From Minisyncoccota bacterium (GTDB lineage Bacteria > Patescibacteriota > Minisyncoccia > Phycocordibacterales > XYD1-FULL-46-19): a DNA stretch of 50,911 nt. Positions 1 to 50,911 of this stretch are shown piece after piece. The translations under genes were made by a program, and so were the position numbers. The notes beneath the pieces are model-generated. The model searched no databases, was not told the origin of the DNA, and saw nothing but the letters and a program-made list of their open reading frames with translations. The stretch's first letter is position 1; every line of letters begins with the position of its first letter. The stretch lies in the NCBI GenBank assembly GCA_041664425.1, contig JBAYKU010000004.1, positions 1 through 50,911 on the forward strand. Reading direction: 5' to 3'.

Positions 1-106
1 GCTTGATCAACAACAAACCAAGAAAGATTTTAGGTTATCGCTCCGCCTTGGAGGTGGCGGAGAAGGCTGGTATATTAACAGGATTAAAAGTGGGAGTGTC
101 CTAATT
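1..106 (+). mobile_element. 3' end of an IS30-family insertion sequence: last 33 codons of the transposase (frame 3..104) plus a terminal inverted repeat
   Basis: Frame 3..104 translates to LINNKPRKILGYRSALEVAEKAGILTGLKVGVS*. The NxxPRKxLGY segment is the typical C-terminal signature of IS30 transposases. GAGTGTCCTAATT (94..106) is the exact reverse complement of 50806..50818 at the other window edge. Confidence 0.7.
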
Positions 107-228
107 CTGGGATGAATTTAGGCTCACTGGCTTGTTTTTATAATACCACGATTAAAATCTGGTGCAAGCTCAAAATTTTGTGTTGCAATAAAAATATGAT
201 AAAAGGATTTTTTAGAACGAACACAACA

Positions 229-531
229 TTACTTTTTTATTTCCTTTAGTATCTCATATATAAGTTTAGCCATTTTTTGTCCTGTAGAATTTTTTATTTT
301 TTCCAGGGAAGCGATAGAGCCTCCTTGATTCTCCAAGATAGGTTCATATTTTGACAAAACATACCACATCTTTTCCCATTCCTTTCTAAATTTTAAGGGA
401 ATTTCGTTTGGTAAAATGCAAATCAAAACACAAACAACATCTTTCATCCTAGATCTGACATCTCCCTTTCCCGTAGCAAGTATTTCTAATGCTGTTTCAA
501 ATCTTGGAATTAAAGAGTCAAAATCTTTCAT
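229..531 (-). CDS. hypothetical small helical protein (100 aa), AT-rich accessory DNA next to the IS end
   Basis: Intact ORF in the track, spaced 3 nt from the next ORF on the same strand. I recognise no motif. Confidence 0.45.
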   Translation of the reverse strand: MKDFDSLIPRFETALEILATGKGDVRSRMKDVVCVLICILPNEIPLKFRKEWEKMWYVLSKYEPILENQGGSIASLEKIKNSTGQKMAKLIYEILKEIKK

Positions 532-534
532 TTT

Positions 535-789
535 TTAGGAATCTTTTAGCCAATCTATGGAGTTCTCTATGTTAGCAATTCCTCTCTTTGAGTATTCTTC
601 CCCTTTCTTGTTTGTCCAATAGTCTTCAATATCTTTAAATCCCAATTCTTTAGACATTTGATTAAGGTCATTGACCAATCCCTTAAAACATATATCTAAA
701 TTCTTATGGCCTTTGGAGTATGAATACTTAGCCCAAAGCGAAGTAATAATAAAGGTTAAAACTGCTGTTATTATTATTTTTGTTATCAT
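535..789 (-). CDS. hypothetical small membrane-anchored protein (84 aa)
   Basis: N-terminal hydrophobic segment IIITAVLTFIITSLWA. Packed between trpS and the 100-aa ORF. Confidence 0.4.
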   Translation of the reverse strand: MITKIIITAVLTFIITSLWAKYSYSKGHKNLDICFKGLVNDLNQMSKELGFKDIEDYWTNKKGEEYSKRGIANIENSIDWLKDS

Positions 790-799
790 TATATTTAAT

Positions 800-1783
800 T
801 TAATTTACTAACCCCGTCTTCATTTTTACCTCCCCGATTTTCTTTTCGGCTAGGGCGCGAGCTTTGTCGGCGCCTTGTTTGAGTATCTCGAGGACCTTGG
901 CGGGATCAGAAGCAATCGCTTCGCGCCGCTCGCGTAGAGGGGCGATGAATTTGGTCATACTGGCGATCAAGATTTCCTTGGATTCTTTGTAACCAATGCC
1001 ACCAGCCTCGTAGCGCTGTCGTAGAGTGGCTAACTCCTCCGGACTAGAGAAAAGCTCGTGTAGGGCGAAAATATTGCATTTGGCGGGGTCTTTGGGCTCT
1101 TCTGGGGCCTTGGAGTCAGTGACAATCTTCATTACCAGAGTCTTGATTTCCTCGTCGGTGGCAAAGAGCGGGATAGTGTTGCCATAGCTCTTGCTCATCT
1201 TCTGGCCATCGAGACCGGGGACAGTTTTAACATTTTCAAGAATCAGTGGCTCTGGCATTTTAAAAGTCTCGCCAAACAGCCGATTAAATTTCTCGGCGGT
1301 GTCGCGAGCGATTTCTACGTGTTGTTTCTGATCCTGCCCAACAGGCACAATATCGGTATCGTAGAGCAAAATATCAGCCGCCATTAAGAGCGGATAGTCG
1401 AAAGTACCGACGCTAACCTCATGATTTTTAGTGGTGGCATCTTTGTAGGCGTGGGCGCGCGAGAGATACGGCACCGTGGTGATACAATTAAAAATCCAAC
1501 ACAGCTCGGAGTGGGCTGGGATAGCGGATTGGCGGAAGAGAATGGCTTTGGCAGGATCGAGACCGAGTGCCAGGTAGTCAATAGCGATATCGAGCGAGTC
1601 TTGACTGAGGGCGGTAGTATCCTGGGTAGTGGTCAGGGCGTGGAGATCGGCAATAAAAATAATATTGGTCTCGAAATCAGCTTGGCGATCGATCACCTGC
1701 TTCATCGCGCCGAAATAATTACCGATATGTGGTCGGCCAGTAGGTTTGACGCCAGTCAATAAAATTTTTGCTTTGTTAGTCAT
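800..1783 (-). CDS. trpS: tryptophanyl-tRNA synthetase
   Basis: Class I aaRS of TrpRS size (327 aa). It has a HIGH-like PHIGNYFGA motif, IADLHALTT, GQDQKQHVEIARD and KMSKS. Confidence 0.93.
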   Translation of the reverse strand: MTNKAKILLTGVKPTGRPHIGNYFGAMKQVIDRQADFETNIIFIADLHALTTTQDTTALSQDSLDIAIDYLALGLDPAKAILFRQSAIPAHSELCWIFNCITTVPYLSRAHAYKDATTKNHEVSVGTFDYPLLMAADILLYDTDIVPVGQDQKQHVEIARDTAEKFNRLFGETFKMPEPLILENVKTVPGLDGQKMSKSYGNTIPLFATDEEIKTLVMKIVTDSKAPEEPKDPAKCNIFALHELFSSPEELATLRQRYEAGGIGYKESKEILIASMTKFIAPLRERREAIASDPAKVLEILKQGADKARALAEKKIGEVKMKTGLVN

Positions 1784-1822
1784 TAAAATATTCTAGCCTG
1801 TTTTGCCGAGTTTGGCTATCCT

Positions 1823-2386
1823 TTAGTATTTTCTAATCACTCCAGTCACGACAGCGCCGATTTCGAAGCTTTCTTTGGGATAGATAGGTTTGTATTTTTT
1901 GTTGGCGGGTTCGAGATAATTTTTACCGTCTTTTTTCCGTAAAAATTTCATGGTCCAGCCACCGTCAATCCGAGCGATGACAATATCGCCTTCTCGGGCC
2001 CGGTCGCGCTTCTCAGCGACCACCAGATCCCCTTCTTTGATCCCCTCGTCGATCATGGAATCGCCCTTGACCTCTAACACGAAACTTTCATCGCGATGGG
2101 TGATGAGATAGTCATCGAGGTTGATGGTATCCGTCATTTCATCATCAATCATAGTCGGCACTCCCGCCTCCACGAGACCGAGGAGTGGAATCTCGTCGAT
2201 CATTTTGCCGGGTGTTAGACGTCCCTGAGCATCTTTGTTGACTAGACCAGCGTCGGCCATTTTATTGATCAATTTATAGACCGCATTTTTGGACCTAAAG
2301 CCGGTCAGCTCCATGATTTCTTTATAGCCAGGCAAACGGCTATGTTTGTGATAGAAAGAGATAATTTTTTTGCGGTAGGGTTCCAC
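1823..2386 (-). CDS. lexA: LexA-type repressor (winged HTH plus S24 self-cleaving peptidase); apparent GTG start
   Basis: N-terminal HTH (GYKEIMELTGFRSKNAVYKLINKM). The C-terminal S24 motifs GDSMIDEGIKEGDLVV and a later Lys region are present. A GAAC-N4-GTTC box lies upstream at 2661..2676. Confidence 0.88.
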   Translation of the reverse strand: MEPYRKKIISFYHKHSRLPGYKEIMELTGFRSKNAVYKLINKMADAGLVNKDAQGRLTPGKMIDEIPLLGLVEAGVPTMIDDEMTDTINLDDYLITHRDESFVLEVKGDSMIDEGIKEGDLVVAEKRDRAREGDIVIARIDGGWTMKFLRKKDGKNYLEPANKKYKPIYPKESFEIGAVVTGVIRKY

Positions 2387-2488
2387 GGTAATAAATTTAA
2401 AATTAAAAAATCAAAATGAAAAATTTAGAATAAGCTAGAACATAAAAGTAGCGACTAGTTTCGAAGCGCGACCGAGCCAGGTTGGTCG

Positions 2489-2647
2489 TTAATAGACCAG
2501 AGTCAGAGTAGTTAGTTGGCTGGTCAAAAAGCGATGGCGCTTGGCGTCTTCTTTGTAGGAATAGCCTTTGATGATCTTGTAATCGATTTCGCGATTCAAG
2601 CTCTGCAATTCCTCTTGGATAGTTGTGATTAGGTCCCCTTGGCTCAT
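2489..2647 (-). CDS. unannotated 52-aa ORF (MSQGDLITTIQEELQSLNREIDYKIIKGYSYKEDAKRHRFLTSQLTTLTLVY), first gene of the putative lexA transcription unit
   Basis: Found by manual translation; it is below the 60-aa cutoff of the ORF track. Its ATG lies 6 nt downstream of a consensus TATAAT. Composition is core-like. No homology is known to me. Confidence 0.4.
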   Translation of the reverse strand: MSQGDLITTIQEELQSLNREIDYKIIKGYSYKEDAKRHRFLTSQLTTLTLVY

Positions 2648-2653
2648 GTTTCT

Positions 2654-2682
2654 ATTATAAGTGAACCATAGTTCACCTGCAA
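2654..2682 (-). promoter_or_regulatory. sigma-70-type promoter TTGCAG-N17-TATAAT with a perfect SOS (Cheo-type) box GTGAAC-CATA-GTTCAC (2661..2676) in the spacer
   Basis: The minus strand reads ttgcag gtgaactatggttcact tataat agaaac ATG. The palindrome has 6-nt perfect arms and matches the GAAC-N4-GTTC LexA operator class of Gram-positive-type bacteria. Confidence 0.6.
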
Positions 2683-2727
2683 GAAAAAAGCTGTGGATAA
2701 CCTTATTTTTGGTTTATAATCTCCAAT

Positions 2728-3621
2728 ATGAACGAAAAAGAACAAAAAGAAACTGAGGTTAAAAATGGCATAGAAATTACTGTTAAAAAAGATATTGAAG
2801 CTGATCTGGCTTTAATTGGCAAGTGGTTTGCAGATTCTGATTCTCCTCATTTTAAAGAAAGAATTCTTTATTTTTATAAAACTTTGGGCAAAAAACTAGA
2901 GGATTTTACTGATGAACCAGAAAAAGTTGTCGAAGATTATTTTAGGGAGATTTATGCGTCAAAAGAAAAGGAAATAGACGAAATTGTCGAAGAAAGCAAA
3001 AGAATTTTAGAAGAAGAATCCCCTGCGAGTCTTGCTGTTTTAGCGGACCTAATGGATTACGATCCTGAAAAGGGTCAAAAATTCATCGCTATTCCTACCC
3101 TGCTCCCCTATTCTCCTTTTCACGAGCCGGTCTTTAATTTTTCTATTGTTGGCAAACTTTTTCTCGGTAAGAAAAATGAGGTTTTAGATACTGCTATTCA
3201 TGAAATTTCCCATTTTCTACTCTTTGATATTTTGAAAGATTTAAATATAGATTTGGCGGATAAGCGTAGTTTAGAACATATGTTCAAAGAAGCTTTGACT
3301 GGGATGCTTTTGTCGGAACCTGAGTTAGAAAATCTCTTAAATAGAAAAAATTATCTCGGTAATCCAGAAATCCAAAATTTATTTATAAAAGACGGAGATG
3401 AAAAAGAGGTAATCCTGCGTGAATATTTACGATCAGAATTTAGAAACCATAAGGCTCGCGGTTTATCCTTTTCTGATTTTATTAAGGCGATGATGGAAAA
3501 ATTCTTACCCAAAGCCTCAGAATTTTATCAAAAGAAAACTTTTTGGGACAAAAATGAACAAGAACTAAAAGCTGGCAATTCAGAACTTTTGGAAATTTAT
3601 AGTGAGCCAATAAAGATTTAA
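2728..3621 (+). CDS. hypothetical protein with an HExxH motif (putative zinc-dependent hydrolase), paralog of 3618..4298
   Basis: Contains AIHEISHFLLFD. The HExxHFxxFD block is shared with the neighbouring ORF. Lies in an AT-rich block. Confidence 0.5.
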   Translation: MNEKEQKETEVKNGIEITVKKDIEADLALIGKWFADSDSPHFKERILYFYKTLGKKLEDFTDEPEKVVEDYFREIYASKEKEIDEIVEESKRILEEESPASLAVLADLMDYDPEKGQKFIAIPTLLPYSPFHEPVFNFSIVGKLFLGKKNEVLDTAIHEISHFLLFDILKDLNIDLADKRSLEHMFKEALTGMLLSEPELENLLNRKNYLGNPEIQNLFIKDGDEKEVILREYLRSEFRNHKARGLSFSDFIKAMMEKFLPKASEFYQKKTFWDKNEQELKAGNSELLEIYSEPIKI

Positions 3622-4298
3622 AAATCTTTATTGGCAACATGATTAATCTTAAGGATTTCCATTATAAAATTCTTTAGGTTGTCGTGGTTTTTATCCCACA
3701 CGTTTTGAACTATCTCCAATTTTTCTTTTAATTCTGGATAAAATGGCTGTTCTGGCCTCTGTAGTATTTCTTGAAATTGGGGCAAATTTAAGACAATAAC
3801 ATTGAAAATCTCAGACAACTCCCAAAGAGGGCCACTATTTTTGCTTAAACTCTTAGTTTCTTCTATAAATTGATCGCAATAATCAAAGAAGGCAAAGTGG
3901 AGACTTTCATGAAAAGCGACTTCTATTTTATCCAATAAGTCTTTTTTATAAAAAATCTGGAAAGTCCCCTTTTCAATATAGCGGGGGTTGCAATTAAAAA
4001 TCGATAAATAGCCAAGATATTCTTTTTTAGAGATATCTAAACCGAAGATGTTTTTCAATTCGGTAAAAAATTTTTGTTGTTTTTGGTTAAGATCGTTGTT
4101 TATTTCCTGGCAATTTTTCTCAAGGAGGTTTTGGTTAGTTAGATAAAAATTGTCGATATATTCTCGATAATTGTCCGCATTTATTTCTGGATGATTTTTT
4201 CTTATTTTTTCACCAAAATTAACCCCGCCGATCTTAAAATCTTTAAAATCGCCATATACTTCGTAATCTAATTCCTTGTTTAATTTGATGGAAATCAT
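3618..4298 (-). CDS. hypothetical protein with an HExxH motif (putative zinc-dependent hydrolase), paralog of 2728..3621
   Basis: Contains AFHESLHFAFFD. It is convergent with the previous ORF, and the two 3' ends overlap by 4 nt. Confidence 0.5.
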   Translation of the reverse strand: MISIKLNKELDYEVYGDFKDFKIGGVNFGEKIRKNHPEINADNYREYIDNFYLTNQNLLEKNCQEINNDLNQKQQKFFTELKNIFGLDISKKEYLGYLSIFNCNPRYIEKGTFQIFYKKDLLDKIEVAFHESLHFAFFDYCDQFIEETKSLSKNSGPLWELSEIFNVIVLNLPQFQEILQRPEQPFYPELKEKLEIVQNVWDKNHDNLKNFIMEILKINHVANKDF

Positions 4299-4331
4299 GA
4301 GTAATTGAATGATAGCAAAAAATTATTAAAA

Positions 4332-4973
4332 TCAAACCTCAAAAACCAAATCACGGTCTTTCTGCGGTTTTTGTTCTTTGACGTATCGGCGATAAGCCTC
4401 TTTGTAGAATTTGACCCAGTTATCGGGATGGGTTTCTGGCAAATAATCCTTACCCCACTTTTTCTTTTCTCTAGCGATTCTCTTTTTGTCAGCTTTGGTA
4501 AAATCAACATTCAAATAAATAGTTTTGTCCCAGAGTTTACTTATTTTATGTTTTGGGTGAAAAAGGAAGATACCATCAATCACTAAAATTTTTTTTGACA
4601 GGTCAAAAGATTTTTGCGGACCAAAATCATTTTTATTATAATCATAAGTCTTTAACCTTATCGTCCCCTTGCTCTTTGTTTTGAATTCTTTTATCAATTT
4701 TTCTACATCATTATAGCGATACCAATCGAATTCAAAAACCCTAGATTTATCCTCGGCTTTTCCAATCGACATCTTCCGTTCTTTCCAGTGCTTAATAAAA
4801 TCATCCAAATGTACAATCAATACTTCTGGATTTTGCTTGGCAATAAAATCTGCCACAGTTGTTTTACCTGATCCAGCATAACCGTCAATGGCTATTACCA
4901 GTTTTTTCCGGTTTTTAAGCCAATTGGCTGTCTCAGTATTTATTTTTTTAGCAAATTTTTCTGATTTAAGCAT
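4332..4973 (-). CDS. P-loop kinase of the uridine kinase / PRK-like family
   Basis: Walker A motif IAIDGYAGSGKTTVA followed by VHLDDF and VIDGIF strands, typical of Udk-like kinases. Substrate unknown. Confidence 0.6.
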   Translation of the reverse strand: MLKSEKFAKKINTETANWLKNRKKLVIAIDGYAGSGKTTVADFIAKQNPEVLIVHLDDFIKHWKERKMSIGKAEDKSRVFEFDWYRYNDVEKLIKEFKTKSKGTIRLKTYDYNKNDFGPQKSFDLSKKILVIDGIFLFHPKHKISKLWDKTIYLNVDFTKADKKRIAREKKKWGKDYLPETHPDNWVKFYKEAYRRYVKEQKPQKDRDLVFEV

Positions 4974-4974
4974 A

Positions 4975-5103
4975 CTACCCTTTCTTCTCCTCCATTTCTA
5001 CAATAAACTGCGAGCCGAGGCCTTTGCCGGCGGATTCGGCCCAGATTTTGCCACCGTGGGCTTCGACGATTTGTTTGGCGACGTAGAGACCGAGGCCGGT
5101 ACA
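4975..5103 (-). pseudogene. orphan 3' fragment (about 42 codons plus stop) of a histidine kinase, near-identical to the 3' end of 9336..10994
   Basis: 4972..5102 aligns base for base with 9333..9463 with about 8 mismatches. It encodes ...GLGLYVAKQIVEAHGGKIWAESAGKGLGSQFIVEMEEKKG*. No upstream part of the gene is present. Confidence 0.8.
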
Positions 5104-5104
5104 G

Positions 5105-6817
5105 TCATTGTTTGCAAAAGATATTATACCAGACATCGAGGCCTATTATACTAAATAAAATCACAGAATGATCGTTAACCCCAGTTAAATGTTCATCAAT
5201 TAATTTTTTGACAACTTCCCAATCAAAGTATTCTAACACCAGCTTACTCTCTTTTAGTCTGGAAAGATATGGTAATAAAACGCAATCATCCTTAATCCAT
5301 TCGGAAATCGGTAAGCCAAAACCACATTTTTTTCGCAAGACAAAATCCGAAGGGAAATATTTTAAGGCGATTTCTTTTATAGGAGTTTTTTCGCCTAAAT
5401 CACCAATCTTTGTGTCTAAATTATATCCTGCTTCTATAACCGATTCGTAGAGAAAAGGTACCCTGTTTTCAATATTTGCTGCCATTCCAGCCTTGTCTTG
5501 CCTGAGAAGCACATGTGGTAAATAGGTGTTCATGTCGTAAAAACTTAATCTATATTCCCTGCTTAATTCTGCGGTTTTTTGAACAAATTGTTTTCTTTCA
5601 GATAATGACCCTCTGGGCATTTTTAGAATCTTAGAAATCATAACTGGATCAGAAAAAGCATTGGATAGAAGAAGATCATCATCATTATTGATATCTTTTT
5701 GAACATATCTTTTGTATCCAAGAAATATCTCGTCCGCACCCTCTCCTGTTAGTAATACTTTTACATATTTTCTGGCAAATTTTGCGAGAAGATACATTGG
5801 CACAGTATTTGGATGGACAATCGGTCCATCCAGATGATAAGTTATTTTTTCAAAATTATCCACGAAGTCTTTTTTTGTAAAAATAATCTTGTGGTGAATT
5901 GTGCCAAGCTCCTTTGCTACAAAGTCCGAATATTTAAATTCATTCCATTCGCTGTCATTCAGGCCTATCGAAAATGAATGTAAGGCAATTGGAGAATTCT
6001 TTTGCGCTATATAGCTAACCACGCTTGAATCTATACCTCCGCTTAGTTGAATACCGACAGGAGCGTCGCTCATTAGATGACTTTTAACACTCTCAGTTAG
6101 GATATTTTCTATATTTTGTTTTTTTGAACCAACCTTTTCCAGCTCGAAATATTTATTTTTTATATATGTATTAGATTTCAATGAGTAGTCGAGGTATTCC
6201 CCTTGCTGAATTTTAAATATGTTTTTAAATAAAGTTTTTTCATCTGAAATGTGTCTGAACACCATGTGTTCAAAAAGTTTTTCTTCTTCGAGTCGGAATT
6301 GAAAATCTGGTAGGGCACTAAAAGATTTTATCTCTGACGCCCAGGCAAAATACTCAGGGGTGTCCAAAAAGTAAAGAGGCTTAATGGCCATTTTATCTAA
6401 AGCTAAGACCAGTGACTGCTTTTTTATGTCGAGAAAGCTGAATGCGTACATTCCTTTGATCATTTTGAGTACTTCTTCTATTTGGCAGATCTGCAGTATC
6501 TCAAAAAGGGTTGAAGTATCGGAAGAAGACACAAGATCTTTCCCTGCAAGATACTTCTTCCTTGGCACGTTATGGTTATAAATTTCTCCGTTATAAGAAA
6601 GGATAAAATTATCGTTTACAAATGGCTGGTCTGCGTTTTTGGATGTATCAACAATCGACAGTCTGGTATGCCCTATTGTGATATTTTTAATAGAGATAAC
6701 TCCTGTGGCGTCGCCACCACGATGTTGGATAAGATCAAGCATCCCTCCGACAAAAGCCTCTTTTTTTTCTTTACCAAATTTATTTTTTTTATCAATAAAA
6801 CCAACAATGCCACACAT
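5105..6817 (-). CDS. asparagine synthetase B-type glutamine amidotransferase (Ntn Cys2 plus PP-loop synthetase domain)
   Basis: Starts MCGIVGF, placing the catalytic Cys right after Met. Has the PP-loop SGGIDSS. Length is 570 aa. Confidence 0.85.
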   Translation of the reverse strand: MCGIVGFIDKKNKFGKEKKEAFVGGMLDLIQHRGGDATGVISIKNITIGHTRLSIVDTSKNADQPFVNDNFILSYNGEIYNHNVPRKKYLAGKDLVSSSDTSTLFEILQICQIEEVLKMIKGMYAFSFLDIKKQSLVLALDKMAIKPLYFLDTPEYFAWASEIKSFSALPDFQFRLEEEKLFEHMVFRHISDEKTLFKNIFKIQQGEYLDYSLKSNTYIKNKYFELEKVGSKKQNIENILTESVKSHLMSDAPVGIQLSGGIDSSVVSYIAQKNSPIALHSFSIGLNDSEWNEFKYSDFVAKELGTIHHKIIFTKKDFVDNFEKITYHLDGPIVHPNTVPMYLLAKFARKYVKVLLTGEGADEIFLGYKRYVQKDINNDDDLLLSNAFSDPVMISKILKMPRGSLSERKQFVQKTAELSREYRLSFYDMNTYLPHVLLRQDKAGMAANIENRVPFLYESVIEAGYNLDTKIGDLGEKTPIKEIALKYFPSDFVLRKKCGFGLPISEWIKDDCVLLPYLSRLKESKLVLEYFDWEVVKKLIDEHLTGVNDHSVILFSIIGLDVWYNIFCKQ

Positions 6818-6825
6818 AATATTTA

Positions 6826-8385
6826 TTATTGATGTCTCTTTATATAAGCCGCGACAGAACCGGCAATTTCTCTCTCAAGATCTGGTATCTCATTGATTTT
6901 ATCCCAATTACCGCTTCTTAGCTGGTAGTAAAATTTTGATTTCTCTAAAGTGTATTGACCAAAAGACAAGAATTGGAATTCGAACAAAAAGAAAGAGCTA
7001 TCTTTTACGCCAATGTCCAACGCCATATATGGAGCATCAAAATTGTCAAAAACCCTTTTGGTGTAATCTAAAAGGCCAGGAGGCAGCTCTATATCACTTT
7101 TAAACTTCATACTGCCACTAGCCCTAAAATCATTAGAACGGTTAGCTCGGTATAGTACATAGTACTTATTGTTATAAATAACAACTCGATAGTCACCATT
7201 TAATCCTTCAATGTAAGGTTGTAGAATAAATTTTTGGCGATAGTTAGAAATTAATAACGGTTTTTTGCCTGTCTTAATCCACTCAATAAAATACTGAAGA
7301 TTTTTTAAGGAAAAAGTTTTTGAGGCAATCTTAGCAATCTTTATTTTTTCCCTTAGATTTTTAAGCAAAAATACTCCTCGACTTTTTGAAGTGCTACCAG
7401 TTTTAAGAACGAAGTCTTCTTTTTTGACGGCTTCCATATCCTTTAAGTAATCCTCAAACGTGCCGTAACGTTTGGCTTGGATATTTTTTATTTCCGGCAA
7501 GTCCTGAAGATCACGAGCAATCTCCATAAAATGCTTGTTGTGGTGAGCTTTAAACTGGAAGAGACTGGGAATTAGTTTTGCTCCCTGAAAAAATAAACCC
7601 AAAACCAAATCATCAATATAACTCCGATAAAACAATCCAGGATCTTCCGATGACTGATAAAGCACCCATTGCTCTTGATAATTTTGAGTACGAAAATCAA
7701 TTTCTGAAAAAGGCCTGACAACCAACTCAAAACCAAGCTTCTCAAAATAATCTTTGAGTCGATTCAAATCAACAGCCGCTCCTCTCTGTTTTGTAGAGGA
7801 GTAGAATTGACCACGGTAGTCGGTAAAAAGAACTATTTTATTCATTTTATTTTTTGTCTTTAATACTTCTTTCAAAAAAAGATTGTCTCGCAGTATATTA
7901 AAACCTGTATTATAAAAAGTTACTTCACCCTTTTTTAATTGCTCGACTTCTTTTTCTAGGATGGAGATTGCTTCGTCTAACGGCACCCAGATAACGTGCA
8001 AGCCATTCTTTTTTTCCTCTTCGGTTAGATCCAGCTCTCCTTTTTTGCCAATGATTCTGGCTGTATAGCAATGATTAATACAATGTGTTTTATCTCTGTC
8101 GCGAAAATCTTCAATAATTCCAACTATATCAAGAAGGTCAACTTGGCAACCGACTTCTTCTAAGCACTCTCTTTTTACACCATTTTCGATTGACTCATTT
8201 TCATCAATTCCTCCACCAGGCAGCAGGTAGAAAGAGTTAACTTTGTTGCCAACCAAAGCCACCTTACCTTCATTATCAAAAACGATAGCCTTTCCAGTGA
8301 GACGATTTCCAAAAATAACGTTTTTCTCGCTCATCTCTTTGCCGGGAAATACGTCCTTTTCCTTAAAAATAGCTAGTGGGTTCAT
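6826..8385 (-). CDS. fusion protein: N-terminal Nudix hydrolase plus C-terminal ATP-grasp-like ligase domain
   Basis: Complete Nudix box GGIDENESIENGVKRECLEEVGC (GX5EX7REUXEEXGU). The C-terminal half has an ATP-grasp-like core (FVLKTGSTSKSRGV, ILQPYIEG, GDYRVVIYNNKYYVLYRANRSNDFRASGS). The gap to asnB is 8 nt. Confidence 0.65.
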   Translation of the reverse strand: MNPLAIFKEKDVFPGKEMSEKNVIFGNRLTGKAIVFDNEGKVALVGNKVNSFYLLPGGGIDENESIENGVKRECLEEVGCQVDLLDIVGIIEDFRDRDKTHCINHCYTARIIGKKGELDLTEEEKKNGLHVIWVPLDEAISILEKEVEQLKKGEVTFYNTGFNILRDNLFLKEVLKTKNKMNKIVLFTDYRGQFYSSTKQRGAAVDLNRLKDYFEKLGFELVVRPFSEIDFRTQNYQEQWVLYQSSEDPGLFYRSYIDDLVLGLFFQGAKLIPSLFQFKAHHNKHFMEIARDLQDLPEIKNIQAKRYGTFEDYLKDMEAVKKEDFVLKTGSTSKSRGVFLLKNLREKIKIAKIASKTFSLKNLQYFIEWIKTGKKPLLISNYRQKFILQPYIEGLNGDYRVVIYNNKYYVLYRANRSNDFRASGSMKFKSDIELPPGLLDYTKRVFDNFDAPYMALDIGVKDSSFFLFEFQFLSFGQYTLEKSKFYYQLRSGNWDKINEIPDLEREIAGSVAAYIKRHQ

Positions 8386-8418
8386 TTTAGCTGATATAGT
8401 TTAAATTACGACAAATAA

Positions 8419-8449
8419 TTGACTTTTTGTAAAACAATTGTATTATAAT
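8419..8449 (+). promoter_or_regulatory. possible promoter TTGACT (8419..8424) with TATTAT/TATAAT (8441..8449) upstream of the histidine phosphatase gene
   Basis: Read directly from the sequence. The spacer is 16 or 19 nt depending on which -10 is used. A GAGGAGG SD precedes the ATG at 8494. Confidence 0.35.
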
Positions 8450-8493
8450 ACAGGATCCATTCTTTTTCAACCCACAACCGAGGAGGTGTTCCT

Positions 8494-9177
8494 ATGGACA
8501 CAAAACCAAGAAGACTGTTCGTCATGAGGCACGCCGAATCTCTTGAGGACATCGACAAGACCGCCTACGAACGCATTGCTGATGAGGATATGCCTCTAAG
8601 TACGTATGGTCGGGAGCAGGCTGCGGAATTTGGTTCAAGGTTTGTCTCGAGTTTTGGCCCCTGCCAATCTCTAAGGCTCATCTTGTCACCCAGTAAGAGG
8701 GTGCTTGAGACAGCCGAGATTTTGGTCTCAAGGCTACCTGCAAGTATTAAGTGGTCACTGGCAACGGAAAGCCTCATTACCAAGCAAAACTGGGGAAATG
8801 TGACTATCCACAATCGGTCCGAGATCGAAAAGGAACGATACCGGATAGGAGTACTTCGCTACCAATTCCCAGGAGGAGAAAGTGGCGAGGAAATGCTCTT
8901 TCGGTTTGACCTCTTTGCGAAGAGATTATCGAAGGAGATGGCAGATCTCTCGACAGATGAGGCAGTACTCATAATCTCTCATGGTTTCGAGATGCGAGTT
9001 ACGCTGAAATCGCTACTCGGTTGGACCGAAGACTACTTTGAATCTCTGGCTCACCCCCAGCACTGCGAGATCAAGAGATTAGCCTTTGATCGAGGTTTGT
9101 TTGTACTTCTCGATGAGATGGTCAAGTATGACCATTCGAGCAATCCAGACTTTATTCGGAGACAATCAGCACAGTGA
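8494..9177 (+). CDS. histidine phosphatase superfamily protein (phosphoglycerate mutase-like branch)
   Basis: Contains RLFVMRHAES (an RHG-type catalytic motif) and a second His in IISHGFEMR. Confidence 0.75.
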   Translation: MDTKPRRLFVMRHAESLEDIDKTAYERIADEDMPLSTYGREQAAEFGSRFVSSFGPCQSLRLILSPSKRVLETAEILVSRLPASIKWSLATESLITKQNWGNVTIHNRSEIEKERYRIGVLRYQFPGGESGEEMLFRFDLFAKRLSKEMADLSTDEAVLIISHGFEMRVTLKSLLGWTEDYFESLAHPQHCEIKRLAFDRGLFVLLDEMVKYDHSSNPDFIRRQSAQ

Positions 9178-9202
9178 TCAGTGGTCCGACAAAAACCTAG
9201 AC

Positions 9203-9237
9203 AAACGACCAATCCTACTTAGTAGGATTGGTCGTTT
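9203..9237. terminator. perfect 16-bp hairpin (AAACGACCAATCCTAC tta GTAGGATTGGTCGTTT) between convergent genes
   Basis: Inverted repeat read directly. It lies between the stop of 8494..9177 (+) and the stop of 9336..10994 (-). The flanking U-tracts are weak. Confidence 0.6.
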
Positions 9238-9335
9238 CAAATTTACAAAATAAAAATCACCAACCAAAAGAATAGTCTTGCTTTTAATCATCAAAGTAAA
9301 ACATTTTTTCTCTCCTATATTTATAAATTTCTATA

Positions 9336-10994
9336 CTACCCCTTCTTCTCCTCCATTTCTACAATAAACTGCGAGCCCTTCCCCTTGCCGGCGGATTCGG
9401 CCCAGATTTTACCACCGTGGGCTTCGACGATTTGTTTGGCGACATAGAGACCGAGGCCGGTACCGGTGATATTGATGGCGCCGGCGCCGGTGGCGCGAAC
9501 GAATTTTTCAAATAATTTAGGAATAGTGGCTTGATCCATACCGACACCAGTATCGGTGGAAGTAAAACGAATCAGATTCTTGCCACCCTCCTGTCGACGA
9601 GCGACAGCTACAGCAATACTACCCTTTTCAGTATATTTGATAGCGTTGTCAATGACATTGAGAAAGACTTGGTTGAGTTTTCCGGCATCGGCAAAAATAT
9701 TGTACGGCCCCTCGGCACCGGTGAAAGTCATCGTCAGACCCCGGCGCATAACATTAGGCTTGAGCTCGTTGACGACCGATTCTACCATATGGCCCATATC
9801 AATAGTCGTCATTTCGTATTTCATCTTACCGAGCTCGATGCGAGTGATGTTGAGGAAGTCCTCGATCACCCCGACGAGCTTCTGACTGGATTCAAAGACC
9901 ACCTGTACGGCCTCACGCGACTTACCAGTGATTTTACCAAACGAACCCTCGAGTAGCATTGAAGAATAGCCCTTGATAGCGGTCAGCGGGCTCCGGAGCT
10001 GGTGGGAAGCAATCGAAACGAACTCCGTCTTCTGCTTGTCGAGCTCTTTGAGCTTCTCATTGGCCACTTCCAGCTCAGTGTTTGATCTTTCCAAATCAAC
10101 AGCCAATTTCTCGATTTTTTCGCGTTGAGAGACTTCTTTCATTACAGATTTTATTAGTAAGAGACCAAATCCTAATATGGTGGCAAAAATTATACCCCTT
10201 AAGATGAGAAGGTAAAAATCTTTAGTAAATAAAACTTCAAAAAAAGTAATTATTGATAAAAAAAATACTAAAATCGAAGTGGATAAAACTTTAACATTTA
10301 AAACGCCTCTTGAAAAAGCATAGGAAGTCATGATTATTAATGGAAAAGTAAACAAGGCACCAAAAGGAATAAGCTTTGAATTATCAAAAAAAGCAGGGAA
10401 GAGAAAGTTAAAGGTAATTATAAAAGAAAAAGTTGCAATTGTTCCAAATAAAATTAGTGAGTATGGTTGGCGATCTTCTGGTTTAGCTTGCCATGTTTTT
10501 TTAATCATTATAACAATCCCAGAAATGACAAAACCTATACTTACTAATCCAAAAAGTGGAATAAGTGGACCGTTGGCAATCTTCGATATTCTTCCACCTG
10601 AATATGTTTCAGCAATATGATTAAAAACGTAAGGTGTCAACGTGGCTAAGGAAGTAAATATGGTTATCAAGTATAAAAGACTTTGTTTAAAAATTTTAAG
10701 ATCACTCTTTCCTAATGGAAAAAGATAAAATAATCTAAAAATAAAATAAGCTTGCCAAACAGCTAAAAACATTGTTAGTCGTAGAAATAAGAGAGCTAAA
10801 TCTTGATCGAGTATTTTGTAGCCAAAATAATTAAAAACTCCCCATAGACCAGTTACTGTAGCTAAAAGCAAAAAAATTAAATTTGTTTTATTTTTTGAAT
10901 CACTAAAGTAAGTAGTGAAGCCCAAAACAAAAGTTGCTGCGATTACTGTGCCAACAGTGAGTAAATCAATATTAGTTAAAATTGAAGAGTCCAT
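9336..10994 (-). CDS. sensor histidine kinase with a polytopic N-terminal membrane sensor domain; no adjacent response regulator
   Basis: Has the H-box ASHQLRSPLT, N-box NVIDNAIKYT, G1 DTGVGM and G2 GTGLGLY. The N-terminal ~280 aa contain multiple hydrophobic segments. Confidence 0.88.
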   Translation of the reverse strand: MDSSILTNIDLLTVGTVIAATFVLGFTTYFSDSKNKTNLIFLLLATVTGLWGVFNYFGYKILDQDLALLFLRLTMFLAVWQAYFIFRLFYLFPLGKSDLKIFKQSLLYLITIFTSLATLTPYVFNHIAETYSGGRISKIANGPLIPLFGLVSIGFVISGIVIMIKKTWQAKPEDRQPYSLILFGTIATFSFIITFNFLFPAFFDNSKLIPFGALFTFPLIIMTSYAFSRGVLNVKVLSTSILVFFLSIITFFEVLFTKDFYLLILRGIIFATILGFGLLLIKSVMKEVSQREKIEKLAVDLERSNTELEVANEKLKELDKQKTEFVSIASHQLRSPLTAIKGYSSMLLEGSFGKITGKSREAVQVVFESSQKLVGVIEDFLNITRIELGKMKYEMTTIDMGHMVESVVNELKPNVMRRGLTMTFTGAEGPYNIFADAGKLNQVFLNVIDNAIKYTEKGSIAVAVARRQEGGKNLIRFTSTDTGVGMDQATIPKLFEKFVRATGAGAINITGTGLGLYVAKQIVEAHGGKIWAESAGKGKGSQFIVEMEEKKG

Positions 10995-11006
10995 TAATTT
11001 TTTCTA

Positions 11007-12080
11007 TTATAGCCAATCTATCTGCGGAGGTAAACGGTAGCAATGCTCGGCTGGCTCTCCATCATAGCCAAGACGAAAAGAAATTAAAAAATACTCCTTA
11101 TTTTTATCAATTTTTAAAATGTCAGCGATGTCGTTGTATGATTTTTCTATTAAAGTTATTTGTTTCTCATTAAACGGCTGAGAATCATTTTTTCTTAATT
11201 TAAAATGAAAAAAACCAATGCCAGTCAATAATTGAGTGCTTAATCCGTTCTGAGCTGCTGTTAGCCACACTCTTTGCATTACTCGCCCAGTATTAACGAT
11301 ATCGACAGGTTGATCTGAAGGAATAATTATTGTTCCAATCATTGCCGAATGATTAAATATTTTTTCATTGTCTTTAGCTACTAAGTCAGAGGCATGGATA
11401 GTTTTATTAAAAAAATTCATTATAGGCCAAAAGCGAAGAAGTTTAAAAACTAGAGTTTTTGGAAATTTAAGTTCCAATGTTTTCATCCCCATACCTATTC
11501 TTTTTTGCTTCTGCTCTTCCTCTGTCCAGGTTAGGTGATGAAACAAAAAATTATGAATCTCTTTTGTTTCTAGAGCTAATTTTTCATTGTAGCTTAGTGG
11601 TTTTGATAACTTTTTAATTGTTTCATTGTCTTCTTCCAAGATTAATCTCCCATATCCAACTTTGGAAATGCAGTCCATCAGTGATGTCTTTATTTTTTCA
11701 GGAATTTCTTTTTTAAAATATGGTTTTCTGTTAGTACATCTTTTTTCAATCGTTTCAAATGATATATCTTCTTCGTTTTTGATATTTTCGTCTTTTGTCA
11801 AATCCACTCGAGCGGTTAATTCGTTATCATTTCCATTTGGAAACAAAAGTACTGTTGCCCCGTAACCTAAATTTTTAGATGCAATCACTATATTCTCTAT
11901 AACAGCGCCATGGGCAGTATTAATAGAAGCGTTATTACTATTGTAAACTGACGTATCTCGCTCAGGAAAAGAATAAAGAAGAATTGAGTTATTTTTGACC
12001 TTAAACCTCCATGGTTGGCTATTGTCTCCAGATGGGGCTAGCGTCCCGTAGTAAATTATTTTCTCAATATCTTCTTTCAT
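11007..12080 (-). CDS. tandem-domain nitroreductase-family (FMN-dependent oxidoreductase-like) protein
   Basis: Contains APSGDNSQPWRF, a typical nitroreductase N-terminal motif. At 357 aa it is about twice single-domain size. It lies 12 nt upstream of the kinase gene. Confidence 0.6.
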   Translation of the reverse strand: MKEDIEKIIYYGTLAPSGDNSQPWRFKVKNNSILLYSFPERDTSVYNSNNASINTAHGAVIENIVIASKNLGYGATVLLFPNGNDNELTARVDLTKDENIKNEEDISFETIEKRCTNRKPYFKKEIPEKIKTSLMDCISKVGYGRLILEEDNETIKKLSKPLSYNEKLALETKEIHNFLFHHLTWTEEEQKQKRIGMGMKTLELKFPKTLVFKLLRFWPIMNFFNKTIHASDLVAKDNEKIFNHSAMIGTIIIPSDQPVDIVNTGRVMQRVWLTAAQNGLSTQLLTGIGFFHFKLRKNDSQPFNEKQITLIEKSYNDIADILKIDKNKEYFLISFRLGYDGEPAEHCYRLPPQIDWL

Positions 12081-12113
12081 ATTTCCCCATCATACAACAA
12101 AAATAAAACAAGT

Positions 12114-12248
12114 CCACGCGCACGATACTCATAAAGAGCACTGCTCCGTGCGCGCGGAACCCTGGCTGTTTTTTTGGAATAGGAATCGGCCACCGCCGAT
12201 AACAGAACTTTTGTGTAATCCCCACAGTAAACTGACGGGGTATTACAC
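12114..12248 (-). promoter_or_regulatory. GC-rich structured leader or small RNA candidate (three hairpins) immediately upstream of the nitroreductase gene; strand and class uncertain
   Basis: Hairpins: 12114-12124/12147-12157 (11 bp, 1 mismatch), 12185-12190/12195-12200, and 12213-12223/12237-12248. On the minus strand the first hairpin is followed directly by a T-rich tract, ACTTGTTTTATTTTTG, about 25 nt before the ATG. Confidence 0.3.
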
Positions 12249-12439
12249 ACCAATAAAAGAAGAGAAATTATGGTATATAAAGATATTTGCTCTTTTTCTA
12301 TTTTAGTATTACCGTTGTAAATACAATCCTTAAAGACAGTAAAAATATATGGCAATCAATAAGATCATAAAAAATAAGATTCTGGCAATGGTTAAGATAG
12401 ATCAAGCTCTTGAACGGAGGGAGGAACGATGATCATTTT

Positions 12440-12482
12440 GAGAGGGCACTTGCGGACTGCATGTACCCTCTCTTATTTTTTT
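12440..12482 (+). terminator. rho-independent terminator-like hairpin plus T-tract upstream of valS
   Basis: GAGAGGGCAC...GTACCCTCTC (10 bp, 1 mismatch) is followed by TTATTTTTTT. Confidence 0.5.
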
Positions 12483-12625
12483 AAGAAACTTTTCAAATTT
12501 AATCGACTTATAAAAAAACTACGTGCTGATATTGCAAGATAAAATCCATTGATTTTTTAGTAATATTGCGTATATTATATATTGATAACAAAAACATTTT
12601 TGCCAGTCTTATTAAAAAAAATACC

Positions 12626-15166
12626 ATGTCCGATACCCCTAAAAACTTAGATCGACCCCAAAGCAAAATTGAAGAAAAAGAGAGGTACAACCCCTTCGAA
12701 AAGGAGGTGTACTGGCAGGATTTTTGGGAGAAAGAAGGTGTGTATAGATTTAACCCCGAACTCCCTAAACCTATCTACACAGTAGACACCCCTCCCCCTA
12801 CTGTTTCCGGAGCATTACATTTGGGTCATATTTTTTCCTACACTCAGGCCGAGATAATTACGCGCTTCAAGAGAATGAGTGGCTATAATGTTCGTTACCC
12901 TTTTGGTTTAGATAATAACGGACTACCAACAGAACGATTAGTAGAAAAAGAGACTGGCGTTAGGGGTAGTACCATTAATTTAGGAGATTTTGTAAAAACC
13001 TGCCTTGAAATTACCGACAAATATAAAATCTTATACGAAAACTTGCTAAAATCACTAGGTCTTAGCGTTGACTGGAAATTGGAGTATTCCAGCATTTCTG
13101 CCGACGTCCAAAAAATATCTCAACTTACTTTTAAAGAATTATATGACAAAGGGCTTATTTATAAAAAAAATGCTCCGGCTCTCTATTGTACTGAATGTCA
13201 AACGTCATTTGCACAAGCCGAAAAGGAAGATAAAGAAAAAAACGCCGTTTTTTATGATATATCATTCAAAATTGAAGACGGTGGCGAGCTAATTATCGCG
13301 ACAACAAGGCCAGAACTTTTACCAGCTTGCGACGCTATTTTTGTCAATCCAGAGGATGAAAGATTTAAGCAGATTATAGGGAAAAAAGTAATTACCCCAT
13401 TGGGCTATATGGTAAAAGTAATGACCGACGAAAAAGTTGACCAGGAAAAGGGCTCCGGCGCTGTAATGTGTTGCACCTATGGAGACGAAACCGATATCTA
13501 CTGGGCAAAAAAATATAATCTAAAAGAAAGGATTATTTTAGATAGAAAGGGAATGATAACTGGGGTGAATGAAATATCCGAGTTAAACGGTAAAACAGTA
13601 AACGAGGCAAGGAGAATCATCGTTGAAAATCTAAGGTCAGGTAATTTTATAAAAAAAGAAGAACAAATTAAACACAATGTGGATGTTCATGAGAGATGTG
13701 GCACCCCAGTAGAATTTTTGCCGACAACTCAATGGTTTATTAAGATTCTCGATATGAAAGAGAAACTGTTGGATGCCGGTAAAAAAATAAATTGGTATCC
13801 ATCGCACATGAGAAAAAGATATGAGGAATGGGTCACCGGTTTAAAGTGGGATTGGTGTATATCGAGAGAACGGTTTTATGGAATACCAATACCAGCATTT
13901 AATTGCAGTAATTGCAGTAATGTTTTAATCCCAGAACAAGATTTATTGCCCATGGATCCCAAAATGGCAACTGAAATCCAAGATTGCCCTGTTTGTGGCG
14001 CAGGCAAAATGATTCCAGAAAGAAATGTCCTAGATACCTGGTTCACATCGTCCTTGTCCCCAGATATAAATAACTCCAACCGGCTCAATGGGAGTTTTGA
14101 TGGTAAATTGTACCCAATGTCCATGAGGCCTCAAGCTCATGATATCATTAGAACTTGGGCAGTTTATTCTATATTAATGGGCCTATACAGACACAATGAT
14201 ATACCCTGGAACGATTTAATGATCTCGGGCCATATTTTAGTCCAAAAGGGAGAAAAGATTAGTAAAAAAACAGGTGGAGGAAAATACAAGCCAGAAGAAT
14301 TGATTGCGACACAATCAGCCGACGCCATTAGATATGCAATGAGTGGAGCTTCTCTGGGTAAAGATTCTTATTTTGATGAAAAAGAGGTTGAAAAAGGTAA
14401 GAAATTAGTCACCAAAATATATAACGCTGGAAAGTTAATTCTGGATAAATTGGAAGATTTTAGTCCTAAAATGACGGTTGAGAAGAGAGATCTAGAAGCA
14501 ATTGATGCTTGGATATTAAACAAATCATTTAAAACAGCAGAAAATATGTCTTCTGCTTTTAGTAATTATGAATTTGGCCAAGCCAGGCAAATTTTTGAAG
14601 ATTTTTTCTGGAAAGATTTTTGCGATAACTATTTGGAAATCGCAAAAGCCAGATTGAATATTAGAGATAAAAACAGTAAAGAAAAAAGATCCGCTTTGTT
14701 TGCATCGTATAATTGTTTACTAAATATACTTAAAATGGCCTCGCCATTTATCCCACACATAACAGAAGAGATGTTTCATGCGGAAATTAAAAAAAGCAAT
14801 CAGGCGGATGGAAGTATTAAAGTTTTTTTTATTTCTGATAGTGGTAAAGGGTACTTCTTCAATGAACTAAAAATAAAAAGTATCCACGAATCCCAGTGGC
14901 CTTCGTCAGATATTTTATATTCGGATAATGAAAATGATCACAATTCAGATCTAGCTCTATCTGTTATTTCCGAAATAAGAAAATACAAAAATGAACACAA
15001 AATAAAATTGGGAGCCCAGACAACCTTATTGAAGATTAAGTGTTCCGAAGATCAAAAGAATAGGCTAAATAAATTTTTGAAAGACGTTACTTCTTTAGCG
15101 AGAGCGAATTCTAGCGAAATAGAGATTGTCAACAGCGAGGAGCTTAGTGTAAAAATCGAGCCATAG
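12626..15166 (+). CDS. valS: valyl-tRNA synthetase (start moved to the internal ATG MSDTPKNL)
   Basis: Contains PPPTVSGALHLGH (ValRS-type HIGH region), GLDNNGLPTE, WCISRERFYGIPIP and a KMSKS-like KISKKTGG. Length is ~846 aa. The DNA is AT-rich compared with trpS, alaS and leuS. Confidence 0.8.
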   Translation: MSDTPKNLDRPQSKIEEKERYNPFEKEVYWQDFWEKEGVYRFNPELPKPIYTVDTPPPTVSGALHLGHIFSYTQAEIITRFKRMSGYNVRYPFGLDNNGLPTERLVEKETGVRGSTINLGDFVKTCLEITDKYKILYENLLKSLGLSVDWKLEYSSISADVQKISQLTFKELYDKGLIYKKNAPALYCTECQTSFAQAEKEDKEKNAVFYDISFKIEDGGELIIATTRPELLPACDAIFVNPEDERFKQIIGKKVITPLGYMVKVMTDEKVDQEKGSGAVMCCTYGDETDIYWAKKYNLKERIILDRKGMITGVNEISELNGKTVNEARRIIVENLRSGNFIKKEEQIKHNVDVHERCGTPVEFLPTTQWFIKILDMKEKLLDAGKKINWYPSHMRKRYEEWVTGLKWDWCISRERFYGIPIPAFNCSNCSNVLIPEQDLLPMDPKMATEIQDCPVCGAGKMIPERNVLDTWFTSSLSPDINNSNRLNGSFDGKLYPMSMRPQAHDIIRTWAVYSILMGLYRHNDIPWNDLMISGHILVQKGEKISKKTGGGKYKPEELIATQSADAIRYAMSGASLGKDSYFDEKEVEKGKKLVTKIYNAGKLILDKLEDFSPKMTVEKRDLEAIDAWILNKSFKTAENMSSAFSNYEFGQARQIFEDFFWKDFCDNYLEIAKARLNIRDKNSKEKRSALFASYNCLLNILKMASPFIPHITEEMFHAEIKKSNQADGSIKVFFISDSGKGYFFNELKIKSIHESQWPSSDILYSDNENDHNSDLALSVISEIRKYKNEHKIKLGAQTTLLKIKCSEDQKNRLNKFLKDVTSLARANSSEIEIVNSEELSVKIEP

Positions 15167-15196
15167 ATTTTGACCCCCACTCCCAACCATGCTAGA

Positions 15197-15252
15197 TTTG
15201 TTGTCGATGGTAAACAAAAAGAGATTAAAACACACCTAAAACAGCCTTAATT
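15197..15252. repeat. copy A of a ~56-bp intergenic repeat (TTTGTTGTC...AAACAAAA...ATTAAAACA.ACCTAAAA.AGCCTTAATT)
   Basis: Matches 48/56 positions of copy B (17847..17902) in my hand alignment. Located just 3' of the M16 peptidase gene. Confidence 0.7.
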
Positions 15253-15264
15253 GTTGTCGCAAAT

Positions 15265-16482
15265 TTATTGTTTAGTCTTAATGACAGTTACTTTTTCCTC
15301 GGTAAGATAAGTTTTAACAACACGAAAAATATCCTCCAGAGTGATTTTTTTGATATTTTCCTCATATTTTTCTAAAGTCACCACTTGATTTAGAGAAGAA
15401 TAGGTTGTCCCGAGTTCATAGATTAGAGACATCCGATTAGACAAAAATCTTCTTTTTCTTTCTTTCAGTAAAGACTGTCTTTTGCTGTCTAGCTCCGGTT
15501 GTGAAATGTTGTCTAATTTTTTTAATTCTTCATAGACAAGCTCGGTCGCTTTGTCTGGATTGCTAGACTGAAATTTTATATTAAAATAGCCGGCATCGCT
15601 GGCTGCCGCATTGGAAGTTCCTACTCCATAGGAAAGGCTATTTTTCATTCTCAGAGTTTGGTAGAGTCTAGAATCTTTTCCTAAAGAAAGAATTGCTCTT
15701 AAAAGCTCTAGTGGATAAAAGTCTGGATGGCCATAAGGAATTGTCAGAAAATTTAATTGTACCATCGTCGATTGGGGGCTAATGAAATTGCATTCTAGTT
15801 GGGCTGGTTTAGGGATTTTAGTAAGTCGTTTTTTGGCTTCTCGCCTTTTTTTTACTTGCCCAAAGTGTTTTTCAGAAAGATTTTTGACTTTATCGAGGTC
15901 TAAATCACCCAAACAAATAATTAGGGTTTGGCCCGGGTCAGTGACTTCTTCCCAGATTTTTTGGATTTTAGCCTCTGTCGCTTTGTTTATCGCTCGATCT
16001 TGACCATAGGGAATCTTTGTCAGATCAGAACCATTTAAAATTGATTTCTGAGAAAAATAATAGATGGAGCGATCGATATTGCTGGGCATATTCGACAACT
16101 CTTGGTCGATGATTTTTGTTTCTCGGTCAATGCTATTTTGGGCTAAAATTGGATTTTTGACTTTATCAGAGAGAAGGGAAAATATTTCTTCTATATCATC
16201 AGCGAGAAATTCCGAATCAAGATAAACAAATTCGACTCCAGTATAAGCATTCAAAAAAGCCCCGGTTTTTTCTTTAATCTTGGCAATGGCAAATTCATCA
16301 GGATAAAGTTTGGAGCCGTTGGCCATCAGATGTTCCAGTAAGTGGTGAAGGCTCTCTTCTCCCTCATCCTCGTCACGATCCCCCTGTCGGAACCAAACAC
16401 TCAAGTTGACCAAGGGAGAGCCCTTTATCTCCCCATAAAGTAATTTGATACCGTTTGATAATTCAGCTGTAAAATATTGCAT
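15265..16482 (-). CDS. M16 (pitrilysin/insulinase) family zinc peptidase
   Basis: Has the inverted zinc motif HxxEH in LHHLLEHL near the N-terminus. At 405 aa it has the size of one M16 N+C domain pair. Confidence 0.8.
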   Translation of the reverse strand: MQYFTAELSNGIKLLYGEIKGSPLVNLSVWFRQGDRDEDEGEESLHHLLEHLMANGSKLYPDEFAIAKIKEKTGAFLNAYTGVEFVYLDSEFLADDIEEIFSLLSDKVKNPILAQNSIDRETKIIDQELSNMPSNIDRSIYYFSQKSILNGSDLTKIPYGQDRAINKATEAKIQKIWEEVTDPGQTLIICLGDLDLDKVKNLSEKHFGQVKKRREAKKRLTKIPKPAQLECNFISPQSTMVQLNFLTIPYGHPDFYPLELLRAILSLGKDSRLYQTLRMKNSLSYGVGTSNAAASDAGYFNIKFQSSNPDKATELVYEELKKLDNISQPELDSKRQSLLKERKRRFLSNRMSLIYELGTTYSSLNQVVTLEKYEENIKKITLEDIFRVVKTYLTEEKVTVIKTKQ

Positions 16483-16547
16483 AAAGTATATTGAAATTTA
16501 AGTATAACATTTATTAATTCGTAGATTAAATTTTATTAGAATAATAA

Positions 16548-16583
16548 ATATCCTAGCGTTCCAAAGTGAAAACGCTAGGATAT
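16548..16583 (-). terminator. rho-independent terminator after the precursor-peptide ORF
   Basis: 13-bp perfect stem ATATCCTAGCGTT / AACGCTAGGATAT with a 10-nt loop. It lies 19 nt after the peptide stop and is followed on the minus strand by TTATTATTCTAATAAAAT. Confidence 0.7.
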
Positions 16584-16601
16584 GGGACGATTTGGTGTTT
16601 A

Positions 16602-16724
16602 TCACCAACAATCATCTGGTGGAGCAGGGCATTGGTCACAGCACCCACTGTGGTTTGCTTCAAAGCAAACTCCTGATGCTAATTGCTGTGGGGTCGTGCC
16701 GCTGTTTTTAATTGGTATATTCAT
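16602..16724 (-). CDS. unannotated 40-aa Cys-rich peptide, candidate RiPP precursor: MNIPIKNSGTTPQQLASGVCFEANHSGCCDQCPAPPDDCW
   Basis: Found by manual codon-by-codon translation. The extended SD GGGAGGTGA sits 7 nt before the ATG, and the ORF starts 19 nt after the radical-SAM stop. Five Cys (positions 20, 28, 29, 32, 39) sit in the C-terminal half. A dedicated terminator follows. Confidence 0.65.
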   Translation of the reverse strand: MNIPIKNSGTTPQQLASGVCFEANHSGCCDQCPAPPDDCW

Positions 16725-16743
16725 TCTCGAATCACCTCCCTTC

Positions 16744-17767
16744 CTATTTGATTATATCTACTGGATTAAAGTACGTCCAGAGGATAGAACAACCTCCTGC
16801 GCAAATGTCATATTGTGAACAATGCTGACATTTCTCGCTTGGGTAACAAGCTAGCTTGTCGTAAATTTCAACTACAGACTTTCTGGTAAAAAAGTTGGTG
16901 AACTCTTCTGGTGTTAAAAAATCTTTTCCATACTTCCCTATCGGATAAGGAAAAAGATGATTACAAACCAGGAGAGAACCATCTGTATCAAAAACAACAC
17001 CAGATCTTTTTGATAAATGGCAGCCTGTTTGTATTTGTTTACGATCAATCATATCCCTGATGAAGTGTTTGTTCCACAAACACAGAGGATAGCTACATCG
17101 TAAATAAATTTTTCCTTGTAGTATTTTTTCTGCTTGGAATAGCTGATTTGAGATGTTTTTGATCATCTCACCCAGTTCTTCCCAAGTGTAATCAGATGAC
17201 CATTGACCCTTGGAAAAAATTGGAGTGTAGAGACTGATATTCAGACTTGCTACTCCTAGCGTAGTGGCTGTTGTCGCCAATTGTTTTAGGTCACAGTCAT
17301 TTGGATGGCAGACAAAGGCTAGTCCAGAACCCTTAATAGATAAGGCTTTCCTTAGTCCAGATAAATAGCGGTGCCAGTCAATATTACATCCTACATCTTC
17401 GAATTTTTCTTCACTCGAAGCTTTAATAGAAACTCCAACGCTACTGTTAGACTGTTTTTTTATATGTGTCGAGAAACTCGTCAGATAGAAAACGCAGACC
17501 ATTTGTAACAATTGTGCTACTGACTCTGTTGTTGATGTAACTATTAAAATCAGATAGATGTGGCCAAATAGTTGGCTCTCCTCCAAAAATTGCTAATTGT
17601 TTGGCACCTGAATCAATAATTAAATCGGCGATAGCACAGGCCAGAGGCAAATCCATTTCATCTGGTTTAGTTAAACAAGCGTCTTTGGAATAGCACCACC
17701 GACAGCCAAGGTTGCAAGCCCTGTTTACAGTCAAACACACTATTTTGGGTTTAACAGGAGGAAGCAT
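16744..17767 (-). pseudogene. radical SAM / SPASM-domain peptide maturase, split into two overlapping ORFs (17447..17767 and 16744..17586) by a frameshift at an A7 run (17455..17461)
   Basis: The N-terminal ORF has CNLGCRWC (CX3CX2C). The C-terminal ORF has the SPASM pattern C...DGSLLVC (GX4C) and CQHCSQYDICAGGC (CX2CX5CX3C). Removing one A from the run joins ...LDTYKK to QSNSS..., giving ~340 aa. Confidence 0.8.
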
Positions 17768-17846
17768 TTCGATTTTCCTTTCAAAGATCTATTCTTCCTC
17801 TGGAACCATTCCGGAGAAAATCTAATTAAAACATAACACTTTCGAC

Positions 17847-17902
17847 TTTGTTGTCTATAGCAAACAAAACAAAATTAAAACAGACCTAAAATAGCCTTAA
17901 TT
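17847..17902. repeat. copy B of the ~56-bp intergenic repeat, extended by a perfect palindrome CCTAAAATAGCCTTAATTAAGGCTATTTTAGG
   Basis: See copy A. It lies between the NDT-like gene and the radical SAM gene. Confidence 0.7.
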
Positions 17903-17935
17903 AAGGCTATTTTAGGTAAAAGGCTGGGAATTTTG

Positions 17936-18394
17936 TTAAATTTGTTGTCTTACTGCAACAGAATTTTTATCTTTAAAGGACTTAAATATAGATAACTGAT
18001 TATTTAAGATGATTGGATTCATCGCTTTAATTTCGTGAAAATAATAACGTATTTTGGGTACTGGATTTACAAGATAAATTGGTTTTTTTAGAATATGTGC
18101 AAAGCCTATTTCTAAGAAAGCATTGCCTCCTATGTAGTTTTTTATTTTGTTTTTATCGTAATTAGCAATGATTATACAGTCTGCCTCAACAATATGATTA
18201 TAATGTTTCCTTATGTAATCATATTTTATCTTTAATTTATAAGTGTCGACGTAACCTTTAGAAATTATTTTTTTCAATTGTTCATTGGTGGATGGATCAG
18301 GTAAAATAACTTTATTTCCCATAGAAATTAGCCTCTCCTTTATTGTAACCATTTTAGAATAGTTTGTCATTGACCCACAAATGACTATATTCAT
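17936..18394 (-). CDS. small Rossmann-like protein, possibly nucleoside 2-deoxyribosyltransferase-like (NDT/SLOG-type fold)
   Basis: Starts MNIVICGSM. The segment NYIGGNAFLEIGFAHILKKPIYLV resembles the ...G...E.G.A...KP... signature of NDT-like proteins. This is a weak, motif-only call. Confidence 0.3.
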   Translation of the reverse strand: MNIVICGSMTNYSKMVTIKERLISMGNKVILPDPSTNEQLKKIISKGYVDTYKLKIKYDYIRKHYNHIVEADCIIIANYDKNKIKNYIGGNAFLEIGFAHILKKPIYLVNPVPKIRYYFHEIKAMNPIILNNQLSIFKSFKDKNSVAVRQQI

Positions 18395-18403
18395 AACTTC
18401 ATT

Positions 18404-18802
18404 TTAGAAAAACTTTTTTATTAATTCATCCATACAGTTCAGAACAAATTTGGCATCTTTTATTGCATCGATAGCTACGTCTTTATTGTATCCTTCCTCC
18501 TGGTGAAGGGCTGGACCTCTTTTTCTTGATAAATCTATAGAAATTTCTTCAATTTTTTCTGCATCAAATCCAATATCAAAACCTTTCATTTTCAAAACCC
18601 TCATCAATAGTGGTGCCTGATCGTGGCTTTTGGGATAATGTATTCCAAGTAATGCTAGAACGGCGGTAAGTTCTAATTCCACCGCTTCTTGTGATCTTCT
18701 TATGCTCATATTCCAAATTTCTCTTTCAAAAGAGCCTTCGGCGTGTTGAATACATTCTATTGATGCCCTCATTAACAATTGTGATCTTTGCAAATTATTC
18801 AT
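18404..18802 (-). CDS. HEPN-domain protein (putative toxin partner of the upstream nucleotidyltransferase)
   Basis: A 132-aa all-helical protein placed 6 nt downstream of an MNT-type gene, which is the classical MNT-HEPN arrangement. The domain call rests on context plus general resemblance. Confidence 0.5.
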   Translation of the reverse strand: MNNLQRSQLLMRASIECIQHAEGSFEREIWNMSIRRSQEAVELELTAVLALLGIHYPKSHDQAPLLMRVLKMKGFDIGFDAEKIEEISIDLSRKRGPALHQEEGYNKDVAIDAIKDAKFVLNCMDELIKKFF

Positions 18803-18808
18803 ATGATT

Positions 18809-19696
18809 TTAAAAATTTTTTGGTAACACCCAACACCACTTGCCGCTTGGTAAAGTTGATTTTTTACTGTTGGTATTTTTTATTTTGTCCTTTATATCTT
18901 CTAAAAATTTTTTACCAATATTTTGATTATCATCAAAAATTATTCCGTGATCTGATATGTCTAAAAATAACCATAGGAAGCTGTTTAAATGTTTACTACT
19001 CAAAAAAACAGGGTATATCTCTGGGTAGATACTTTTTTTTGAAAGATCTAAGTAGGTTTTTTGTCGTCGAGAATTTTTTATTATTTGGATAAATTTATTG
19101 TTGATATTTTTACGACTTATTTTTTCTTCATCAAAGATAATTAGCAAATCAATATCACTTGATCCCCTTGCTTCTCCGCGAGCAACTGAACCAAACAATA
19201 TAATAGATAAGACCTTGCCCTCGCATTCCTTGTTTACTTTTTGTTTGAATTCCTCTAAAAAATTATTATAGTCATCTACCCCCAAGGCCACAGGTTCGTT
19301 CTCCGATTGGAGAGATGCTAAAAAATTATTTATCAAATTTATATCGATTAGGTCCTTATCTCTTCTTACTAATTTTTTATAATAAAGAACTTCTTCTAAT
19401 TTTACGAATGGTAAACCTTTAATCTTTTCTGCTTCGTTTATCATCTGATTGATATCTTTATTTGTGGGCGCAAACCACCAATTTGAAATTTTAATTGATC
19501 CAATTCTAATAAAACCCTCACTATCCAGTGGATTTGTCTTTAAAAGTTCTATCCAAAGTCTGTCAGTTACAATTACGTCAATATTTGGAGCTTCTCTAAT
19601 ACCTCGTATTGCCATTACCGCACTACCAAATATTGCGAATTCGTTTTGAGGAAAATTCTGTTGCCTTATATCTTTAATCAAATCATTAATTTCCAT
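18809..19696 (-). CDS. minimal nucleotidyltransferase (MNT) family protein with two NTase-like segments
   Basis: Has the canonical GSxxRG...DxD signature ILFGSVARGEARGSSDIDLLIIF. A second, degenerate copy lies near the N-terminus: FAIFGSAVMAIRGIREAPNIDVIV. Confidence 0.7.
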   Translation of the reverse strand: MEINDLIKDIRQQNFPQNEFAIFGSAVMAIRGIREAPNIDVIVTDRLWIELLKTNPLDSEGFIRIGSIKISNWWFAPTNKDINQMINEAEKIKGLPFVKLEEVLYYKKLVRRDKDLIDINLINNFLASLQSENEPVALGVDDYNNFLEEFKQKVNKECEGKVLSIILFGSVARGEARGSSDIDLLIIFDEEKISRKNINNKFIQIIKNSRRQKTYLDLSKKSIYPEIYPVFLSSKHLNSFLWLFLDISDHGIIFDDNQNIGKKFLEDIKDKIKNTNSKKSTLPSGKWCWVLPKNF

Positions 19697-19723
19697 GATA
19701 TAAAAAGATTAAAGCTAAAAAAT

Positions 19724-19782
19724 TTTGTTGTGAATATCCAACAAAACGAGTCAAAAAAGGCCTCTAAATAAGGCTTAAATTA
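19724..19782. repeat. copy C (degenerate) of the intergenic repeat
   Basis: Shares TTTGTTGT..AACAAAA and CCT.TAAATAAGGCTTAAATT blocks with copies A and B. It is clearly weaker, roughly two thirds of positions by eye. Confidence 0.4.
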
Positions 19783-19854
19783 AGAAGATATAGACAGAAG
19801 CGGTAAATTATGTTAAATTTGTCTAATAGCAACAACAAATTAAATAATAAAACT

Positions 19855-20631
19855 ATGCCTATTATCTCCAATAACCTGCTGGTTAAAAATCTCGTCGAAT
19901 ACGGCCTCAGTGACAAGGAAGCCAAGATGTACCTGGCCCTGCTCGAGCTGGAAGTCGGCACCGTTAATGAGGCGGCCAAAGCTGCTGGGGTCAACCGCAG
20001 TTCCGCCTATGTCGTCCTCGAATCGCTCAAAGAGAAGGGTTTAATCAGCGTGGCTGGTGATAAAAAAATTCAACATTATATAGCCACTTCTCCCGAAGCT
20101 CTCCTCTACTCGGCTGAAAGTCGAGCCCAAGCACAAGAAAGCATCAAAAATAAAATTGCTGACATTGTGCCAGAGTTGAAAGCTTTGCATAAAGATACCA
20201 AGCAGAAGCCCAAAGTTTATGTTTTTGAAGGAATGAATGGTCTCATGGCAAGTTTTCAATCTTCTTTAAAAAATAAAGAAAAATTTATGAGATCTTTTTC
20301 TTCGGCAGAAAAAATACCAGATGCAATGGCTGAATATATAAGAAGGAGAACCCAATTGGGTATAAAAATGCGTGGAATTTATCTTGACAACAAACAATCT
20401 TTTAATTTAATAAAAATGTTACCTAAAACAGATGAATTTGTTGTTATTCCAAACAGTAAATATACCTTTGATTCTAATTTAGCTATTTACGATGATAAAA
20501 TTGGGTATATCTCTCCACAAAATGGAGGCTATTCAATTATTATTGAAAATCAAGATATGGCAGATATATTGAAAATAATCTTTGACCTGGCTTTTAGTGG
20601 ATCTAAAGGACTCAGTAAAAAACGTGTATAA
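19855..20631 (+). CDS. TrmB-family transcriptional regulator (start moved to MPIISNN)
   Basis: The N-terminal winged HTH LVEYGLSDKEAKMYLALLELEVGTVNEAAKAAGVNRSSAYVVLESLKEKGLI is typical of TrmB-type regulators. Confidence 0.7.
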   Translation: MPIISNNLLVKNLVEYGLSDKEAKMYLALLELEVGTVNEAAKAAGVNRSSAYVVLESLKEKGLISVAGDKKIQHYIATSPEALLYSAESRAQAQESIKNKIADIVPELKALHKDTKQKPKVYVFEGMNGLMASFQSSLKNKEKFMRSFSSAEKIPDAMAEYIRRRTQLGIKMRGIYLDNKQSFNLIKMLPKTDEFVVIPNSKYTFDSNLAIYDDKIGYISPQNGGYSIIIENQDMADILKIIFDLAFSGSKGLSKKRV

Positions 20632-20647
20632 AGATAAAAATATTTAG

Positions 20648-22189
20648 TTACTTTATTACCCAGCGTTGTTTTCCTTTAAGACAGAAATATTTTTCGTGAT
20701 TGCATGTCCAAAAAATGATTTTGGGTTTTGCTCGATTTCCCAAATTTCTATATAATTCTCTGAATTCTGAGTTTTTATTTATAAGGTTTTCTACAACAGT
20801 TTTTAAAATTGTTTTTTTGAGATTGGTATCTTTTTTACTACCATTTTTGAGTTCAACATTTATTTCTAAATACTGATTTTGTTTGGCGTCGTTCTTTGTC
20901 AGCATGGTGAATTTACCAGTAACTCGATCTTTTATTTCTGAGTGAGAAACAAGTACTTCCTTGACATGTTCTGGGTAAACATTTAATCCATAAAGAGTTG
21001 TTGATAGGTCAGCTCTTTCGTATACAAATACAAACGGTAAATTCATATTAGTCTCACTGATTTTAGCTTCTTTGATTTCTTTATCTAAATTTATACCAAG
21101 TTCTTTTAATTTGGTTTTGATATCAGCCAAAGTAAAAATCCCTCCGTTGTCTTTTAAATCATAACGAACCAATGGGATACCGCTAAAAGCTGAACAAATG
21201 ATTTTTCCCTTGTCGTGCTCAAAATAGAACATTTCAGGTAGATATTGAGCCAGGGTTGGGACTTTCATGTTTTGACCAAAGATTGATTCAAAAATTTTTG
21301 AGTCACGCATGGCGATGCGACGAATGAGGACAGACAACGGCGTTTCATGAGCGATAGTTCCCTGGTCGACGGTGCCGTAGTGATTCAGGGTAAGAGAGTA
21401 TATATTTTTCAAACCAATACGCTCGGCAATGTAGTCACGAAATTTTTCGCTAAAAGCTTCAGCCGAGAAAATAATTCTGAGATTATAATCGGACCATTTT
21501 ATCCCTTGCTCAATACCAGCATCAATCACATCTTTTACAAAAGGTGGATACCCCCCCAAGATCACCTGGTCATAATTTGGCCCAAGATTAAGAATTGATT
21601 TAATTATTTCTTGTTTGTTAATACCGGGAGTAATAATGCTTAAATTGTAGTGCCCTCTTTCGGCAACGTTTTTAACCGCTTGATAAGTAAAAAGACCACC
21701 AATCCAAGCCCCCATAGCAAAACCATCAACATAGAGAGTGGTTTTTTTGTCGATTTGAAAATTGTTGAGTAGATACATCTCGGCTGTAACAGAATACTGT
21801 TTATCCTGAAGATTGCCTCGAGGGAAGTAAAAAGGTTCGCCAGTCGAGCCGGAGGTTGAGGAATAGACATGCCAACCATGAGAAATATTTCCATCCCAAC
21901 AAAGATCAGCTAAAGGATATTCACGTAAATAATTATCTTTATTGATGACAGGAATTTTTTCAAAATCAGCAACAGTCTTAATTTTGGTTGGATTTATATC
22001 GTGTTTTTTTAGAAAGTTTTTGTAGGCTGGTACACGCTTAGCCATCATGTGAAAAAGTTCCAGGGCCATTTCTTCACCACGACCAATCCAAAATTTTTCT
22101 GGTTTAGTCTTAAGTTTTTCCAGTAATTTTACTGGATTATTATATTCCTTAGATAAATCTGCTATTTTTGGATTGGGTTTAAAATACAT
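20648..22189 (-). CDS. adenylate-forming enzyme of the phenylacetate-CoA ligase / coenzyme F390 synthetase (PaaK/CapK-like) family
   Basis: Contains YSSTSGSTGEPFYFPR (an AMP-binding P-loop-like motif of this family). Length is 513 aa. Confidence 0.65.
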   Translation of the reverse strand: MYFKPNPKIADLSKEYNNPVKLLEKLKTKPEKFWIGRGEEMALELFHMMAKRVPAYKNFLKKHDINPTKIKTVADFEKIPVINKDNYLREYPLADLCWDGNISHGWHVYSSTSGSTGEPFYFPRGNLQDKQYSVTAEMYLLNNFQIDKKTTLYVDGFAMGAWIGGLFTYQAVKNVAERGHYNLSIITPGINKQEIIKSILNLGPNYDQVILGGYPPFVKDVIDAGIEQGIKWSDYNLRIIFSAEAFSEKFRDYIAERIGLKNIYSLTLNHYGTVDQGTIAHETPLSVLIRRIAMRDSKIFESIFGQNMKVPTLAQYLPEMFYFEHDKGKIICSAFSGIPLVRYDLKDNGGIFTLADIKTKLKELGINLDKEIKEAKISETNMNLPFVFVYERADLSTTLYGLNVYPEHVKEVLVSHSEIKDRVTGKFTMLTKNDAKQNQYLEINVELKNGSKKDTNLKKTILKTVVENLINKNSEFRELYRNLGNRAKPKIIFWTCNHEKYFCLKGKQRWVIK

Positions 22190-22198
22190 AATCTGATT

Positions 22199-23260
22199 TT
22201 AAAACTTCGGCAAATTGATGTACTCCCGGACGAAGAAAGTTTTATTATCCCCCACAGCAATCTGTTTAATGGCATAAGTCGCCACTACTCCACCTAAAAT
22301 CGCGGCGCTACCGAGCTGGGACCATGACACAAGTTCCTTTTTCATCACTCGGCCAACTGAGGCAATCATTTTGGGGTCAACTTGGTGCATACCACCGACT
22401 ATGTCATTGATAATGATGTCGCCGGCTAATTCTTTGCCCATGGGACCAGATAATTTTTGTTGCCAATAAGCTTCATCTTTTTCAAAAATTTTGTCATAAC
22501 CGAGGTCATATCTTTCGATATGGAGGACGACACCATCGCCGTTGTCGGTAATCATGACTACTGGCACTTTGTATTTGAGAGCGAGCTTGCGAGTTTCAAT
22601 CTTCATCGTCATCTCATCAATCTCCTCGATAATACAGTCTATTTCCTTGTTAGCCAGTAATTTTTCTAAATTCTCAACGTTAATTCCCTGATCGAAAGTG
22701 GTGACTTCGGCGTAGGGGTTGTCTTCGTAGATATGTCTAGCGGCAATGGTGGTTTTATTTAGTCCGATTTGGTGGGTACCGGCGAGAATGCGATTCAAAT
22801 TGGTCGTATCGAGTTCATCAAAATCGGCAATGGCGATTTTGTTGGAGATGCCAGCTTGAGTTAAAACAAAAGCGATATTACTGCCGACACTCATACCAAA
22901 AACGCCGATCTTAAAATTCCGGAGAATTTCTTGCTCGGCGCTAGTAATCAAATCTTGATTACGATTGGTTTTCAAAGTCAAAAAGTCGTTGATCTGGGCA
23001 CATTTGACGATAGTTTGATTCCAGGGATAGAAAATATAATTAAAATGGTCTTTTTTGGTCTCGCAATATTTTTTAAAATCCTCAGTCTGGTAGGCAGTTT
23101 CTTTGTCAGTGCCAATATATTGTTTGTTATCAATAAAGAAAAGCTCTTTTAATTGACGCTCGAAAGCATCGATGTATTGAAAATTGATCAGCTTCTCTTT
23201 GAGCGAGGCTAGCTCGGCTTCATCCTTGAAAATAGTCGGTTTGACTTCTTGATTTATCAT
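22199..23260 (-). CDS. ThiF/MoeB/E1-like adenylyltransferase with a ~110-aa N-terminal extension (start set at the first ATG; the track uses an upstream TTG at 23296)
   Basis: Has the nucleotide-binding loop IGVFGMSVGSNIA and IADFDELDTTNLNRI (the D.D....NLNR signature of the E1 superfamily). The gap to the PaaK-like gene is 9 nt. Confidence 0.7.
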   Translation of the reverse strand: MINQEVKPTIFKDEAELASLKEKLINFQYIDAFERQLKELFFIDNKQYIGTDKETAYQTEDFKKYCETKKDHFNYIFYPWNQTIVKCAQINDFLTLKTNRNQDLITSAEQEILRNFKIGVFGMSVGSNIAFVLTQAGISNKIAIADFDELDTTNLNRILAGTHQIGLNKTTIAARHIYEDNPYAEVTTFDQGINVENLEKLLANKEIDCIIEEIDEMTMKIETRKLALKYKVPVVMITDNGDGVVLHIERYDLGYDKIFEKDEAYWQQKLSGPMGKELAGDIIINDIVGGMHQVDPKMIASVGRVMKKELVSWSQLGSAAILGGVVATYAIKQIAVGDNKTFFVREYINLPKF

Positions 23261-23339
23261 TGCTATTATTGTAACATAATAATTAATAATTGGCAAGCCG
23301 TAGCGCCATTTTGAGATCTTGTTCCCCTAGCGATATGTC

Positions 23340-23368
23340 TTACCTAAAATTTTACCTTAGTCTATAAT
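23340..23368 (+). promoter_or_regulatory. promoter TTACCT-N17-TATAAT ending 7 nt before the aminotransferase ATG (leaderless or near-leaderless)
   Basis: Read directly: ttacct aaaattttaccttagtc tataat aaaagca ATG. Confidence 0.4.
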
Positions 23369-23375
23369 AAAAGCA

Positions 23376-24437
23376 ATGAAAACAAACCTAAAGACAGTCA
23401 AAAATGATTTTAAAAAAGTAACTTCGTCTAAATCGGAAATTTTACTTTTGGATTTAAATGAAAAAACTGTCGCCCCACCGGCTGGCTTGGTTCAATTTTT
23501 GAAGAAAGCCTCAGCCAGCGCTCCCGCTTATGCTCGGGTGGCGCAATTATTAAAATTGAAAGAAAAAATCGCCAAATACAACAAAGTCTCAATCGAAAAT
23601 GTGGTAGTTTTTCCTGGTTCATTTAATGCTCTGATTACTACCTTTTCCCTGATCAATGGACCCAAGGGCGAGACCCTATCTCCTGCCCCCACCTTCCCTT
23701 TTTATGAAGGTTACGAAAAATTTAAGCAAATTAAGGTTAAAAAGATTGTTGTTAAAAATCCGGAAAAAGTAGCAGAGGAAATAATTCCGGCAATTTCAAA
23801 AACAGTCGCTTCTGTCTATCTCGTTAATCCTGGCAACCCTTTTGGTGAGCTTTTTTCGGCTAAAGAAATTGAAAAAATAATTTTGGCGCTAGCTAAAGAA
23901 AATAAGTATGTAGTGATTGATGAAGCCTATGCTGAATATGCCGATCAAACTATCGCTTCTTGGATTAAAAAATATGACAATTTGATTGTGATCAAAACTT
24001 TTTCTAAGGCTTTTGGTTTGTCTGGTTTGCGTTTGGGCTATGTTTTGGCCAATCCTGACCTGGTGGTAAAACTAGAAAATCTCCGCGGACCATCATATAC
24101 CTTGAGTGGCTTGTCGATTCAGGCTGGCATCTGGTCCTTGGATAATCTCGAAGTAGTTAAAAAATACGTTAAGCAAATTTCTGAGGCCAAAAAAGACTTG
24201 GTGGAGTTTTTGGGCGCAATGAATGTGAAATTTAAACCTAGTCAGGCCAACTTTATTGCTATCAAGGTGAATGATTCGGCTCTAACTACCAAAAAACTGG
24301 CCCAAGCTGGCATTTTGGTCAAAAATCTCAGTGGCTATCCTGATGGCGGTGAACTGACAAAAAACTGGATTCGGATCACTATGCCAGCTTTGAAAGATAT
24401 GTCTCGTTTGAAGTCGGCACTTAAAAAAGCTATTTAA
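23376..24437 (+). CDS. class I/II PLP-dependent aminotransferase (histidinol-phosphate aminotransferase-like)
   Basis: Has the PLP-lysine motif TFSKAFGLSGLRLGY and the VIDEAYAEY segment. Length is 353 aa. Confidence 0.75.
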   Translation: MKTNLKTVKNDFKKVTSSKSEILLLDLNEKTVAPPAGLVQFLKKASASAPAYARVAQLLKLKEKIAKYNKVSIENVVVFPGSFNALITTFSLINGPKGETLSPAPTFPFYEGYEKFKQIKVKKIVVKNPEKVAEEIIPAISKTVASVYLVNPGNPFGELFSAKEIEKIILALAKENKYVVIDEAYAEYADQTIASWIKKYDNLIVIKTFSKAFGLSGLRLGYVLANPDLVVKLENLRGPSYTLSGLSIQAGIWSLDNLEVVKKYVKQISEAKKDLVEFLGAMNVKFKPSQANFIAIKVNDSALTTKKLAQAGILVKNLSGYPDGGELTKNWIRITMPALKDMSRLKSALKKAI

Positions 24438-24439
24438 CG

Positions 24440-25570
24440 CTAGTTTCTTCCAACTATCTCACTAATATTCCCATACCCCTCTTTTTTTAGTCGCTCGACG
24501 AGGCCGCGATTGATTTCGCCGATGAGCTGAGGGCCTTCAAAGATCATGCCGGTGATAAGCTGGAGGAGTGAGGCGCCAGCGAGAAAATATTGCCAAGCGT
24601 CGTCGGCATTAAAAATTCCGCCACAGCCAATAATCACAAACTCGTTGCCAGCGAGCCGGCGAATAGTTTTGATTTGATCTAGAGCTAATGATTGGACTGG
24701 TTTACCAGAGAGACTACCTTTTTCGGTTGGCAGTTTGTCTTTAATGGCGTCACTCATCACGGTCCGGTCCTTGGTCAGATTGGTAGAAATAAAACCATCA
24801 ATTTTGTATTTACGGGCTAGTTCAATAATGACTTTAATTTCTGGTTCAGATAGATTGGGCGGCATCTTAATAAAAATCGGTTTGGTTTTGGGGATGACTG
24901 AGATTTTGGTCAAAAGTAAATCTAAACGAACTGGATCAGTAAAAGGTGAACCCCCAAAAGCATTGGGACAGCTGATGTTGATTGTAAAATAATCACCAAT
25001 CCCCGCCTCCATAAAAGTGCGATAAACTTTGAAATAATCATCAATGCCCGCTGTTATTTCAACCGTGTCTGGACTATTGGTCTTGGCCATACTGATGCCG
25101 ACAGGAAAAATAAATTTTCGATTGATCAATTTTTTTGCAACGACAGAAGCCCCGGCATTTTTTAGGCCGTAATGAACGATTAAAGATTGTGACTTTGGTA
25201 GACGCCATAAACGGGGCTTGGGGTTACCTAAACAGGGTTCACCGGTAATTGACCCCACTTCCTCGAAACCGAAGCCCACAGGGGCCAAAATGGCGGTCAG
25301 GCGGGCATCCTTGTCGAAACCAGCCGCTAAACCAACGGGATTTTTGAATTTTAGGCCACGAATCGTCTGTTCGAGCATGGGGTGCTCATAGCCAAAACAC
25401 AGGCTGGTCAGCTGGCGAGTTATCCGATGACGACCTAATTTTTCTCCGACGTCTGTAAACAGATCGTGGATCTTTTCTGGATCAAATTGAAAAAGAATCG
25501 GTTTTAATAAATAACGATAACCAAGGCTTAAAAAAGTATCACGGCCGACCAAGAGAGAATCTTTAATCAT
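24440..25570 (-). CDS. pyrD: dihydroorotate dehydrogenase (class 2, quinone-type)
   Basis: Contains NPVGLAAGFDKD, GFEEVGSITGEP..GNPKPRLWRL and IIGCGGI. Confidence 0.88.
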   Translation of the reverse strand: MIKDSLLVGRDTFLSLGYRYLLKPILFQFDPEKIHDLFTDVGEKLGRHRITRQLTSLCFGYEHPMLEQTIRGLKFKNPVGLAAGFDKDARLTAILAPVGFGFEEVGSITGEPCLGNPKPRLWRLPKSQSLIVHYGLKNAGASVVAKKLINRKFIFPVGISMAKTNSPDTVEITAGIDDYFKVYRTFMEAGIGDYFTINISCPNAFGGSPFTDPVRLDLLLTKISVIPKTKPIFIKMPPNLSEPEIKVIIELARKYKIDGFISTNLTKDRTVMSDAIKDKLPTEKGSLSGKPVQSLALDQIKTIRRLAGNEFVIIGCGGIFNADDAWQYFLAGASLLQLITGMIFEGPQLIGEINRGLVERLKKEGYGNISEIVGRN

Positions 25571-25574
25571 ATAT

Positions 25575-26348
25575 TTAATAGAAGAAAATAAGATAAGCTA
25601 AAATGGCAATAATAATACGATACCAGCCGAAGGCAGTAAAATCATTTTTTTGAATATAGTGAATGAGAAATTTGACGGCCACGAGTGCGACCAAAAAAGA
25701 GACGACGAAACCCACACCGATCAGTTCAAATTGATTGCCGGAAAAAGTCGGGGCGCTTTTATAGAGATCGTAGGCGGTAGCGGCAGCCATAGTGGGAATA
25801 GCCAACAAAAAAGAAAACTCGACTATCGCTTCGCGCTTGATCTTCATGGCGAGGCCACCGATAATCGTCGCCGCCGAGCGTGAGACACCGGGAACGATAG
25901 CGAGCGATTGACAGACACCGAGCCAGGCCGCTTGGCGGTAGCTGATATTTTCTTCCGCCAACTCGCCCACTCCCCGCTTTTGATAATATTTTTCAAACCA
26001 GATTAAAAAGATACCACCGATAAAGAGTGCGCCAATAGTGACGGCTGTGTTGCCAGCCAGAAAACTTTTGAAAATTTTATAGAGAGCAAAACCGATGATA
26101 GTGGTCGGTAAAAAAGCCACCACTACTTTTTGGAAAGTGTCGCGATTGAGAAAAAGCTTGCGCCAAAAGAGCCAGACGACGGCCAGAATGGCCCCGAGCT
26201 GAATGGAAATTTCAAAGGTTGATTGAAAGGTCGTGACTGGTAGCTTCATCAGATGGCTAGCCAAGATCATATGGCCCGTGCTGGAGATGGGTAGAAACTC
26301 GGTCAAACCTTCAATGGCACCTAAAATAATGGCGGAAATAAAATCCAT
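25575..26348 (-). CDS. uppP: undecaprenyl-diphosphatase
   Basis: Contains EGLTEFLPISSTGHM and VPGVSRSAATI, the BacA/UppP signatures. It is a polytopic membrane protein. Confidence 0.9.
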   Translation of the reverse strand: MDFISAIILGAIEGLTEFLPISSTGHMILASHLMKLPVTTFQSTFEISIQLGAILAVVWLFWRKLFLNRDTFQKVVVAFLPTTIIGFALYKIFKSFLAGNTAVTIGALFIGGIFLIWFEKYYQKRGVGELAEENISYRQAAWLGVCQSLAIVPGVSRSAATIIGGLAMKIKREAIVEFSFLLAIPTMAAATAYDLYKSAPTFSGNQFELIGVGFVVSFLVALVAVKFLIHYIQKNDFTAFGWYRIIIAILAYLIFFY

Positions 26349-26352
26349 AGGG

Positions 26353-26880
26353 CTAGTCTAACATAGAGGAAATCAAAAAAACACAGACAATAATTCCGGC
26401 TACGAGCACAAATTGTTTCGTGGCACCAGCGAGTTGGCGTTTTTTGTAGGGACGGTGGTCGGTATGAAAAAAGTCGTGAAGCTTTTGAAACCAGACTAGT
26501 GGTAGGCCGTAGATTTTATTATAAAATTTACTATAAAGAAATTGCAGAAAATCTGGAAGAACACCACCAATAATACCAGCCAAAACAACCAACCAAGAAA
26601 AACCAGCCATGTGGACCAAAAAATAATAAGAAATAATCAAACCCAAGGCAAAATCAAGAGTAATTTTACTTAAATCAGAAATAAACGTGGGTGAGGTGAA
26701 GTTTAAATTAATTTTTTTGATATCATCCTCTGTTTTTTCGCCACCGATCTGATAATCCCAATGAGGAACCATATCGAGTAAATAATGGCTAGCCAAACCG
26801 ACCGCAAAAGCCGTCGCGGGATCGGTAGCTAGTAAACCAGCAAAGGAAGCACCGACAATAGAGTGAGTAGATAGGATCAT
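26353..26880 (-). CDS. membrane-bound metal-dependent hydrolase-like protein (YdjM/DUF457-like)
   Basis: N-terminal His (STHSIVG) and HYLLDMVPHWDY motifs. Multi-pass membrane protein. Confidence 0.45.
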   Translation of the reverse strand: MILSTHSIVGASFAGLLATDPATAFAVGLASHYLLDMVPHWDYQIGGEKTEDDIKKINLNFTSPTFISDLSKITLDFALGLIISYYFLVHMAGFSWLVVLAGIIGGVLPDFLQFLYSKFYNKIYGLPLVWFQKLHDFFHTDHRPYKKRQLAGATKQFVLVAGIIVCVFLISSMLD

Positions 26881-26907
26881 GTTTTTAATTTTACATTATT
26901 GTACTAC

Positions 26908-27738
26908 CTAGCGTGGTAATTCGGCTAGCAATTCATCGCTATTATAAAATTCTTCAGCTAGACCGCCGAAAGTATATTTCTGGCCGCCAACTTCTATTTC
27001 GGCGCCACCGATGGCTGGATTAGGATTGGGTTTAGATTTAACAAAGCCTAAATTAAACAAAGTAGCCAAGACGCCTGGCTGGTGACTGATGTCGACGCCC
27101 GCTTTTTGCCATTGAGCTATCACTTCACGTAAATATAGTCCGGTGTAGAGATAGGAATAATAATGATCGTGTTCATCGGTCAGGCGAGCTAGACGTTCAT
27201 TGTCGGCATTGACTGTGGTCGAAGAAAAATCGAGCAGGTGTTCATAATCAGCCCCCAGATAAAAAGGCGAAGCTGAATCTTGGAGATTGGTTTCGACTTG
27301 TTTGGCTGTCTCATATTTAATACCCGTAACACCGAGAGAAAATTGGGACTGAACCCCGAGAATCGAAAGCGGAGCAAAAACTTGTTTAAAGACTTCTCGT
27401 TCGGAAGTAAAAAGTCTGATTTGTTCGCTGATGATTGTCGTAGCAATCAAACGGGGTGAGAGGCCGGCATCGGTGGCTGCTTTTTGAATCACGGGGGCAT
27501 CTTTGGCTAGGGCTTTTTTGAGAGTGGCCCATTCTTCACTTTTTTGCCAGGCGGATGATATTTGTTTACTGGTAACCTCTGGAGAATAATAGCGACTACG
27601 CCAATCAATCGCCCCTGGCACTTTGGTCCAACCGAAATATTGCGCCAAAAAGCCGGCGGTTAAAATAAAACCAATCAAAGCGAAAACTATTACCAGCGCT
27701 TTAACCAAAGCGGTTAAAATTTTTTTGAATCTAGACAC
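26908..27738 (-). CDS. hypothetical N-terminally anchored extracytoplasmic protein
   Basis: Single N-terminal TM segment ([18 protein letters not shown]). I recognise no catalytic motif with confidence. It overlaps the dnaJ stop by 8 nt. Confidence 0.5.
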
Positions 27739-28792
27739 CTTCGTCTTTTAGTTCAGCGATTAATTTTTGAGCTTTTTTCGACAGTTTGCCGGGCATAGTG
27801 ACACTAACCTTGATCAAGAGATCGCCACGGCGACCACCACGCAGAGGCACACCCTTGCCTTTGACTCGCAAGACTTCGCCGTTGTTGGTACCCGCAGGCA
27901 CTTTCAGAGTGAGATCACCTTCGAGTGATTTGAGTGGGTAGTCCAAGCCGAGCAAAGCATCTGAGAGCTTAACTTTAATATCAGTGACGAGGTTGGCTTC
28001 CTCGCGGTGCCAAATCGGATGTTTCTCGACGTGAATTTTAATATACAGATCGCCGGTCGGACCACCAATAATCGCTTCACCCTGGCCAGCTAGACGAATC
28101 ATCTCACCCGGTTCAATACCAGCCGGGACAGCTACAACAATCTCAGCTTGTTTTTTGATCACGCCGTCACTATGACAAGTATGACAAACTTTTTCTGGGA
28201 CTTGGCCAGTGCCATGACATTTCTCACATTCTTTGACGGTAGAAAAAGCGCCGAAAATTGAACGTTGAGATTCTTGAACTTTTCCTTTGCCATTACAGGT
28301 TGAACAAGTTTTGGTTTTGGAACCAGGCTCGGCTCCTGTGCCAGTACAGGTATCACACTGAGCAATTTTATTGATCAGAATTTTTCTTTCAACACCAAAG
28401 ATCGCTTCGGCAAAAGTGACTTGGATATCTACCGAGATGTCACGACCGCGACGCTCTCGACCTCGGCCACCAAAAAAGTCACCAAAGATGCTACCGAGGT
28501 CGAATTCAAAGCCTTGGCCGTTGGCTCCCTGGAAACCAGAGAAATCGAATCCACCAAAAGGACCACCCTGACCACCCGCCTGACTAGGTCCAGCCGAGCC
28601 ATACATATCGTATTGTGATCTTTTTTGATCGTCAGACAGGATTTGGAAGGCCTCGCTAATTTCTTTGAATTTGGTATCGTCACCACCAGTTTTATCCGGA
28701 TGATGCTGGTGCGCCAAATGCCGAAAGGCTTTTTTAATTTCCTCCTTAGACGCTTTTTTATCAACTCCGAGAATTTGGTAGTAGTCTTTCAT
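27731..28792 (-). CDS. dnaJ: molecular chaperone DnaJ
   Basis: J-domain with HPD (HHPDK), a G/F-rich linker, and four CxxCxGxG zinc-finger repeats. Confidence 0.95.
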
Positions 28793-28812
28793 TATTAATT
28801 TTTAGGAACCAA

Positions 28813-30714
28813 TTAATTTGCCTCAGTATCTTTTACATTTTCTCCTGCACCGGCTTCGCCTTCCTTCTTTTCTTCACCAGGGGTACCAGCTTCAGGTTGA
28901 TTATTCTTCGCCATTTCTTCGCCGATTTTTTGCATTTCTTGTGACAAGACTTGTGAAGCGACATCAATAATACTCTTATCGTCACCATCTTTGGCTTTCT
29001 TTAAAGCCTCCAATTTTTCTTCGATAATGGTTTTGGTTTCAGCACTAATCTTCTCACCATTTTCGCGCAGAGATTTTTCGGCGGTGTAGATGAGTTGGTC
29101 GGCATTATTGCGAGCGTCGATCAATTCGCGTTTTTTCTTGTCTTCTTCGGCATGAATTTCGGCTTCTTTTTTCATTCGTTCAATATCTTCTTTGGATAAG
29201 CTGGTCTTGGCTTCGATGCGAATGGACTGCTCCTTGCCGCTAGTCTTGTCTTTGGCTTTGACTGACAGAATACCATTAGCATCGAGATCGAAAGTCACTT
29301 CGATTTGAGGCAGACCACGGGGAGCTGGTGGAATACCATCGAGAATAAAGCGCCCGAGAGATTTGTTGTCAGCGGCCAGTTCGCGTTCACCTTGGACGAT
29401 ATGGATTTCGACGGAGGTTTGATTATCAGCGGCGGTCGAGAAAGTTTGACTGCGTGAAGTCGGGATAGTGGTATTGCGTTCGATGACTTTAGTCGCTACT
29501 CCGCCCATGGTTTCGATACCCATCGACAAAGGAGTAACATCGAGAAGTAAGACGTCTTTGACATCACCCTGGAAAATACCAGCCTGGACCGCGGCGCCAA
29601 TGGCAACAACTTCGTCTGGGTTGATCGAGCGGTTTGGTTCTTTGCCAAAAAGCTTTTTTACTTCTTCTTGAATTTTCGGCATACGAGTCTGACCACCGAC
29701 GAGAATAATTTCATCAATGTCAGTCAATTTAAAGCCAGAAGCATCGACAGCCCGTTTGGTGATCTCGATCGAACGAGCGATGTACTCGTCGGCTAGTTCT
29801 TCTAGTTTGGCGCGAGTCATTTTTAGAGCCAAGTGGCGAGGACCGGAAGCGTCAGAGGTAATGAACGGAATATTAATTTCTGATTCGGTGACAGTTGAGA
29901 GCTCATGTTTGGCTTTTTCGGCCGCTTCTTTGAGGCGCTGGAGAGCGAGCTCATCTTTTGTAACATCAATCCCCGATTCTTTTTTATATTCTTCGCCAAT
30001 CCAGGCGATGATTTTTTGATCAATGTCTTCACCACCCATGTGCGAGTCGCCATCAGTAGATTTGACCTGAATGCTTTGTTCGCCTTCATCGCCACCGATT
30101 TCTAGGACGGAGACGTCGAAAGTACCGCCACCAAAGTCGTAGACGACCACTTGCTCATCTTTCTTTTTATTGAGACCGTAGGCCAGAGCAGCCGCGGTCG
30201 GCTCGTTGATAATACGACGAACTTTGAAACCAGCAATCTCACCAGCATCTTTTGTCGCTTTGCGTTGAGAGTCGTCAAAGTAGGCCGGGACCGTGATAAC
30301 AGCCTCGTCGATCTTCTCACCGATTTTGGCTTCAGCATCATGTTTGAGTTTGGCGAGGATCATAGCGGAGATTTCTTCGGGACGAGAGTACTTGTCGCCC
30401 ATCATAACTTTGACCCCACCGTCATCAGCGGCTTCAATGGCAAAAGAAACTAGACCTTTATCTTTTTGGACATTAGGATCGCTAAATTTATGACCCATCA
30501 GGCGTTTGATGCCGTGGACAGTATTTTTCGGGTTGGTGATGGCTTGGCGTTTGGCCAAAAGACCAACCAAGCGCTCGCCGGCTTTGGACATAGCGACAAT
30601 AGACGGGGTGGTGCGGACACCCTCGGTATTTTCAATAATTTTCGGCTCACCACCTTCTACGAAGGCCATCGCCGAGTTCGTTGTACCCAAATCAATACCA
30701 AGAATTTTACTCAT
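28813..30714 (-). CDS. dnaK: molecular chaperone DnaK (Hsp70)
   Basis: Contains [19 protein letters not shown] and [11 protein letters not shown]. Length is 633 aa. Confidence 0.97.
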
Positions 30715-30803
30715 ATTATTTTTTATTTATTACTTAATAATTTTATTAATATTTATTCTTCTTGTCCGCCTAAGTTTTTCTTCCCGCCAAACTTTTAAAA
30801 AAG

Positions 30804-31439
30804 TTAGGTGGGTAAAGAAAAATTTTGGCGGGTTCCTACTTTCACTTGAGCTGGTCGGACAACTTTCCCATTCATGATATAACCTTTCTTTAAAACTTCC
30901 AGCACTTTATCTTCGTCGGCTTCGTTGTCGGTAGTGATCGTAGCTAGACAGTGATGGATTGCCGGATCAAATTTTTCTCCCAGAGGATCGATCGGTTCGA
31001 GGCCATTGTCGCGTAGAATCACTTGGAGCTGGCTGTAGATATACTCGATGCCTTGGCGCCAATTGGCCGGAGCAGCTTCCCAAGCTTCGCGATTGGCCAT
31101 GGCCATATCAAAACTGTCAGCTAGAGGGAGAAGCTCGTGGAGCAGGCCTTCGCGGGCCCACTTGGCTAAATCTTGCTTTTCTTTCTCAGCTTCGCGTTTA
31201 AGATTGACGTAATCAGCTTTGGCTCTCTGCCAGCCAGCTAAGTATTCGGCTCGTTCGGACTGGACTTCTTTTAATTCAGCTCGGAGCTTTTTGAGCTTGT
31301 CACGGAGGTTACCGTCGGTCTCGTCAAATTCAATTTCGCCCGTTTCCTCGACAATATCATCGCTTCCAGACAAAATTGGCTCGTTTTTTAAATCATCCAC
31401 TGGATCGTCTTTTTGTTTTTTAGAAGAATGATTAAGCAT
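30804..31439 (-). CDS. grpE: nucleotide exchange factor GrpE
   Basis: Coiled-coil N-terminus followed by a GrpE core (RAKADYVNLKRE..., GYIMNGKVVRPAQVKV). Positioned upstream of dnaK-dnaJ. Confidence 0.88.
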   Translation of the reverse strand: MLNHSSKKQKDDPVDDLKNEPILSGSDDIVEETGEIEFDETDGNLRDKLKKLRAELKEVQSERAEYLAGWQRAKADYVNLKREAEKEKQDLAKWAREGLLHELLPLADSFDMAMANREAWEAAPANWRQGIEYIYSQLQVILRDNGLEPIDPLGEKFDPAIHHCLATITTDNEADEDKVLEVLKKGYIMNGKVVRPAQVKVGTRQNFSLPT

Positions 31440-31518
31440 GGTAGTGAGTATTATAAATCACAAATAATATATTTCAAGAGCAAAAAAGTCCTTTATTTTC
31501 AATATTTTTTCGCTTTTT

Positions 31519-31541
31519 TGTTCGACATCGGATGTCGAACA
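31519..31541. repeat. REP-like palindrome copy 1: TGTTCGACATC-G-GATGTCGAACA
   Basis: Perfect 11-bp arms. It lies 3 nt beyond the RAYT stop. The central base is G, so its orientation is opposite to copies 2 and 3. Confidence 0.8.
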
Positions 31542-31544
31542 TTC

Positions 31545-32231
31545 TTACTCTAACATAAGATCACTCATTTCATCAACTACTAATGAAGAGTCTATTGATG
31601 TTAGCCAATCTAAGACGTCTTTCTTGTATTCTTCATGGTCACAAATTTGATCAAATAAAATATTTTTATTAATAATATTTTTAAATTGATTATCACCTAG
31701 ATAATCAGACAAACTTGACCAGCGGTATGATTTAGCAAAATCAAAAACTTTTTGACTATTGGCGATATCTTTATCTTTCCATTTTTTTTCAATAATTTCC
31801 ACTGGATTTAAATGAATATAGTGTGGAATGTAAGATAATTGTTCATCTGTTTCCATTAAAACAAATTTATACTTTCCTTGGAACAAAGGACCTACCCGTT
31901 GGTATTTAATATTAAAATATTTTGTATAACCAATTCCTAATTTTTTCATAAATTCAGATAAACCATCTTTAATCAATGGTTTTACTAATAAATGAAAATG
32001 ATTATCCATCAAAACAAAAGCCAAGATTTCTACCAATTTTTTTCTTTTGTCGTTTGTTCGACATCCGATGTCGAACAAACGACAAATATTATCTGTAGGA
32101 TTTAGATCATTAAAAAAATAAAGACACGAAATAAAACGTCGGCGATCATTATCGTTTGTAAAAATTATCCTCTTTTCTACTCCACGATTAAAGACATGGT
32201 AAATTTGATCCCTGTCAGGTTTTTCTCTCAT
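31545..32231 (-). CDS. REP-associated tyrosine (Y1, HUH) transposase of the IS200/RAYT superfamily (start set at MREKPDRDQ)
   Basis: Contains YHVFNRGVEKRIIF, the HUH motif in LMDNHFHLLV, YIHLNPVE and RWSS. It is flanked by inverted copies of a 23-bp palindrome. Confidence 0.75.
   Translation of the reverse strand: MREKPDRDQIYHVFNRGVEKRIIFTNDNDRRRFISCLYFFNDLNPTDNICRLFDIGCRTNDKRKKLVEILAFVLMDNHFHLLVKPLIKDGLSEFMKKLGIGYTKYFNIKYQRVGPLFQGKYKFVLMETDEQLSYIPHYIHLNPVEIIEKKWKDKDIANSQKVFDFAKSYRWSSLSDYLGDNQFKNIINKNILFDQICDHEEYKKDVLDWLTSIDSSLVVDEMSDLMLE
32046..32086. repeat. REP-like palindrome copy 2, extended to 41 nt and located inside the RAYT coding sequence
   Basis: tttGTCGTTTGTTCGACATC-C-GATGTCGAACAAACGACaaa. 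It is translated in frame as ...RLFDIGCRTNDK.... Confidence 0.8.
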
Positions 32232-32259
32232 AGTTATTATCTTATCATAAAAAGATAAA

Positions 32260-32284
32260 ATGTTCGACATCCGATGTCGAACAT
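32260..32284. repeat. REP-like palindrome copy 3: ATGTTCGACATC-C-GATGTCGAACAT
   Basis: Perfect arms. It lies about 30 nt upstream of the RAYT start. Confidence 0.8.
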
Positions 32285-32291
32285 AAAAAAG

Positions 32292-32476
32292 AAAAAAACG
32301 GGGCAATACACCAGCATTAGATACCACAACTCCTCGATATCTAGTGGTCTTTTGCCCCTGACCAAATACTGCCGTACTACTCACCCGGTGTACCCGTTGT
32401 TGCCGGTACACTGCCTACTCGATGGACAATCGAGTTTCCGCTCCCAGGAGCCTGAGGCAAGCATTAGTATTTGGCT
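32292..32476 (-). ncRNA. candidate ~185-nt structured RNA of unknown class ending in a U7 tract
   Basis: A long-range helix pairs 32362-32370 with 32466-32474 (9 bp, perfect). Internal hairpins include CTCGAT..ATCGAG and GTACCGG..CGGGTAC. The 3' domain is closed by GGGGCAA/TTGCCCC (32352-32358 with 32300-32306) and followed by 7 U on the minus strand. The region is GC-rich with no convincing ORF. Confidence 0.35.
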
Positions 32477-32517
32477 GTTGTTATCTTGGCATAAAAATAA
32501 ATAAAAACAAATGAAAA

Positions 32518-32569
32518 CCGCCCGGAAATGAGACGGCCTCCATTGGGGGGGTTCTCATTCATCGGGCGG
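32518..32569 (-). terminator. rho-independent terminator overlapping the last codons of 32559..32873
   Basis: CCGCCCG...TGAGA // TCTCA...CGGGCGG composite stem, followed on the minus strand by TTTTCATTTGTTTTTATTTATTTTT. Confidence 0.65.
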
Positions 32570-32873
32570 CGGGTTGGAGGTTGAGAATGTGAGTTACTCT
32601 CTCTTTCTCAAAACGAATAGCGTGGGTACCCCCATCAACCTCGATTGTCGCTCCGGCGACAGCAACTGTCTCCAAGCCTCTTACTTTGGTAAGTTGAGTA
32701 TCGGGAGTGATGGAAAATCTTCCAGCCTCGATTTGTGAGAAAGAAAAAACTGGTGGAGATCCATTCTGTGTTGTAACAATAATATTCCCAATCAAATCGG
32801 TCGAAAGCCTAACGGCAAAACCAGGACCACTGACATGGCAATTGCACAATTGTACCTCGTTTTCTTTTGACAA
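32559..32873 (-). CDS. hypothetical ~104-aa protein (TTG start preferred: (M)SKENEVQLCNCHVSGPGF...), monocistronic between two terminators
   Basis: The extended SD GAAGGGAGGTGAT lies 7 nt upstream of the TTG at 32873. The track's ATG at 32930 has no SD and abuts the rpsI terminator. The sequence is beta-rich and I recognise no family. Confidence 0.55.
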   Translation of the reverse strand: MSKENEVQLCNCHVSGPGFAVRLSTDLIGNIIVTTQNGSPPVFSFSQIEAGRFSITPDTQLTKVRGLETVAVAGATIEVDGGTHAIRFEKERVTHILNLQPAAR

Positions 32874-32930
32874 ACTAATCACCTCCCTTCGTTGGTGGTT
32901 TACGTTTTTTCCTTTTTTATTAAATACCAA

Positions 32931-32958
32931 AACCGCCCAGCTGGCAAGCTGGGCGGTT
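32931..32958 (-). terminator. terminator downstream of rpsI
   Basis: AACCGCCCAGCT ggca AGCTGGGCGGTT, a 12-bp perfect stem, followed on the minus strand by TTGGTATTTAATAAAAAA. Confidence 0.7.
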
Positions 32959-32972
32959 GGGTAAGATTTAGG

Positions 32973-33380
32973 TTAGCGTTTGGACCACTGTGGGCTCTTG
33001 CGAGCCTTCTTGAGGCCGAATTTGCGGCGTTCCTTGGCGCGAGCGTCGCGAGTGAGGAGCTTAGCTTTCTTGATAGTGGTCTTGTTGTCGGCGTCGAATT
33101 CAACTAAAGCTTGGGCGATACCATGACGGACAGCCTCGGCCTGGGAATGAATACCACCGCCCTTGGCCACAACAGTGATAGTAAATTTTTGAGCAGTTTG
33201 AGAAATAGCAAATGGTTCATTGACCACAGTCTGCATATCAACAGTTGGAAAATACTCTTCGACTGGCTTGTCATTGATTACCACGCTCATTTTAGAAGCA
33301 GGAGTAATGCGAACACGAGCCGAGGAAGTCTTGCGACGTCCCATTTTCTCAATATATCTTTTTTCAGTAGCGGTTGCCAT
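32973..33380 (-). CDS. rpsI: 30S ribosomal protein S9
   Basis: Contains GGGIHSQAEAVRHGIAQAL and a C-terminal ...KARKSPQWSKR. Confidence 0.95.
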   Translation of the reverse strand: MATATEKRYIEKMGRRKTSSARVRITPASKMSVVINDKPVEEYFPTVDMQTVVNEPFAISQTAQKFTITVVAKGGGIHSQAEAVRHGIAQALVEFDADNKTTIKKAKLLTRDARAKERRKFGLKKARKSPQWSKR

Positions 33381-33387
33381 ATATAAA

Positions 33388-33816
33388 TTATTCGCTGATT
33401 TTTAGATTGGTCATCATAATCGAGTGCTGACGGTTGTGTGGCAACATGCCGTGAACCGCTTTGCGCAAAATTTCACGATAACCTTTTTTGGTGACAATTT
33501 GGTTTAAGGTAGGATATTTGTCACCACCCGGCTGATGACTGTGTCGGAAATAAGTTTTCTGGAGAGCTTTCTTTTCGGTAATTTTCATCTTGCTGGCATT
33601 CGTGACAATGACTTTATTGACTGGCTTGAGATGAGGAGTGAAAGAGGCGCTGTTTTTACCACGCAAAAGCATCGCAACCTTAGTGGCCACTCGGCCAATC
33701 GCTTGGTCAGTGGCATCAATAGTAAAAGTTTCAGCTTTAACCACCGGCAAGACCTTTTTGGTCAAGCTGGGCTTTCTTTCGACCTTAACTTCAGTTGTAG
33801 CTACTTTTTTAGGCAT
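33388..33816 (-). CDS. rplM: 50S ribosomal protein L13
   Basis: Contains GRVATKVAMLLRGKN and MLPHN. Positioned directly upstream of rpsI. Confidence 0.93.
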   Translation of the reverse strand: MPKKVATTEVKVERKPSLTKKVLPVVKAETFTIDATDQAIGRVATKVAMLLRGKNSASFTPHLKPVNKVIVTNASKMKITEKKALQKTYFRHSHQPGGDKYPTLNQIVTKKGYREILRKAVHGMLPHNRQHSIMMTNLKISE

Positions 33817-33824
33817 GATATTTT

Positions 33825-34175
33825 TTAGACAAATTCGATTACGGCCATTTTACTGCCATCACCTTGGCGAGCTGGCAATTTGAGAATGCGGGTATAGCCA
33901 CCTGGGCGACTAATATAGCGAGGACCAATCACTTTGAAAAGCTTTTCTAAGCGCTGACCACCACCGAGCACTTCCACCACCAAACGGCGCTTGGAGACAG
34001 TGTCTTCCTTGGCCTTAGTGACAATCTTTTCAATAAAAGGACGTAATTCCTTGGCTTTAGCCTCGGTTGTCTTAATGCGGTCACGTAAAATGAGAGAGCC
34101 AGCCAAGGTACGCAAAAGAGCCGTCCGTTGTCCGGTCTTTCGTCCTAATTTTCTGGCTGTTTGGTGGTGCTTCAT
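33825..34175 (-). CDS. rplQ: 50S ribosomal protein L17
   Basis: Starts MKHHQTARKLGRKTGQRTALLRTLA and contains GGYTRILK. Confidence 0.95.
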   Translation of the reverse strand: MKHHQTARKLGRKTGQRTALLRTLAGSLILRDRIKTTEAKAKELRPFIEKIVTKAKEDTVSKRRLVVEVLGGGQRLEKLFKVIGPRYISRPGGYTRILKLPARQGDGSKMAVIEFV

Positions 34176-34195
34176 AATTATTTTTTACTGCTTGC

Positions 34196-35179
34196 CTACT
34201 TTAACACAATTCCGAAATTACTCAATGCCTGCTTGATTTCTTGGATTCCCTTGTCCCCTAAACCATCAACTTCAAGCAAATCCTCAATCTTCTTGCGGAT
34301 CAAGCCCCCGACAGTGCGAATACTAGCACCAGCGAGTGCTTTTTGAGTGCGAAGTGATAAATTCAAATCTTCAATCCGAGTTTTCAAGAAATCCTCGTCT
34401 TCTTTGGTCTCAGCTTTATCAGCCCCATCAGCGGCGGTAAAACCATCGGCGCTATCATCAGTCGAATCTACTTCATCTTCTTCAATAAAACCAACCACGG
34501 CTTTAAGCTGAGCAATCATGATTTGAATCGAACGCTCGAGAGCCTCGCGAGGAGAGATGGAACCATCAGTTTCTAAACTGACGCGGAGTTTGTTGTAATC
34601 AGTACGATCACCAACGCGCATTGGCTCGACTTCATAGCTAACGCGACGAATTGGGGTAAAAATAGCATCAGTGGCAATCATGCCAATATCTACTTTATCT
34701 TTTTTCAAAACTTCCTTTGGCATATAACCGAGACCTTTTTCTAGAGTGATCTCAATGTCCAAAGAAACATTTTTATCGGTAATAGTGGCGATGTGTTGGT
34801 CTTTATTCATGACCTCCACCTGCCCAGGTACCTCAATATCACCAGCCGAGATGTCTTTGACACCTTTTGCCTTGATATAAATAGTTTGGGCTTCATCACC
34901 GACTACTTTGAAACGGGTGCGCTTCAAATTGAGGATGATAGTAATAACATCTTCCTTCACACCTTCGATCGTCGAAAACTCATGGTTAACACCGTCAATT
35001 TTGACAGTGGTAATCGCAAAACCAGGCAAAGACGAAAGAATAATTCGTCGCAATGAGTTGCCCAAGGTATGCCCATAACCAGGGTACAAACCGTCTATTT
35101 CATAAACACCGGAGAAGCTATCTTCGGCGATGATACTCGGCTTGGAGGGTAAGATAATGTTGAAATCAGGCATAGACAA
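34196..35179 (-). CDS. rpoA: DNA-directed RNA polymerase subunit alpha
   Basis: Contains GYGHTLGNSLRRILLSS-like GNSLRRIILSSLPG. The C-terminal domain has LNLSLRTQKALAGASIRTVGGL. Confidence 0.95.
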   Translation of the reverse strand: MSMPDFNIILPSKPSIIAEDSFSGVYEIDGLYPGYGHTLGNSLRRIILSSLPGFAITTVKIDGVNHEFSTIEGVKEDVITIILNLKRTRFKVVGDEAQTIYIKAKGVKDISAGDIEVPGQVEVMNKDQHIATITDKNVSLDIEITLEKGLGYMPKEVLKKDKVDIGMIATDAIFTPIRRVSYEVEPMRVGDRTDYNKLRVSLETDGSISPREALERSIQIMIAQLKAVVGFIEEDEVDSTDDSADGFTAADGADKAETKEDEDFLKTRIEDLNLSLRTQKALAGASIRTVGGLIRKKIEDLLEVDGLGDKGIQEIKQALSNFGIVLK

Positions 35180-35217
35180 TTAGCTAGATTAATAAAAAAA
35201 TAAGACCTTTTATAAAA

Positions 35218-35844
35218 TTATACGCGACTATAATATTCGAGAATGGCGCTGAAGTTCAAAGTCACTTCAGTTTGACCCATAATCGGTTCACCTTTAATCA
35301 AACCTTCGTTCTTGTCCAAATCATAAGACAACCAGTTAGGTGAACTGTAATCCTTTTGGCGTTCAGCTAAATTACGGAAAGGACCAATCTCTCGGCTACC
35401 AGGACGGATAGAAACGATATTGCCAATAGTAATCATGGCCGAAGGCACAGTGGTCTTGCGACCATTGACCATGATATGACCATGAGAGACGATCTGACGA
35501 GCAGTCAAGCGAGATGGTACCAAACCCAAACGGAAAACAATATTGTCCAAACGGCTCTCTAATTGTTTGAAGAGTTCTAGTGAAGGGTTGCCACCTTTGA
35601 TAGCGCGAGCTTTTTTGACGTAATTAGAAAATTGGCGCTCACTGATACCGTAAGCAAAACGAGCCTTTTGTTTTTCCAGCAATTGCTGGCCATATTCACT
35701 ACCACCACGGCGACCGCGTTTGGCATTGGCGCCACCCTTGGTCTTTTTCTCGACACCAGAAACAGTAAACTTAGTAGTCTGACACTTGGAAAAAACCCGA
35801 TCTCCGAGGCGACGACAAATTTTATAACGTGGTCCGATTTGCAT
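35218..35844 (-). CDS. rpsD: 30S ribosomal protein S4
   Basis: Starts with GPRYKICRRLG, contains YGQQLLEKQK, and has an S4 RNA-binding domain (RLDNIVFRLGLVPSRLTARQIVSHGHI). Confidence 0.95.
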   Translation of the reverse strand: MQIGPRYKICRRLGDRVFSKCQTTKFTVSGVEKKTKGGANAKRGRRGGSEYGQQLLEKQKARFAYGISERQFSNYVKKARAIKGGNPSLELFKQLESRLDNIVFRLGLVPSRLTARQIVSHGHIMVNGRKTTVPSAMITIGNIVSIRPGSREIGPFRNLAERQKDYSSPNWLSYDLDKNEGLIKGEPIMGQTEVTLNFSAILEYYSRV

Positions 35845-35875
35845 AGTAGTGAAAAGTAAAAACTGAAATTAAATA

Positions 35876-36304
35876 TTAAACGCGACGAGGCTTTGGTGCC
35901 TTGGGACCATTAAACGGAACCGGTGTTTTATCCTGGATACGATTAATCACAAAACCCTTGGCAATAAAGGAACGAATGGCTGATTCGCGACCAGAACCAA
36001 TGCCCTTGATCACAATATCAACCTCCTTCATACCCATAGTCAAAGCCTTGTCAGCCAAGAGTTCGCCTACCTTGCCAGCGGCAAAAGGAGTCCCCTTTTT
36101 GGAACCCTTGAAACCAAGTGAACCGGATGAAGACCAGGCTACAACTTTACCCTCTCTGTCGGCTAGGTTGATAGTGGTGTTGTTGTAGGAAGCATTAATA
36201 TGCAAGACACCGTGGTCAATCTTGCGCTTGGTAGCACGAGCCGATGAACGCTTTTGGCCTTCACCTTCACTGCCAGACTTTTTGATGATTCGTTTCTTTC
36301 CCAT
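35876..36304 (-). CDS. rpsK: 30S ribosomal protein S11
   Basis: Contains HINASYNNTTINLAD, GSKKGTPFAA and GSGRESAIR. Confidence 0.95.
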   Translation of the reverse strand: MGKKRIIKKSGSEGEGQKRSSARATKRKIDHGVLHINASYNNTTINLADREGKVVAWSSSGSLGFKGSKKGTPFAAGKVGELLADKALTMGMKEVDIVIKGIGSGRESAIRSFIAKGFVINRIQDKTPVPFNGPKAPKPRRV

Positions 36305-36418
36305 ATTTACCCTCCAAAGTTTTCATTAATAAAGCGACCATGGCCAAAAGTCATATTTTCTACCTTATTCTGATTTTTGTTGATTTTATTCATTTTGGTT
36401 GAAAATTTAGGAGGGGAA

Positions 36419-36799
36419 CTATTTCTTTTCTACTTTCTTCTTACCAGAACCCATGGTCTTACGAGTGTTACCACGACGAGTACGGGAGTTGGTCTTGGTG
36501 CGTTGACCGCGACTAGGGAGACTGTGGGCATGGCGGGATCCGCGATAGCACTTGATATCCTTTAAACGCTTAATATTGCCGGAAACTTCACGCTTTAAAT
36601 CGCCTTCGATACGCATTGATTCGACAATCTTACGGATACGGGCCTCTTCTTCGGCTGAAATTTTGTCAGCTTTAGCGGCGGCGTCAACTTTGGCTTCAGC
36701 TAAAATTTTCTTAGCCAAAGGACGACCAATACCGAAGATACTGGTCAGAGAAATATCTAAACGCTTGCCATTAGGAATGGTAATACCTGAGATACGCAT
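36419..36799 (-). CDS. rpsM: 30S ribosomal protein S13
   Basis: Starts MRISGITIPNGKRLDISLTSIFGIG and contains YRGSRHAHSLPSRGQRTKTN. Confidence 0.95.
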   Translation of the reverse strand: MRISGITIPNGKRLDISLTSIFGIGRPLAKKILAEAKVDAAAKADKISAEEEARIRKIVESMRIEGDLKREVSGNIKRLKDIKCYRGSRHAHSLPSRGQRTKTNSRTRRGNTRKTMGSGKKKVEKK

Positions 36800-36801
36800 A
36801 T

Positions 36802-36918
36802 TTAGGCTTGTTTTTGCTTATGACGCGGTTTATTTGGGCAAATAATATAAAGATGGCCGCGTCTTTTGACCATCTTGCATTGTGCACAACGCTTTTTAAT
36901 AGTGGATCGTACTTTCAT
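36802..36918 (-). CDS. rpmJ: 50S ribosomal protein L36 (38 aa; absent from the ORF track)
   Basis: Manual translation gives MKVRSTIKKRCAQCKMVKRRGHLYIICPNKPRHKQKQA*. It has the characteristic C..C...C...H zinc-ribbon pattern and sits between infA and rpsM. Confidence 0.9.
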   Translation of the reverse strand: MKVRSTIKKRCAQCKMVKRRGHLYIICPNKPRHKQKQA

Positions 36919-37046
36919 CCCAATAGAAATTTATACCTGCTTGTATTAATACTGATTAAACTTTTAGCCCGTTTGTTATTTCTAACACAATTTTATTGGA
37001 AAGTAAAATTTCTGACGGGATAAATAAAAATTAGGTAAACAGAGGT

Positions 37047-37283
37047 CTACAGGCGGCGCATAATCCGCCCTTTACCGCCATAAGGATCGAGGACCAGAGA
37101 AACCTTGTCACCTATCAAGACTCGAATGCGATTGAGGCGCATCTTGCCAGACAGATAAGCCAGGATTTCTTTTTCTTCTGGATTCTCTATTTTAACCTTA
37201 AAAAGCGTGTTGGGTAGGGCCTCAGTAATGACGCCCGGAACCAGCTCTTCTCCTTTAGAGGAGAGTATATTGTTTTCACTCAT
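37047..37283 (-). CDS. infA: translation initiation factor IF-1 (start moved to MSENN)
   Basis: S1-like fold sequence [18 protein letters not shown]...[20 protein letters not shown]. Confidence 0.9.
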
Positions 37284-37331
37284 GTTTACCAAAATGCATA
37301 GTAGCAAATTATAACCCCTAAAGTCAAGGGA

Positions 37332-38669
37332 TTATGACTTTTTGGCTACCTTATCGATTTCAATTATTATTTTATCCTTGTCGGTGGGGAAAGTCCAGAG
37401 CCAGGGTGGGAAAAAGACGACCCTTACTTGGCCAATAGAGCCAAAATCTGGCCAGACTTTTTCGGCCTCTTTCTTACCTAGTCCAATTAGACGGTCTTTG
37501 ACTTTATTTTGGTCAAAAGTCCAAACAACATTACCAGTACCGTCTAAACTAAAGGAGATTTTGGCGGTCTTTTCCAAGTCCAAAATATCTTTATTTTGTA
37601 GGGCAAATTCTAAAGACTCAAGATTGGTGATTTCTACTGGAGTATTGTCGTAATTGGGAATTAATTTTTGGGCGTAAAAGCCGGCTAATTCAGTTCGCTT
37701 AAAGATGATGCCGGAAAGGGTGGCTTTAACTGCCACATAAGCTTTATCAGCCGACAAAGTAGTATCATTGATGACTTGGTCCTCGTAATTAATTTTAACC
37801 GCATCAGTAAACAAAATATATTCGTCCGGGACATCTTGTTTGGCTTTGACGATCAGGCGGTCGCGTAAAATCTTTTGTAATTCAGCACGATTTTTATCTA
37901 AATCAGCCTGAGAGACTTTACGAACAGTCCCAACAAAACCGCCTTTAATATCGGCTTTGGACCGACCAAAGATAGTTTTAAACTTAGCTGTACCAGCAAA
38001 ACCAGGGATCGTAAAATCGGTAGCCGAGCGGTTGTACTCAGCACCAGCCTTGTCGGCTATGACGACGGCTAAAACTGAACCCGGGGTGACCTCTGTGCCC
38101 TTTTTGACAGCAGCCGGTATGGAAATGGCCTCTTTTAGACGGTAAATCTTGCTATCAGGGGCCTGGAAACGAGTATTGGCGACTAGTTTCTGCTTGGTGG
38201 TATTTTGGTTGTAAGCAACGACCTGACCCTCGGCTCTCTTTTCCACTTTTTCTTGACCTGAAGCATTAACTAGAACCTTTTCACTATCTTCTACTTTGGA
38301 AACAGTATCGTATGACAAGGTGGCGGCAGTGCTACTGCTGGTCGTATCACGTTTAGTAGCATCTTCTACCCCACTCAAAAATAGACCACCCTGTTTGGGA
38401 GCAATAATAACGGTAGCTTTACCAAAAAACATACCCCATACCACCATCAATAGGGCTACAACAACGACTGAAACCAAAGCCGTTCCCAACCATTTTCGCC
38501 ATTTAGGCTGACGACGAGAAACGGCTCGTGACCAATCTTCTTCGGGGTTAGTATCTCGATGGCTATGATTAGCCCCACGATAAATTTCTTCTATTTCGTC
38601 AGCGCGACTAATTTTTTTTTCTGAAGGCAAAGTAGTTTTTGAAGATTTCTTAAGATTAATATCTTTCAT
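37332..38669 (-). CDS. hypothetical single-pass membrane protein (445 aa)
   Basis: One TM segment (LGTALVSVVVVALLMVVWGMFF) followed by a large extracytoplasmic region. No motif recognised. Lies 20 nt downstream of the actin-fold gene. Confidence 0.55.
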   Translation of the reverse strand: MKDINLKKSSKTTLPSEKKISRADEIEEIYRGANHSHRDTNPEEDWSRAVSRRQPKWRKWLGTALVSVVVVALLMVVWGMFFGKATVIIAPKQGGLFLSGVEDATKRDTTSSSTAATLSYDTVSKVEDSEKVLVNASGQEKVEKRAEGQVVAYNQNTTKQKLVANTRFQAPDSKIYRLKEAISIPAAVKKGTEVTPGSVLAVVIADKAGAEYNRSATDFTIPGFAGTAKFKTIFGRSKADIKGGFVGTVRKVSQADLDKNRAELQKILRDRLIVKAKQDVPDEYILFTDAVKINYEDQVINDTTLSADKAYVAVKATLSGIIFKRTELAGFYAQKLIPNYDNTPVEITNLESLEFALQNKDILDLEKTAKISFSLDGTGNVVWTFDQNKVKDRLIGLGKKEAEKVWPDFGSIGQVRVVFFPPWLWTFPTDKDKIIIEIDKVAKKS

Positions 38670-38689
38670 ACGATTTTAAAAGATTTATT

Positions 38690-39859
38690 TTACAGACTTT
38701 TAGAAAAAACTGGCGCTACTAAATTGAGAAAAGGCGAAGCGCCAGTAAACATTGTAGATTTTATTGGCGACAAATTCAATAGTGCCGCTACAGTGGATAA
38801 ATTAAAATACTTTTTATTGATAACTAATTCTTGCAAAGCTGGATCACGAATGAAATCTTGAATAAATAGTGTTGATAGCTCGTCGCCCAATAAGTAGATT
38901 GTCGGAAAAACAAAAGTCGTGGCTGAGATATTATTAAAAGCGGCCAAAAAATATTCCAACCAAGCTTTTCTCTCTTTAGCTACAACGGCTTCAAATTTAA
39001 CCCGAGCGTCATCTGTTAGTTTATTTTGAAAATAAAGTTTGATAGTGGAAACCACATCAGCCGGGGTGCTACCTAGACTTTCGGCCAAACTTCGGCGCAT
39101 AAAATTAAAACCATAAGGAAAAGAAAAATGAGTGACGAGGGCGCGATCGTGAACCACGGCAATGTCAGTAAATTCCCCACCGGCATCAATCACTAGATAA
39201 TCATCCCTGTCGTTACCCAGCAGAGCATCTAGACCCATAAAAGCGGTGGCGGGGAAAGTATGAAAACGAATATTCTCCTGTTGGGTGCCAGCTTTGATAG
39301 TCTTCTCTATCTCGGACATAATTTTATTTGAGCCATAACTAAGGCCATGTATCAATTTCAGGCTCTTGGTTTTTTGACCCAAACAGTCATTGACGCGATA
39401 GCCATTGAGCTCGGCGGTAAAGATATCATTTTCAATCAAGCGATTAGTATCACCAGTAAATTGAGTAAAAAGAGGTGTTTGATCGGCCATAAAACTTTTA
39501 ACCGATTCCGCCATCAGACTATCAATCAGCTTTTTGTCCACCAGAAAAGGCTGGTCTTTATTCACTTCGAGAGTCTTGATGCCGTTAATAAAAAGTGGGG
39601 CCGGTAAAATGCAGTGATAGGCAGTGGGTTTGGGGGCAGAAGATTTTTGGAGTTCGGTTAAAACTTCGGTCAGACCTTGATAGATAGCTGTGCTAAAATT
39701 TTCGATACTATCACGAGCCGAGCTAGTTAAATCTTTTTTAGCCGAAAAGACAATCGCTCCATTTTGAGCAATCGCAGCCTCAATACCACCACTACCGATG
39801 GCAATCAGACCAACAACTAAAGACTCTTTTTCTTTCTTACCCCTAGAGAAAAAGCTCAT
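38690..39859 (-). CDS. actin-fold ATPase-like protein (PilM/FtsA-like)
   Basis: Phosphate-1-like VVGLIAIGSGGIEAAI and phosphate-2-like LVIDAGGEFTDIAVV motifs. The family assignment is tentative. Confidence 0.4.
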   Translation of the reverse strand: MSFFSRGKKEKESLVVGLIAIGSGGIEAAIAQNGAIVFSAKKDLTSSARDSIENFSTAIYQGLTEVLTELQKSSAPKPTAYHCILPAPLFINGIKTLEVNKDQPFLVDKKLIDSLMAESVKSFMADQTPLFTQFTGDTNRLIENDIFTAELNGYRVNDCLGQKTKSLKLIHGLSYGSNKIMSEIEKTIKAGTQQENIRFHTFPATAFMGLDALLGNDRDDYLVIDAGGEFTDIAVVHDRALVTHFSFPYGFNFMRRSLAESLGSTPADVVSTIKLYFQNKLTDDARVKFEAVVAKERKAWLEYFLAAFNNISATTFVFPTIYLLGDELSTLFIQDFIRDPALQELVINKKYFNLSTVAALLNLSPIKSTMFTGASPFLNLVAPVFSKSL

Positions 39860-39984
39860 GAGGTAATTATAGCACGAAGATAATTAAAAATTCAAAAATT
39901 CACCCTATAGAATAATTTGTTTACAAATTAGCTTTACTATTCAATAGGGTAAAAAATGCAAAATTGCAGTGCAAAATTTAAAAG

Positions 39985-41793
39985 TTATTCCAACACCGCC
40001 TTGATTCTTCGCACCCCGGCGGCGACGGCTTCTTCCTTGGTGATTTTGAAAGTTCCCAGGTCGGCGGTATTGGCAACATGAGGACCACCGCAGAATTCGG
40101 TGCTGAATGATCCAATCTTATAAACCTTGACCATATCGCCGTACTTAGACAGGTCAAAAGACAGGGTGGTGACGATTTTCTGAGCTTCTTCTTTTGGTAA
40201 TTCAAGCATCTCCACTGGAATTTTCTCGGCAATTTTTTCGTTAACTAGGTCATCGACTGCTTTTAATTGCTCGGCGGTCAGTTTTTCGGGCCAATTAAAA
40301 TCAAAACGCAGGCGTTCGGTGGTGATATTGCTCCCCTTTTGCACAATGTCGGTGCCGAGGACTTGGCGCAAAGAAGCGAGCAGGAGGTGAGTGGCAGTGT
40401 GATATTTGGTCTCCATCTCGCCCGTGCCGGCTAGTCCCCCTTTGAATTTTTGCTCCGCGCCAGCTTTTGAGAGATCTTGATGTTGTTTCATCTCTTTTTG
40501 AAAACCATCCATATCAACAACTACTCCTTTTTCTTTAGCGATTTCTAAAGTTAATTCTATTGGAAAACCATCCTCTTGATATAAATCAAATGCTTGTTTA
40601 CCAGTTAAAGAGAAAGGAATATTTTCAAAGGCTTTTATATCTTTTACATCTTGGTTAATCGGTCCTTTAATTTTAATTTCCAATTTTTTTAGACCTCTTT
40701 CCAGGGTTAATCGAAACTTATTTTCTTCGGCGCTAATAGCCTCGAGGACTTTAGTTTTGTTGGCAGTCAATTCAGGATAAAAATCACCATACTGAGCGAT
40801 GATTTGCTCGGCTAGGGTCACCAGAGAGCCGGCAGGTAGGCCAATCTGGTCGGCAAAGCGCACAGCGCGACGCAGGAGACGACGGAGAACATAACCACGG
40901 TCAGTATTGGAAGGTAGAGCACCATCGGCGATCATAAAAACAGCGGATCGGAGGTGGTCCGCCACTATTCTTTCGGCTTTGAGGTCGGATTTTTGGGCTT
41001 GGGCGCGAATGGTCGAGATTAGCGGAGCAAACAGGTCAGTATCATAAACATTATTTTTACCCTGCAAGACCATAGTGAGACGTTCGAGACCGGCACCAGT
41101 ATCTACGTTCTTTTGAGCCAGCTTGCCGATCACTTGGCCGTCCTTTTTCTCGTATTCCATAAAAACGTCGTTCCAGATCTCGACAACATCACGACGGCCA
41201 TCAGCTGATTGATATTCTTCTAGGGTAATGTCACCCAGACCAGCTTCGGTGACATCATAAAACATTTCCGAATCGGGACCACAAGGGCCGTTGTCACCAG
41301 GACTCCACCAATTGTTTTCGGCCGGTAAATAAAAAATCCGATTAGCTGGCACGCCGACAGATTGCCAGATCTGGGCCGACTCTTCATCGCGGGGAGCATT
41401 TTCGTCGCCAGCAAAAACCGTCACATAGAGACGCGCGGGATCGAGACCGAAGCCTTCATTTTTATCAGTGAGCAATTCCCAACTCCACTTGATCGCCTCG
41501 GCTTTAAAATAATCACCGAGTGACCAATTGCCGAGCATTTGGAAAAAAGACAGGTGAGTATTGTCGCCAATATCATCAATATCAGTAGTGCGAACGCATT
41601 TTTGAACATCGGCAATCCTCTGACCGGCCGGATGTTTTTGACCGAGGAGATAGGGCACTAGCGGCATCATACCGGCCGTATTAAAGAGAACCGAAGGATC
41701 ATTTTCGGGAATGAGCGGAGCGGACGGAATAATAGTGTGTCCCCGATCGGCAAAAAATTTTAGAAACCGGTCGCGAATTTCATTGGAAGTCAT
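39985..41793 (-). CDS. alaS: alanyl-tRNA synthetase, short form (catalytic, tRNA-recognition and editing domains; no C-Ala domain)
   Basis: Starts MTSNEIRDRFLKFFADRGHTIIPSAPLIPENDPSVLFNTAGM. Has the editing-domain HTATHLL and CGGPHV motifs. Length is 602 aa. Confidence 0.9.
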   Translation of the reverse strand: MTSNEIRDRFLKFFADRGHTIIPSAPLIPENDPSVLFNTAGMMPLVPYLLGQKHPAGQRIADVQKCVRTTDIDDIGDNTHLSFFQMLGNWSLGDYFKAEAIKWSWELLTDKNEGFGLDPARLYVTVFAGDENAPRDEESAQIWQSVGVPANRIFYLPAENNWWSPGDNGPCGPDSEMFYDVTEAGLGDITLEEYQSADGRRDVVEIWNDVFMEYEKKDGQVIGKLAQKNVDTGAGLERLTMVLQGKNNVYDTDLFAPLISTIRAQAQKSDLKAERIVADHLRSAVFMIADGALPSNTDRGYVLRRLLRRAVRFADQIGLPAGSLVTLAEQIIAQYGDFYPELTANKTKVLEAISAEENKFRLTLERGLKKLEIKIKGPINQDVKDIKAFENIPFSLTGKQAFDLYQEDGFPIELTLEIAKEKGVVVDMDGFQKEMKQHQDLSKAGAEQKFKGGLAGTGEMETKYHTATHLLLASLRQVLGTDIVQKGSNITTERLRFDFNWPEKLTAEQLKAVDDLVNEKIAEKIPVEMLELPKEEAQKIVTTLSFDLSKYGDMVKVYKIGSFSTEFCGGPHVANTADLGTFKITKEEAVAAGVRRIKAVLE

Positions 41794-41811
41794 AGAGATA
41801 ATTTACCATAT

Positions 41812-42867
41812 TTAACGAATGATGCCACCTCCCAAACAAACCTCGCCATCATAAATCACCACTGACTGGCCGGAAGCGGGTGAAGTGACCGGCTCGGTAA
41901 AAGTTACCACTAGCTCACCATTGGTCTTCTCCTCCACCTGACAAGCAGTCAGAGCTCCACGATGGCGCAAGCGTGCCTGATATAATTTGTGCGAAATCCA
42001 ATCTCGCACAGTGAGGCGGTTTACATTTTCGAGGGTGATGGTGCCGACTTGATCAGATGAGCCAGACAGAGGATTAGTCGAAACCGTCAAAATGTTATTG
42101 GCCAAATCTTTAGCCACAATATAATAAGGTTTTTCATCACTAGCTTGCTGGTGAATAGTAAAACCGTGGCGTTCACCGATGGTAAATAAATAGACTCCGT
42201 CATGTTCACCCACTACCGCCCCTTGTTCATTTTTCACCATCCCCTTTTTCACCCCGATTTTTTCTCGTAAAAATTTCTTAAAATCAAAATCACCGACAAA
42301 GCACAGACCCTGACTATCGGGCTTGTCAGCGTTGGCCAAGCCGAACTTCTGAGCCAATTTTCTCACTTCCTCTTTTTTTAGATCACCGAGAGGAAAAAGG
42401 ATTTGTGATAATTTCTCACGATCAATGGCATACAAGAAATAAGTCTGGTCTTTGGTCTTATCGGCCGGAATCAGCATCTGGCCAGCTGATTGCTTGGCAT
42501 AGTGGCCTGTCGCGACATATTCAGCGCCATGAGTGATGGCCCAATCATAAAAAGCTCCGAACTTGATCTGCTGGTTGCACATCACATCAGGATTGGGTGT
42601 CCGGCCGGCGCGGTACTGCTCCAACATATAATCTACCACTGCTTGCTCATACTCTTTCGATAAATCAATAGTATAAAGCGGAATATCGAGAATGGCCGCG
42701 GCGGTAAAAGCGGCTCGCCTCTCCAAACGCCAAGAGCAGTCTCCCCCAATCTCGATTTTAATAAAAATACCAACGACAGAATAACCTTGTTTTTTTAACA
42801 AAGCCGCCCCAACAGACGAATCTACTCCGCCTGACATACCAACAAAGACTGTCTTTTTTGCCTTCAT
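41812..42867 (-). CDS. mnmA: tRNA-specific 2-thiouridylase
   Basis: PP-loop VGMSGGVDSSV, then CNQQIKF and ATGHYA. Confidence 0.9.
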   Translation of the reverse strand: MKAKKTVFVGMSGGVDSSVGAALLKKQGYSVVGIFIKIEIGGDCSWRLERRAAFTAAAILDIPLYTIDLSKEYEQAVVDYMLEQYRAGRTPNPDVMCNQQIKFGAFYDWAITHGAEYVATGHYAKQSAGQMLIPADKTKDQTYFLYAIDREKLSQILFPLGDLKKEEVRKLAQKFGLANADKPDSQGLCFVGDFDFKKFLREKIGVKKGMVKNEQGAVVGEHDGVYLFTIGERHGFTIHQQASDEKPYYIVAKDLANNILTVSTNPLSGSSDQVGTITLENVNRLTVRDWISHKLYQARLRHRGALTACQVEEKTNGELVVTFTEPVTSPASGQSVVIYDGEVCLGGGIIR

Positions 42868-42876
42868 AAGACCAAC

Positions 42877-43428
42877 TTAGCGCTTCAGGAGCTTTTTGTA
42901 AATTTCGAAAGTGGCCCGGATATCAGCCAGAGCCGAGTGAGCCTTCTCATTTTCTACACCAAAATATCTAGCCAGGGCGCCCAGATTGAAACGCTCTAAA
43001 GCTTCATCATCATGATGTTTAGCAAAAACCATTGAAATCAAATCTAAACGTTGGAAATGCATCCGATTGGCCACACCAGTTTTAGCAAAAGCTTCTTTGA
43101 GGAAACTCCAATCAAAAAAGACATTTTGTCCCACCATGACACAATCGGCTGTTTTATCAGCGATAATTTGCATTACCGCTTTGAGATCGGGGGCAAACAT
43201 CCACTCCATCTCATTGTAGCTATTGATCCGTAAAGCATCTGGATCAGCTGTCTCTAAGTGTTCCGGTTTGACTTTATATTCAAATTCTTCGATTACTTCA
43301 AAAATCCTCTCGCCATTGGGCCAAACACTTTGGTGCACAATAATACAACCCACTTCAATAATTTCATGGCGATCAGGATCCAACCCAGTAGTTTCTAGGT
43401 CAATAAAAGCAAGATTATGCTTCCTCAT
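42877..43428 (-). CDS. DEDDh 3'-5' exonuclease (DnaQ/epsilon-like)
   Basis: ExoI FIDLETTGLDP, ExoII NVFFDWSFL and ExoIII HSALADIRAT. Confidence 0.8.
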   Translation of the reverse strand: MRKHNLAFIDLETTGLDPDRHEIIEVGCIIVHQSVWPNGERIFEVIEEFEYKVKPEHLETADPDALRINSYNEMEWMFAPDLKAVMQIIADKTADCVMVGQNVFFDWSFLKEAFAKTGVANRMHFQRLDLISMVFAKHHDDEALERFNLGALARYFGVENEKAHSALADIRATFEIYKKLLKR

Positions 43429-43547
43429 CCCATTAGAAACAGATCGCGACCAAAATATCGCTTTCCGTCTTTTTTACTTTAGTTAATAAAATTTTCTTCA
43501 TATTATTTTTAGCACCCTCTGCGATCGCGGTTTCTAACGGGACAAGA

Positions 43548-44564
43548 TTATCCGCCGAGATACTTCTTCTTGTTAACTAAATGCTCCTCATAAGTATCGG
43601 CGTAATGCATCTTACCTTGTTTATCGGAAAGATAAAAGACGTAGGTGCTGTCCTCGGGATAGAGAGCGGCTAGAATCGAATCAATACCTGGATTACTAAT
43701 CGGAGCAGGTGGCAGGCCGGCATAACGATAGGTGTTGTAAGGTGAATCAACTTTCAAATCTTTTTTAGTCAAAGTGAAAGTATTTTTATTCATAATATAA
43801 GGAAAGACTGCATCAACTTGGAGCTTCATACCAGAGGCAATGCGCCGCCACAAAATACCAGAAATGATTTTTTTCGCTTCATAATTTTTAGCTTCTTCTT
43901 CTAACAGTGAAGCCATGGTTAAAATCTCATTTTCACTTTTGCCCGATTCGGCAATCACTGTTTGCAGAGGCTTTATTTTTTCCTGATAGATCGAATGGAT
44001 CTGTTCAATAATCTGATCAGTCGAAGCCAGTGGTGAGACATAGTAGGTCTCGGGGAAAAGCTGACCTTCCAAATCGGTAGTCTTAGTAACAAATTCTTTA
44101 GTATTAAAATTAGTCAGAGCTTTTTTCAAAATCAAAGCAAACTCAGCATTGGTGGCACCTTCGGGAAAAGTCACTTTGATCATTTCTACCCCATAATCAC
44201 CACGACGCAACTGCCAAACTATTCGCATCATGTTACGAGGATAAGCAAAGAGATAGATACCAGTCTTAATATGTTTATCTGAACCAGTCAAACGCATCAG
44301 TGTAGTGAAAATTGCTTTGGAACGGATGATTTTATTGTTATAAAGTTGATCGGTCACCACCGGCAAAGATGAACCCTTTTTTATTTCCATTTGCACCCCC
44401 TTTGGTGGCAAGGTTTGTGGTGAAGTCACCAAAACAAAAATTGTTAATAAAATAATTACAACCGTCGCCAGCCAAACATAGAGATGCTGGCGATCGGCCC
44501 GAAATTTTTTTTCTATAAAATCATGTTTAGGATCGATTTGGATAGTGTCGATATGTTTTTTCAT
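43548..44564 (-). CDS. mltG: endolytic murein transglycosylase MltG (YceG-like)
   Basis: N-terminal TM segment, then SLLEEEA and YNTYRYAGLPPAPISNPG, the YceG signatures. Confidence 0.88.
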   Translation of the reverse strand: MKKHIDTIQIDPKHDFIEKKFRADRQHLYVWLATVVIILLTIFVLVTSPQTLPPKGVQMEIKKGSSLPVVTDQLYNNKIIRSKAIFTTLMRLTGSDKHIKTGIYLFAYPRNMMRIVWQLRRGDYGVEMIKVTFPEGATNAEFALILKKALTNFNTKEFVTKTTDLEGQLFPETYYVSPLASTDQIIEQIHSIYQEKIKPLQTVIAESGKSENEILTMASLLEEEAKNYEAKKIISGILWRRIASGMKLQVDAVFPYIMNKNTFTLTKKDLKVDSPYNTYRYAGLPPAPISNPGIDSILAALYPEDSTYVFYLSDKQGKMHYADTYEEHLVNKKKYLGG

Positions 44565-44586
44565 GTAATTTTAGCGAGCGATAGGA

Positions 44587-45795
44587 TTAAATTGTTGGCA
44601 AATTGACTGGCGGTTCGCCACGCTTCGATGGAATACGTTGCAAGGTTGGGGTCGTTGCCACCGAGCCTGGGAAGTGAAAAATGGTAGCAATCTCCTCGGT
44701 CGTCAGGAGCATTGGTTTTTTACTGGCCGGCGGATAAAAATAGGTTCTATTGCAATAATACTGAAAATGCTTCTTTTTTAGGCGTCTCGTTCGCCACTCA
44801 GTCGGATCTTCCCAAAAATAATCGAAGTTAGTCATGAGAGATGGCTTGAGACTATTGAGCCGGTCGTCTTTGTTGACCCCAAATTGTCTAAAAGCCGAGT
44901 TGAGTCCAACACCAACGTTAGGTTTAAGTCCTTCGGTGGCGGCATAGAGGGTGCGCATACCGACATCAAAACCCATCTTACTGAGATTGCGCTCGACAGA
45001 ATCAAGCAGGGCTTTCTCACCTGGTGAAGAGCTTAATTTGATCCAGCTACTCATATCTGCCGTATCAGTGTTGCGCTTCATCAGTTCGTCTACTACTTTT
45101 AAGCCATCTTTTTTCCAATCTGATTTTGAAGCCATAATCATAATCTGAATCCAAATCTGCTCCGTGGGTTTAATCGAGGAAAGAAATTCCAACAAGGGAG
45201 TCATAGGATCAATTTTAAATTCCTCTTTAGGGTCTTTTTCTAATTCAAAATCAATATAGGTTTTGATCGGGTAAACATCAGCCTTGTTTAATTTAAACTC
45301 CCAAGATTTAATATCCCAAGCCGAACCAGGCTGGCCATAATTAACACCGAGAACATAGTCATAGGAGGCTTCCGAAACTTCCACTTCTGGATATTGAGAA
45401 TAGATTCGCGCCTCGACAATATTTTTAAAGAATTTGGGAATCTGAAAATAAAAATGAATTTGCCCACCAATAGAAACCAACTCCAAAGAAAACCAGCCCC
45501 GAATACTACCACCAACATACTTATCGATCATTGTTCCTTCGTAGGTCTGATAAAAAACTTCTAATAAAAGCTCCATCGCTTTTGGTGACTTGGTGATTTC
45601 TTTAGGAATCTTAACTTCTAACAAAACTCGTTCTTCACTGTAAATATAATTGGCTCGAATGTAACGTAAATATATTTCCCAAAAAACAAACATGGTCAAA
45701 ATCGGTAACCATAGATAAGACCACTGCATGAAGTTCATCAGCAATCCCCCTAAAGATTGTAGGAAAAATTCAGTCATACAAAAACGCTCTCTCAA
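44587..45795 (-). CDS. hypothetical membrane protein (402 aa or slightly shorter)
   Basis: N-terminal hydrophobic hairpin followed by a soluble domain. No family assigned. Confidence 0.55.
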   Translation of the reverse strand: MRERFCMTEFFLQSLGGLLMNFMQWSYLWLPILTMFVFWEIYLRYIRANYIYSEERVLLEVKIPKEITKSPKAMELLLEVFYQTYEGTMIDKYVGGSIRGWFSLELVSIGGQIHFYFQIPKFFKNIVEARIYSQYPEVEVSEASYDYVLGVNYGQPGSAWDIKSWEFKLNKADVYPIKTYIDFELEKDPKEEFKIDPMTPLLEFLSSIKPTEQIWIQIMIMASKSDWKKDGLKVVDELMKRNTDTADMSSWIKLSSSPGEKALLDSVERNLSKMGFDVGMRTLYAATEGLKPNVGVGLNSAFRQFGVNKDDRLNSLKPSLMTNFDYFWEDPTEWRTRRLKKKHFQYYCNRTYFYPPASKKPMLLTTEEIATIFHFPGSVATTPTLQRIPSKRGEPPVNLPTI

Positions 45796-45835
45796 TTATA
45801 CTCGAGAGAGCGTTTTTGAACAATATTTTTTGTGT

Positions 45836-46870
45836 TTAAACTACTGTATAACGTCCGTCTTTGGTCTTTTTAAATAATTTGGGATTTTGTAGATTGACCA
45901 AAATAGTATTTTCTTTGACGTGGCGCTCTTTCAAAACTTTAGTGATAACTTCTTCGCGAGTCAATGGGCCGTTTTTCTTGACCAGAGAACGAATCACGTC
46001 AGCGACAGTACCTTTGGAATAGCCCCATTCGACTAGAGCATAGAGACCACGACCAACGAGCACAAAACGGCTATCCTTAATCAATTCATTGTGACAAGTG
46101 GCAGGGTGAGCCTTACGGCCAAAATGTTTAGCAATCGCTTTGGCCACTTCTGAGAAATGCATCGGTGAGCCATTCTGGCGCAATACCAAGTAGGCAAAAT
46201 CACGAATACCACGCATCTTGACGTTTGGCGACTTAATCAAACCCCATTCGCCTAAAGGATTTTTAGACAATTGTTTGGAAATCACTAGCCAGCGTTTGGC
46301 CAAATCAGCCAATTTTGGATCATTGGTGACATCTTTGAGCTCGGTCAAAAAGCGATTGAGTAATTCGGCTTCGGACAAGAGATCGGCATCGTTTAAATTT
46401 TTACACAGACTATCGAGAGAGACCTGGACCCGATCGGCCAAGTTTTTATCAGTCGTCCAGCGATGATGGAAGCTATCATCTTCTTTTAATTTGAAAAAGG
46501 CATCACTCACTACCAAAATAAAATGGAGGTGGTTTTTAGTAGAAGCATCTTTAGTAATAAAATCGAGGAAGCTTTGTTCGTGGACAATACCACCGAAATC
46601 ATCCATCTTTTTCTTTAGGTCCAAAAAGGCTGGCTCGTCAGGGTTGTAATTTTTGGATTTCTTGATGGCGGTAATGCCAAAATTCTCAATCTGACGGACA
46701 CGCTCACGAGTAATCTTATAGACGGAACCGATTGATTCTAAAGTAGCGCGATCGGTACTTGCCCCCAGGCCATAGCGACGAATTAAAACCTCACGCACGC
46801 GTGGCTGGAGTGGTGACAACAGCTTTTTGGTGATTTCCTTCGGCTTAAAATTGATAGTTTCTTTTACCAT
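45836..46870 (-). CDS. sigma-70 region 4-like HTH protein with a C-terminal HARE-HTH domain
   Basis: Contains LESIGSVYKITRERVRQIENFGITAIKK (sigma region 4.2-like). The C-terminal MHFSEVAKAIAKHFGRKAHPATCHNELIKDSRFVLVGRGLYALVEWGY resembles the RpoE-delta/HARE-HTH fold. Confidence 0.6.
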   Translation of the reverse strand: MVKETINFKPKEITKKLLSPLQPRVREVLIRRYGLGASTDRATLESIGSVYKITRERVRQIENFGITAIKKSKNYNPDEPAFLDLKKKMDDFGGIVHEQSFLDFITKDASTKNHLHFILVVSDAFFKLKEDDSFHHRWTTDKNLADRVQVSLDSLCKNLNDADLLSEAELLNRFLTELKDVTNDPKLADLAKRWLVISKQLSKNPLGEWGLIKSPNVKMRGIRDFAYLVLRQNGSPMHFSEVAKAIAKHFGRKAHPATCHNELIKDSRFVLVGRGLYALVEWGYSKGTVADVIRSLVKKNGPLTREEVITKVLKERHVKENTILVNLQNPKLFKKTKDGRYTVV

Positions 46871-46911
46871 GTTTATTTATTTCTATCACTAATCTATAAA
46901 TAAGTCAATAG

Positions 46912-49900
46912 TTAGTCTAAAACAATATTAATAAGCTTATTAGGCACGTAGATTATTCTAATGATTTTTTTGTCATTTGTCCACTTCTGAATGGTTGGTA
47001 GCGATAGGGCAATTTTTTTGGCTTCTTCCTCCCCCATCCCCGGCTCTACTTTAAAGCTATCTCGGACTCGGCCATTGACTGAAACGACCATTGTCAACCC
47101 CTCAGCCTTAATTTTTTTCTCATCAAAAACTGGCCATAAAGCCTGATGAACAGATTTTTTACCACCAAGCTTCAACCAAAGCTCCTCAGCCAAAAAGGGC
47201 GTAAACGGAGCCAATAAGGTTAGAAAATCAAGCATGATCGCCTGGGGAATAACGGGGGCCTTCTCTAGAAAATTAGCAAAAATCATCATCGTCGAGATGG
47301 CGGTATTAAAACTAAAACTTTCAATATCAGCACTGACTTTTTTAATCGCTTTATGCAACTCACTTTCCAACTCTGGCGCTTCTCCACTCTTTTCGACTTT
47401 TTCAGTCGCGCGCCACACTCGCTCCACAAAACGGCGACAACCAATCATGTTTTCAGTACTCCAAGATTTAGACATTTCAAATGGGCCCATAAACATTTCA
47501 TAGAGACGCAAAGTATCAGCACCATAGAGTTTGACCATGTCATCGGGATTGATGACATTGCCCCAGCGCTTGCTCATCTTGCGACTATCTTCGCCTAAAA
47601 TCAGACCCTGATTTTTTAATTGTTGGAAAGGCTCGGGAGCGCCAACCACCCCGAGGTCAAACAGGAACTTATGCCAAAAACGAGCGTAGATGAGATGACG
47701 AGTGGCATGTTCAACTCCGCCGACATACATATCAACAGGTAGCCATTGATCCATTTTTTTCTTGTCGCCGAGAACTTTTTTATTTTTAGGATCAATAAAA
47801 CGCAGATAATACCAAGATGAACCGGCCCATTGGGGCATGGTGTTGGTCTCGCGTTTAGCTTTATCAACACAAACAGGGCATTTGACATTGACCCATTTAT
47901 CAATATCGGCCAGAGGTGACTCGCCTGTGCCGGTCGGGGCATAGCTTTTAACTTTTGGTAGGGTGACTGGCAAATCTTTTTCCGGCACTGGCACCACGCC
48001 ACATTTAGCGCAGTGAATCATGGGAATCGGTTCGCCCCAATAACGCTGACGGGAAAAAACCCATTCGCGCAGTTTATATTTGGTGACAATATGACCACGA
48101 ACAAATTTGGTGATTTGTATTTTGGCTTTATCGTTGGCGAGACCATTGAACTTATCTGAATTGATTAACAATCCATCGCCTATATAGACTGACTGCGAGG
48201 CGTCCTCTACCACCCTCTCGTTTGGCTCACCCAAAATGGCTCGATTCCAAATAACAGTCTTGATCGGCAAATTAAATTTTTTGGCAAAGGCCCAATCGCG
48301 CTCATCATGAGCTGGTACAGCCATAATCGCCCCGAAACCATAATCCGGCAAAACATAGTCGGCCACAAACACTGGCAAATGTTCGCCATTGGCAGGGTTA
48401 ACTACCTCCAAACCCTTGAGTAAGACACCGGTTTTTTCTCTCCCTTCAGCTGTTCTCTCCATTTCCGTTTTTTTGGCTGTGGCTATGACATATTTTTTCA
48501 CTTCATCCATATTTTGGATATCCTCGGCAAAACGATTGACGATCTTATGCTCCGGGGCCACCACCATATAAGTCGCACCAAACAAAGTGTCGGGGCGGGT
48601 AGTAAAAATTTTCAAGCGTTCTAGGGCATGGTCGAGAACCACGGGCTCCACTCGACCGCAAGTATGCGGCTTTTCAGCCTCAAATTGAATTAATTCTCCA
48701 CCTAAGTTTTTATGAATAACAGCAGGCTGATTGTCTCCAATAACCGTATCGGTCAGATCTTGTAAAATTTTAATTTCACCAGCGTTAGCTTTGATTTTTG
48801 CAGTATCAAATTTCCAATTAAAGAAAATTTTTAGCGGAAGAGCCATATTTTTTTCTTTAACATCAGGTTCAATTAGGCCAGAAACCAAAACCGTTTTTGC
48901 AATGGGTGATTCCAAACGCTCTAAAATTTTCATCGCCACCACTGTCCCTAAACTGTGACCAATCAGAATCGTATTGGCATCAAATTTAGCGTTTTGAAGA
49001 ACATAATCAACTTGCTGATCAATTTGAGGTAAGTAAGGATCTGGTAAATCGAGAGCTGTTACCCGATGGCCACGCTTTTCTAATTCACTTTTTAACCACG
49101 GGAAAAAGCAAAGCTGGGAACTACTTTTAAAACCATGCAGGAGCACATAATTAAATTTTTTAGCCACAATAAAATCAATTTCTGCCCCCTCACTGCGACC
49201 GATCCAATTGCGCTGTGATTCTTTGACCGATTCCGGCCAATTCAAACCATCGAGATCGGTCAACAACCGATCGGCATAGTTGGTAATTTTGAGCACCCAC
49301 TGACGCATCGGCTTTTTCTCTACTTCTGAACCACAACGCTCACACTTGCCATCTTCGAGATCTTCGTTGGCTAGACCAGTCTGACAAGATGGGCACCAAT
49401 TGATCGGCTCAAATGATTCATAGGCTAAACCTTTTTTGTAAAGTTGAAGAAAAATCCATTGTGTCCATTTGTAATACTCTGGATCAGTCGTGTCTACTTC
49501 TCGATCCCAGTCGTAGCTGAAACCAATCATTTTCAACTGGCGACGAAAGTTATCAACATTTTTTTTGGTTGAAACCATCGGGTTGACTTTGTTTTTAATG
49601 GCATAGTTTTCCGCTGGCAAACCAAAAGCATCCCAACCCATCGGATGTAGGACAGAAAAACCACTCATTCGCTTGTAACGACTATAGATGTCAGTGGCGG
49701 TATAACCCTCTACGTGGCCCACATGGAGACCTTCGCCCGAAGGGTAGGGAAACATGTCTAAAACGTAGCATTTAGGCTTCTTGTCAGCATCACCAGTTTT
49801 ATTGAGATTATTTTTCTCCCACTCTTTAGACCATTTTTTCTCGATTTTGAGATGATTATATTTTACTTGTCCTTCTATTTTTTTTTCAGCAGTTTTAGAT

Positions 49901-49920
49901 GTTTTTTGTGGTTTTTTCAT
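46912..49920 (-). CDS. leuS: leucyl-tRNA synthetase carrying a ~180-aa inserted domain
   Basis: Contains FPYPSGEGLHVGH, NWIGRSEGAEIDF, FTTRPDTLFGATYMVVAPEH and KMSKRWGN. At 1002 aa it is longer than the roughly 800-880 aa expected for bacterial LeuRS. Confidence 0.93.
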   Translation of the reverse strand: MKKPQKTSKTAEKKIEGQVKYNHLKIEKKWSKEWEKNNLNKTGDADKKPKCYVLDMFPYPSGEGLHVGHVEGYTATDIYSRYKRMSGFSVLHPMGWDAFGLPAENYAIKNKVNPMVSTKKNVDNFRRQLKMIGFSYDWDREVDTTDPEYYKWTQWIFLQLYKKGLAYESFEPINWCPSCQTGLANEDLEDGKCERCGSEVEKKPMRQWVLKITNYADRLLTDLDGLNWPESVKESQRNWIGRSEGAEIDFIVAKKFNYVLLHGFKSSSQLCFFPWLKSELEKRGHRVTALDLPDPYLPQIDQQVDYVLQNAKFDANTILIGHSLGTVVAMKILERLESPIAKTVLVSGLIEPDVKEKNMALPLKIFFNWKFDTAKIKANAGEIKILQDLTDTVIGDNQPAVIHKNLGGELIQFEAEKPHTCGRVEPVVLDHALERLKIFTTRPDTLFGATYMVVAPEHKIVNRFAEDIQNMDEVKKYVIATAKKTEMERTAEGREKTGVLLKGLEVVNPANGEHLPVFVADYVLPDYGFGAIMAVPAHDERDWAFAKKFNLPIKTVIWNRAILGEPNERVVEDASQSVYIGDGLLINSDKFNGLANDKAKIQITKFVRGHIVTKYKLREWVFSRQRYWGEPIPMIHCAKCGVVPVPEKDLPVTLPKVKSYAPTGTGESPLADIDKWVNVKCPVCVDKAKRETNTMPQWAGSSWYYLRFIDPKNKKVLGDKKKMDQWLPVDMYVGGVEHATRHLIYARFWHKFLFDLGVVGAPEPFQQLKNQGLILGEDSRKMSKRWGNVINPDDMVKLYGADTLRLYEMFMGPFEMSKSWSTENMIGCRRFVERVWRATEKVEKSGEAPELESELHKAIKKVSADIESFSFNTAISTMMIFANFLEKAPVIPQAIMLDFLTLLAPFTPFLAEELWLKLGGKKSVHQALWPVFDEKKIKAEGLTMVVSVNGRVRDSFKVEPGMGEEEAKKIALSLPTIQKWTNDKKIIRIIYVPNKLINIVLD
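48625..49164 (-). other. alpha/beta-hydrolase-like (YdeN/RBBP9 serine-hydrolase-like) domain inserted between the GRSEGAEIDF and FTTRPDT blocks of LeuRS
   Basis: Residues ~253-432 read YVLLHGFKSSSQLCFFPWLKSELEKRGHRVTALDLPDP...ILIGHSLGTVVAM...DLTDTVI...EKPH. These supply a GHSLG nucleophile elbow plus candidate Asp and His. Hand counts give 18/60 G+C at 48781-48840 inside the insert, against 31/60 at 48601-48660 in flanking leuS. Confidence 0.6.
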
Positions 49921-50007
49921 GGATAATTTTCCAAAGAATGAGGGTTTAATGTCTCAAATACTACCATTGATTGAGAAAAGATTCAAATACCAAAATATAA
50001 AAAAGAA

Positions 50008-50047
50008 ACACCCCGAATTCTTGCCTATCGGCAAGAATTCGGGGTGT
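50008..50047 (-). terminator. rho-independent terminator downstream of the ParB-like gene
   Basis: 18-bp perfect stem ACACCCCGAATTCTTGCC tatc GGCAAGAATTCGGGGTGT, followed on the minus strand by TTCTTTTTTATATTTT. Confidence 0.8.
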
Positions 50048-50060
50048 GTACACGCAGGAG

Positions 50061-50735
50061 TCAACCATCAATACCAACCAGCTCCCAACCGCGATAGAGA
50101 TCGGGGTTGTTATTTCTAACCCTCTGATCGATCGGCGGTTTTTCATCGACCAAACACACCTCATTCCAATCAATCAGATCGGCTCGTGGTGGCGCTAGAA
50201 CATTCTTGATGACGATGGCTTCGACTGTTGTTCCGACCCGATTGGCCAAAAAACAACGATGCATCCCATCTGGCAAGTAGGCTTCGCCAGAAGAGCACAA
50301 CTCAATAATCGGAGGGAGGTAGTTGGCCAACAGAACTTGTCCAGTCTTGTTGTGCCGACCCAAGATAATCATTGGTGTCTTCTTGGCAAAACCATTGGAG
50401 GCGCAGGAGCCATCAAAAACGCTGTTGAATTCCTGCAAGAACTCCATAATCTTGCGACCATGAACGAAAGTCTGGATAACCTTGAAAGAAAACGGTGAGA
50501 CTCTCTCTAGAGAGAATTCACTTTGAGCATAGAGTTGGAAACCGCCATTGGCGAGACGAACTCGGCGTAACATTTTGTCCAAATAATCCTCCTTGGGCAT
50601 AATCCGCACCTGCTCCACTCGACCCACTTGGGCCAACTCTCTCAGAGATATTACAGTCGCCTTCCTCGGTACCAAAGCATCGGCAATACCAGTGTTTCTT
50701 TTGAACTCCCCTATCGACATCGGCTTGAAAGCCAT
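50061..50735 (-). CDS. ParB/sulfiredoxin-fold (ParB-like nuclease domain) protein; start moved to MAFKPMSIGEF
   Basis: Contains AYLPDGMHRCFLANRVGTTVEAIVI, which matches the DGxHR core of ParB-like nuclease domains. An AAGGAGG SD lies 8 nt before the ATG at 50735. The track's TTG start at 50807 would run into the IS inverted repeat. Confidence 0.5.
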   Translation of the reverse strand: MAFKPMSIGEFKRNTGIADALVPRKATVISLRELAQVGRVEQVRIMPKEDYLDKMLRRVRLANGGFQLYAQSEFSLERVSPFSFKVIQTFVHGRKIMEFLQEFNSVFDGSCASNGFAKKTPMIILGRHNKTGQVLLANYLPPIIELCSSGEAYLPDGMHRCFLANRVGTTVEAIVIKNVLAPPRADLIDWNEVCLVDEKPPIDQRVRNNNPDLYRGWELVGIDG

Positions 50736-50805
50736 TTCAAAGACCTCCTTCTCTATGTTAAACTCCTCTATAAGTGAATTTCTAAGAACCCTAAATTCCG
50801 TTCTC

Positions 50806-50911
50806 AATTAGGACACTCTGTAATAGAGTAACCACATGAAAAAAGCCAAGGATTTGTCTTCGGCCGAACGGTTGGAGATTAAGATTTTGCTCGACAAAGG
50901 ATATTCAAAAC
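50806..50911 (+). mobile_element. 5' end of an IS30-family insertion sequence: terminal inverted repeat AATTAGGACACTC (50806..50818) and the first 25 codons of the transposase (from ATG 50836)
   Basis: Translates to MKKAKDLSSAERLEIKILLDKGYSK. The ..ER.EI..LL..GYS.. segment is the typical N-terminal HTH of IS30 transposases. The IR is the reverse complement of 94..106. Confidence 0.7.

Follow-up and report, generated by a model that had tools for sequence, protein, structure and literature searches.

In the window (the whole 50,911-nt stretch of DNA analysed here), a module of three genes is bracketed by two direct copies of the 3' end of a histidine kinase gene, and this arrangement is read, with a probability of roughly 0.5 for the statement as a whole, as the scar of an integrase-free gene capture in which a homologous crossover in the kinase transmitter was combined with an illegitimate join near the end of the gene. 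The parts of this reading differ in strength: that the repeats mark an acquisition in which the incoming DNA supplied a new kinase end is quite probable, and that the mechanism was independent of a recombinase in the manner described is put at slightly less than even odds. Patescibacteria (CPR) have tiny genomes with few recognisable mobile elements, and the routes by which they acquire accessory genes are poorly understood. Other ultra-small bacteria from groundwater carry the same kind of scar behind this kinase, which suggests that integrase-free gene capture takes place there.

A repeat search of the window returned the two copies (4972-5102 and 9333-9463) as a single 131-nt family in direct orientation with an offset of 4361 and 94% identity, and ungapped comparison gave 123 of 131 identical positions with no gaps, which bears out the figure originally estimated by hand. 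Compared by blastn with the rest of the window, the left copy found its partner at E = 3e-54 and the runner-up match had an E of 0.15. The right copy is, as originally proposed, the genuine 3' end of a kinase gene: it runs from 41 codons before the stop (9336-9338) to 3 nt past it in a reverse-strand ORF (9336-10994) that encodes a 552 aa 7TM-HisKA-HATPase_c histidine kinase with Pfam matches to HisKA_7TM, HisKA and HATPase_c, and it begins one codon ahead of the G2-box motif TGLGL. The left copy, also on the reverse strand and predicted to be an orphan kinase end that keeps its stop, indeed reads in the frame of the kinase and ends at the equivalent stop codon (4975-4977), and it differs from the in-gene copy by five synonymous third-position changes and by one codon that is wholly replaced (K to L). 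It is contained in a 53-codon ORF (4975-5136, reverse strand) whose only Pfam match is to the last 37 positions of HATPase_c, the tail of the domain, and whose ATG sits within the 3' end of asnB in a different frame. In other lineages several orphans have an in-frame stop codon 0-2 codons upstream and are therefore not translated; because of these stops the 53-codon ORF is probably not a gene, and a role for the orphan as a translated small protein is unlikely. The asnB stop (5105-5107) does abut the left repeat, being only 2 nt from its end, and on the other side the orphan stop lies 1 nt away from the ATG (4971-4973) with which the next gene starts. This next gene, which directly follows the orphan, encodes a uridine-kinase-like (udk) P-loop kinase of 213 aa (4332-4973, reverse strand), and a purine-rich run supplied by the orphan, GGAGGAGAAGAAAGGG, resembles a Shine-Dalgarno sequence and finishes 4 nt ahead of its ATG.

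An assembly artefact is ruled out. The same arrangement is present in two assemblies made by different assemblers (ENA MEGAHIT k141 and JGI), sequencing runs of two separate studies four years apart (2018 and 2022) contain 98% of the words of the structure, the unitigs of the flank, the module and the kinase have equal depth in the runs, and the longest exact stretch common to both repeat copies is 35 nt. Candidate deletion or excision joints among the run contigs derive from the kinases of other organisms (9-11 mismatches) and are not deletion forms.

The arrangement recurs behind the same kinase family. Among approximately 120 related loci, orphan copies of the kinases' own last 45-155 nt were found in six Patescibacteria lineages, in each case on the far side of inserted genes; there are nine cassettes in total, with varied cargo of 0.5-4.2 kb, two of them tandem arrays, and all orphans are in direct orientation and finish at the stop. 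Besides the window, one orphan was found at L010/L011 (122 nt, 84%), two in a tandem array at L013-15, two in another tandem array at L048, one at L071 (85 nt, 93%) with a further one behind a second 7TM kinase, and one at L085 (65 nt, 85%). The cargo sets are the window module, TPR with an MvdD/RimK-type ATP-grasp, sulfotransferase/kinase/NUDIX/methyltransferase, a PemK toxin, and ABC with rSAM-PqqD. In a control of 1,637 ORFs (about 1,500 other genes), such orphans were present at only two non-kinase genes, and in an unbiased GTDB set they were present at 4/87 kinases as compared to 2/1,158 other ORFs (p = 3e-4). No longer, intermediate kinase fragment was found at any locus examined. The cargo of L010 is that of the window, and in both the repeat starts at the same codon to within 1-2 nt, which may reflect either a single ancient event or a preference for this site.

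The divergence between the copies indicates where the two ends have been. The ratio of synonymous to non-synonymous codon differences is 5:1 in the window, 8:0 in L048, 4:1 in L071 and 7:2 in L085, and third positions account for 25 of the 32 changed bases (p = 3e-7). Given that the differences are mainly synonymous, the two ends appear to have diverged inside functional genes of different genomes. Furthermore, the L013 orphans are closer to the current kinase end of L010 than to that of L013 itself, which points to the in-gene end as the newcomer.

In the proposed capture, DNA from a related genome would have carried its own kinase tail followed by foreign genes (the phosphatase, the Nudix::ATP-grasp fusion and AsnB), with a presumed direction of transfer into the window and presumably with uptake by transformation. 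On one side, an ordinary homologous crossover within the nucleotide-conserved transmitter half would allow the incoming kinase tail to take the place of the resident tail; on the other side, where there is no homology, the end of the incoming DNA would have been joined illegitimately at a putative point 131 nt before the resident stop. The resident tail would then persist downstream of the cargo as an orphan and the kinase would remain intact, such that the process would be a form of homology-facilitated illegitimate recombination for which an integrase is unnecessary. Once formed, a cassette with kinase sequence on both sides could spread on by ordinary homologous recombination, and short orphans may be kept for the expression signals that they give to the next gene.

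The kinase gene itself is a composite with respect to its relatives. The sensor half (about 10140-10994) has a GC3 of 0.20 and is unalignable with relatives, whereas the transmitter half (9336 to about 10140) has a GC3 of about 0.65 and is 75-92% identical at the nucleotide level to the kinases of L003, L122 and L123, the sensors of which are unalignable. The kinase end is 79-87% identical in nucleotide sequence across species, and similarity to relatives shows no change across the boundary at which the repeat starts within the kinase. Two kinases, P0036 and P0026, have a nearly identical transmitter and unrelated sensors, and the transmitters of L122 and L123 compare as blocks of 92-100% and 73-88% identity with a 99.3% block downstream. 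The transmitter is a recombination substrate with fine-scale mosaics, as observed for the gene family and not for the window event itself. The GC-rich kinase half together with the phosphatase was considered as a marker of recent foreign origin and rejected, given that distant relatives show the same GC3 contrast.

Homology-facilitated illegitimate recombination is known from Acinetobacter baylyi and Streptococcus pneumoniae, where homology on one side is accompanied by an illegitimate join on the opposite side and the junctions are idiosyncratic; experimentally, these are rare insertion-deletion events, and duplication of the anchor end is not the usual outcome. We know of no demonstration of the process in Patescibacteria, and the top matches of a literature search contained no account of such events. 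On the proposed reading, the kinase cassettes would resemble it in capture through one-sided homology, in doing without a dedicated recombinase and in their idiosyncratic junctions, but differ in that they form a recurrent natural hotspot at one gene with arrays of displaced ends. Several observations count against the capture model. All orphans are at most 155 nt long despite about 800 nt of conserved transmitter, and the simple illegitimate-join model needs added assumptions to predict this. Duplication of a 3' end to the stop together with tandem accretion is also the classical signature of integrase elements. The repeat start common to the window and L010, and the udk context described below, weigh against the model as well. 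Relatives were found that lack the module behind the kinase, and the nearest kinase orthologue is just 62% identical; consequently no donor, precise empty site or microhomology is demonstrable for the window. No close donor for the module was present in the collections searched.

What follows the kinase is a hotspot of variation enclosed by conserved flanks, namely NiRd-kinase upstream and TrpRS-AspRS-ScpA-ScpB downstream. The nitroreductase-like gene (Acg/Rv3131-type; 11007-12080, reverse strand) is the conserved upstream neighbour of the kinase in at least 14 species, and the kinase is thus at its native locus. At the far end, TrpRS (800-1783) and an S24 LexA-like peptidase (1823-2386), both on the reverse strand and with a GC3 of 0.55-0.56, form the conserved flank, and two genes of unknown function (2728-4298; 297 aa on the forward strand and 226 aa on the reverse strand) lie between the peptidase and the udk-like gene. 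It is conceivable, and is put forward as a tentative extension, that Patescibacteria capture genes without an integrase in the interval from the kinase to TrpRS, which would be a platform with the transmitter half as its shared homology arm; each capture would add a new kinase tail and push the old one downstream. If so, arrays of orphan tails would log successive captures, and the GC-rich third positions of the transmitter and of the other flank might trace frequent recombination. A mirror pattern on the other flank, in the form of TrpRS N-terminal orphans, was not found.

Should integrase-free capture be correct, it would provide a concrete and searchable mechanism of gene flow for a large uncultured radiation, displaced gene tails would constitute a built-in record of events, and the near-identical transmitters beneath unrelated sensor halves would be accounted for. 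For annotation, an orphan HATPase_c tail behind this kinase could be taken as the border of a cassette; the cargo delimited in this way comprises nucleotide-modifying enzymes, toxins and sets of the RiPP-type ATP-grasp and radical-SAM kinds, accessory functions that are not easily found in these genomes by other means. The top matches of a literature search held no description of the kinase-tail cassette pattern.

The original prediction interpreted the repeats as the footprint of an integration of the attL/attR type or of a duplication/recombination event. As the footprint of an acquisition at the kinase 3' end, in which the gene received a replacement end and its former end was displaced as an orphan, this interpretation is supported; a classical integrative island is not, given that no recombinase, common junction sequence or phage or plasmid relative was detected. 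A modified version, in which an integrase-less CIME-like element with an att site that mimics the kinase 3' end was inserted by a recombinase encoded elsewhere or by a helper, is considered unlikely. Prophage e14 in icd of E. coli, like similar islands that enter the 3' end of a protein or tRNA gene and bring a substitute for it, has the same anatomy: each direct repeat is made up of the end of the target gene up to and including the stop codon, the incoming end keeps the gene whole, the former end is left as an orphan pseudogene (icdC, annotated at 165 nt), and the icd and icdC copies differ mainly at synonymous sites, as do the kinase copies. Confinement to one gene family would be expected of a site-specific enzyme, and the tandem arrays of L013 and L048 resemble accretion. 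CIMEs, such as those at the 3' end of fda in Streptococcus thermophilus, are integrase-less, att-flanked and accreting, and the kinase cassettes share with them integrase-less DNA within att-type repeats and tandem arrays with internal copies. However, an integrase and an excisionase lie beside the e14 junction and the kinase cassettes are without recombinase or phage genes, carry 0.5-4.2 kb of cargo and have repeats that vary in length between events. CIMEs, for their part, originate from ICEs with an integrase that occupy the same site and also mobilise them, whereas none of about 90 kinase loci had an integrase-bearing partner.

The searches for a recombinase and for its traces speak against this alternative. 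Pfam searches of every gene in the nine cargos and of the candidates in the 51-kb window returned no tyrosine or serine recombinase, and none was detected within 10 kb at 113 loci, each spanning at most about 20 kb; when three E. coli seeds (XerC, IntE and PinE) were run with phmmer on 2,695 ORFs, no hit had an E below 1. The absence of an integrase between the repeats, noted originally, was thereby confirmed. Among the 25 families listed downstream of kinases (each in at least 2 of 150 ORFs) there was no integrase family. Alignment by eye of eight junction pairs revealed no common core or arm motif, the repeats varying from 45 to 155 nt and the adjoining sequences having nothing in common. 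A scan of IMG/VR returned full-length kinases only and no orphan copy, phage and plasmid collections gave no matches, and in L123, relative to L122, a 1,782-nt insertion begins at the same point, immediately past the kinase stop, and forms a clean filled/empty pair in which no repeat was left. A recombinase that acts in trans, or one too divergent for the three seeds, may be involved.

The exact topology could also be generated without an integrase by a Campbell-type, RecA-dependent insertion, in which a circle that carries the cargo and a short kinase 3' end enters by a single crossover and the reverse reaction would excise it. The repeats of 45-155 nt exceed the usual minimum length for homologous pairing, and both the conservation of the kinase end across species and the lack of a similarity shift at the inner repeat boundary are in keeping with such a crossover. 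This scenario is nevertheless improbable for three reasons: a prior illegitimate event would be required to form the circle, DNA uptake does not usually yield circular double-stranded DNA, and the structures are stable over samples and years.

Decay of a paralogue, the competing explanation named in the original prediction, was set aside as very improbable. Two kinases would once have bracketed the module and the downstream one would have shrunk to its last 131 nt, an idea to which L009 lends some substance, since behind its module there are a methyltransferase and a complete orthologue of the 7TM kinase, as do L007 and L008, which have another 7TM-GAF kinase and a receiver upstream of the phosphatase; the module thus can have kinases on either side. 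The full kinase of L009, however, stands in a different arrangement, and all nine fragments are confined to the very last part of the gene, stop codon included, each resembling the kinase of its own locus; the window fragment retains 94% identity with no indel and five of its six changed codons are synonymous. It is implausible that the same piece was left by decay independently in six lineages, twice in tandem, and at no locus is a longer fragment preserved as an intermediate.

An intragenomic event, by which the fragment was copied from the genome's own kinase through templated repair or local duplication, or is an old duplicate held similar by gene conversion, perhaps on account of signals that it provides to the next gene, is likewise given very little credence. 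The Shine-Dalgarno-like run before the udk ATG and the cargo and repeat start common to the window and L010 would fit such an event, as would L115, in which asnB adjoins the closest relative of the window udk with no fragment between them. A drifting self-copy should, however, differ at all codon positions and not mostly by synonymous third-position changes, gene conversion would wipe out differences rather than spare the synonymous ones, and the L013 orphans are nearer to the kinase end of another lineage than to their own. Diversity-generating retroelements (DGRs), which are common in Patescibacteria and pair a VR at a gene 3' end with an orphan TR, likewise a copy of roughly 100-150 nt that lies nearby in direct orientation, were rejected, as no reverse transcriptase was found among the window and cargo genes and the differences are neither adenine-specific nor diversifying, being mainly synonymous. 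Integrons, in which small promoter-poor cassettes similarly pile up at one fixed platform, were also rejected, given that IntI, attI, attC sites and a common recombination motif are all lacking and that the separators of the kinase arrays are copies of a gene end.

In no other genome examined does udk follow the kinase and, in view of the asnB-udk adjacency without a fragment in L115, the orphan is not demonstrated to mark a native kinase/udk junction. A search for empty sites by way of udk and asnB relatives yielded L115 and L125-L129, which complicate the history rather than settle it.

The gene identities originally assigned to the module were upheld, the ATP-grasp half of the fusion through its orthologues only. 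The first gene (5105-6817, reverse strand) encodes an AsnB-type glutamine-dependent amidotransferase of 570 aa (TIGR01536, 381 bits), the second (6826-8385, reverse strand) a NUDIX::ATP-grasp-like fusion of 519 aa with a NUDIX match, and the third (8494-9177, forward strand) a His_Phos_1 histidine phosphatase of 227 aa (Pfam). Orthologues of the C-terminal half of the fusion match RimK (2.5e-6), CPSase_L_D2, TTL and ATP-grasp_4; in profile and PDB sequence searches the window's own C-terminal half gave no significant ATP-grasp match (the PDB matches being marginal), a single-sequence AlphaFold model of this half was uninformative (pLDDT 38), and hhalign of the fusion with the RimK-type cargo proteins was marginal (E 0.03). 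Against PADLOC system models, the module was not recognised as a known anti-phage defence system and gave only a weak NUDIX-domain match (PDC-S07, 2e-6) and weak P-loop matches. Rather than a discrete mobile island, the module is an ancient and widespread operon, repeat-free occurrences of which were found in at least twelve other settings. Judged by its sequence relationships, the window version is a mosaic: the phosphatase and the fusion are 93-95% and 87-89% identical, respectively, to those of L007/L008 (87-95% together), whereas asnB is an outlier that shares 61-63% identity with these and no more than 69% with any relative, and its similarity to close relatives breaks near 6782-6826. Many relatives encode the fusion as two genes. 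The GC3 of the phosphatase is 0.52 in the window, 0.54-0.59 in four relatives and 0.39 in L013. Inside the repeat-bracketed DNA, an AT-rich spacer (9178-9332) separates the convergent kinase and phosphatase genes and contains a hairpin (9201-9238) with a 16-bp stem that resembles a bidirectional terminator.

A repeat search of the window finds one long pair of direct repeats, at 4972-5102 and 9333-9463 (offset 4361), and their precise alignment is ungapped with 123 of 131 bases identical, bearing out the ~94% of the original prediction; by blastn the two copies match at E = 3e-54 and the next best match inside the window has E = 0.15. The right copy is, as had been claimed, the genuine kinase 3' end, terminating the ORF at 9336-10994 on the minus strand (552 aa, with HisKA_7TM, HisKA and HATPase_c domain matches). 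The left copy is the orphan that had been described, with kinase frame and stop codon (4975-4977) retained; a uridine-kinase-like gene, udk (4332-4973, minus strand), has its ATG 1 nt away from this stop, and a purine-rich run within the orphan ends 4 nt short of that ATG. Between the repeats lie the genes of a three-gene module, encoding an AsnB-type amidotransferase, a NUDIX fusion protein and a His_Phos_1 phosphatase, and a 155-nt spacer between the convergent kinase and phosphatase genes that carries a terminator-like hairpin (9201-9238, 16-bp stem; whole-spacer fold z = -3.5). The asnB stop does adjoin the left repeat, with a 2-nt gap to its inner end, and occupies 5105-5107. The structure is identical in two assemblies and in runs of two groundwater metagenome studies four years apart.

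Wherever the module lies directly behind an orthologous kinase in another genome, an orphan kinase tail follows it, in every case: in loci L010 and L011 it is 122 nt long, 84% identical and immediately past asnB, and L013-L015 have two, the first after the ATP-grasp gene and the second after a cassette of TPR and RimK-like ATP-grasp genes. Scars with other cargo, searched for with a kinase alignment across 80 species-representative genomes, were found in L048 (two cassettes with orphan tails), L071 (PemK toxin cargo and a kinase orphan) and L085 (an MvdD-type ATP-grasp set). L071:3072-8086 also includes a second 7TM histidine kinase in divergent orientation, with an orphan 3' piece of its own (51 aa, 88%) that follows 3.2 kb downstream, beyond an ABC transporter and a radical-SAM/PqqD-type gene; between this kinase and the first is an autoinducer-synthase/FeeM-like gene. 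All repeats end at the stop codon or no more than ~12 nt past it, the inner boundary ranges from 45 to ~155 nt upstream of the stop, no orphan is longer than 155 nt, and the sequences adjoining the repeats have nothing in common across loci. Given that the window and L010 carry the same cargo and that their repeats start within 1-2 nt of each other, these two cassettes may share common descent. Among 1,637 control ORFs of the same loci comparable orphans lie behind only two non-kinase genes, and in an unbiased set orphans accompany 4 of 87 kinases against 2 of 1,158 other ORFs (p = 3e-4). The non-kinase cases are a copy of a DnaJ C-terminus (24 aa, 480 nt downstream of the gene, L057:71-1209) and a 74-aa N-terminus copy upstream of its 214-aa ORF (L100:335-3254). 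The kinase 3' end in this one family in Patescibacteria is a recurrent and apparently integrase-free capture site, and the top hits of literature searches included no paper that describes it.

The DNA identity between the transmitter half of the kinase and kinases from species with unalignable sensor (7TM) halves is 75-92%, and the last 131 nt of the window kinase share 79-87% identity with the corresponding ends in L003, L004 and L123. Two kinase proteins, P0036 and P0026, have nearly identical transmitters and unrelated sensors, and the transmitters of L122:8001-9704 and L123:8001-9668 alternate between blocks of 92-100% and of 73-88% identity; these two loci have a 99.3% block in common downstream, and an extra 1,782 nt in L123 starts right after the stop codon. 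These cases are direct evidence of exchange, with domain-level recombination between co-occurring genomes. In the window kinase GC3 is 0.20 in the sensor half and ~0.65 in the transmitter half, with the switch near codon 290; it is 0.52 in the phosphatase (8494-9177) against 0.32-0.33 in its operon partners, and 0.55 in TrpRS and the S24 peptidase (800-2386). Most relatives examined have the same contrasts, L071 reaching 0.82 against 0.26, so this mosaic does not indicate a recent transfer; frequent recombination or codon selection may underlie it.

The original prediction of an integration footprint is partly supported, as an acquisition scar at the kinase 3' end, and a recurrent one, but not as an integrase-borne island: neither the window nor any cargo nor any of 113 loci has a detectable tyrosine or serine recombinase, in line with the integrase-free interval already noted, and none of the viral contigs has an orphan copy. 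A recombinase that acted in trans, or a very divergent one, would give the same anatomy, for which the recombinase-made scar of e14 in icd of E. coli is the textbook parallel. Given that no recombinase was detected and that the transmitter is both conserved and exchanging, capture by a transmitter crossover and an illegitimate join is the favoured inference; no donor, empty site or microhomology has come to light for the window itself. Incoming DNA would undergo a homologous crossover within the transmitter and an illegitimate join near the end of the resident gene, with selection keeping only those events that spare the kinase and the expression signals of the next gene; a cassette with kinase sequence on both flanks could later be moved by ordinary double crossover.

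Of the eight differing bases in the window pair, five are single synonymous changes at third positions and the other three make up one fully altered codon (K to L); there are no indels, and both ends diverged as parts of working genes. Drift of an intragenomic duplicate would not leave mostly synonymous differences and no indel, and a decayed second kinase paralogue is not supported. The synonymous bias extends to all the other pairs. Synonymous to non-synonymous codon differences in younger pairs are 8:0 (L048), 4:1 (L071) and 7:2 (L085), and third positions account for 66 of 102 changed bases (p = 1e-10). Given that an in-frame stop sits 0-2 codons upstream of several orphans, this bias stems from a history in functional genes and not from selection on the orphan. 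Furthermore, the L013 orphans are closer to the present kinase end of L010 than to that of L013 itself, which argues that the end now in the gene came with the incoming DNA.

Kinases of this family occur widely across Patescibacteria and Paceibacteria, and the closest orthologue of the window kinase has 62% identity to it. A nitroreductase-like gene lies immediately upstream in at least 14 species and the commonest downstream neighbourhood is TrpRS-AspRS-ScpA-ScpB; gene content from kinase to TrpRS varies genome by genome. The window kinase therefore sits at its native locus, and the DNA that the repeats bracket falls within a variable interval. The upstream side may also have been rearranged: a ThiF-family gene lies ~11 kb from the window kinase (22199-23296), and in L003 and L005 a member of that family is flanked by the nitroreductase-like gene and the kinase. 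Several relatives carry phage-type genes (terminase large-subunit nuclease domain, T5orf172, Bro-N) near the module or inside the variable interval, at L007:14532-15662, L008:14382-14984, L129:9577-10413 and L003:8572-9390. The L010 kinase (L010:7238-9199) is broken into three consecutive ORFs and the L129 asnB (L129:7522-9337) into two overlapping ones, each possibly a frameshift, pseudogene or sequencing error.

Phosphatase, Nudix (with or without fused ATP-grasp) and AsnB recur together on many contigs, with a dozen different settings among them, and the module is an old operon; most occurrences are neither adjacent to a kinase of this family nor flanked by repeats, and comparison with known defence systems, phages and plasmids gave no match. 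Judged on sequence identity the window module is a mosaic: against L007 and L008 the phosphatase is 93-95% and the NUDIX fusion 87-89% identical, and AsnB is 61-63% identical where ~75% is expected, its best relatives anywhere reaching 64-69%. The C-terminal half of the fusion is called ATP-grasp via its orthologues, which have matches to RimK and further ATP-grasp families; searches with the window protein itself, and a structure model built from its sequence alone, were uninformative. Nudix and ATP-grasp are one gene in the window (6826-8385), L007, L115, L125, L126 and L129, two in L008 (L008:10001-11561), L010, L013 and others, and in L031 and L032 ATP-grasp precedes Nudix. The gap between the phosphatase and fusion genes contains divergent promoter-like hexamers at 8419-8470, with 11/12 and 10/12 matches. 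At L115:1518-6283 the genes for the phosphatase and the Nudix fusion, asnB and the nearest known relative of the window udk are contiguous, with no kinase fragment between the last two and no histidine kinase nearby, and in no genome examined besides the window does udk follow the kinase; this raises the possibility that the orphan/udk junction is not the ancestral kinase junction. Nudix genes also adjoin P-loop kinases in L116-L119, L125 and L048. Elsewhere in the window, a radical-SAM gene (16744-17767) is apparently split into two overlapping ORFs, one of 106 aa that gives the Radical_SAM match and one of 252-280 aa, and at 18404-19696 a HEPN protein lies beside a nucleotidyltransferase (NTP_transf_2/Polbeta), an arrangement as in HEPN/MNT toxin-antitoxin pairs.

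Follow-up and report, generated by a model that had tools for sequence, protein, structure and literature searches.

A three-gene radical SAM/SPASM cassette in a Patescibacteria contig as a probable minimal RiPP pathway of a previously undescribed family

A radical SAM/SPASM enzyme, a very short cysteine-rich open reading frame and a zinc peptidase encoded side by side raise the question of whether they form a RiPP pathway and, if so, whether that pathway belongs to any family already described. In the window, by which we mean the whole stretch of 50,911 nucleotides that was analysed, the three genes span 2.6 kb of the minus strand in the order maturase, 40-residue peptide, M16 zinc peptidase, with 19 nt between the maturase stop (16744-16746) and the peptide ATG (16724). 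The first-pass annotation had described a compact maturase-precursor-peptidase cassette, and this description is upheld; its sequence statements (motifs, 19-nt gap, Shine-Dalgarno site, ORF, terminator and HxxEH) were all confirmed on re-check. The features are the following.

15197..15252, no strand: left 56-nt direct-repeat copy, flanked by the M16 stop (15265) and by the stop of the convergent valyl-tRNA synthetase gene (15166)
15265..16482, minus strand: M16 zinc peptidase, 405 aa, with HLLEH at residues 47-51 and R120-E121...E128 downstream
16548..16583, minus strand: intrinsic-terminator-like hairpin of 15 pairs with a T-rich tail, directly after the peptide gene
16602..16724, minus strand: putative precursor peptide, 40 aa, with leader P12-x2-L15-x2-G18 and core VCFEANHSGCCDQCPAPPDDCW containing C32-x4-D37-D38
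16732..16740, minus strand: Shine-Dalgarno site GGGAGGTGA, 7 nt 5' of the peptide ATG
16744..17454, minus strand: C-terminal part of the maturase in the +1 frame, comprising the remainder of the radical SAM barrel plus the SPASM domain
17447..17767, minus strand: N-terminal part of the maturase, 106 codons, with CNLGCRWC at residues 18-25 and a premature TAA end
17455..17461, minus strand: A7 homopolymer, the frameshift site, at which removing one A or adding two restores the 340-aa frame
17847..17902, no strand: right copy of the 56-nt direct repeat, 86% identical to 15197-15252

The small ORF translates to MNIPIKNSGTTPQQLASGVCFEANHSGCCDQCPAPPDDCW, with five Cys among its final 21 residues. 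Seven variants of this peptide adjoin maturase homologues (the window, loci L001, L002, L005/6/7, L009 and L015, and the variant P0024), each ORF following its maturase immediately downstream in the same orientation; the homologous maturases are 41-55% identical and mostly on CPR contigs. When the peptides were aligned, the leader P-x2-L-x2-G and the core C-x4-D-D proved invariant, the core was highly variable outside C-x4-DD, and every close-clade peptide had a Trp or Tyr within its last 1-4 residues. AGGAGG-type sites precede the peptide ORF in all five related loci examined. A leave-one-out HMM, made from the six other peptides so that the window peptide was not in the profile, was run over the complete set of 1450 segments from the six-frame translation of the window and gave the window peptide as the only significant match (E = 8e-9; next best 0.3). 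When 5.8 billion proteins were searched with the peptide profile, just five clusters matched, and each was either already known from the related loci or a close variant of those. Conservation of the small ORF at the RNA level was considered separately and rejected, since the invariant residues are encoded by different codons among loci of GC 37% to 57%. The 40-aa ORF is thus a real, conserved gene, and the first condition that the first-pass annotation named as refuting its reading, lack of conservation beside homologous maturases, does not apply. The peptide matched no NCBIfam or Pfam model and no known precursor model, and therefore the suggestion of a possible new precursor family is justified. 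In its short precursor conserved beside the enzyme, its conserved leader and its variable core, the locus has the generic make-up of a RiPP cassette.

With its frame repaired, the maturase has 340 aa and starts directly with the CX3CX2C motif, without an N-terminal RRE-like extension. It belongs to the radical SAM superfamily, PF04055 scoring 53.7 bits against a cut-off of 29.5, and C18, C22 and C25 are invariant across 107 relatives. Its C-terminal open reading frame, which as called runs from 16744 to 17586 on the minus strand, contains G-SLLV-C and CQHC-SQYDI-C-AGG-C, corresponding to GX4C ... CX2CX5CX3C, and the SPASM model TIGR04085 scores 28.5 bits for the window maturase and 35.8 bits for homologue P0003, against a cut-off of 27. 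Seven further Cys are conserved family-wide (C229, C249, C268, C313, C316, C322 and C326), with the SPASM spacing C249-x13-G-x4-C268 and C313-x2-C316-x5-C322-x3-C326. The canonical SPASM motif, CX9-15GX4C ... CX2CX5CX3C ... C, serves two auxiliary [4Fe-4S] clusters; its final 'gap-C' is missing from the close-clade maturases in the alignment, and it is therefore uncertain how the second auxiliary cluster is ligated. The best PDB fold matches of an AlphaFold model of the maturase (pLDDT 86.9) were SuiB, SkfB, anSME and CteB (TM 0.62-0.69), and a profile search of PDB sequences placed SkfB, CteB and SuiB on top. By sequence and fold, the nearest relatives of the maturase are the peptide-modifying SkfB, CteB and SuiB and the protein-modifying anSME. 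SuiB, which makes a C-C crosslink, and anSME, which oxidizes Cys, fit the fold of the maturase as well as the thioether synthases do.

Neither the maturase nor the peptide attains the cut-off of any curated family: the maturase passes the SPASM and PF04055 domain models, but its scores with the NCBIfam family models are all far under. The PapB-family model NF047865 gave 46.1 bits for the window maturase and 36-77 bits for its homologues (cut-off 340), the SCIFF maturase model TIGR03974 gave 36.2 bits (cut-off 425) and the anaerobic sulfatase maturase model TIGR03942 gave 35.3 bits (cut-off 349). The matches listed to cofactor-maturase models (MftC, NirJ/Ahb, MoaA) reached 29-51 bits against cut-offs of 231-650, and PqqE was not among the matches listed for the window maturase. 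Neither a sulfatase nor a cofactor-pathway partner gene was found among the neighbouring genes scanned. With every NCBIfam score far under its cut-off, and with SkfB, CteB and SuiB as the nearest solved relatives, the enzyme stands outside the anSME and cofactor-maturase families.

In the window copy the maturase gene is broken, a premature TAA two codons past the A7 run ending its N-terminal part. Once repaired, the 340-aa protein can be aligned over its full length, junction included, with 20 homologues. The same A7 is present in three public records, with 0 mismatches over 2.8-2.9 kb, and the frameshift is therefore not the artefact of one assembler; because it is identical in three assemblies, the window copy is probably inactive, and most likely this cassette is inactive or decaying. 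The first-pass annotation had rightly treated the maturase as split and joinable but gave too little weight to a frameshift found in three assemblies and to a copy that is probably non-functional. The maturase copy of locus L009 is also broken. Some full-length maturase might still be produced, and the cassette be active at a low and possibly regulated level, if RNA polymerase slipped or ribosomes made a +1 shift at the A7 run: the frameshift lies exactly within the homopolymer close to the 0-frame stop, both maturase halves are otherwise stop-free and undamaged, and the peptide and M16 genes are intact. However, the homologues are intact, with no A-run frameshift at the corresponding position, no stimulatory element is evident near the A7 run, and efficient transcriptional slippage is documented for runs longer than seven A, so that we regard bypass as very unlikely.

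The window M16 protein scores 59.4 bits with PF00675 and 89.9 bits with PF05193, both above the cut-offs, and with an active N-domain and an inactive C-domain it belongs to the M16 family; it is presumably the leader peptidase. A peptidase gene lies beside the maturase-peptide pair in seven loci, encoding an M16 protein in the window, L001, L015 and L009 and a small HExxH protein in L005/6, L003 and L002. Since between loci the M16 proteins share only 21-27% identity, and since other peptidases replace them elsewhere, the tie of M16 to the cassette is loose. The M16 partner proposed for the cassette is thus present here as an HxxEH gene but is not a fixed component, three related loci having the small HExxH protein.

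The composition of the cassette is ordinary for the region: its GC is 0.374 over 15197-17902 and 0.35-0.40 in 600-nt steps, compared with 0.29-0.40 in its neighbours and a window mean of 0.40. The earlier description of the locus as AT-rich accessory DNA is accordingly withdrawn, as the cassette is no more AT-rich than its surroundings. The accompanying suggestion of a CPR-like genome is corroborated by uS13 and uS11, which cluster at 90% identity with proteins of Vogelbacteria and Patescibacteria. The bracketing 56-nt direct repeats, of which the window has only these two copies with none expected by chance, suggest that the cassette arrived as a discrete unit. The right repeat overlaps the 3' arm of the terminator hairpin of the 152-aa upstream gene (palindrome 17884-17917) and extends as far as the -35 element of a promoter-like site on the minus strand (17857-17830); the left repeat has only the 3' arm of the hairpin. 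A related contig, L024, encodes a TrmB-like regulator homologue (P0040) that clusters at 90% identity with the product of the window regulator gene at 19810..20631; the contig breaks off within the terminator palindrome, 48 nt beyond the upstream gene, and does not cover the site that follows.

Several other readings of the setting were discarded. A dispersed intergenic element was rejected because the repeat has only two copies in 51 kb, and an integron attC site was dropped in view of the two copies, the lack of an integrase and the lack of R'/R'' core sites by eye. The window has no tRNA or Rfam match, and a tRNA-linked island is excluded by the missing tRNA. An anti-phage defence system was rejected as well, PADLOC giving no significant full-length component match: only the radical SAM core (residues 10-129) matched pVip, at 48.8 bits, and the M16 protein matched nothing. 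The cassette has no transporter or immunity gene, which is unusual for a bacteriocin.

Beyond the close clade, the maturase family comprises about 540 clusters at 50% identity with E <= 1e-30, and none of 107 wider-family members matched an NCBIfam model at E <= 1e-40; the family has no curated model. Distant homologues (27-35% identity) adjoin short Cys-rich peptides with ACGACGAC, CDCDCNC or CFCKCD motifs. Literature searches on ACGX, on CPR or Saccharibacteria radical SAM RiPPs and on Patescibacteria ranthipeptides yielded no description of the family. Our best reading is that the cassette represents a previously undescribed family of radical-SAM RiPP genes.

We propose that the 40-aa peptide would be made with its N-terminal P-x2-L-x2-G leader, and that the RRE-less radical SAM/SPASM enzyme of ~340 aa would then act on the Cys/Asp-rich core by 5'-deoxyadenosyl radical chemistry. 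The product would most likely be a thioether from the invariant Cys to one of the two invariant Asp five or six residues on (C-x4-D-D), and bridges from the remaining Cys may also form. Such a thioether defines a sactipeptide when the Cys sulfur is bonded to the alpha carbon of the acceptor, and a ranthipeptide when it is bonded to a beta or gamma carbon. Finally, a zinc peptidase (M16 here, a small HExxH protein in some relatives) would remove the leader, perhaps after the conserved Gly. Where the leader is cut, what the product does and which crosslink forms are points that we infer, the thioether because the core is rich in Cys and Asp and by analogy with PapB, QhpD and CteB; on this analogy the rings are probably Cys-Asp thioethers such as PapB or QhpD form. 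We give about 60% probability to this reading, in which the locus is a minimal RiPP cassette that works through the mechanism above and belongs to a family not described before.

The same cassette could carry out another chemistry, namely a C-C crosslink to the C-terminal aromatic residue (W40; DWS or DYS in relatives), for which SuiB, the darobactin/dynobactin enzymes and the triceptide enzymes are precedents, or Cys oxidation, as by anSME, or some other transformation. The maturase does have SuiB as its best structural match, with anSME equally close, WgkB, DynA and YhhB are among its weak NCBIfam matches, and an aromatic residue stands near the end of every close-clade peptide; the position of this residue, however, is not an aligned invariant column, whereas C-x4-DD is, and the distant-clade cores (ACGACGAC, CDCDCNC) often lack an aromatic residue yet are always Cys-rich. 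We consider a chemistry of this kind unlikely.

A peptide-derived cofactor or metal-binding peptide for intracellular use, comparable to PQQ, mycofactocin or QhpC/CTQ, rather than a secreted antimicrobial, would account for the missing exporter and immunity genes, and it is consistent with an acidic Cys-rich core that ends in Cys-Trp in two members, with the parallel between radical SAM/SPASM enzyme, M16 and small peptide here and PqqE/PqqF/PqqA, and with weak matches to the MftC, PqqE and QhpD models. There are, however, no PqqB/C/D-like, MftB/D/E/F-like or dehydrogenase partners nearby, the core varies greatly outside C-x4-DD, and the cassette is rare, patchy, repeat-flanked and broken in two genomes, which fits an accessory trait rather than a cofactor; a cofactor of this kind seems to us highly improbable. 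It is improbable, too, that the C-x4-D-D and Trp/Tyr core leads to a new crosslink type or to an intracellular redox or metal-binding cofactor in genome-reduced CPR bacteria. Were the product indeed something other than a simple thioether peptide, the 2-3 kb cassette between the repeats would be mobile and would spread the trait among Patescibacteria.

The cassette is of interest because very few natural products have been characterised from CPR/Patescibacteria, bacteria with tiny genomes that live attached to other cells or depend on them. A three-gene pathway of 2.6 kb is small enough for direct synthesis and expression, intact versions are present in L001, L015, L005 and L002, and the invariant C-x4-DD offers a clear, testable predicted modification site. 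The family is sizeable, lacks a curated model and consistently occurs beside short Cys-rich peptides, so that knowing its chemistry would allow hundreds of genes to be annotated at once.

Among known systems, the SCIFF/CteB (thermocellin) pathway likewise modifies a Cys-rich precursor of ~40-45 aa with a radical SAM/SPASM thioether synthase, and CteB is among the top PDB matches of the window maturase by sequence and fold. CteB, however, has ~450 aa and an N-terminal RRE, whereas the window enzyme begins at CX3CX2C, TIGR03974 scores 36 bits against 425, and the window peptide matches no NCBIfam precursor model. The subtilosin sbo-alb operon also encodes a radical SAM/SPASM thioether synthase (AlbA) together with M16-type peptidases (AlbE/AlbF). 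The alb operon encodes a pair of M16 subunits along with an ABC transporter and immunity genes, in contrast to the window cassette with its single M16 and nothing else; the AlbA model NF012164 is not among the matches listed for the window enzyme and gives homologue P0007 39 bits against 850.

The PQQ pathway (PqqA, PqqE, PqqF) shares the combination of small peptide, radical SAM/SPASM enzyme and M16, and PqqF is a weak match of the window M16 (E = 8.5e-4); the window, though, has no PqqB, PqqC or PqqD, its peptide lacks the Glu-x3-Tyr motif, and homologues of its enzyme score 57-67 bits with PqqE against a cut-off of 381. QhpD, a radical SAM/SPASM enzyme, links Cys to Asp or Glu through thioethers in its small, acidic and Cys-rich substrate QhpC, and the window enzyme is likewise encoded with a small acidic Cys-rich polypeptide, but TIGR03906 gives 36 bits against 453 and no dehydrogenase subunits, QhpE or QhpG lie nearby. 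The ACGX-repeat system (TIGR04340, defined in silico) differs in its repeats, which the window peptide lacks, and in its score, only 55 bits against 400 and in one homologue; its model of 341 positions is nevertheless similar in length to the window enzyme, and distant homologues (~30% identity; Lachnospiraceae, Bacillales and Muribaculaceae MAGs) lie beside ACGACGACGAC-repeat peptides.

PapB/PapA (freyrasin) differs from the window system in that the maturase, at 46 bits against a cut-off of 340, is not a member of the PapB family, that PapA has six CX3D/E repeats where the window peptide has one invariant C-x4-DD and variable extra Cys, that the leaders are different, and that a peptidase belongs to the window cassette. 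In both, nevertheless, a short radical SAM/SPASM enzyme (~330 aa in PapB) is found, NF047865 aligning over nearly its full length (positions 5-317 of the 330-position model with residues 10-327 of the window maturase), and in both the substrate is a short peptide in which a Cys is followed by an Asp a few residues on. The thioethers formed by PapB link Cys to Asp or Glu within CX3D/E motifs, and the enzyme accepts spacings of 0-6 residues (PMC9413430).

Re-examination of the gene layout, motifs and spacing confirmed the sequence features described for this locus in the first-pass annotation. The cassette lies between a 152-aa gene and a convergent valyl-tRNA synthetase gene, with all of its own features on the minus strand.

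Features of the cassette and its surroundings (positions in the window)
11007..12080, minus: Acg/Rv1355c-like double nitroreductase-fold protein
12566..15166, plus: valyl-tRNA synthetase gene, convergent flank
15197-15252 and 17847-17902: 56-nt direct repeats bracketing the cassette, 86% identical, the only copies in the window
15265..16482, minus: M16 peptidase, 405 aa, HLLEH at residues 47-51
16548-16583, minus: terminator, 15-bp hairpin with a T-rich tail
16602..16724, minus: precursor ORF, 40 codons, encoding MNIPIKNSGTTPQQLASGVCFEANHSGCCDQCPAPPDDCW
16744-16746, minus: maturase stop, then 19 nt containing GGGAGGTGA
16744..17586, minus: maturase piece 2, with G-x4-C and C-x2-C-x5-C-x3-C
17447..17767, minus: maturase piece 1, with CNLGCRWC at residues 18-25
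17936..18394: 152-aa gene of unknown function, other flank
18404..18802, minus: HEPN-domain protein, just upstream of the cassette
18809..19696, minus: MntA-like nucleotidyltransferase, likewise
20648..22189, minus: PaaK-like adenylating enzyme
22199..23296, minus: ThiF-family protein

Comparison with related loci shows that the small ORF is a real gene. Close relatives of the repaired maturase (its frame restored by removing one A) are few and 41-55% identical to it, and every one of these with readable DNA (contigs L001, L002, L005/L006/L007, L009 and L015) carries an ORF of 41-45 codons directly 3' of the maturase on the same strand. Each peptide ORF is preceded by an AGGAGG-type ribosome-binding site. 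The leader motif P-x2-L-x2-G is invariant in the six aligned peptides (6/6), and the core holds one invariant Cys followed by two invariant Asp, the pattern C-x4-D-D fitting all six. Different codons encode the invariant residues, and the GC content of the loci spans 37% to 57%. When a profile HMM was built from the other peptides, with the window peptide left out, the window ORF was its sole significant match among 1450 six-frame segments (E = 8e-9; runner-up 0.3). Public gene calls omit the 40-aa gene and annotate an antisense 78-aa ORF over it (16582..16818, plus strand), which explains why the precursor is missing from protein databases; only five clusters of the peptide family came out of a profile search covering 5.8 billion proteins. 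The earlier claim of a new precursor family within a RiPP-type cassette of a CPR genome is supported as to kind.

The window maturase passes the cut-off of PF04055 and, narrowly, that of the SPASM model TIGR04085 (28.5 bits vs 27), and reaches no specific NCBIfam family: the listed matches, which include GeoRSP, NirJ1/2, PapB, viperin, MoaA, the SCIFF maturase, QhpD, anSME and MftC, reach 29-51 bits where the cut-offs are 180-650, and equally weak matches to AlbA and PqqE were seen only with homologues of the window maturase. SkfB, CteB and SuiB ranked at the top among solved structures in a family profile search, and the AlphaFold model (pLDDT 86.9, pTM 0.86) gave TM values of 0.62-0.69 against SuiB, SkfB, anSME and CteB. 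Since the radical SAM motif begins at residue 18, the enzyme has no N-terminal RRE domain, and the cassette holds no PqqD-like gene. Outside the radical SAM cluster there are seven conserved Cys (C229, C249, C268, C313, C316, C322 and C326), and the close-clade maturases lack the final Cys of the canonical SPASM motif, an absence that could leave one auxiliary cluster with an open iron site.

When 1.84 billion representatives were searched exhaustively with a profile, 540 clusters scored E <= 1e-30, and none of the 107 family members tested matched any NCBIfam model at E <= 1e-40. In the neighbourhoods read, distant enzymes (27-35% identity) also adjoin short Cys-rich peptides, with ACGACGACGAC repeats beside maturases from Lachnospiraceae, Bacillales and Muribaculaceae MAGs, CDCDCNC-type cores on contigs L016 and L019, a CFCKCD peptide on L025 and two Cys-containing peptides on L026. 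Because such neighbours recur and NCBIfam matches are lacking, the wider family is a clade, as yet uncurated, of enzymes that mature Cys-rich peptides, and the window maturase belongs to a rare subclade, mostly from CPR, in which the peptide core is C-x4-DD. Elsewhere in the family, L016 (1-6830) is phage-like (TerL, AntA) and carries both P0007, a maturase homologue of 33-34% identity seen on 22 contigs, and a DUF4760 gene flanked by two CxC-rich peptides; it may represent a phage-borne radical SAM peptide system. On L001 (743-2035, minus, and 7797-8513, plus), the contig of the closest intact relative, a second radical SAM/SPASM gene of 430 aa, another ORF containing SPASM and a SET-domain gene lie within 5 kb, and several peptide-modification systems may be clustered there.

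The two maturase pieces overlap at a run of seven A (17455-17461). With six A instead of seven, the frame reads ...DTYKKQSNSSVGVSIKASS... and yields a 340-aa protein that aligned end to end with 20 homologues, junction included. The same frameshift is present in three public records (ENA k141_227137, JGI Ga0376277_0003398 and Logan SRR6484324_6491), which show zero mismatches to the window across 2.8-2.9 kb; because their pipelines differ, an artefact of one assembler is ruled out, with the proviso that the records may share one sample. Slippage on the A run might rescue the maturase at a low level, and the frameshift is most likely a recent inactivating mutation. On L009 (Saccharibacteria, 4001-6637) the maturase is N-terminally truncated and frameshifted near its C-terminus, the M16 gene is split into two ORFs, and the peptide gene is intact. 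These two broken copies suggest that the cassettes are dispensable.

The genome is that of a member of the Patescibacteria, as the proposal of a CPR-like genome had it, with the window uS13 and uS11 falling in 90%-identity clusters together with Candidatus Vogelbacteria and Patescibacteria-group proteins. The idea that the cassette occupies AT-rich accessory DNA was overstated, its GC content (0.374 over 15197-17902; 0.35-0.40 in 600-nt steps) being ordinary for that part of the window. Repeats also bracket the cassettes of L001 (86 nt, 2959-3044 and 5698-5783) and L005 (about 250 nt, 3618-3865 and 5734-5980), the copies being 81-86% identical across the three related CPR loci (window, L001 and L005), and none were found in L002 or L015. 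The right copy in the window contains the 3' arm of the upstream gene's terminator hairpin and the left copy only that arm, the L001 repeat holds a TTGACA...GATAAT promoter-like site, and the L005 repeat takes in the 3' end of a duplicated HExxH gene. Such a pattern suggests modular gain and loss through recombination: circular DNA would insert by one crossover within a short stretch of homology, and recombination between the repeats could later remove it. Neither an integrase nor a tRNA or Rfam element accompanies the cassette. The contig of a close relative (L024, 1-48 vs window 17884-17935) ends inside the terminator palindrome adjoining the right repeat.

The HEPN gene and the MntA-like gene, the latter with weak matches to the PADLOC candidate system PDC-S09, are apparently a HEPN/MNT toxin-antitoxin pair, and the cassette is part of no PADLOC defence system. 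The Acg/Rv1355c-like, PaaK-like and ThiF-family genes sit either side of the cassette region; their products may act together, since Rv1355c-type proteins are ThiF-nitroreductase fusions.

The proposed M16 partnership stood in part. An M16 gene follows the peptide gene in the window and L015, the L001 one is encoded on the other strand, and L005/L006, L003 and L002 have as neighbour a 150-230 aa HExxH-motif protein without a Pfam match (those of L003 and L005 being mutually homologous). Because of this replacement, and because window, L001 and L015 share only 21-27% identity in their M16 proteins vs 43-53% in their maturases, a peptidase is a recurrent third component and M16 as such interchangeable. 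M16 enzymes are documented as leader peptidases of class III lanthipeptides (PMC10885120). CYTH-like genes recur no more than a few kb away from the cassette in L005 (2543-3046), L009 (7488-8060) and L015 (3624-4172), the call being Pfam-supported only in L015 and judged by eye in the other two; the window has nothing comparable.

No transporter or immunity gene was found in or near the cassette. Its architecture, its leader/core organisation and the enzyme class are established, and by analogy the radical SAM enzyme would link the invariant Cys to one invariant Asp, further bridges from other Cys being possible, and the peptidase would cut off the leader close to the conserved Gly. The fold data separate thioether formation neither from C-C crosslinking, as by SuiB, nor from Cys oxidation, as by anSME, and since all close-clade peptides have a Trp or Tyr shortly before the C-terminus, the product may instead carry a C-C crosslink. 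The precedent for the putative thioether is PapB, which joins Cys to Asp/Glu by thioethers in CX3D/E motifs and works with spacings of 0-6 residues (PMC9413430). The analysis supports a RiPP cassette of a kind already known, that of the radical SAM/SPASM-modified peptides.

What the first reader, a model, noticed from the sequence alone, without database searches (positions are those of the whole stretch)
48625..49164. Alpha/beta-hydrolase-like domain inserted into leucyl-tRNA synthetase just before the editing domain
Seen in sequence: bacterial LeuRSs have only a short linker between the conserved blocks NWIGRSEGAEIDF and (I)FTTRPDTLFGA (for example about 15 residues in the E. coli and T. thermophilus enzymes as I recall them). 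This protein has ~180 extra residues there. They read like a YdeN/RBBP9-type serine hydrolase: LLHG...FPWLKSELEKRGHRV...DLPDP, the nucleophile elbow GHSLG, a later Asp (DLTDTVI) and a His (EKPH). The reading frame is intact. The insert is AT-rich (18/60 G+C at 48781-48840 versus 31/60 at 48601-48660 by hand count), suggesting later acquisition. There are no intein junction residues. Inference: a catalytically plausible esterase domain grafted next to the CP1 editing domain of an aaRS is unusual. Aminoacyl-tRNA is itself an ester, so an auxiliary deacylase/proofreading or regulatory role can be proposed, but this is purely speculative.
Basis: partly seen in the sequence, partly recalled or inferred. 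Interest (0 to 1): 0.8.

Follow-up and report, generated by a model that had tools for sequence, protein, structure and literature searches.

The report
Serine hydrolase nested inside leucyl-tRNA synthetase
The leucyl-tRNA synthetase in this window carries a complete, apparently active RBBP9/YdeN-type serine hydrolase domain in a loop at the start of its proofreading domain; this is the usual form of the enzyme across a large group of ultra-small (Patescibacteria/CPR) bacteria, and I found no paper that describes it.

Summary
leuS (46912-49920, minus strand, 1002 aa) has 187 residues (aa 251-437, window 48610-49170) where T. thermophilus and E. coli LeuRS have a 10-residue hairpin turn.

- **Fold:** the insert passes Pfam PF06821 (37.6 bits, cut-off 22). 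Its model (pLDDT 84) matches YdeN 1UXO and RBBP9 at TM about 0.8.
- **Catalytic residues:** in 166 nested copies, Ser323 is kept in 165, Asp391 (D or E) in 156, and His419 in all 166.
- **Host enzyme:** the LeuRS body is canonical. HIGH, KMSKS and the CP1 editing motifs are intact.
- **Not an artefact, not rare:** 112 of the 120 closest LeuRS clusters carry the domain, and so do 46 GTDB species genomes.

Relatives combine it with up to three NUDIX domains and one HAD domain. The hydrolase sits at three different sites in LeuRS. Rare copies are nested in ValRS, AlaRS, TsaD, Der, UvrA, Fmt and SecA, and free-standing copies occur in CPR bacteria and DPANN archaea.

My best reading is an autonomous aminoacyl-bond serine hydrolase nested in permissive loop tips. 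A cis proofreading or deacylase role is neither excluded nor supported. I found no literature on this architecture.

The parts
46912..49920 (-). leuS coding sequence (1002 aa plus stop): a bacterial-type leucyl-tRNA synthetase that carries the nested hydrolase
   Evidence: ORF listed. TIGR00396 scores 1025.7 bits, cut-off 548.4. The full-length AF2 model has pLDDT 87 and matches E. coli LeuRS 5ON2/4AQ7 at TMt 0.83-0.84.
48610..49170 (-). Nested RBBP9/YdeN-type alpha/beta serine hydrolase domain (aa 251-437). The hydrolase fold itself runs from about aa 257 to 432.
   Evidence: PF06821 scores 37.6 bits (cut-off 22). PF00561, PF12697 and PF12146 also pass their cut-offs. phmmer against PDB gives 1UXO at 4.8e-12 and RBBP9 at 8e-7. 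The AF2 model has pLDDT 84 and pTM 0.85. Foldseek gives TM 0.81 to 1UXO and 0.80 to RBBP9.
49132..49137 (-). His262-Gly263, the 'HG' motif after strand beta1. Its role as the oxyanion-hole motif is inferred from general alpha/beta-hydrolase knowledge.
   Evidence: His is kept in 164 of 166 nested copies and Gly in 165 of 166.
48946..48960 (-). Nucleophile elbow GHSLG (aa 321-325). Ser323 is the predicted nucleophile.
   Evidence: Ser is kept in 165 of 166 nested and 77 of 80 free-standing copies. It aligns with RBBP9 Ser75.
48748..48750 (-). Asp391, the predicted catalytic acid
   Evidence: It aligns with RBBP9 Asp138. The column holds D in 108 and E in 48 of 166 nested copies, and D in 79 of 80 free-standing copies.
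48664..48666 (-). His419, the predicted catalytic base
   Evidence: Invariant in 166 of 166 nested and 80 of 80 free-standing copies. It aligns with RBBP9 His165.
49171..49209 (-). NWIGRSEGAEIDF (aa 238-250): the LeuRS strand that forms the N-terminal arm of the hairpin from which the hydrolase buds
   Evidence: Coordinates. In the full-length model the strand spans 242-252, with a 4-residue linker to hydrolase strand 257-261.
48574..48609 (-). IFTTRPDTLFGA (aa 438-449): the returning hairpin strand and the threonine-rich CP1 editing motif (TTRPDT, aa 440-445)
   Evidence: Coordinates. T440, T441, R442, D444 and T445 are invariant in the 59-sequence alignment. The strand spans 435-440 and starts 2 residues after the last hydrolase helix, 426-432.
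48076..48609 (-). Remainder of the CP1 editing domain (about aa 438-615), including AHDERD (aa 537-542, window 48295-48312)
   Evidence: PF13603 scores 195.8 bits, in two stretches that flank the insert. H538, D539, R541 and D542 are invariant.
49714..49725 (-). HIGH signature of class I synthetases (HVGH, aa 66-69)
   Evidence: Located. H66, G68 and H69 are invariant.
47566..47580 (-). KMSKS signature (KMSKR, aa 781-785)
   Evidence: Located. M782 and K784 are invariant.

Best explanation
**What is shown.** The segment is a real, independently folding serine hydrolase domain of the RBBP9/YdeN family (Pfam PF06821), about 178 aa long. Its catalytic apparatus is complete: an HG motif at 262-263, Ser323 in GHSLG, Asp391 and His419. 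It is nested at the tip of the first beta-hairpin of the CP1 editing domain, joined by linkers of only about 4 and 2 residues. The host is otherwise a canonical bacterial-type LeuRS, with the HIGH, KMSKS and CP1 editing motifs all intact. This is the normal LeuRS of a large Patescibacteria (Paceibacteria-type) group, not a peculiarity of this genome.

It belongs to a wider habit of these organisms. They nest small, compact hydrolase modules into loop tips of class Ia synthetases, and occasionally of other housekeeping proteins. The modules are this alpha/beta hydrolase, NUDIX and HAD, plus a histidine phosphatase in IleRS.

**What is inferred.** The domain works as an autonomous serine hydrolase. 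By analogy with RBBP9 it would cleave an amide or ester bond to a single, probably hydrophobic, amino acid with a free alpha-amine, that is, an aminopeptidase or aminoacyl-esterase activity. LeuRS would act mainly as a constitutively expressed carrier. LeuRS keeps its own synthetic and CP1 editing functions, and the hydrolase does not replace them.
For: **Fold and family**
- Pfam PF06821 passes its cut-off.
- The nearest solved sequences are YdeN and RBBP9.
- The AF2 model has pLDDT 84, and Foldseek gives TM 0.81 and 0.80 to 1UXO and RBBP9.

**Catalysis under selection**
- In 166 nested copies Ser is kept in 165, the acid (D or E) in 156, His in 166 and the HG motif in 164-165.
- The domain as a whole is only 46% identical between the window and its relatives, against 64% for the LeuRS core.

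**Host intact**
- TIGR00396 scores 1025.7 bits.
- TTRPDT and AHDERD are invariant.
- The full-length model matches E. coli LeuRS at TMt 0.84.

**Real and widespread**
- The exact protein is recorded on 4 contigs, including ENA ERZ27249449 and Logan SRR6484324.
- 112 of the 120 closest LeuRS clusters carry the domain.
- 46 of the 80 loci kept from a scan of GTDB species-representative genomes are LeuRS with the domain at this site. Their records are titled Vogel-, Kaiser-, Uhr-, Doudna- and Taylorbacteria and Paceibacterota.

**Autonomy rather than dedicated coupling**
- The same domain sits at three different LeuRS loops. Site 1 is this one, site 2 is the variable CP1 loop, and site 3 is just after the CxxC knuckle.
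- It is also nested inside ValRS, AlaRS, UvrA, Der, TsaD and Fmt, and is joined to SecA and peptidase M1 sequences. Several of these occur in more than one data source.
- It exists as free-standing genes of about 190 aa in CPR bacteria and DPANN archaea.
- NUDIX and HAD modules use the same LeuRS sites. An IleRS carries a nested His_Phos_1 domain.
- Module content is patchy on the LeuRS core tree.

**Family chemistry**
- RBBP9 is a serine aminopeptidase that needs a free alpha-amine. A trapping variant of it captured Leu/Ile, Phe, Tyr and Trp (PMC8866121).
- The fusion to aminopeptidase N and two neighbouring M24 peptidase genes fit an amino-acid-releasing role.
Against: - No activity or substrate has been measured for any nested copy, or for any CPR-type free-standing copy.
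- LeuRS is by far the commonest host. The other hosts are 90%-identity clusters of 1-4 members. This hints at some LeuRS-specific benefit that 'carrier only' does not explain.
- Five of the nine host types handle aminoacyl-adenylate or aminoacyl-tRNA-type ligands (LeuRS, ValRS, AlaRS, TsaD, Fmt). Free-standing copies lie next to an ileS gene in 3 loci and next to a PTH2 peptidyl-tRNA hydrolase gene in 1 genome. These could reflect functional coupling.
- RBBP9's alpha-amine-anchoring residues are not clearly conserved. Ser76 is Leu324 here, and the loop that holds Glu108 aligns ambiguously. Transfer of substrate specificity from RBBP9 is therefore weak.
- I had no model coordinates, so I could not measure where the hydrolase active site points relative to the synthetic and editing sites.
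Confidence: 0.55

Rival explanations
1. This is the first reader's idea: a cis-acting auxiliary quality-control module. The hydrolase would deacylate mischarged aminoacyl-tRNA(Leu), or hydrolyse released non-cognate aminoacyl-adenylates. That would add a second hydrolytic checkpoint beside CP1.
For: - RBBP9-family chemistry is cleavage of an amide, ester or thioester bond to a single hydrophobic amino acid with a free alpha-amine, including Leu/Ile. Aminoacyl-tRNA has this chemical form.
- Most nested copies are in synthetases that have editing domains: LeuRS, ValRS and AlaRS.
- Two of the three LeuRS sites are in or at CP1.
- A free-standing homologue lies 5 bp downstream of a PTH2 peptidyl-tRNA hydrolase gene. 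Others lie directly downstream of ileS.
- The catalytic triad is strictly kept.
Against: - The CP1 editing residues are invariant in hydrolase-bearing LeuRS, so nothing needs replacing.
- The domain also sits in UvrA, SecA, Der and peptidase M1, which have no aminoacyl-tRNA substrate.
- Site 3 is outside CP1.
- The same sites take NUDIX and HAD domains, whose chemistry does not fit deacylation.
- Nested copies are about electrically neutral, with mean net charge -0.4. There is no basic RNA-binding character.
- Genes next to the free-standing copies are diverse.
Confidence: 0.2
2. Amino-acid supply. In organisms that cannot make amino acids, an aminopeptidase domain on the synthetase would release N-terminal hydrophobic residues from scavenged peptides. 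This would raise the local supply of leucine for LeuRS, or of Val and Ala for the other hosts.
For: - RBBP9 is an aminopeptidase, and Leu/Ile were among the amino acids trapped on it.
- Fusion to aminopeptidase N (P0270) and neighbouring M24 peptidase genes.
- The hosts are enriched for synthetases of hydrophobic or small amino acids.
- From general knowledge, not tested here: CPR bacteria are broadly auxotrophic.
Against: - Nothing suggests channelling, and a diffusible amino acid gains little from tethering.
- The non-synthetase hosts are unexplained.
- RBBP9 prefers aromatic residues, not Leu.
- The specificity-determining residues are not conserved.
Confidence: 0.12
3. Self-protection of the drug target. 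The nested hydrolases (alpha/beta, NUDIX, HAD) would destroy aminoacyl-adenylate-mimicking antibiotics at the enzyme they inhibit. Examples of such antibiotics are the agrocin-84 toxic moiety, microcin-C-like peptide-nucleotides and aminoacyl-sulfamoyl adenosines.
For: - Precedent exists for hydrolases that give immunity to processed peptide-nucleotide antibiotics. In PMC7157772 most cloned MccH-like genes made E. coli resistant to one form of microcin C. Two were from Parcubacteria, and at least one of those (strain DG742) was inactive.
- NCBIfam has a curated IleRS with a fused GNAT domain, NF040702.
- The co-nested modules target ester/amide, pyrophosphate and phosphate bonds, which together could cover the bonds of a nucleotide-type inhibitor (my inference).
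- LeuRS is a known target of such compounds: solved structures include LeuRS bound to the agrocin-84 toxic moiety TM84 and to leucyl-sulfamoyl analogues.
Against: This is purely analogical. No biosynthetic or immunity gene context appears in the window or in the related loci. It does not explain the non-synthetase hosts.
Confidence: 0.06
4. Non-catalytic passenger. The domain would be a structural or regulatory appendage (ligand sensor, interaction platform), or an old selfish in-frame insertion that persists because it cannot be deleted cleanly from an essential gene.
For: - The domain evolves faster than the host: 46% against 64% identity, and only 22% of its columns are at least 80% conserved.
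- Its distribution across essential genes resembles that of inteins.
- Presence and absence on the LeuRS tree are patchy, and clean empty sites exist.
Against: - Near-perfect retention of Ser, His, the acid and the HG motif across 166 nested copies argues for retained catalysis.
- There are no terminal repeats or target-site duplications and no intein motifs.
- Copies in different hosts share at most about 45% identity, so there is no sign of recent mobility.
Confidence: 0.05
5. Assembly or gene-calling artefact: a chimeric contig that joins a hydrolase gene into leuS.
For: None, beyond the lower GC3 of the insert.
Against: - The frame is intact across both junctions.
- An identical protein is recorded on 4 contigs from ENA and Logan assemblies.
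- More than 100 homologues from many projects have the same junctions.
Confidence: 0.01

Closest known systems
RBBP9 / YdeN serine hydrolase family (Pfam PF06821; PDB 1UXO B. subtilis YdeN; 2QS9, 7OEX and 9FCR human RBBP9)
   Same: Same compact alpha/beta-hydrolase fold of about 180 aa (TM 0.80-0.81). Same G-H-S-x-G nucleophile elbow. The Asp and His align with RBBP9 D138 and H165. Passes the Pfam gathering score.
   Different: Known members are free-standing proteins, whereas this one is nested inside another enzyme. Sequence identity is only 22-25%. RBBP9's alpha-amine contacts are not conserved (Ser76 is Leu here). The CPR/DPANN subfamily has its own conserved positions (Q303, W369, D388, E425-P426). 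Its substrate is unknown.
Canonical bacterial LeuRS (TIGR00396; T. thermophilus 1H3N/2BYT, E. coli 4AQ7)
   Same: Same domain order, with CP1 after ZN1. Same HIGH, KMSKS, threonine-rich and AHDxRD editing motifs and the same overall fold (TMt 0.84).
   Different: About 177 extra residues replace the 10-residue turn of the first CP1 hairpin. None of the LeuRS structures matched by sequence or fold carries such a domain: all are 880 residues or shorter.
Synthetases with appended or inserted accessory enzyme domains
   Same: A synthetase in a reduced-genome organism gains an extra catalytic or ancillary domain in the same polypeptide. Examples seen here are IleRS with GNAT (NCBIfam NF040702) and the M. 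penetrans MetRS with tandem N-terminal ancillary domains (PMC13215547). From general knowledge, archaeal ThrRS carries a DTD-like editing domain and ProRS carries an INS/YbaK-type one.
   Different: In the M. penetrans MetRS the extra domains are N-terminal, and (from general knowledge) the ProRS and ThrRS domains belong to dedicated editing families. Here a general-purpose alpha/beta hydrolase is nested internally. It is combined variably with NUDIX and HAD modules at several loop sites.
Inteins
   Same: An in-frame insertion of an autonomous fold into conserved essential proteins, with patchy phylogenetic distribution and clean 'empty sites' in relatives.
   Different: No Hint fold, no Cys/Ser/Thr at the N-junction, and no His-Asn plus Cys/Ser/Thr at the C-junction. 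The insertion is in a variable loop tip rather than a conserved active-site motif. There is no evidence of splicing or homing.

Membership tests
RBBP9/YdeN serine hydrolase (Pfam PF06821 Ser_hydrolase) | Score at or above the Pfam gathering threshold | tested here: met
   37.6 bits for the excised insert and 33.2 bits in the full protein, against a cut-off of 22.
RBBP9/YdeN serine hydrolase (Pfam PF06821 Ser_hydrolase) | Compact alpha/beta-hydrolase fold close to the solved members | tested here: met
   The AF2 model has pLDDT 84 and pTM 0.85. The top Foldseek hits are 1UXO at TM 0.81 and RBBP9 (9FCR, 2QS9, 7OEX) at TM 0.78-0.80. The next family falls to TM 0.75 or below, with longer targets.
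RBBP9/YdeN serine hydrolase (Pfam PF06821 Ser_hydrolase) | Ser-Asp-His triad, with Ser in a G-x-S-x-G elbow, aligned to RBBP9 S75/D138/H165 | tested here: met
   S323, D391 and H419 align to S75, D138 and H165. Across 166 nested copies they are kept in 165, 156 (D or E) and 166 copies.
RBBP9/YdeN serine hydrolase (Pfam PF06821 Ser_hydrolase) | RBBP9-type substrate contacts for a free alpha-amine (Glu108, Ser76, Tyr99) | tested here: inconclusive
   The Ser76 position is Leu324, and is Leu in 85% of nested copies. The loop that holds Glu108 aligns ambiguously.
RBBP9/YdeN serine hydrolase (Pfam PF06821 Ser_hydrolase) | Serine-dependent hydrolytic activity | not testable with these tools
   This needs an enzyme assay with a Ser323Ala control.
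Bacterial-type leucyl-tRNA synthetase (NCBIfam TIGR00396 leuS_bact) | Equivalog HMM score above the curated cut-off | tested here: met
   1025.7 bits against 548.4, matched in two stretches that flank the insert.
Bacterial-type leucyl-tRNA synthetase (NCBIfam TIGR00396 leuS_bact) | Class I HIGH and KMSKS signatures | tested here: met
   HVGH at aa 66-69 and KMSKR at aa 781-785. Both are conserved in the alignment.
Bacterial-type leucyl-tRNA synthetase (NCBIfam TIGR00396 leuS_bact) | CP1 editing domain with the threonine-rich motif and the conserved Asp of AHDxRD | tested here: met
   PF13603 scores 195.8 bits. TTRPDT at 440-445 and AHDERD at 537-542 are invariant across 59 sequences.
Bacterial-type leucyl-tRNA synthetase (NCBIfam TIGR00396 leuS_bact) | Overall fold of solved bacterial LeuRS | tested here: met
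   Foldseek gives TMt 0.83-0.84 and rmsd 4.0 A to E. coli LeuRS 5ON2/4AQ7.
Bacterial-type leucyl-tRNA synthetase (NCBIfam TIGR00396 leuS_bact) | Leucylation of tRNA(Leu), and being the only LeuRS of the genome | not testable with these tools
   Only a 50.9-kb window is available, and no second leuS lies in it.
Intein | Hint fold, a nucleophile at the first residue, and a C-terminal His-Asn followed by Cys/Ser/Thr | tested here: not met
   The junctions read EIDF|IVAKK and ERLK|IFTT. There is no Hint or intein Pfam hit.
Dedicated aminoacyl-tRNA editing or deacylase families (CP1, INS/YbaK, AlaX/tRNA_SAD, DTD, PTH) | Sequence or fold homology of the insert to one of these families | tested here: not met
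   The insert matches only alpha/beta-hydrolase families in Pfam and NCBIfam and in the listed top 50 Foldseek PDB matches.

The most novel reading that the evidence does not exclude
Patescibacterial class Ia synthetases may have evolved a previously unrecognised, modular layer of cis-acting hydrolytic 'clean-up' chemistry. The modules are an RBBP9/YdeN-type serine hydrolase, NUDIX, HAD and histidine-phosphatase domains, nested around the catalytic and editing sites. They would act on the enzyme's own products, by-products or inhibitors: mischarged aminoacyl-tRNA, released aminoacyl-adenylates, Ap(n)A, or aminoacyl-adenylate-mimicking antibiotics. In this reading the hydrolase in this window is a second, non-CP1 deacylase or esterase that contributes to fidelity or to self-immunity.
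Probability: 0.22. Interest if true: 0.85.

Novelty: new variant of a known kind. Interest (0 to 1): 0.62.

Why it matters
Synthetases are among the most conserved enzymes known. In bacteria they rarely gain new catalytic domains, and known editing domains belong to a few dedicated families. Here a general serine hydrolase with an intact triad is nested in the LeuRS of a large group of ultra-small bacteria. It occurs together with variable NUDIX and HAD modules.

- **If the hydrolase acts on aminoacyl esters or adenylates,** it would be a new type of translational quality control or antibiotic self-protection.
- **If it is autonomous,** it shows how genome-reduced, host-dependent microbes pack housekeeping enzymes into essential proteins by nested domain insertion.

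Either way the question can be tested directly with a recombinant protein and a Ser323Ala control. The architecture also affects annotation. NCBI names some of these LeuRS proteins 'alpha/beta fold hydrolase' or 'hypothetical protein', which can make leuS look absent from such genomes.

Tried and rejected
1. **Searching with the insert alone in the word-indexed protein database.** It returned only free-standing hydrolases and wrongly suggested that the fusion was unique. The full-length search and the exhaustive phmmer search corrected this.

2. **Idea that LeuRS sites 1 and 3 are the two adjacent CP1 linker strands,** so that the domain keeps one spatial position. Rejected. An explicit alignment puts site 3 right after the CxxC knuckle (C637..C640|G641), outside CP1.

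3. **Recent mobile-element origin.**
   - There are no terminal direct or inverted repeats at the junctions, only short AT-rich chance matches.
   - GC and GC3 are within the genome's range.
   - Copies in different hosts share at most about 45% identity.

4. **Conserved gene neighbourhood of the free-standing homologues.** Clustering of neighbours plus a Pfam scan of 58 neighbours showed no dominant partner. Amidase_3, HD and RecO each appeared 3 times, IleRS 2-3 times, and PTH2 and PheRS once each.

5. **RNA-binding character.** The net charge of nested copies is about 0.

6. **Profile search seeded with the copies from non-LeuRS hosts.** It returned mostly free-standing proteins, plus a few joined to a SecA domain. 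It did not show that the ValRS, AlaRS, TsaD, Der or UvrA insertions are large families. They are 90%-identity clusters of 1-4 members, although several are seen in more than one data source.

7. **First genome-contig scan, with a 22-sequence alignment.** It failed for lack of a conserved stretch. A 5-sequence alignment worked.

8. **Literature.** Eight searches and five papers read turned up no description of LeuRS with an alpha/beta-hydrolase, NUDIX or HAD domain.

9. **tRNA and Rfam scans of the window** found nothing.


Full report
**1.

The minus-strand ORF at 46912-49920 encodes a 1002-aa protein. It is unambiguously a bacterial-type leucyl-tRNA synthetase: TIGR00396 scores 1025.7 bits against a cut-off of 548.4, matched in two pieces. 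NWIGRSEGAEIDF lies at aa 238-250 and IFTTRPDTLFGA at aa 438-449. The 187 residues between them correspond to window 48610-49170, and the frame is intact.

With the insert removed, the flanks align without a break to T. thermophilus LeuRS (1H3N/2V0C) and E. coli LeuRS (3ZGZ/4AQ7). Each reference has exactly 10 residues at this point. Close relatives that lack the insert have 8-12 residues there. The net gain is therefore about 177 residues, and it replaces the turn of the first beta-hairpin of the CP1 editing domain.

**2. What the insert is**

The excised segment passes the Pfam gathering thresholds of PF06821 Ser_hydrolase (37.6 bits, cut-off 22), PF00561, PF12697 and PF12146. By sequence, its closest solved relatives are B. 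subtilis YdeN (1UXO, E = 4.8e-12) and human RBBP9 (E about 1e-6).

An AlphaFold2 model of the domain has pLDDT 84 and pTM 0.85, with the alternating strand-helix pattern of an alpha/beta hydrolase. Foldseek places it next to 1UXO (TM 0.81) and RBBP9 (TM 0.78-0.80), well ahead of other alpha/beta hydrolases.

I aligned 246 domain copies together with RBBP9. Ser323 (in GHSLG), Asp391 and His419 fall in the columns of RBBP9 Ser75, Asp138 and His165. Conservation among 166 nested copies is as follows:

| Position | Kept in nested copies |
|---|---|
| Ser323 | 165 of 166 |
| Asp391 (D or E) | 156 of 166 |
| His419 | 166 of 166 |
| His262-Gly263 | 164 and 165 of 166 |

The domain as a whole evolves faster than its host. 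Identity between the window and its relatives is 46% for the insert and 64% for the LeuRS core, and only 22% of insert columns are at least 80% conserved. Retention of the catalytic residues against that background is good evidence for selection on catalysis.

**3. The host enzyme is intact**

HVGH (aa 66-69) and KMSKR (aa 781-785) are present. The CP1 threonine-rich motif TTRPDT (aa 440-445) and AHDERD (aa 537-542) are invariant in a 59-sequence alignment.

The full-length model has pLDDT 87 and pTM 0.75. It keeps the hairpin strands 242-252 and 435-440, and the hydrolase buds from the hairpin tip through linkers of about 4 and 2 residues. The model superposes on E. coli LeuRS at TMt 0.83-0.84. 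The hydrolase therefore does not replace the CP1 editing site.

**4. Not an artefact and not a singleton**

The identical protein is recorded on four contigs, including ENA ERZ27249449 and Logan SRR6484324. Of the 120 closest LeuRS clusters (50-80% identity), 112 contain the domain. A scan of GTDB species-representative genomes kept 80 loci:
- 46 are LeuRS with the domain at this same site. Their records are titled Vogel-, Kaiser-, Uhr-, Doudna- and Taylorbacteria and Paceibacterota.
- 34 are free-standing genes of about 190 aa, in Patescibacteria and in DPANN archaea.

NCBI names several of these LeuRS proteins 'alpha/beta fold hydrolase' or 'hypothetical protein'.

**5. The wider pattern, which changes the interpretation**

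- **Other modules in LeuRS.** Relatives combine the hydrolase with up to three NUDIX domains (one or two before the hydrolase, one in the variable loop of CP1). Some also have a HAD domain after CP1, giving proteins of up to 1564 aa.
- **Three hydrolase sites in LeuRS.** Site 1 is the one seen here. Site 2 is the variable CP1 loop, which is also the NUDIX site. Site 3 lies directly after the CxxC knuckle that follows SRQRYWGEPIP.
- **Other hosts.** An exhaustive phmmer search of 1.84 billion representative proteins also found the domain nested inside ValRS, AlaRS, UvrA, Der/EngA, TsaD and Fmt. It is joined to SecA and aminopeptidase N sequences as well. These are small clusters of 1-4 members, but several are seen in more than one data source.
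- **A related case in IleRS.** An IleRS gene lies next to a free-standing hydrolase gene in three loci. In at least two of them the IleRS carries a nested histidine-phosphatase domain.
- **Labile module content.** Module content is very patchy on a neighbour-joining tree of the LeuRS core. P0020 and P0021 are identical over the first ~450 residues and nearly so from about residue 590 of P0020 onwards. They differ in the middle of CP1, with or without NUDIX, which points to cassette exchange by homologous recombination.
- **No sign of recent mobility.** Hydrolase copies at different sites and in different hosts share at most about 45-50% identity. There are no terminal repeats at the junctions. 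The insert's GC3 (0.305) is within the range of the window's other ORFs (0.393 +/- 0.081).

**6. Mechanism**

*Shown:* this is a compact RBBP9/YdeN-type hydrolase with a conserved triad, tightly nested in a loop tip of an intact LeuRS.

*Inferred:* it is catalytically active. By analogy with RBBP9, it would cleave a bond to a single amino acid. RBBP9 is a serine aminopeptidase that requires a free alpha-amine. A trapping variant captured Leu/Ile, Phe, Tyr and Trp, and the authors note it could cleave amide, ester or thioester bonds (PMC8866121).

Several facts make an autonomous hydrolase carried on a constitutively expressed host the most economical reading (confidence 0.55):
- The same domain occupies several unrelated loops and hosts.
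- It shares these loops with NUDIX and HAD domains.
- It exists free-standing.
- It leaves CP1 untouched.

The family chemistry matches aminoacyl-ester hydrolysis. LeuRS is overwhelmingly the preferred host. Most hosts handle aminoacyl-adenylate or aminoacyl-tRNA ligands. One free-standing homologue lies 5 bp downstream of a PTH2 peptidyl-tRNA hydrolase gene. Against it, genes next to the free-standing copies are otherwise diverse, and the nested domains are not basic.

Lesser rivals are amino-acid supply (0.12), detoxification of adenylate-mimic antibiotics (0.06), a non-catalytic or selfish passenger (0.05) and an artefact (0.01).

**7. Comparison with what is known, and novelty**

The domain meets every testable membership criterion of PF06821. 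The exception is the RBBP9-specific alpha-amine contacts, which are not clearly conserved. The host meets all testable LeuRS criteria. Intein criteria are not met. The insert has no homology to dedicated editing or deacylase families.

Extra enzyme domains on synthetases are known. Examples are IleRS with GNAT (NF040702) and the M. penetrans MetRS (PMC13215547). I found no description of an alpha/beta hydrolase, NUDIX or HAD domain nested in LeuRS in eight full-text searches. The AARS Online review of synthetase domains does not mention a hydrolase at all.

I rate it a new variant of a known kind. The sequences have been in public databases for years, apparently without comment.

**8. Limits**

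- No coordinates of the models were available, so I could not measure the orientation of the hydrolase pocket relative to the tRNA path.
- The trees are simple distance trees.
- Taxon names come from record titles and are partly unreliable.
- No biochemical data exist for any CPR-type member.

Noticed in passing
Related proteins P0021, P0070, P0073, P0118, P0125, P0052 (LeuRS relatives; not in the window): LeuRS of related Patescibacteria carry up to three NUDIX domains (PF00293) and one HAD domain (PF13419) in addition to the serine hydrolase. These proteins reach 1100-1564 aa. The window's LeuRS has only the hydrolase.
   Followed up: partly
Related proteins P0167, P0194, P0198, P0180, P0206, P0212, P0171, P0270: The same hydrolase subfamily (31-44% identity to the window's insert) is nested inside ValRS, AlaRS, UvrA, Der/EngA, TsaD and Fmt. 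It is also joined to SecA and aminopeptidase N sequences. These are small clusters, but several are seen in more than one data source.
   Followed up: partly
L085:381-3899 (+); also L062 and L064: A 1173-aa IleRS has a histidine-phosphatase domain (PF00300) nested at aa 507-671. It is followed about 50-100 bp downstream by a free-standing YdeN-like hydrolase gene and then recO. The same gene order appears in three Patescibacteria loci.
   Followed up: partly
L003:5645-5995 and 6001-6543 (also L004): The free-standing homologue P0001 (41% identity to the insert) lies 5 bp downstream of a PTH2 peptidyl-tRNA hydrolase gene. The contig looks archaeal, with NurA, RadA and UvdE genes.
   Followed up: partly
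P0020 versus P0021 (closest named relatives, 75-78% identical to the window LeuRS): The two LeuRS are identical over residues 1-452 and nearly so from about residue 590 of P0020 onwards. They diverge only in the middle of CP1, where one has a NUDIX insert of about 150 aa and the other does not. This mosaic suggests recent homologous-recombination exchange of a domain cassette.
   Followed up: partly
Proteins P0140, P0145, P0162, P0169, P0179, P0232 (representative search): Several LeuRS-like entries begin exactly at the start of the hydrolase domain (hydrolase at residues 1-14 onwards) and lack the N-terminal catalytic half. They could be contig-end fragments, mis-called starts or genuinely split leuS genes.
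   Followed up: no
window 50008-50047 (-): A perfect 18-bp-stem hairpin followed by a T-run, typical of an intrinsic terminator. It lies 14 nt after the stop of the upstream 248-aa ORF (50061-50807, -) and 88 nt before the leuS start codon, so leuS is probably transcribed on its own.
   Followed up: yes
window 39985-41793 (-): The AlaRS gene in the window encodes only 602 aa (tRNA-synt_2c plus tRNA_SAD), much shorter than typical bacterial AlaRS, and has no nested hydrolase.
   Followed up: no
window 1-50911: No tRNA or tmRNA gene, and no Rfam family at gathering score, anywhere in the 50.9 kb. Nearly all ORFs are on the minus strand.
   Followed up: yes
window 50061-50807 (-) and 44587-45795 (-): The 248-aa ORF upstream of leuS has no Pfam hit on record. 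One of the ORFs downstream of leuS matches only DUF8128. Both are conserved next to leuS on the independent contigs L001 and L002.
   Followed up: no
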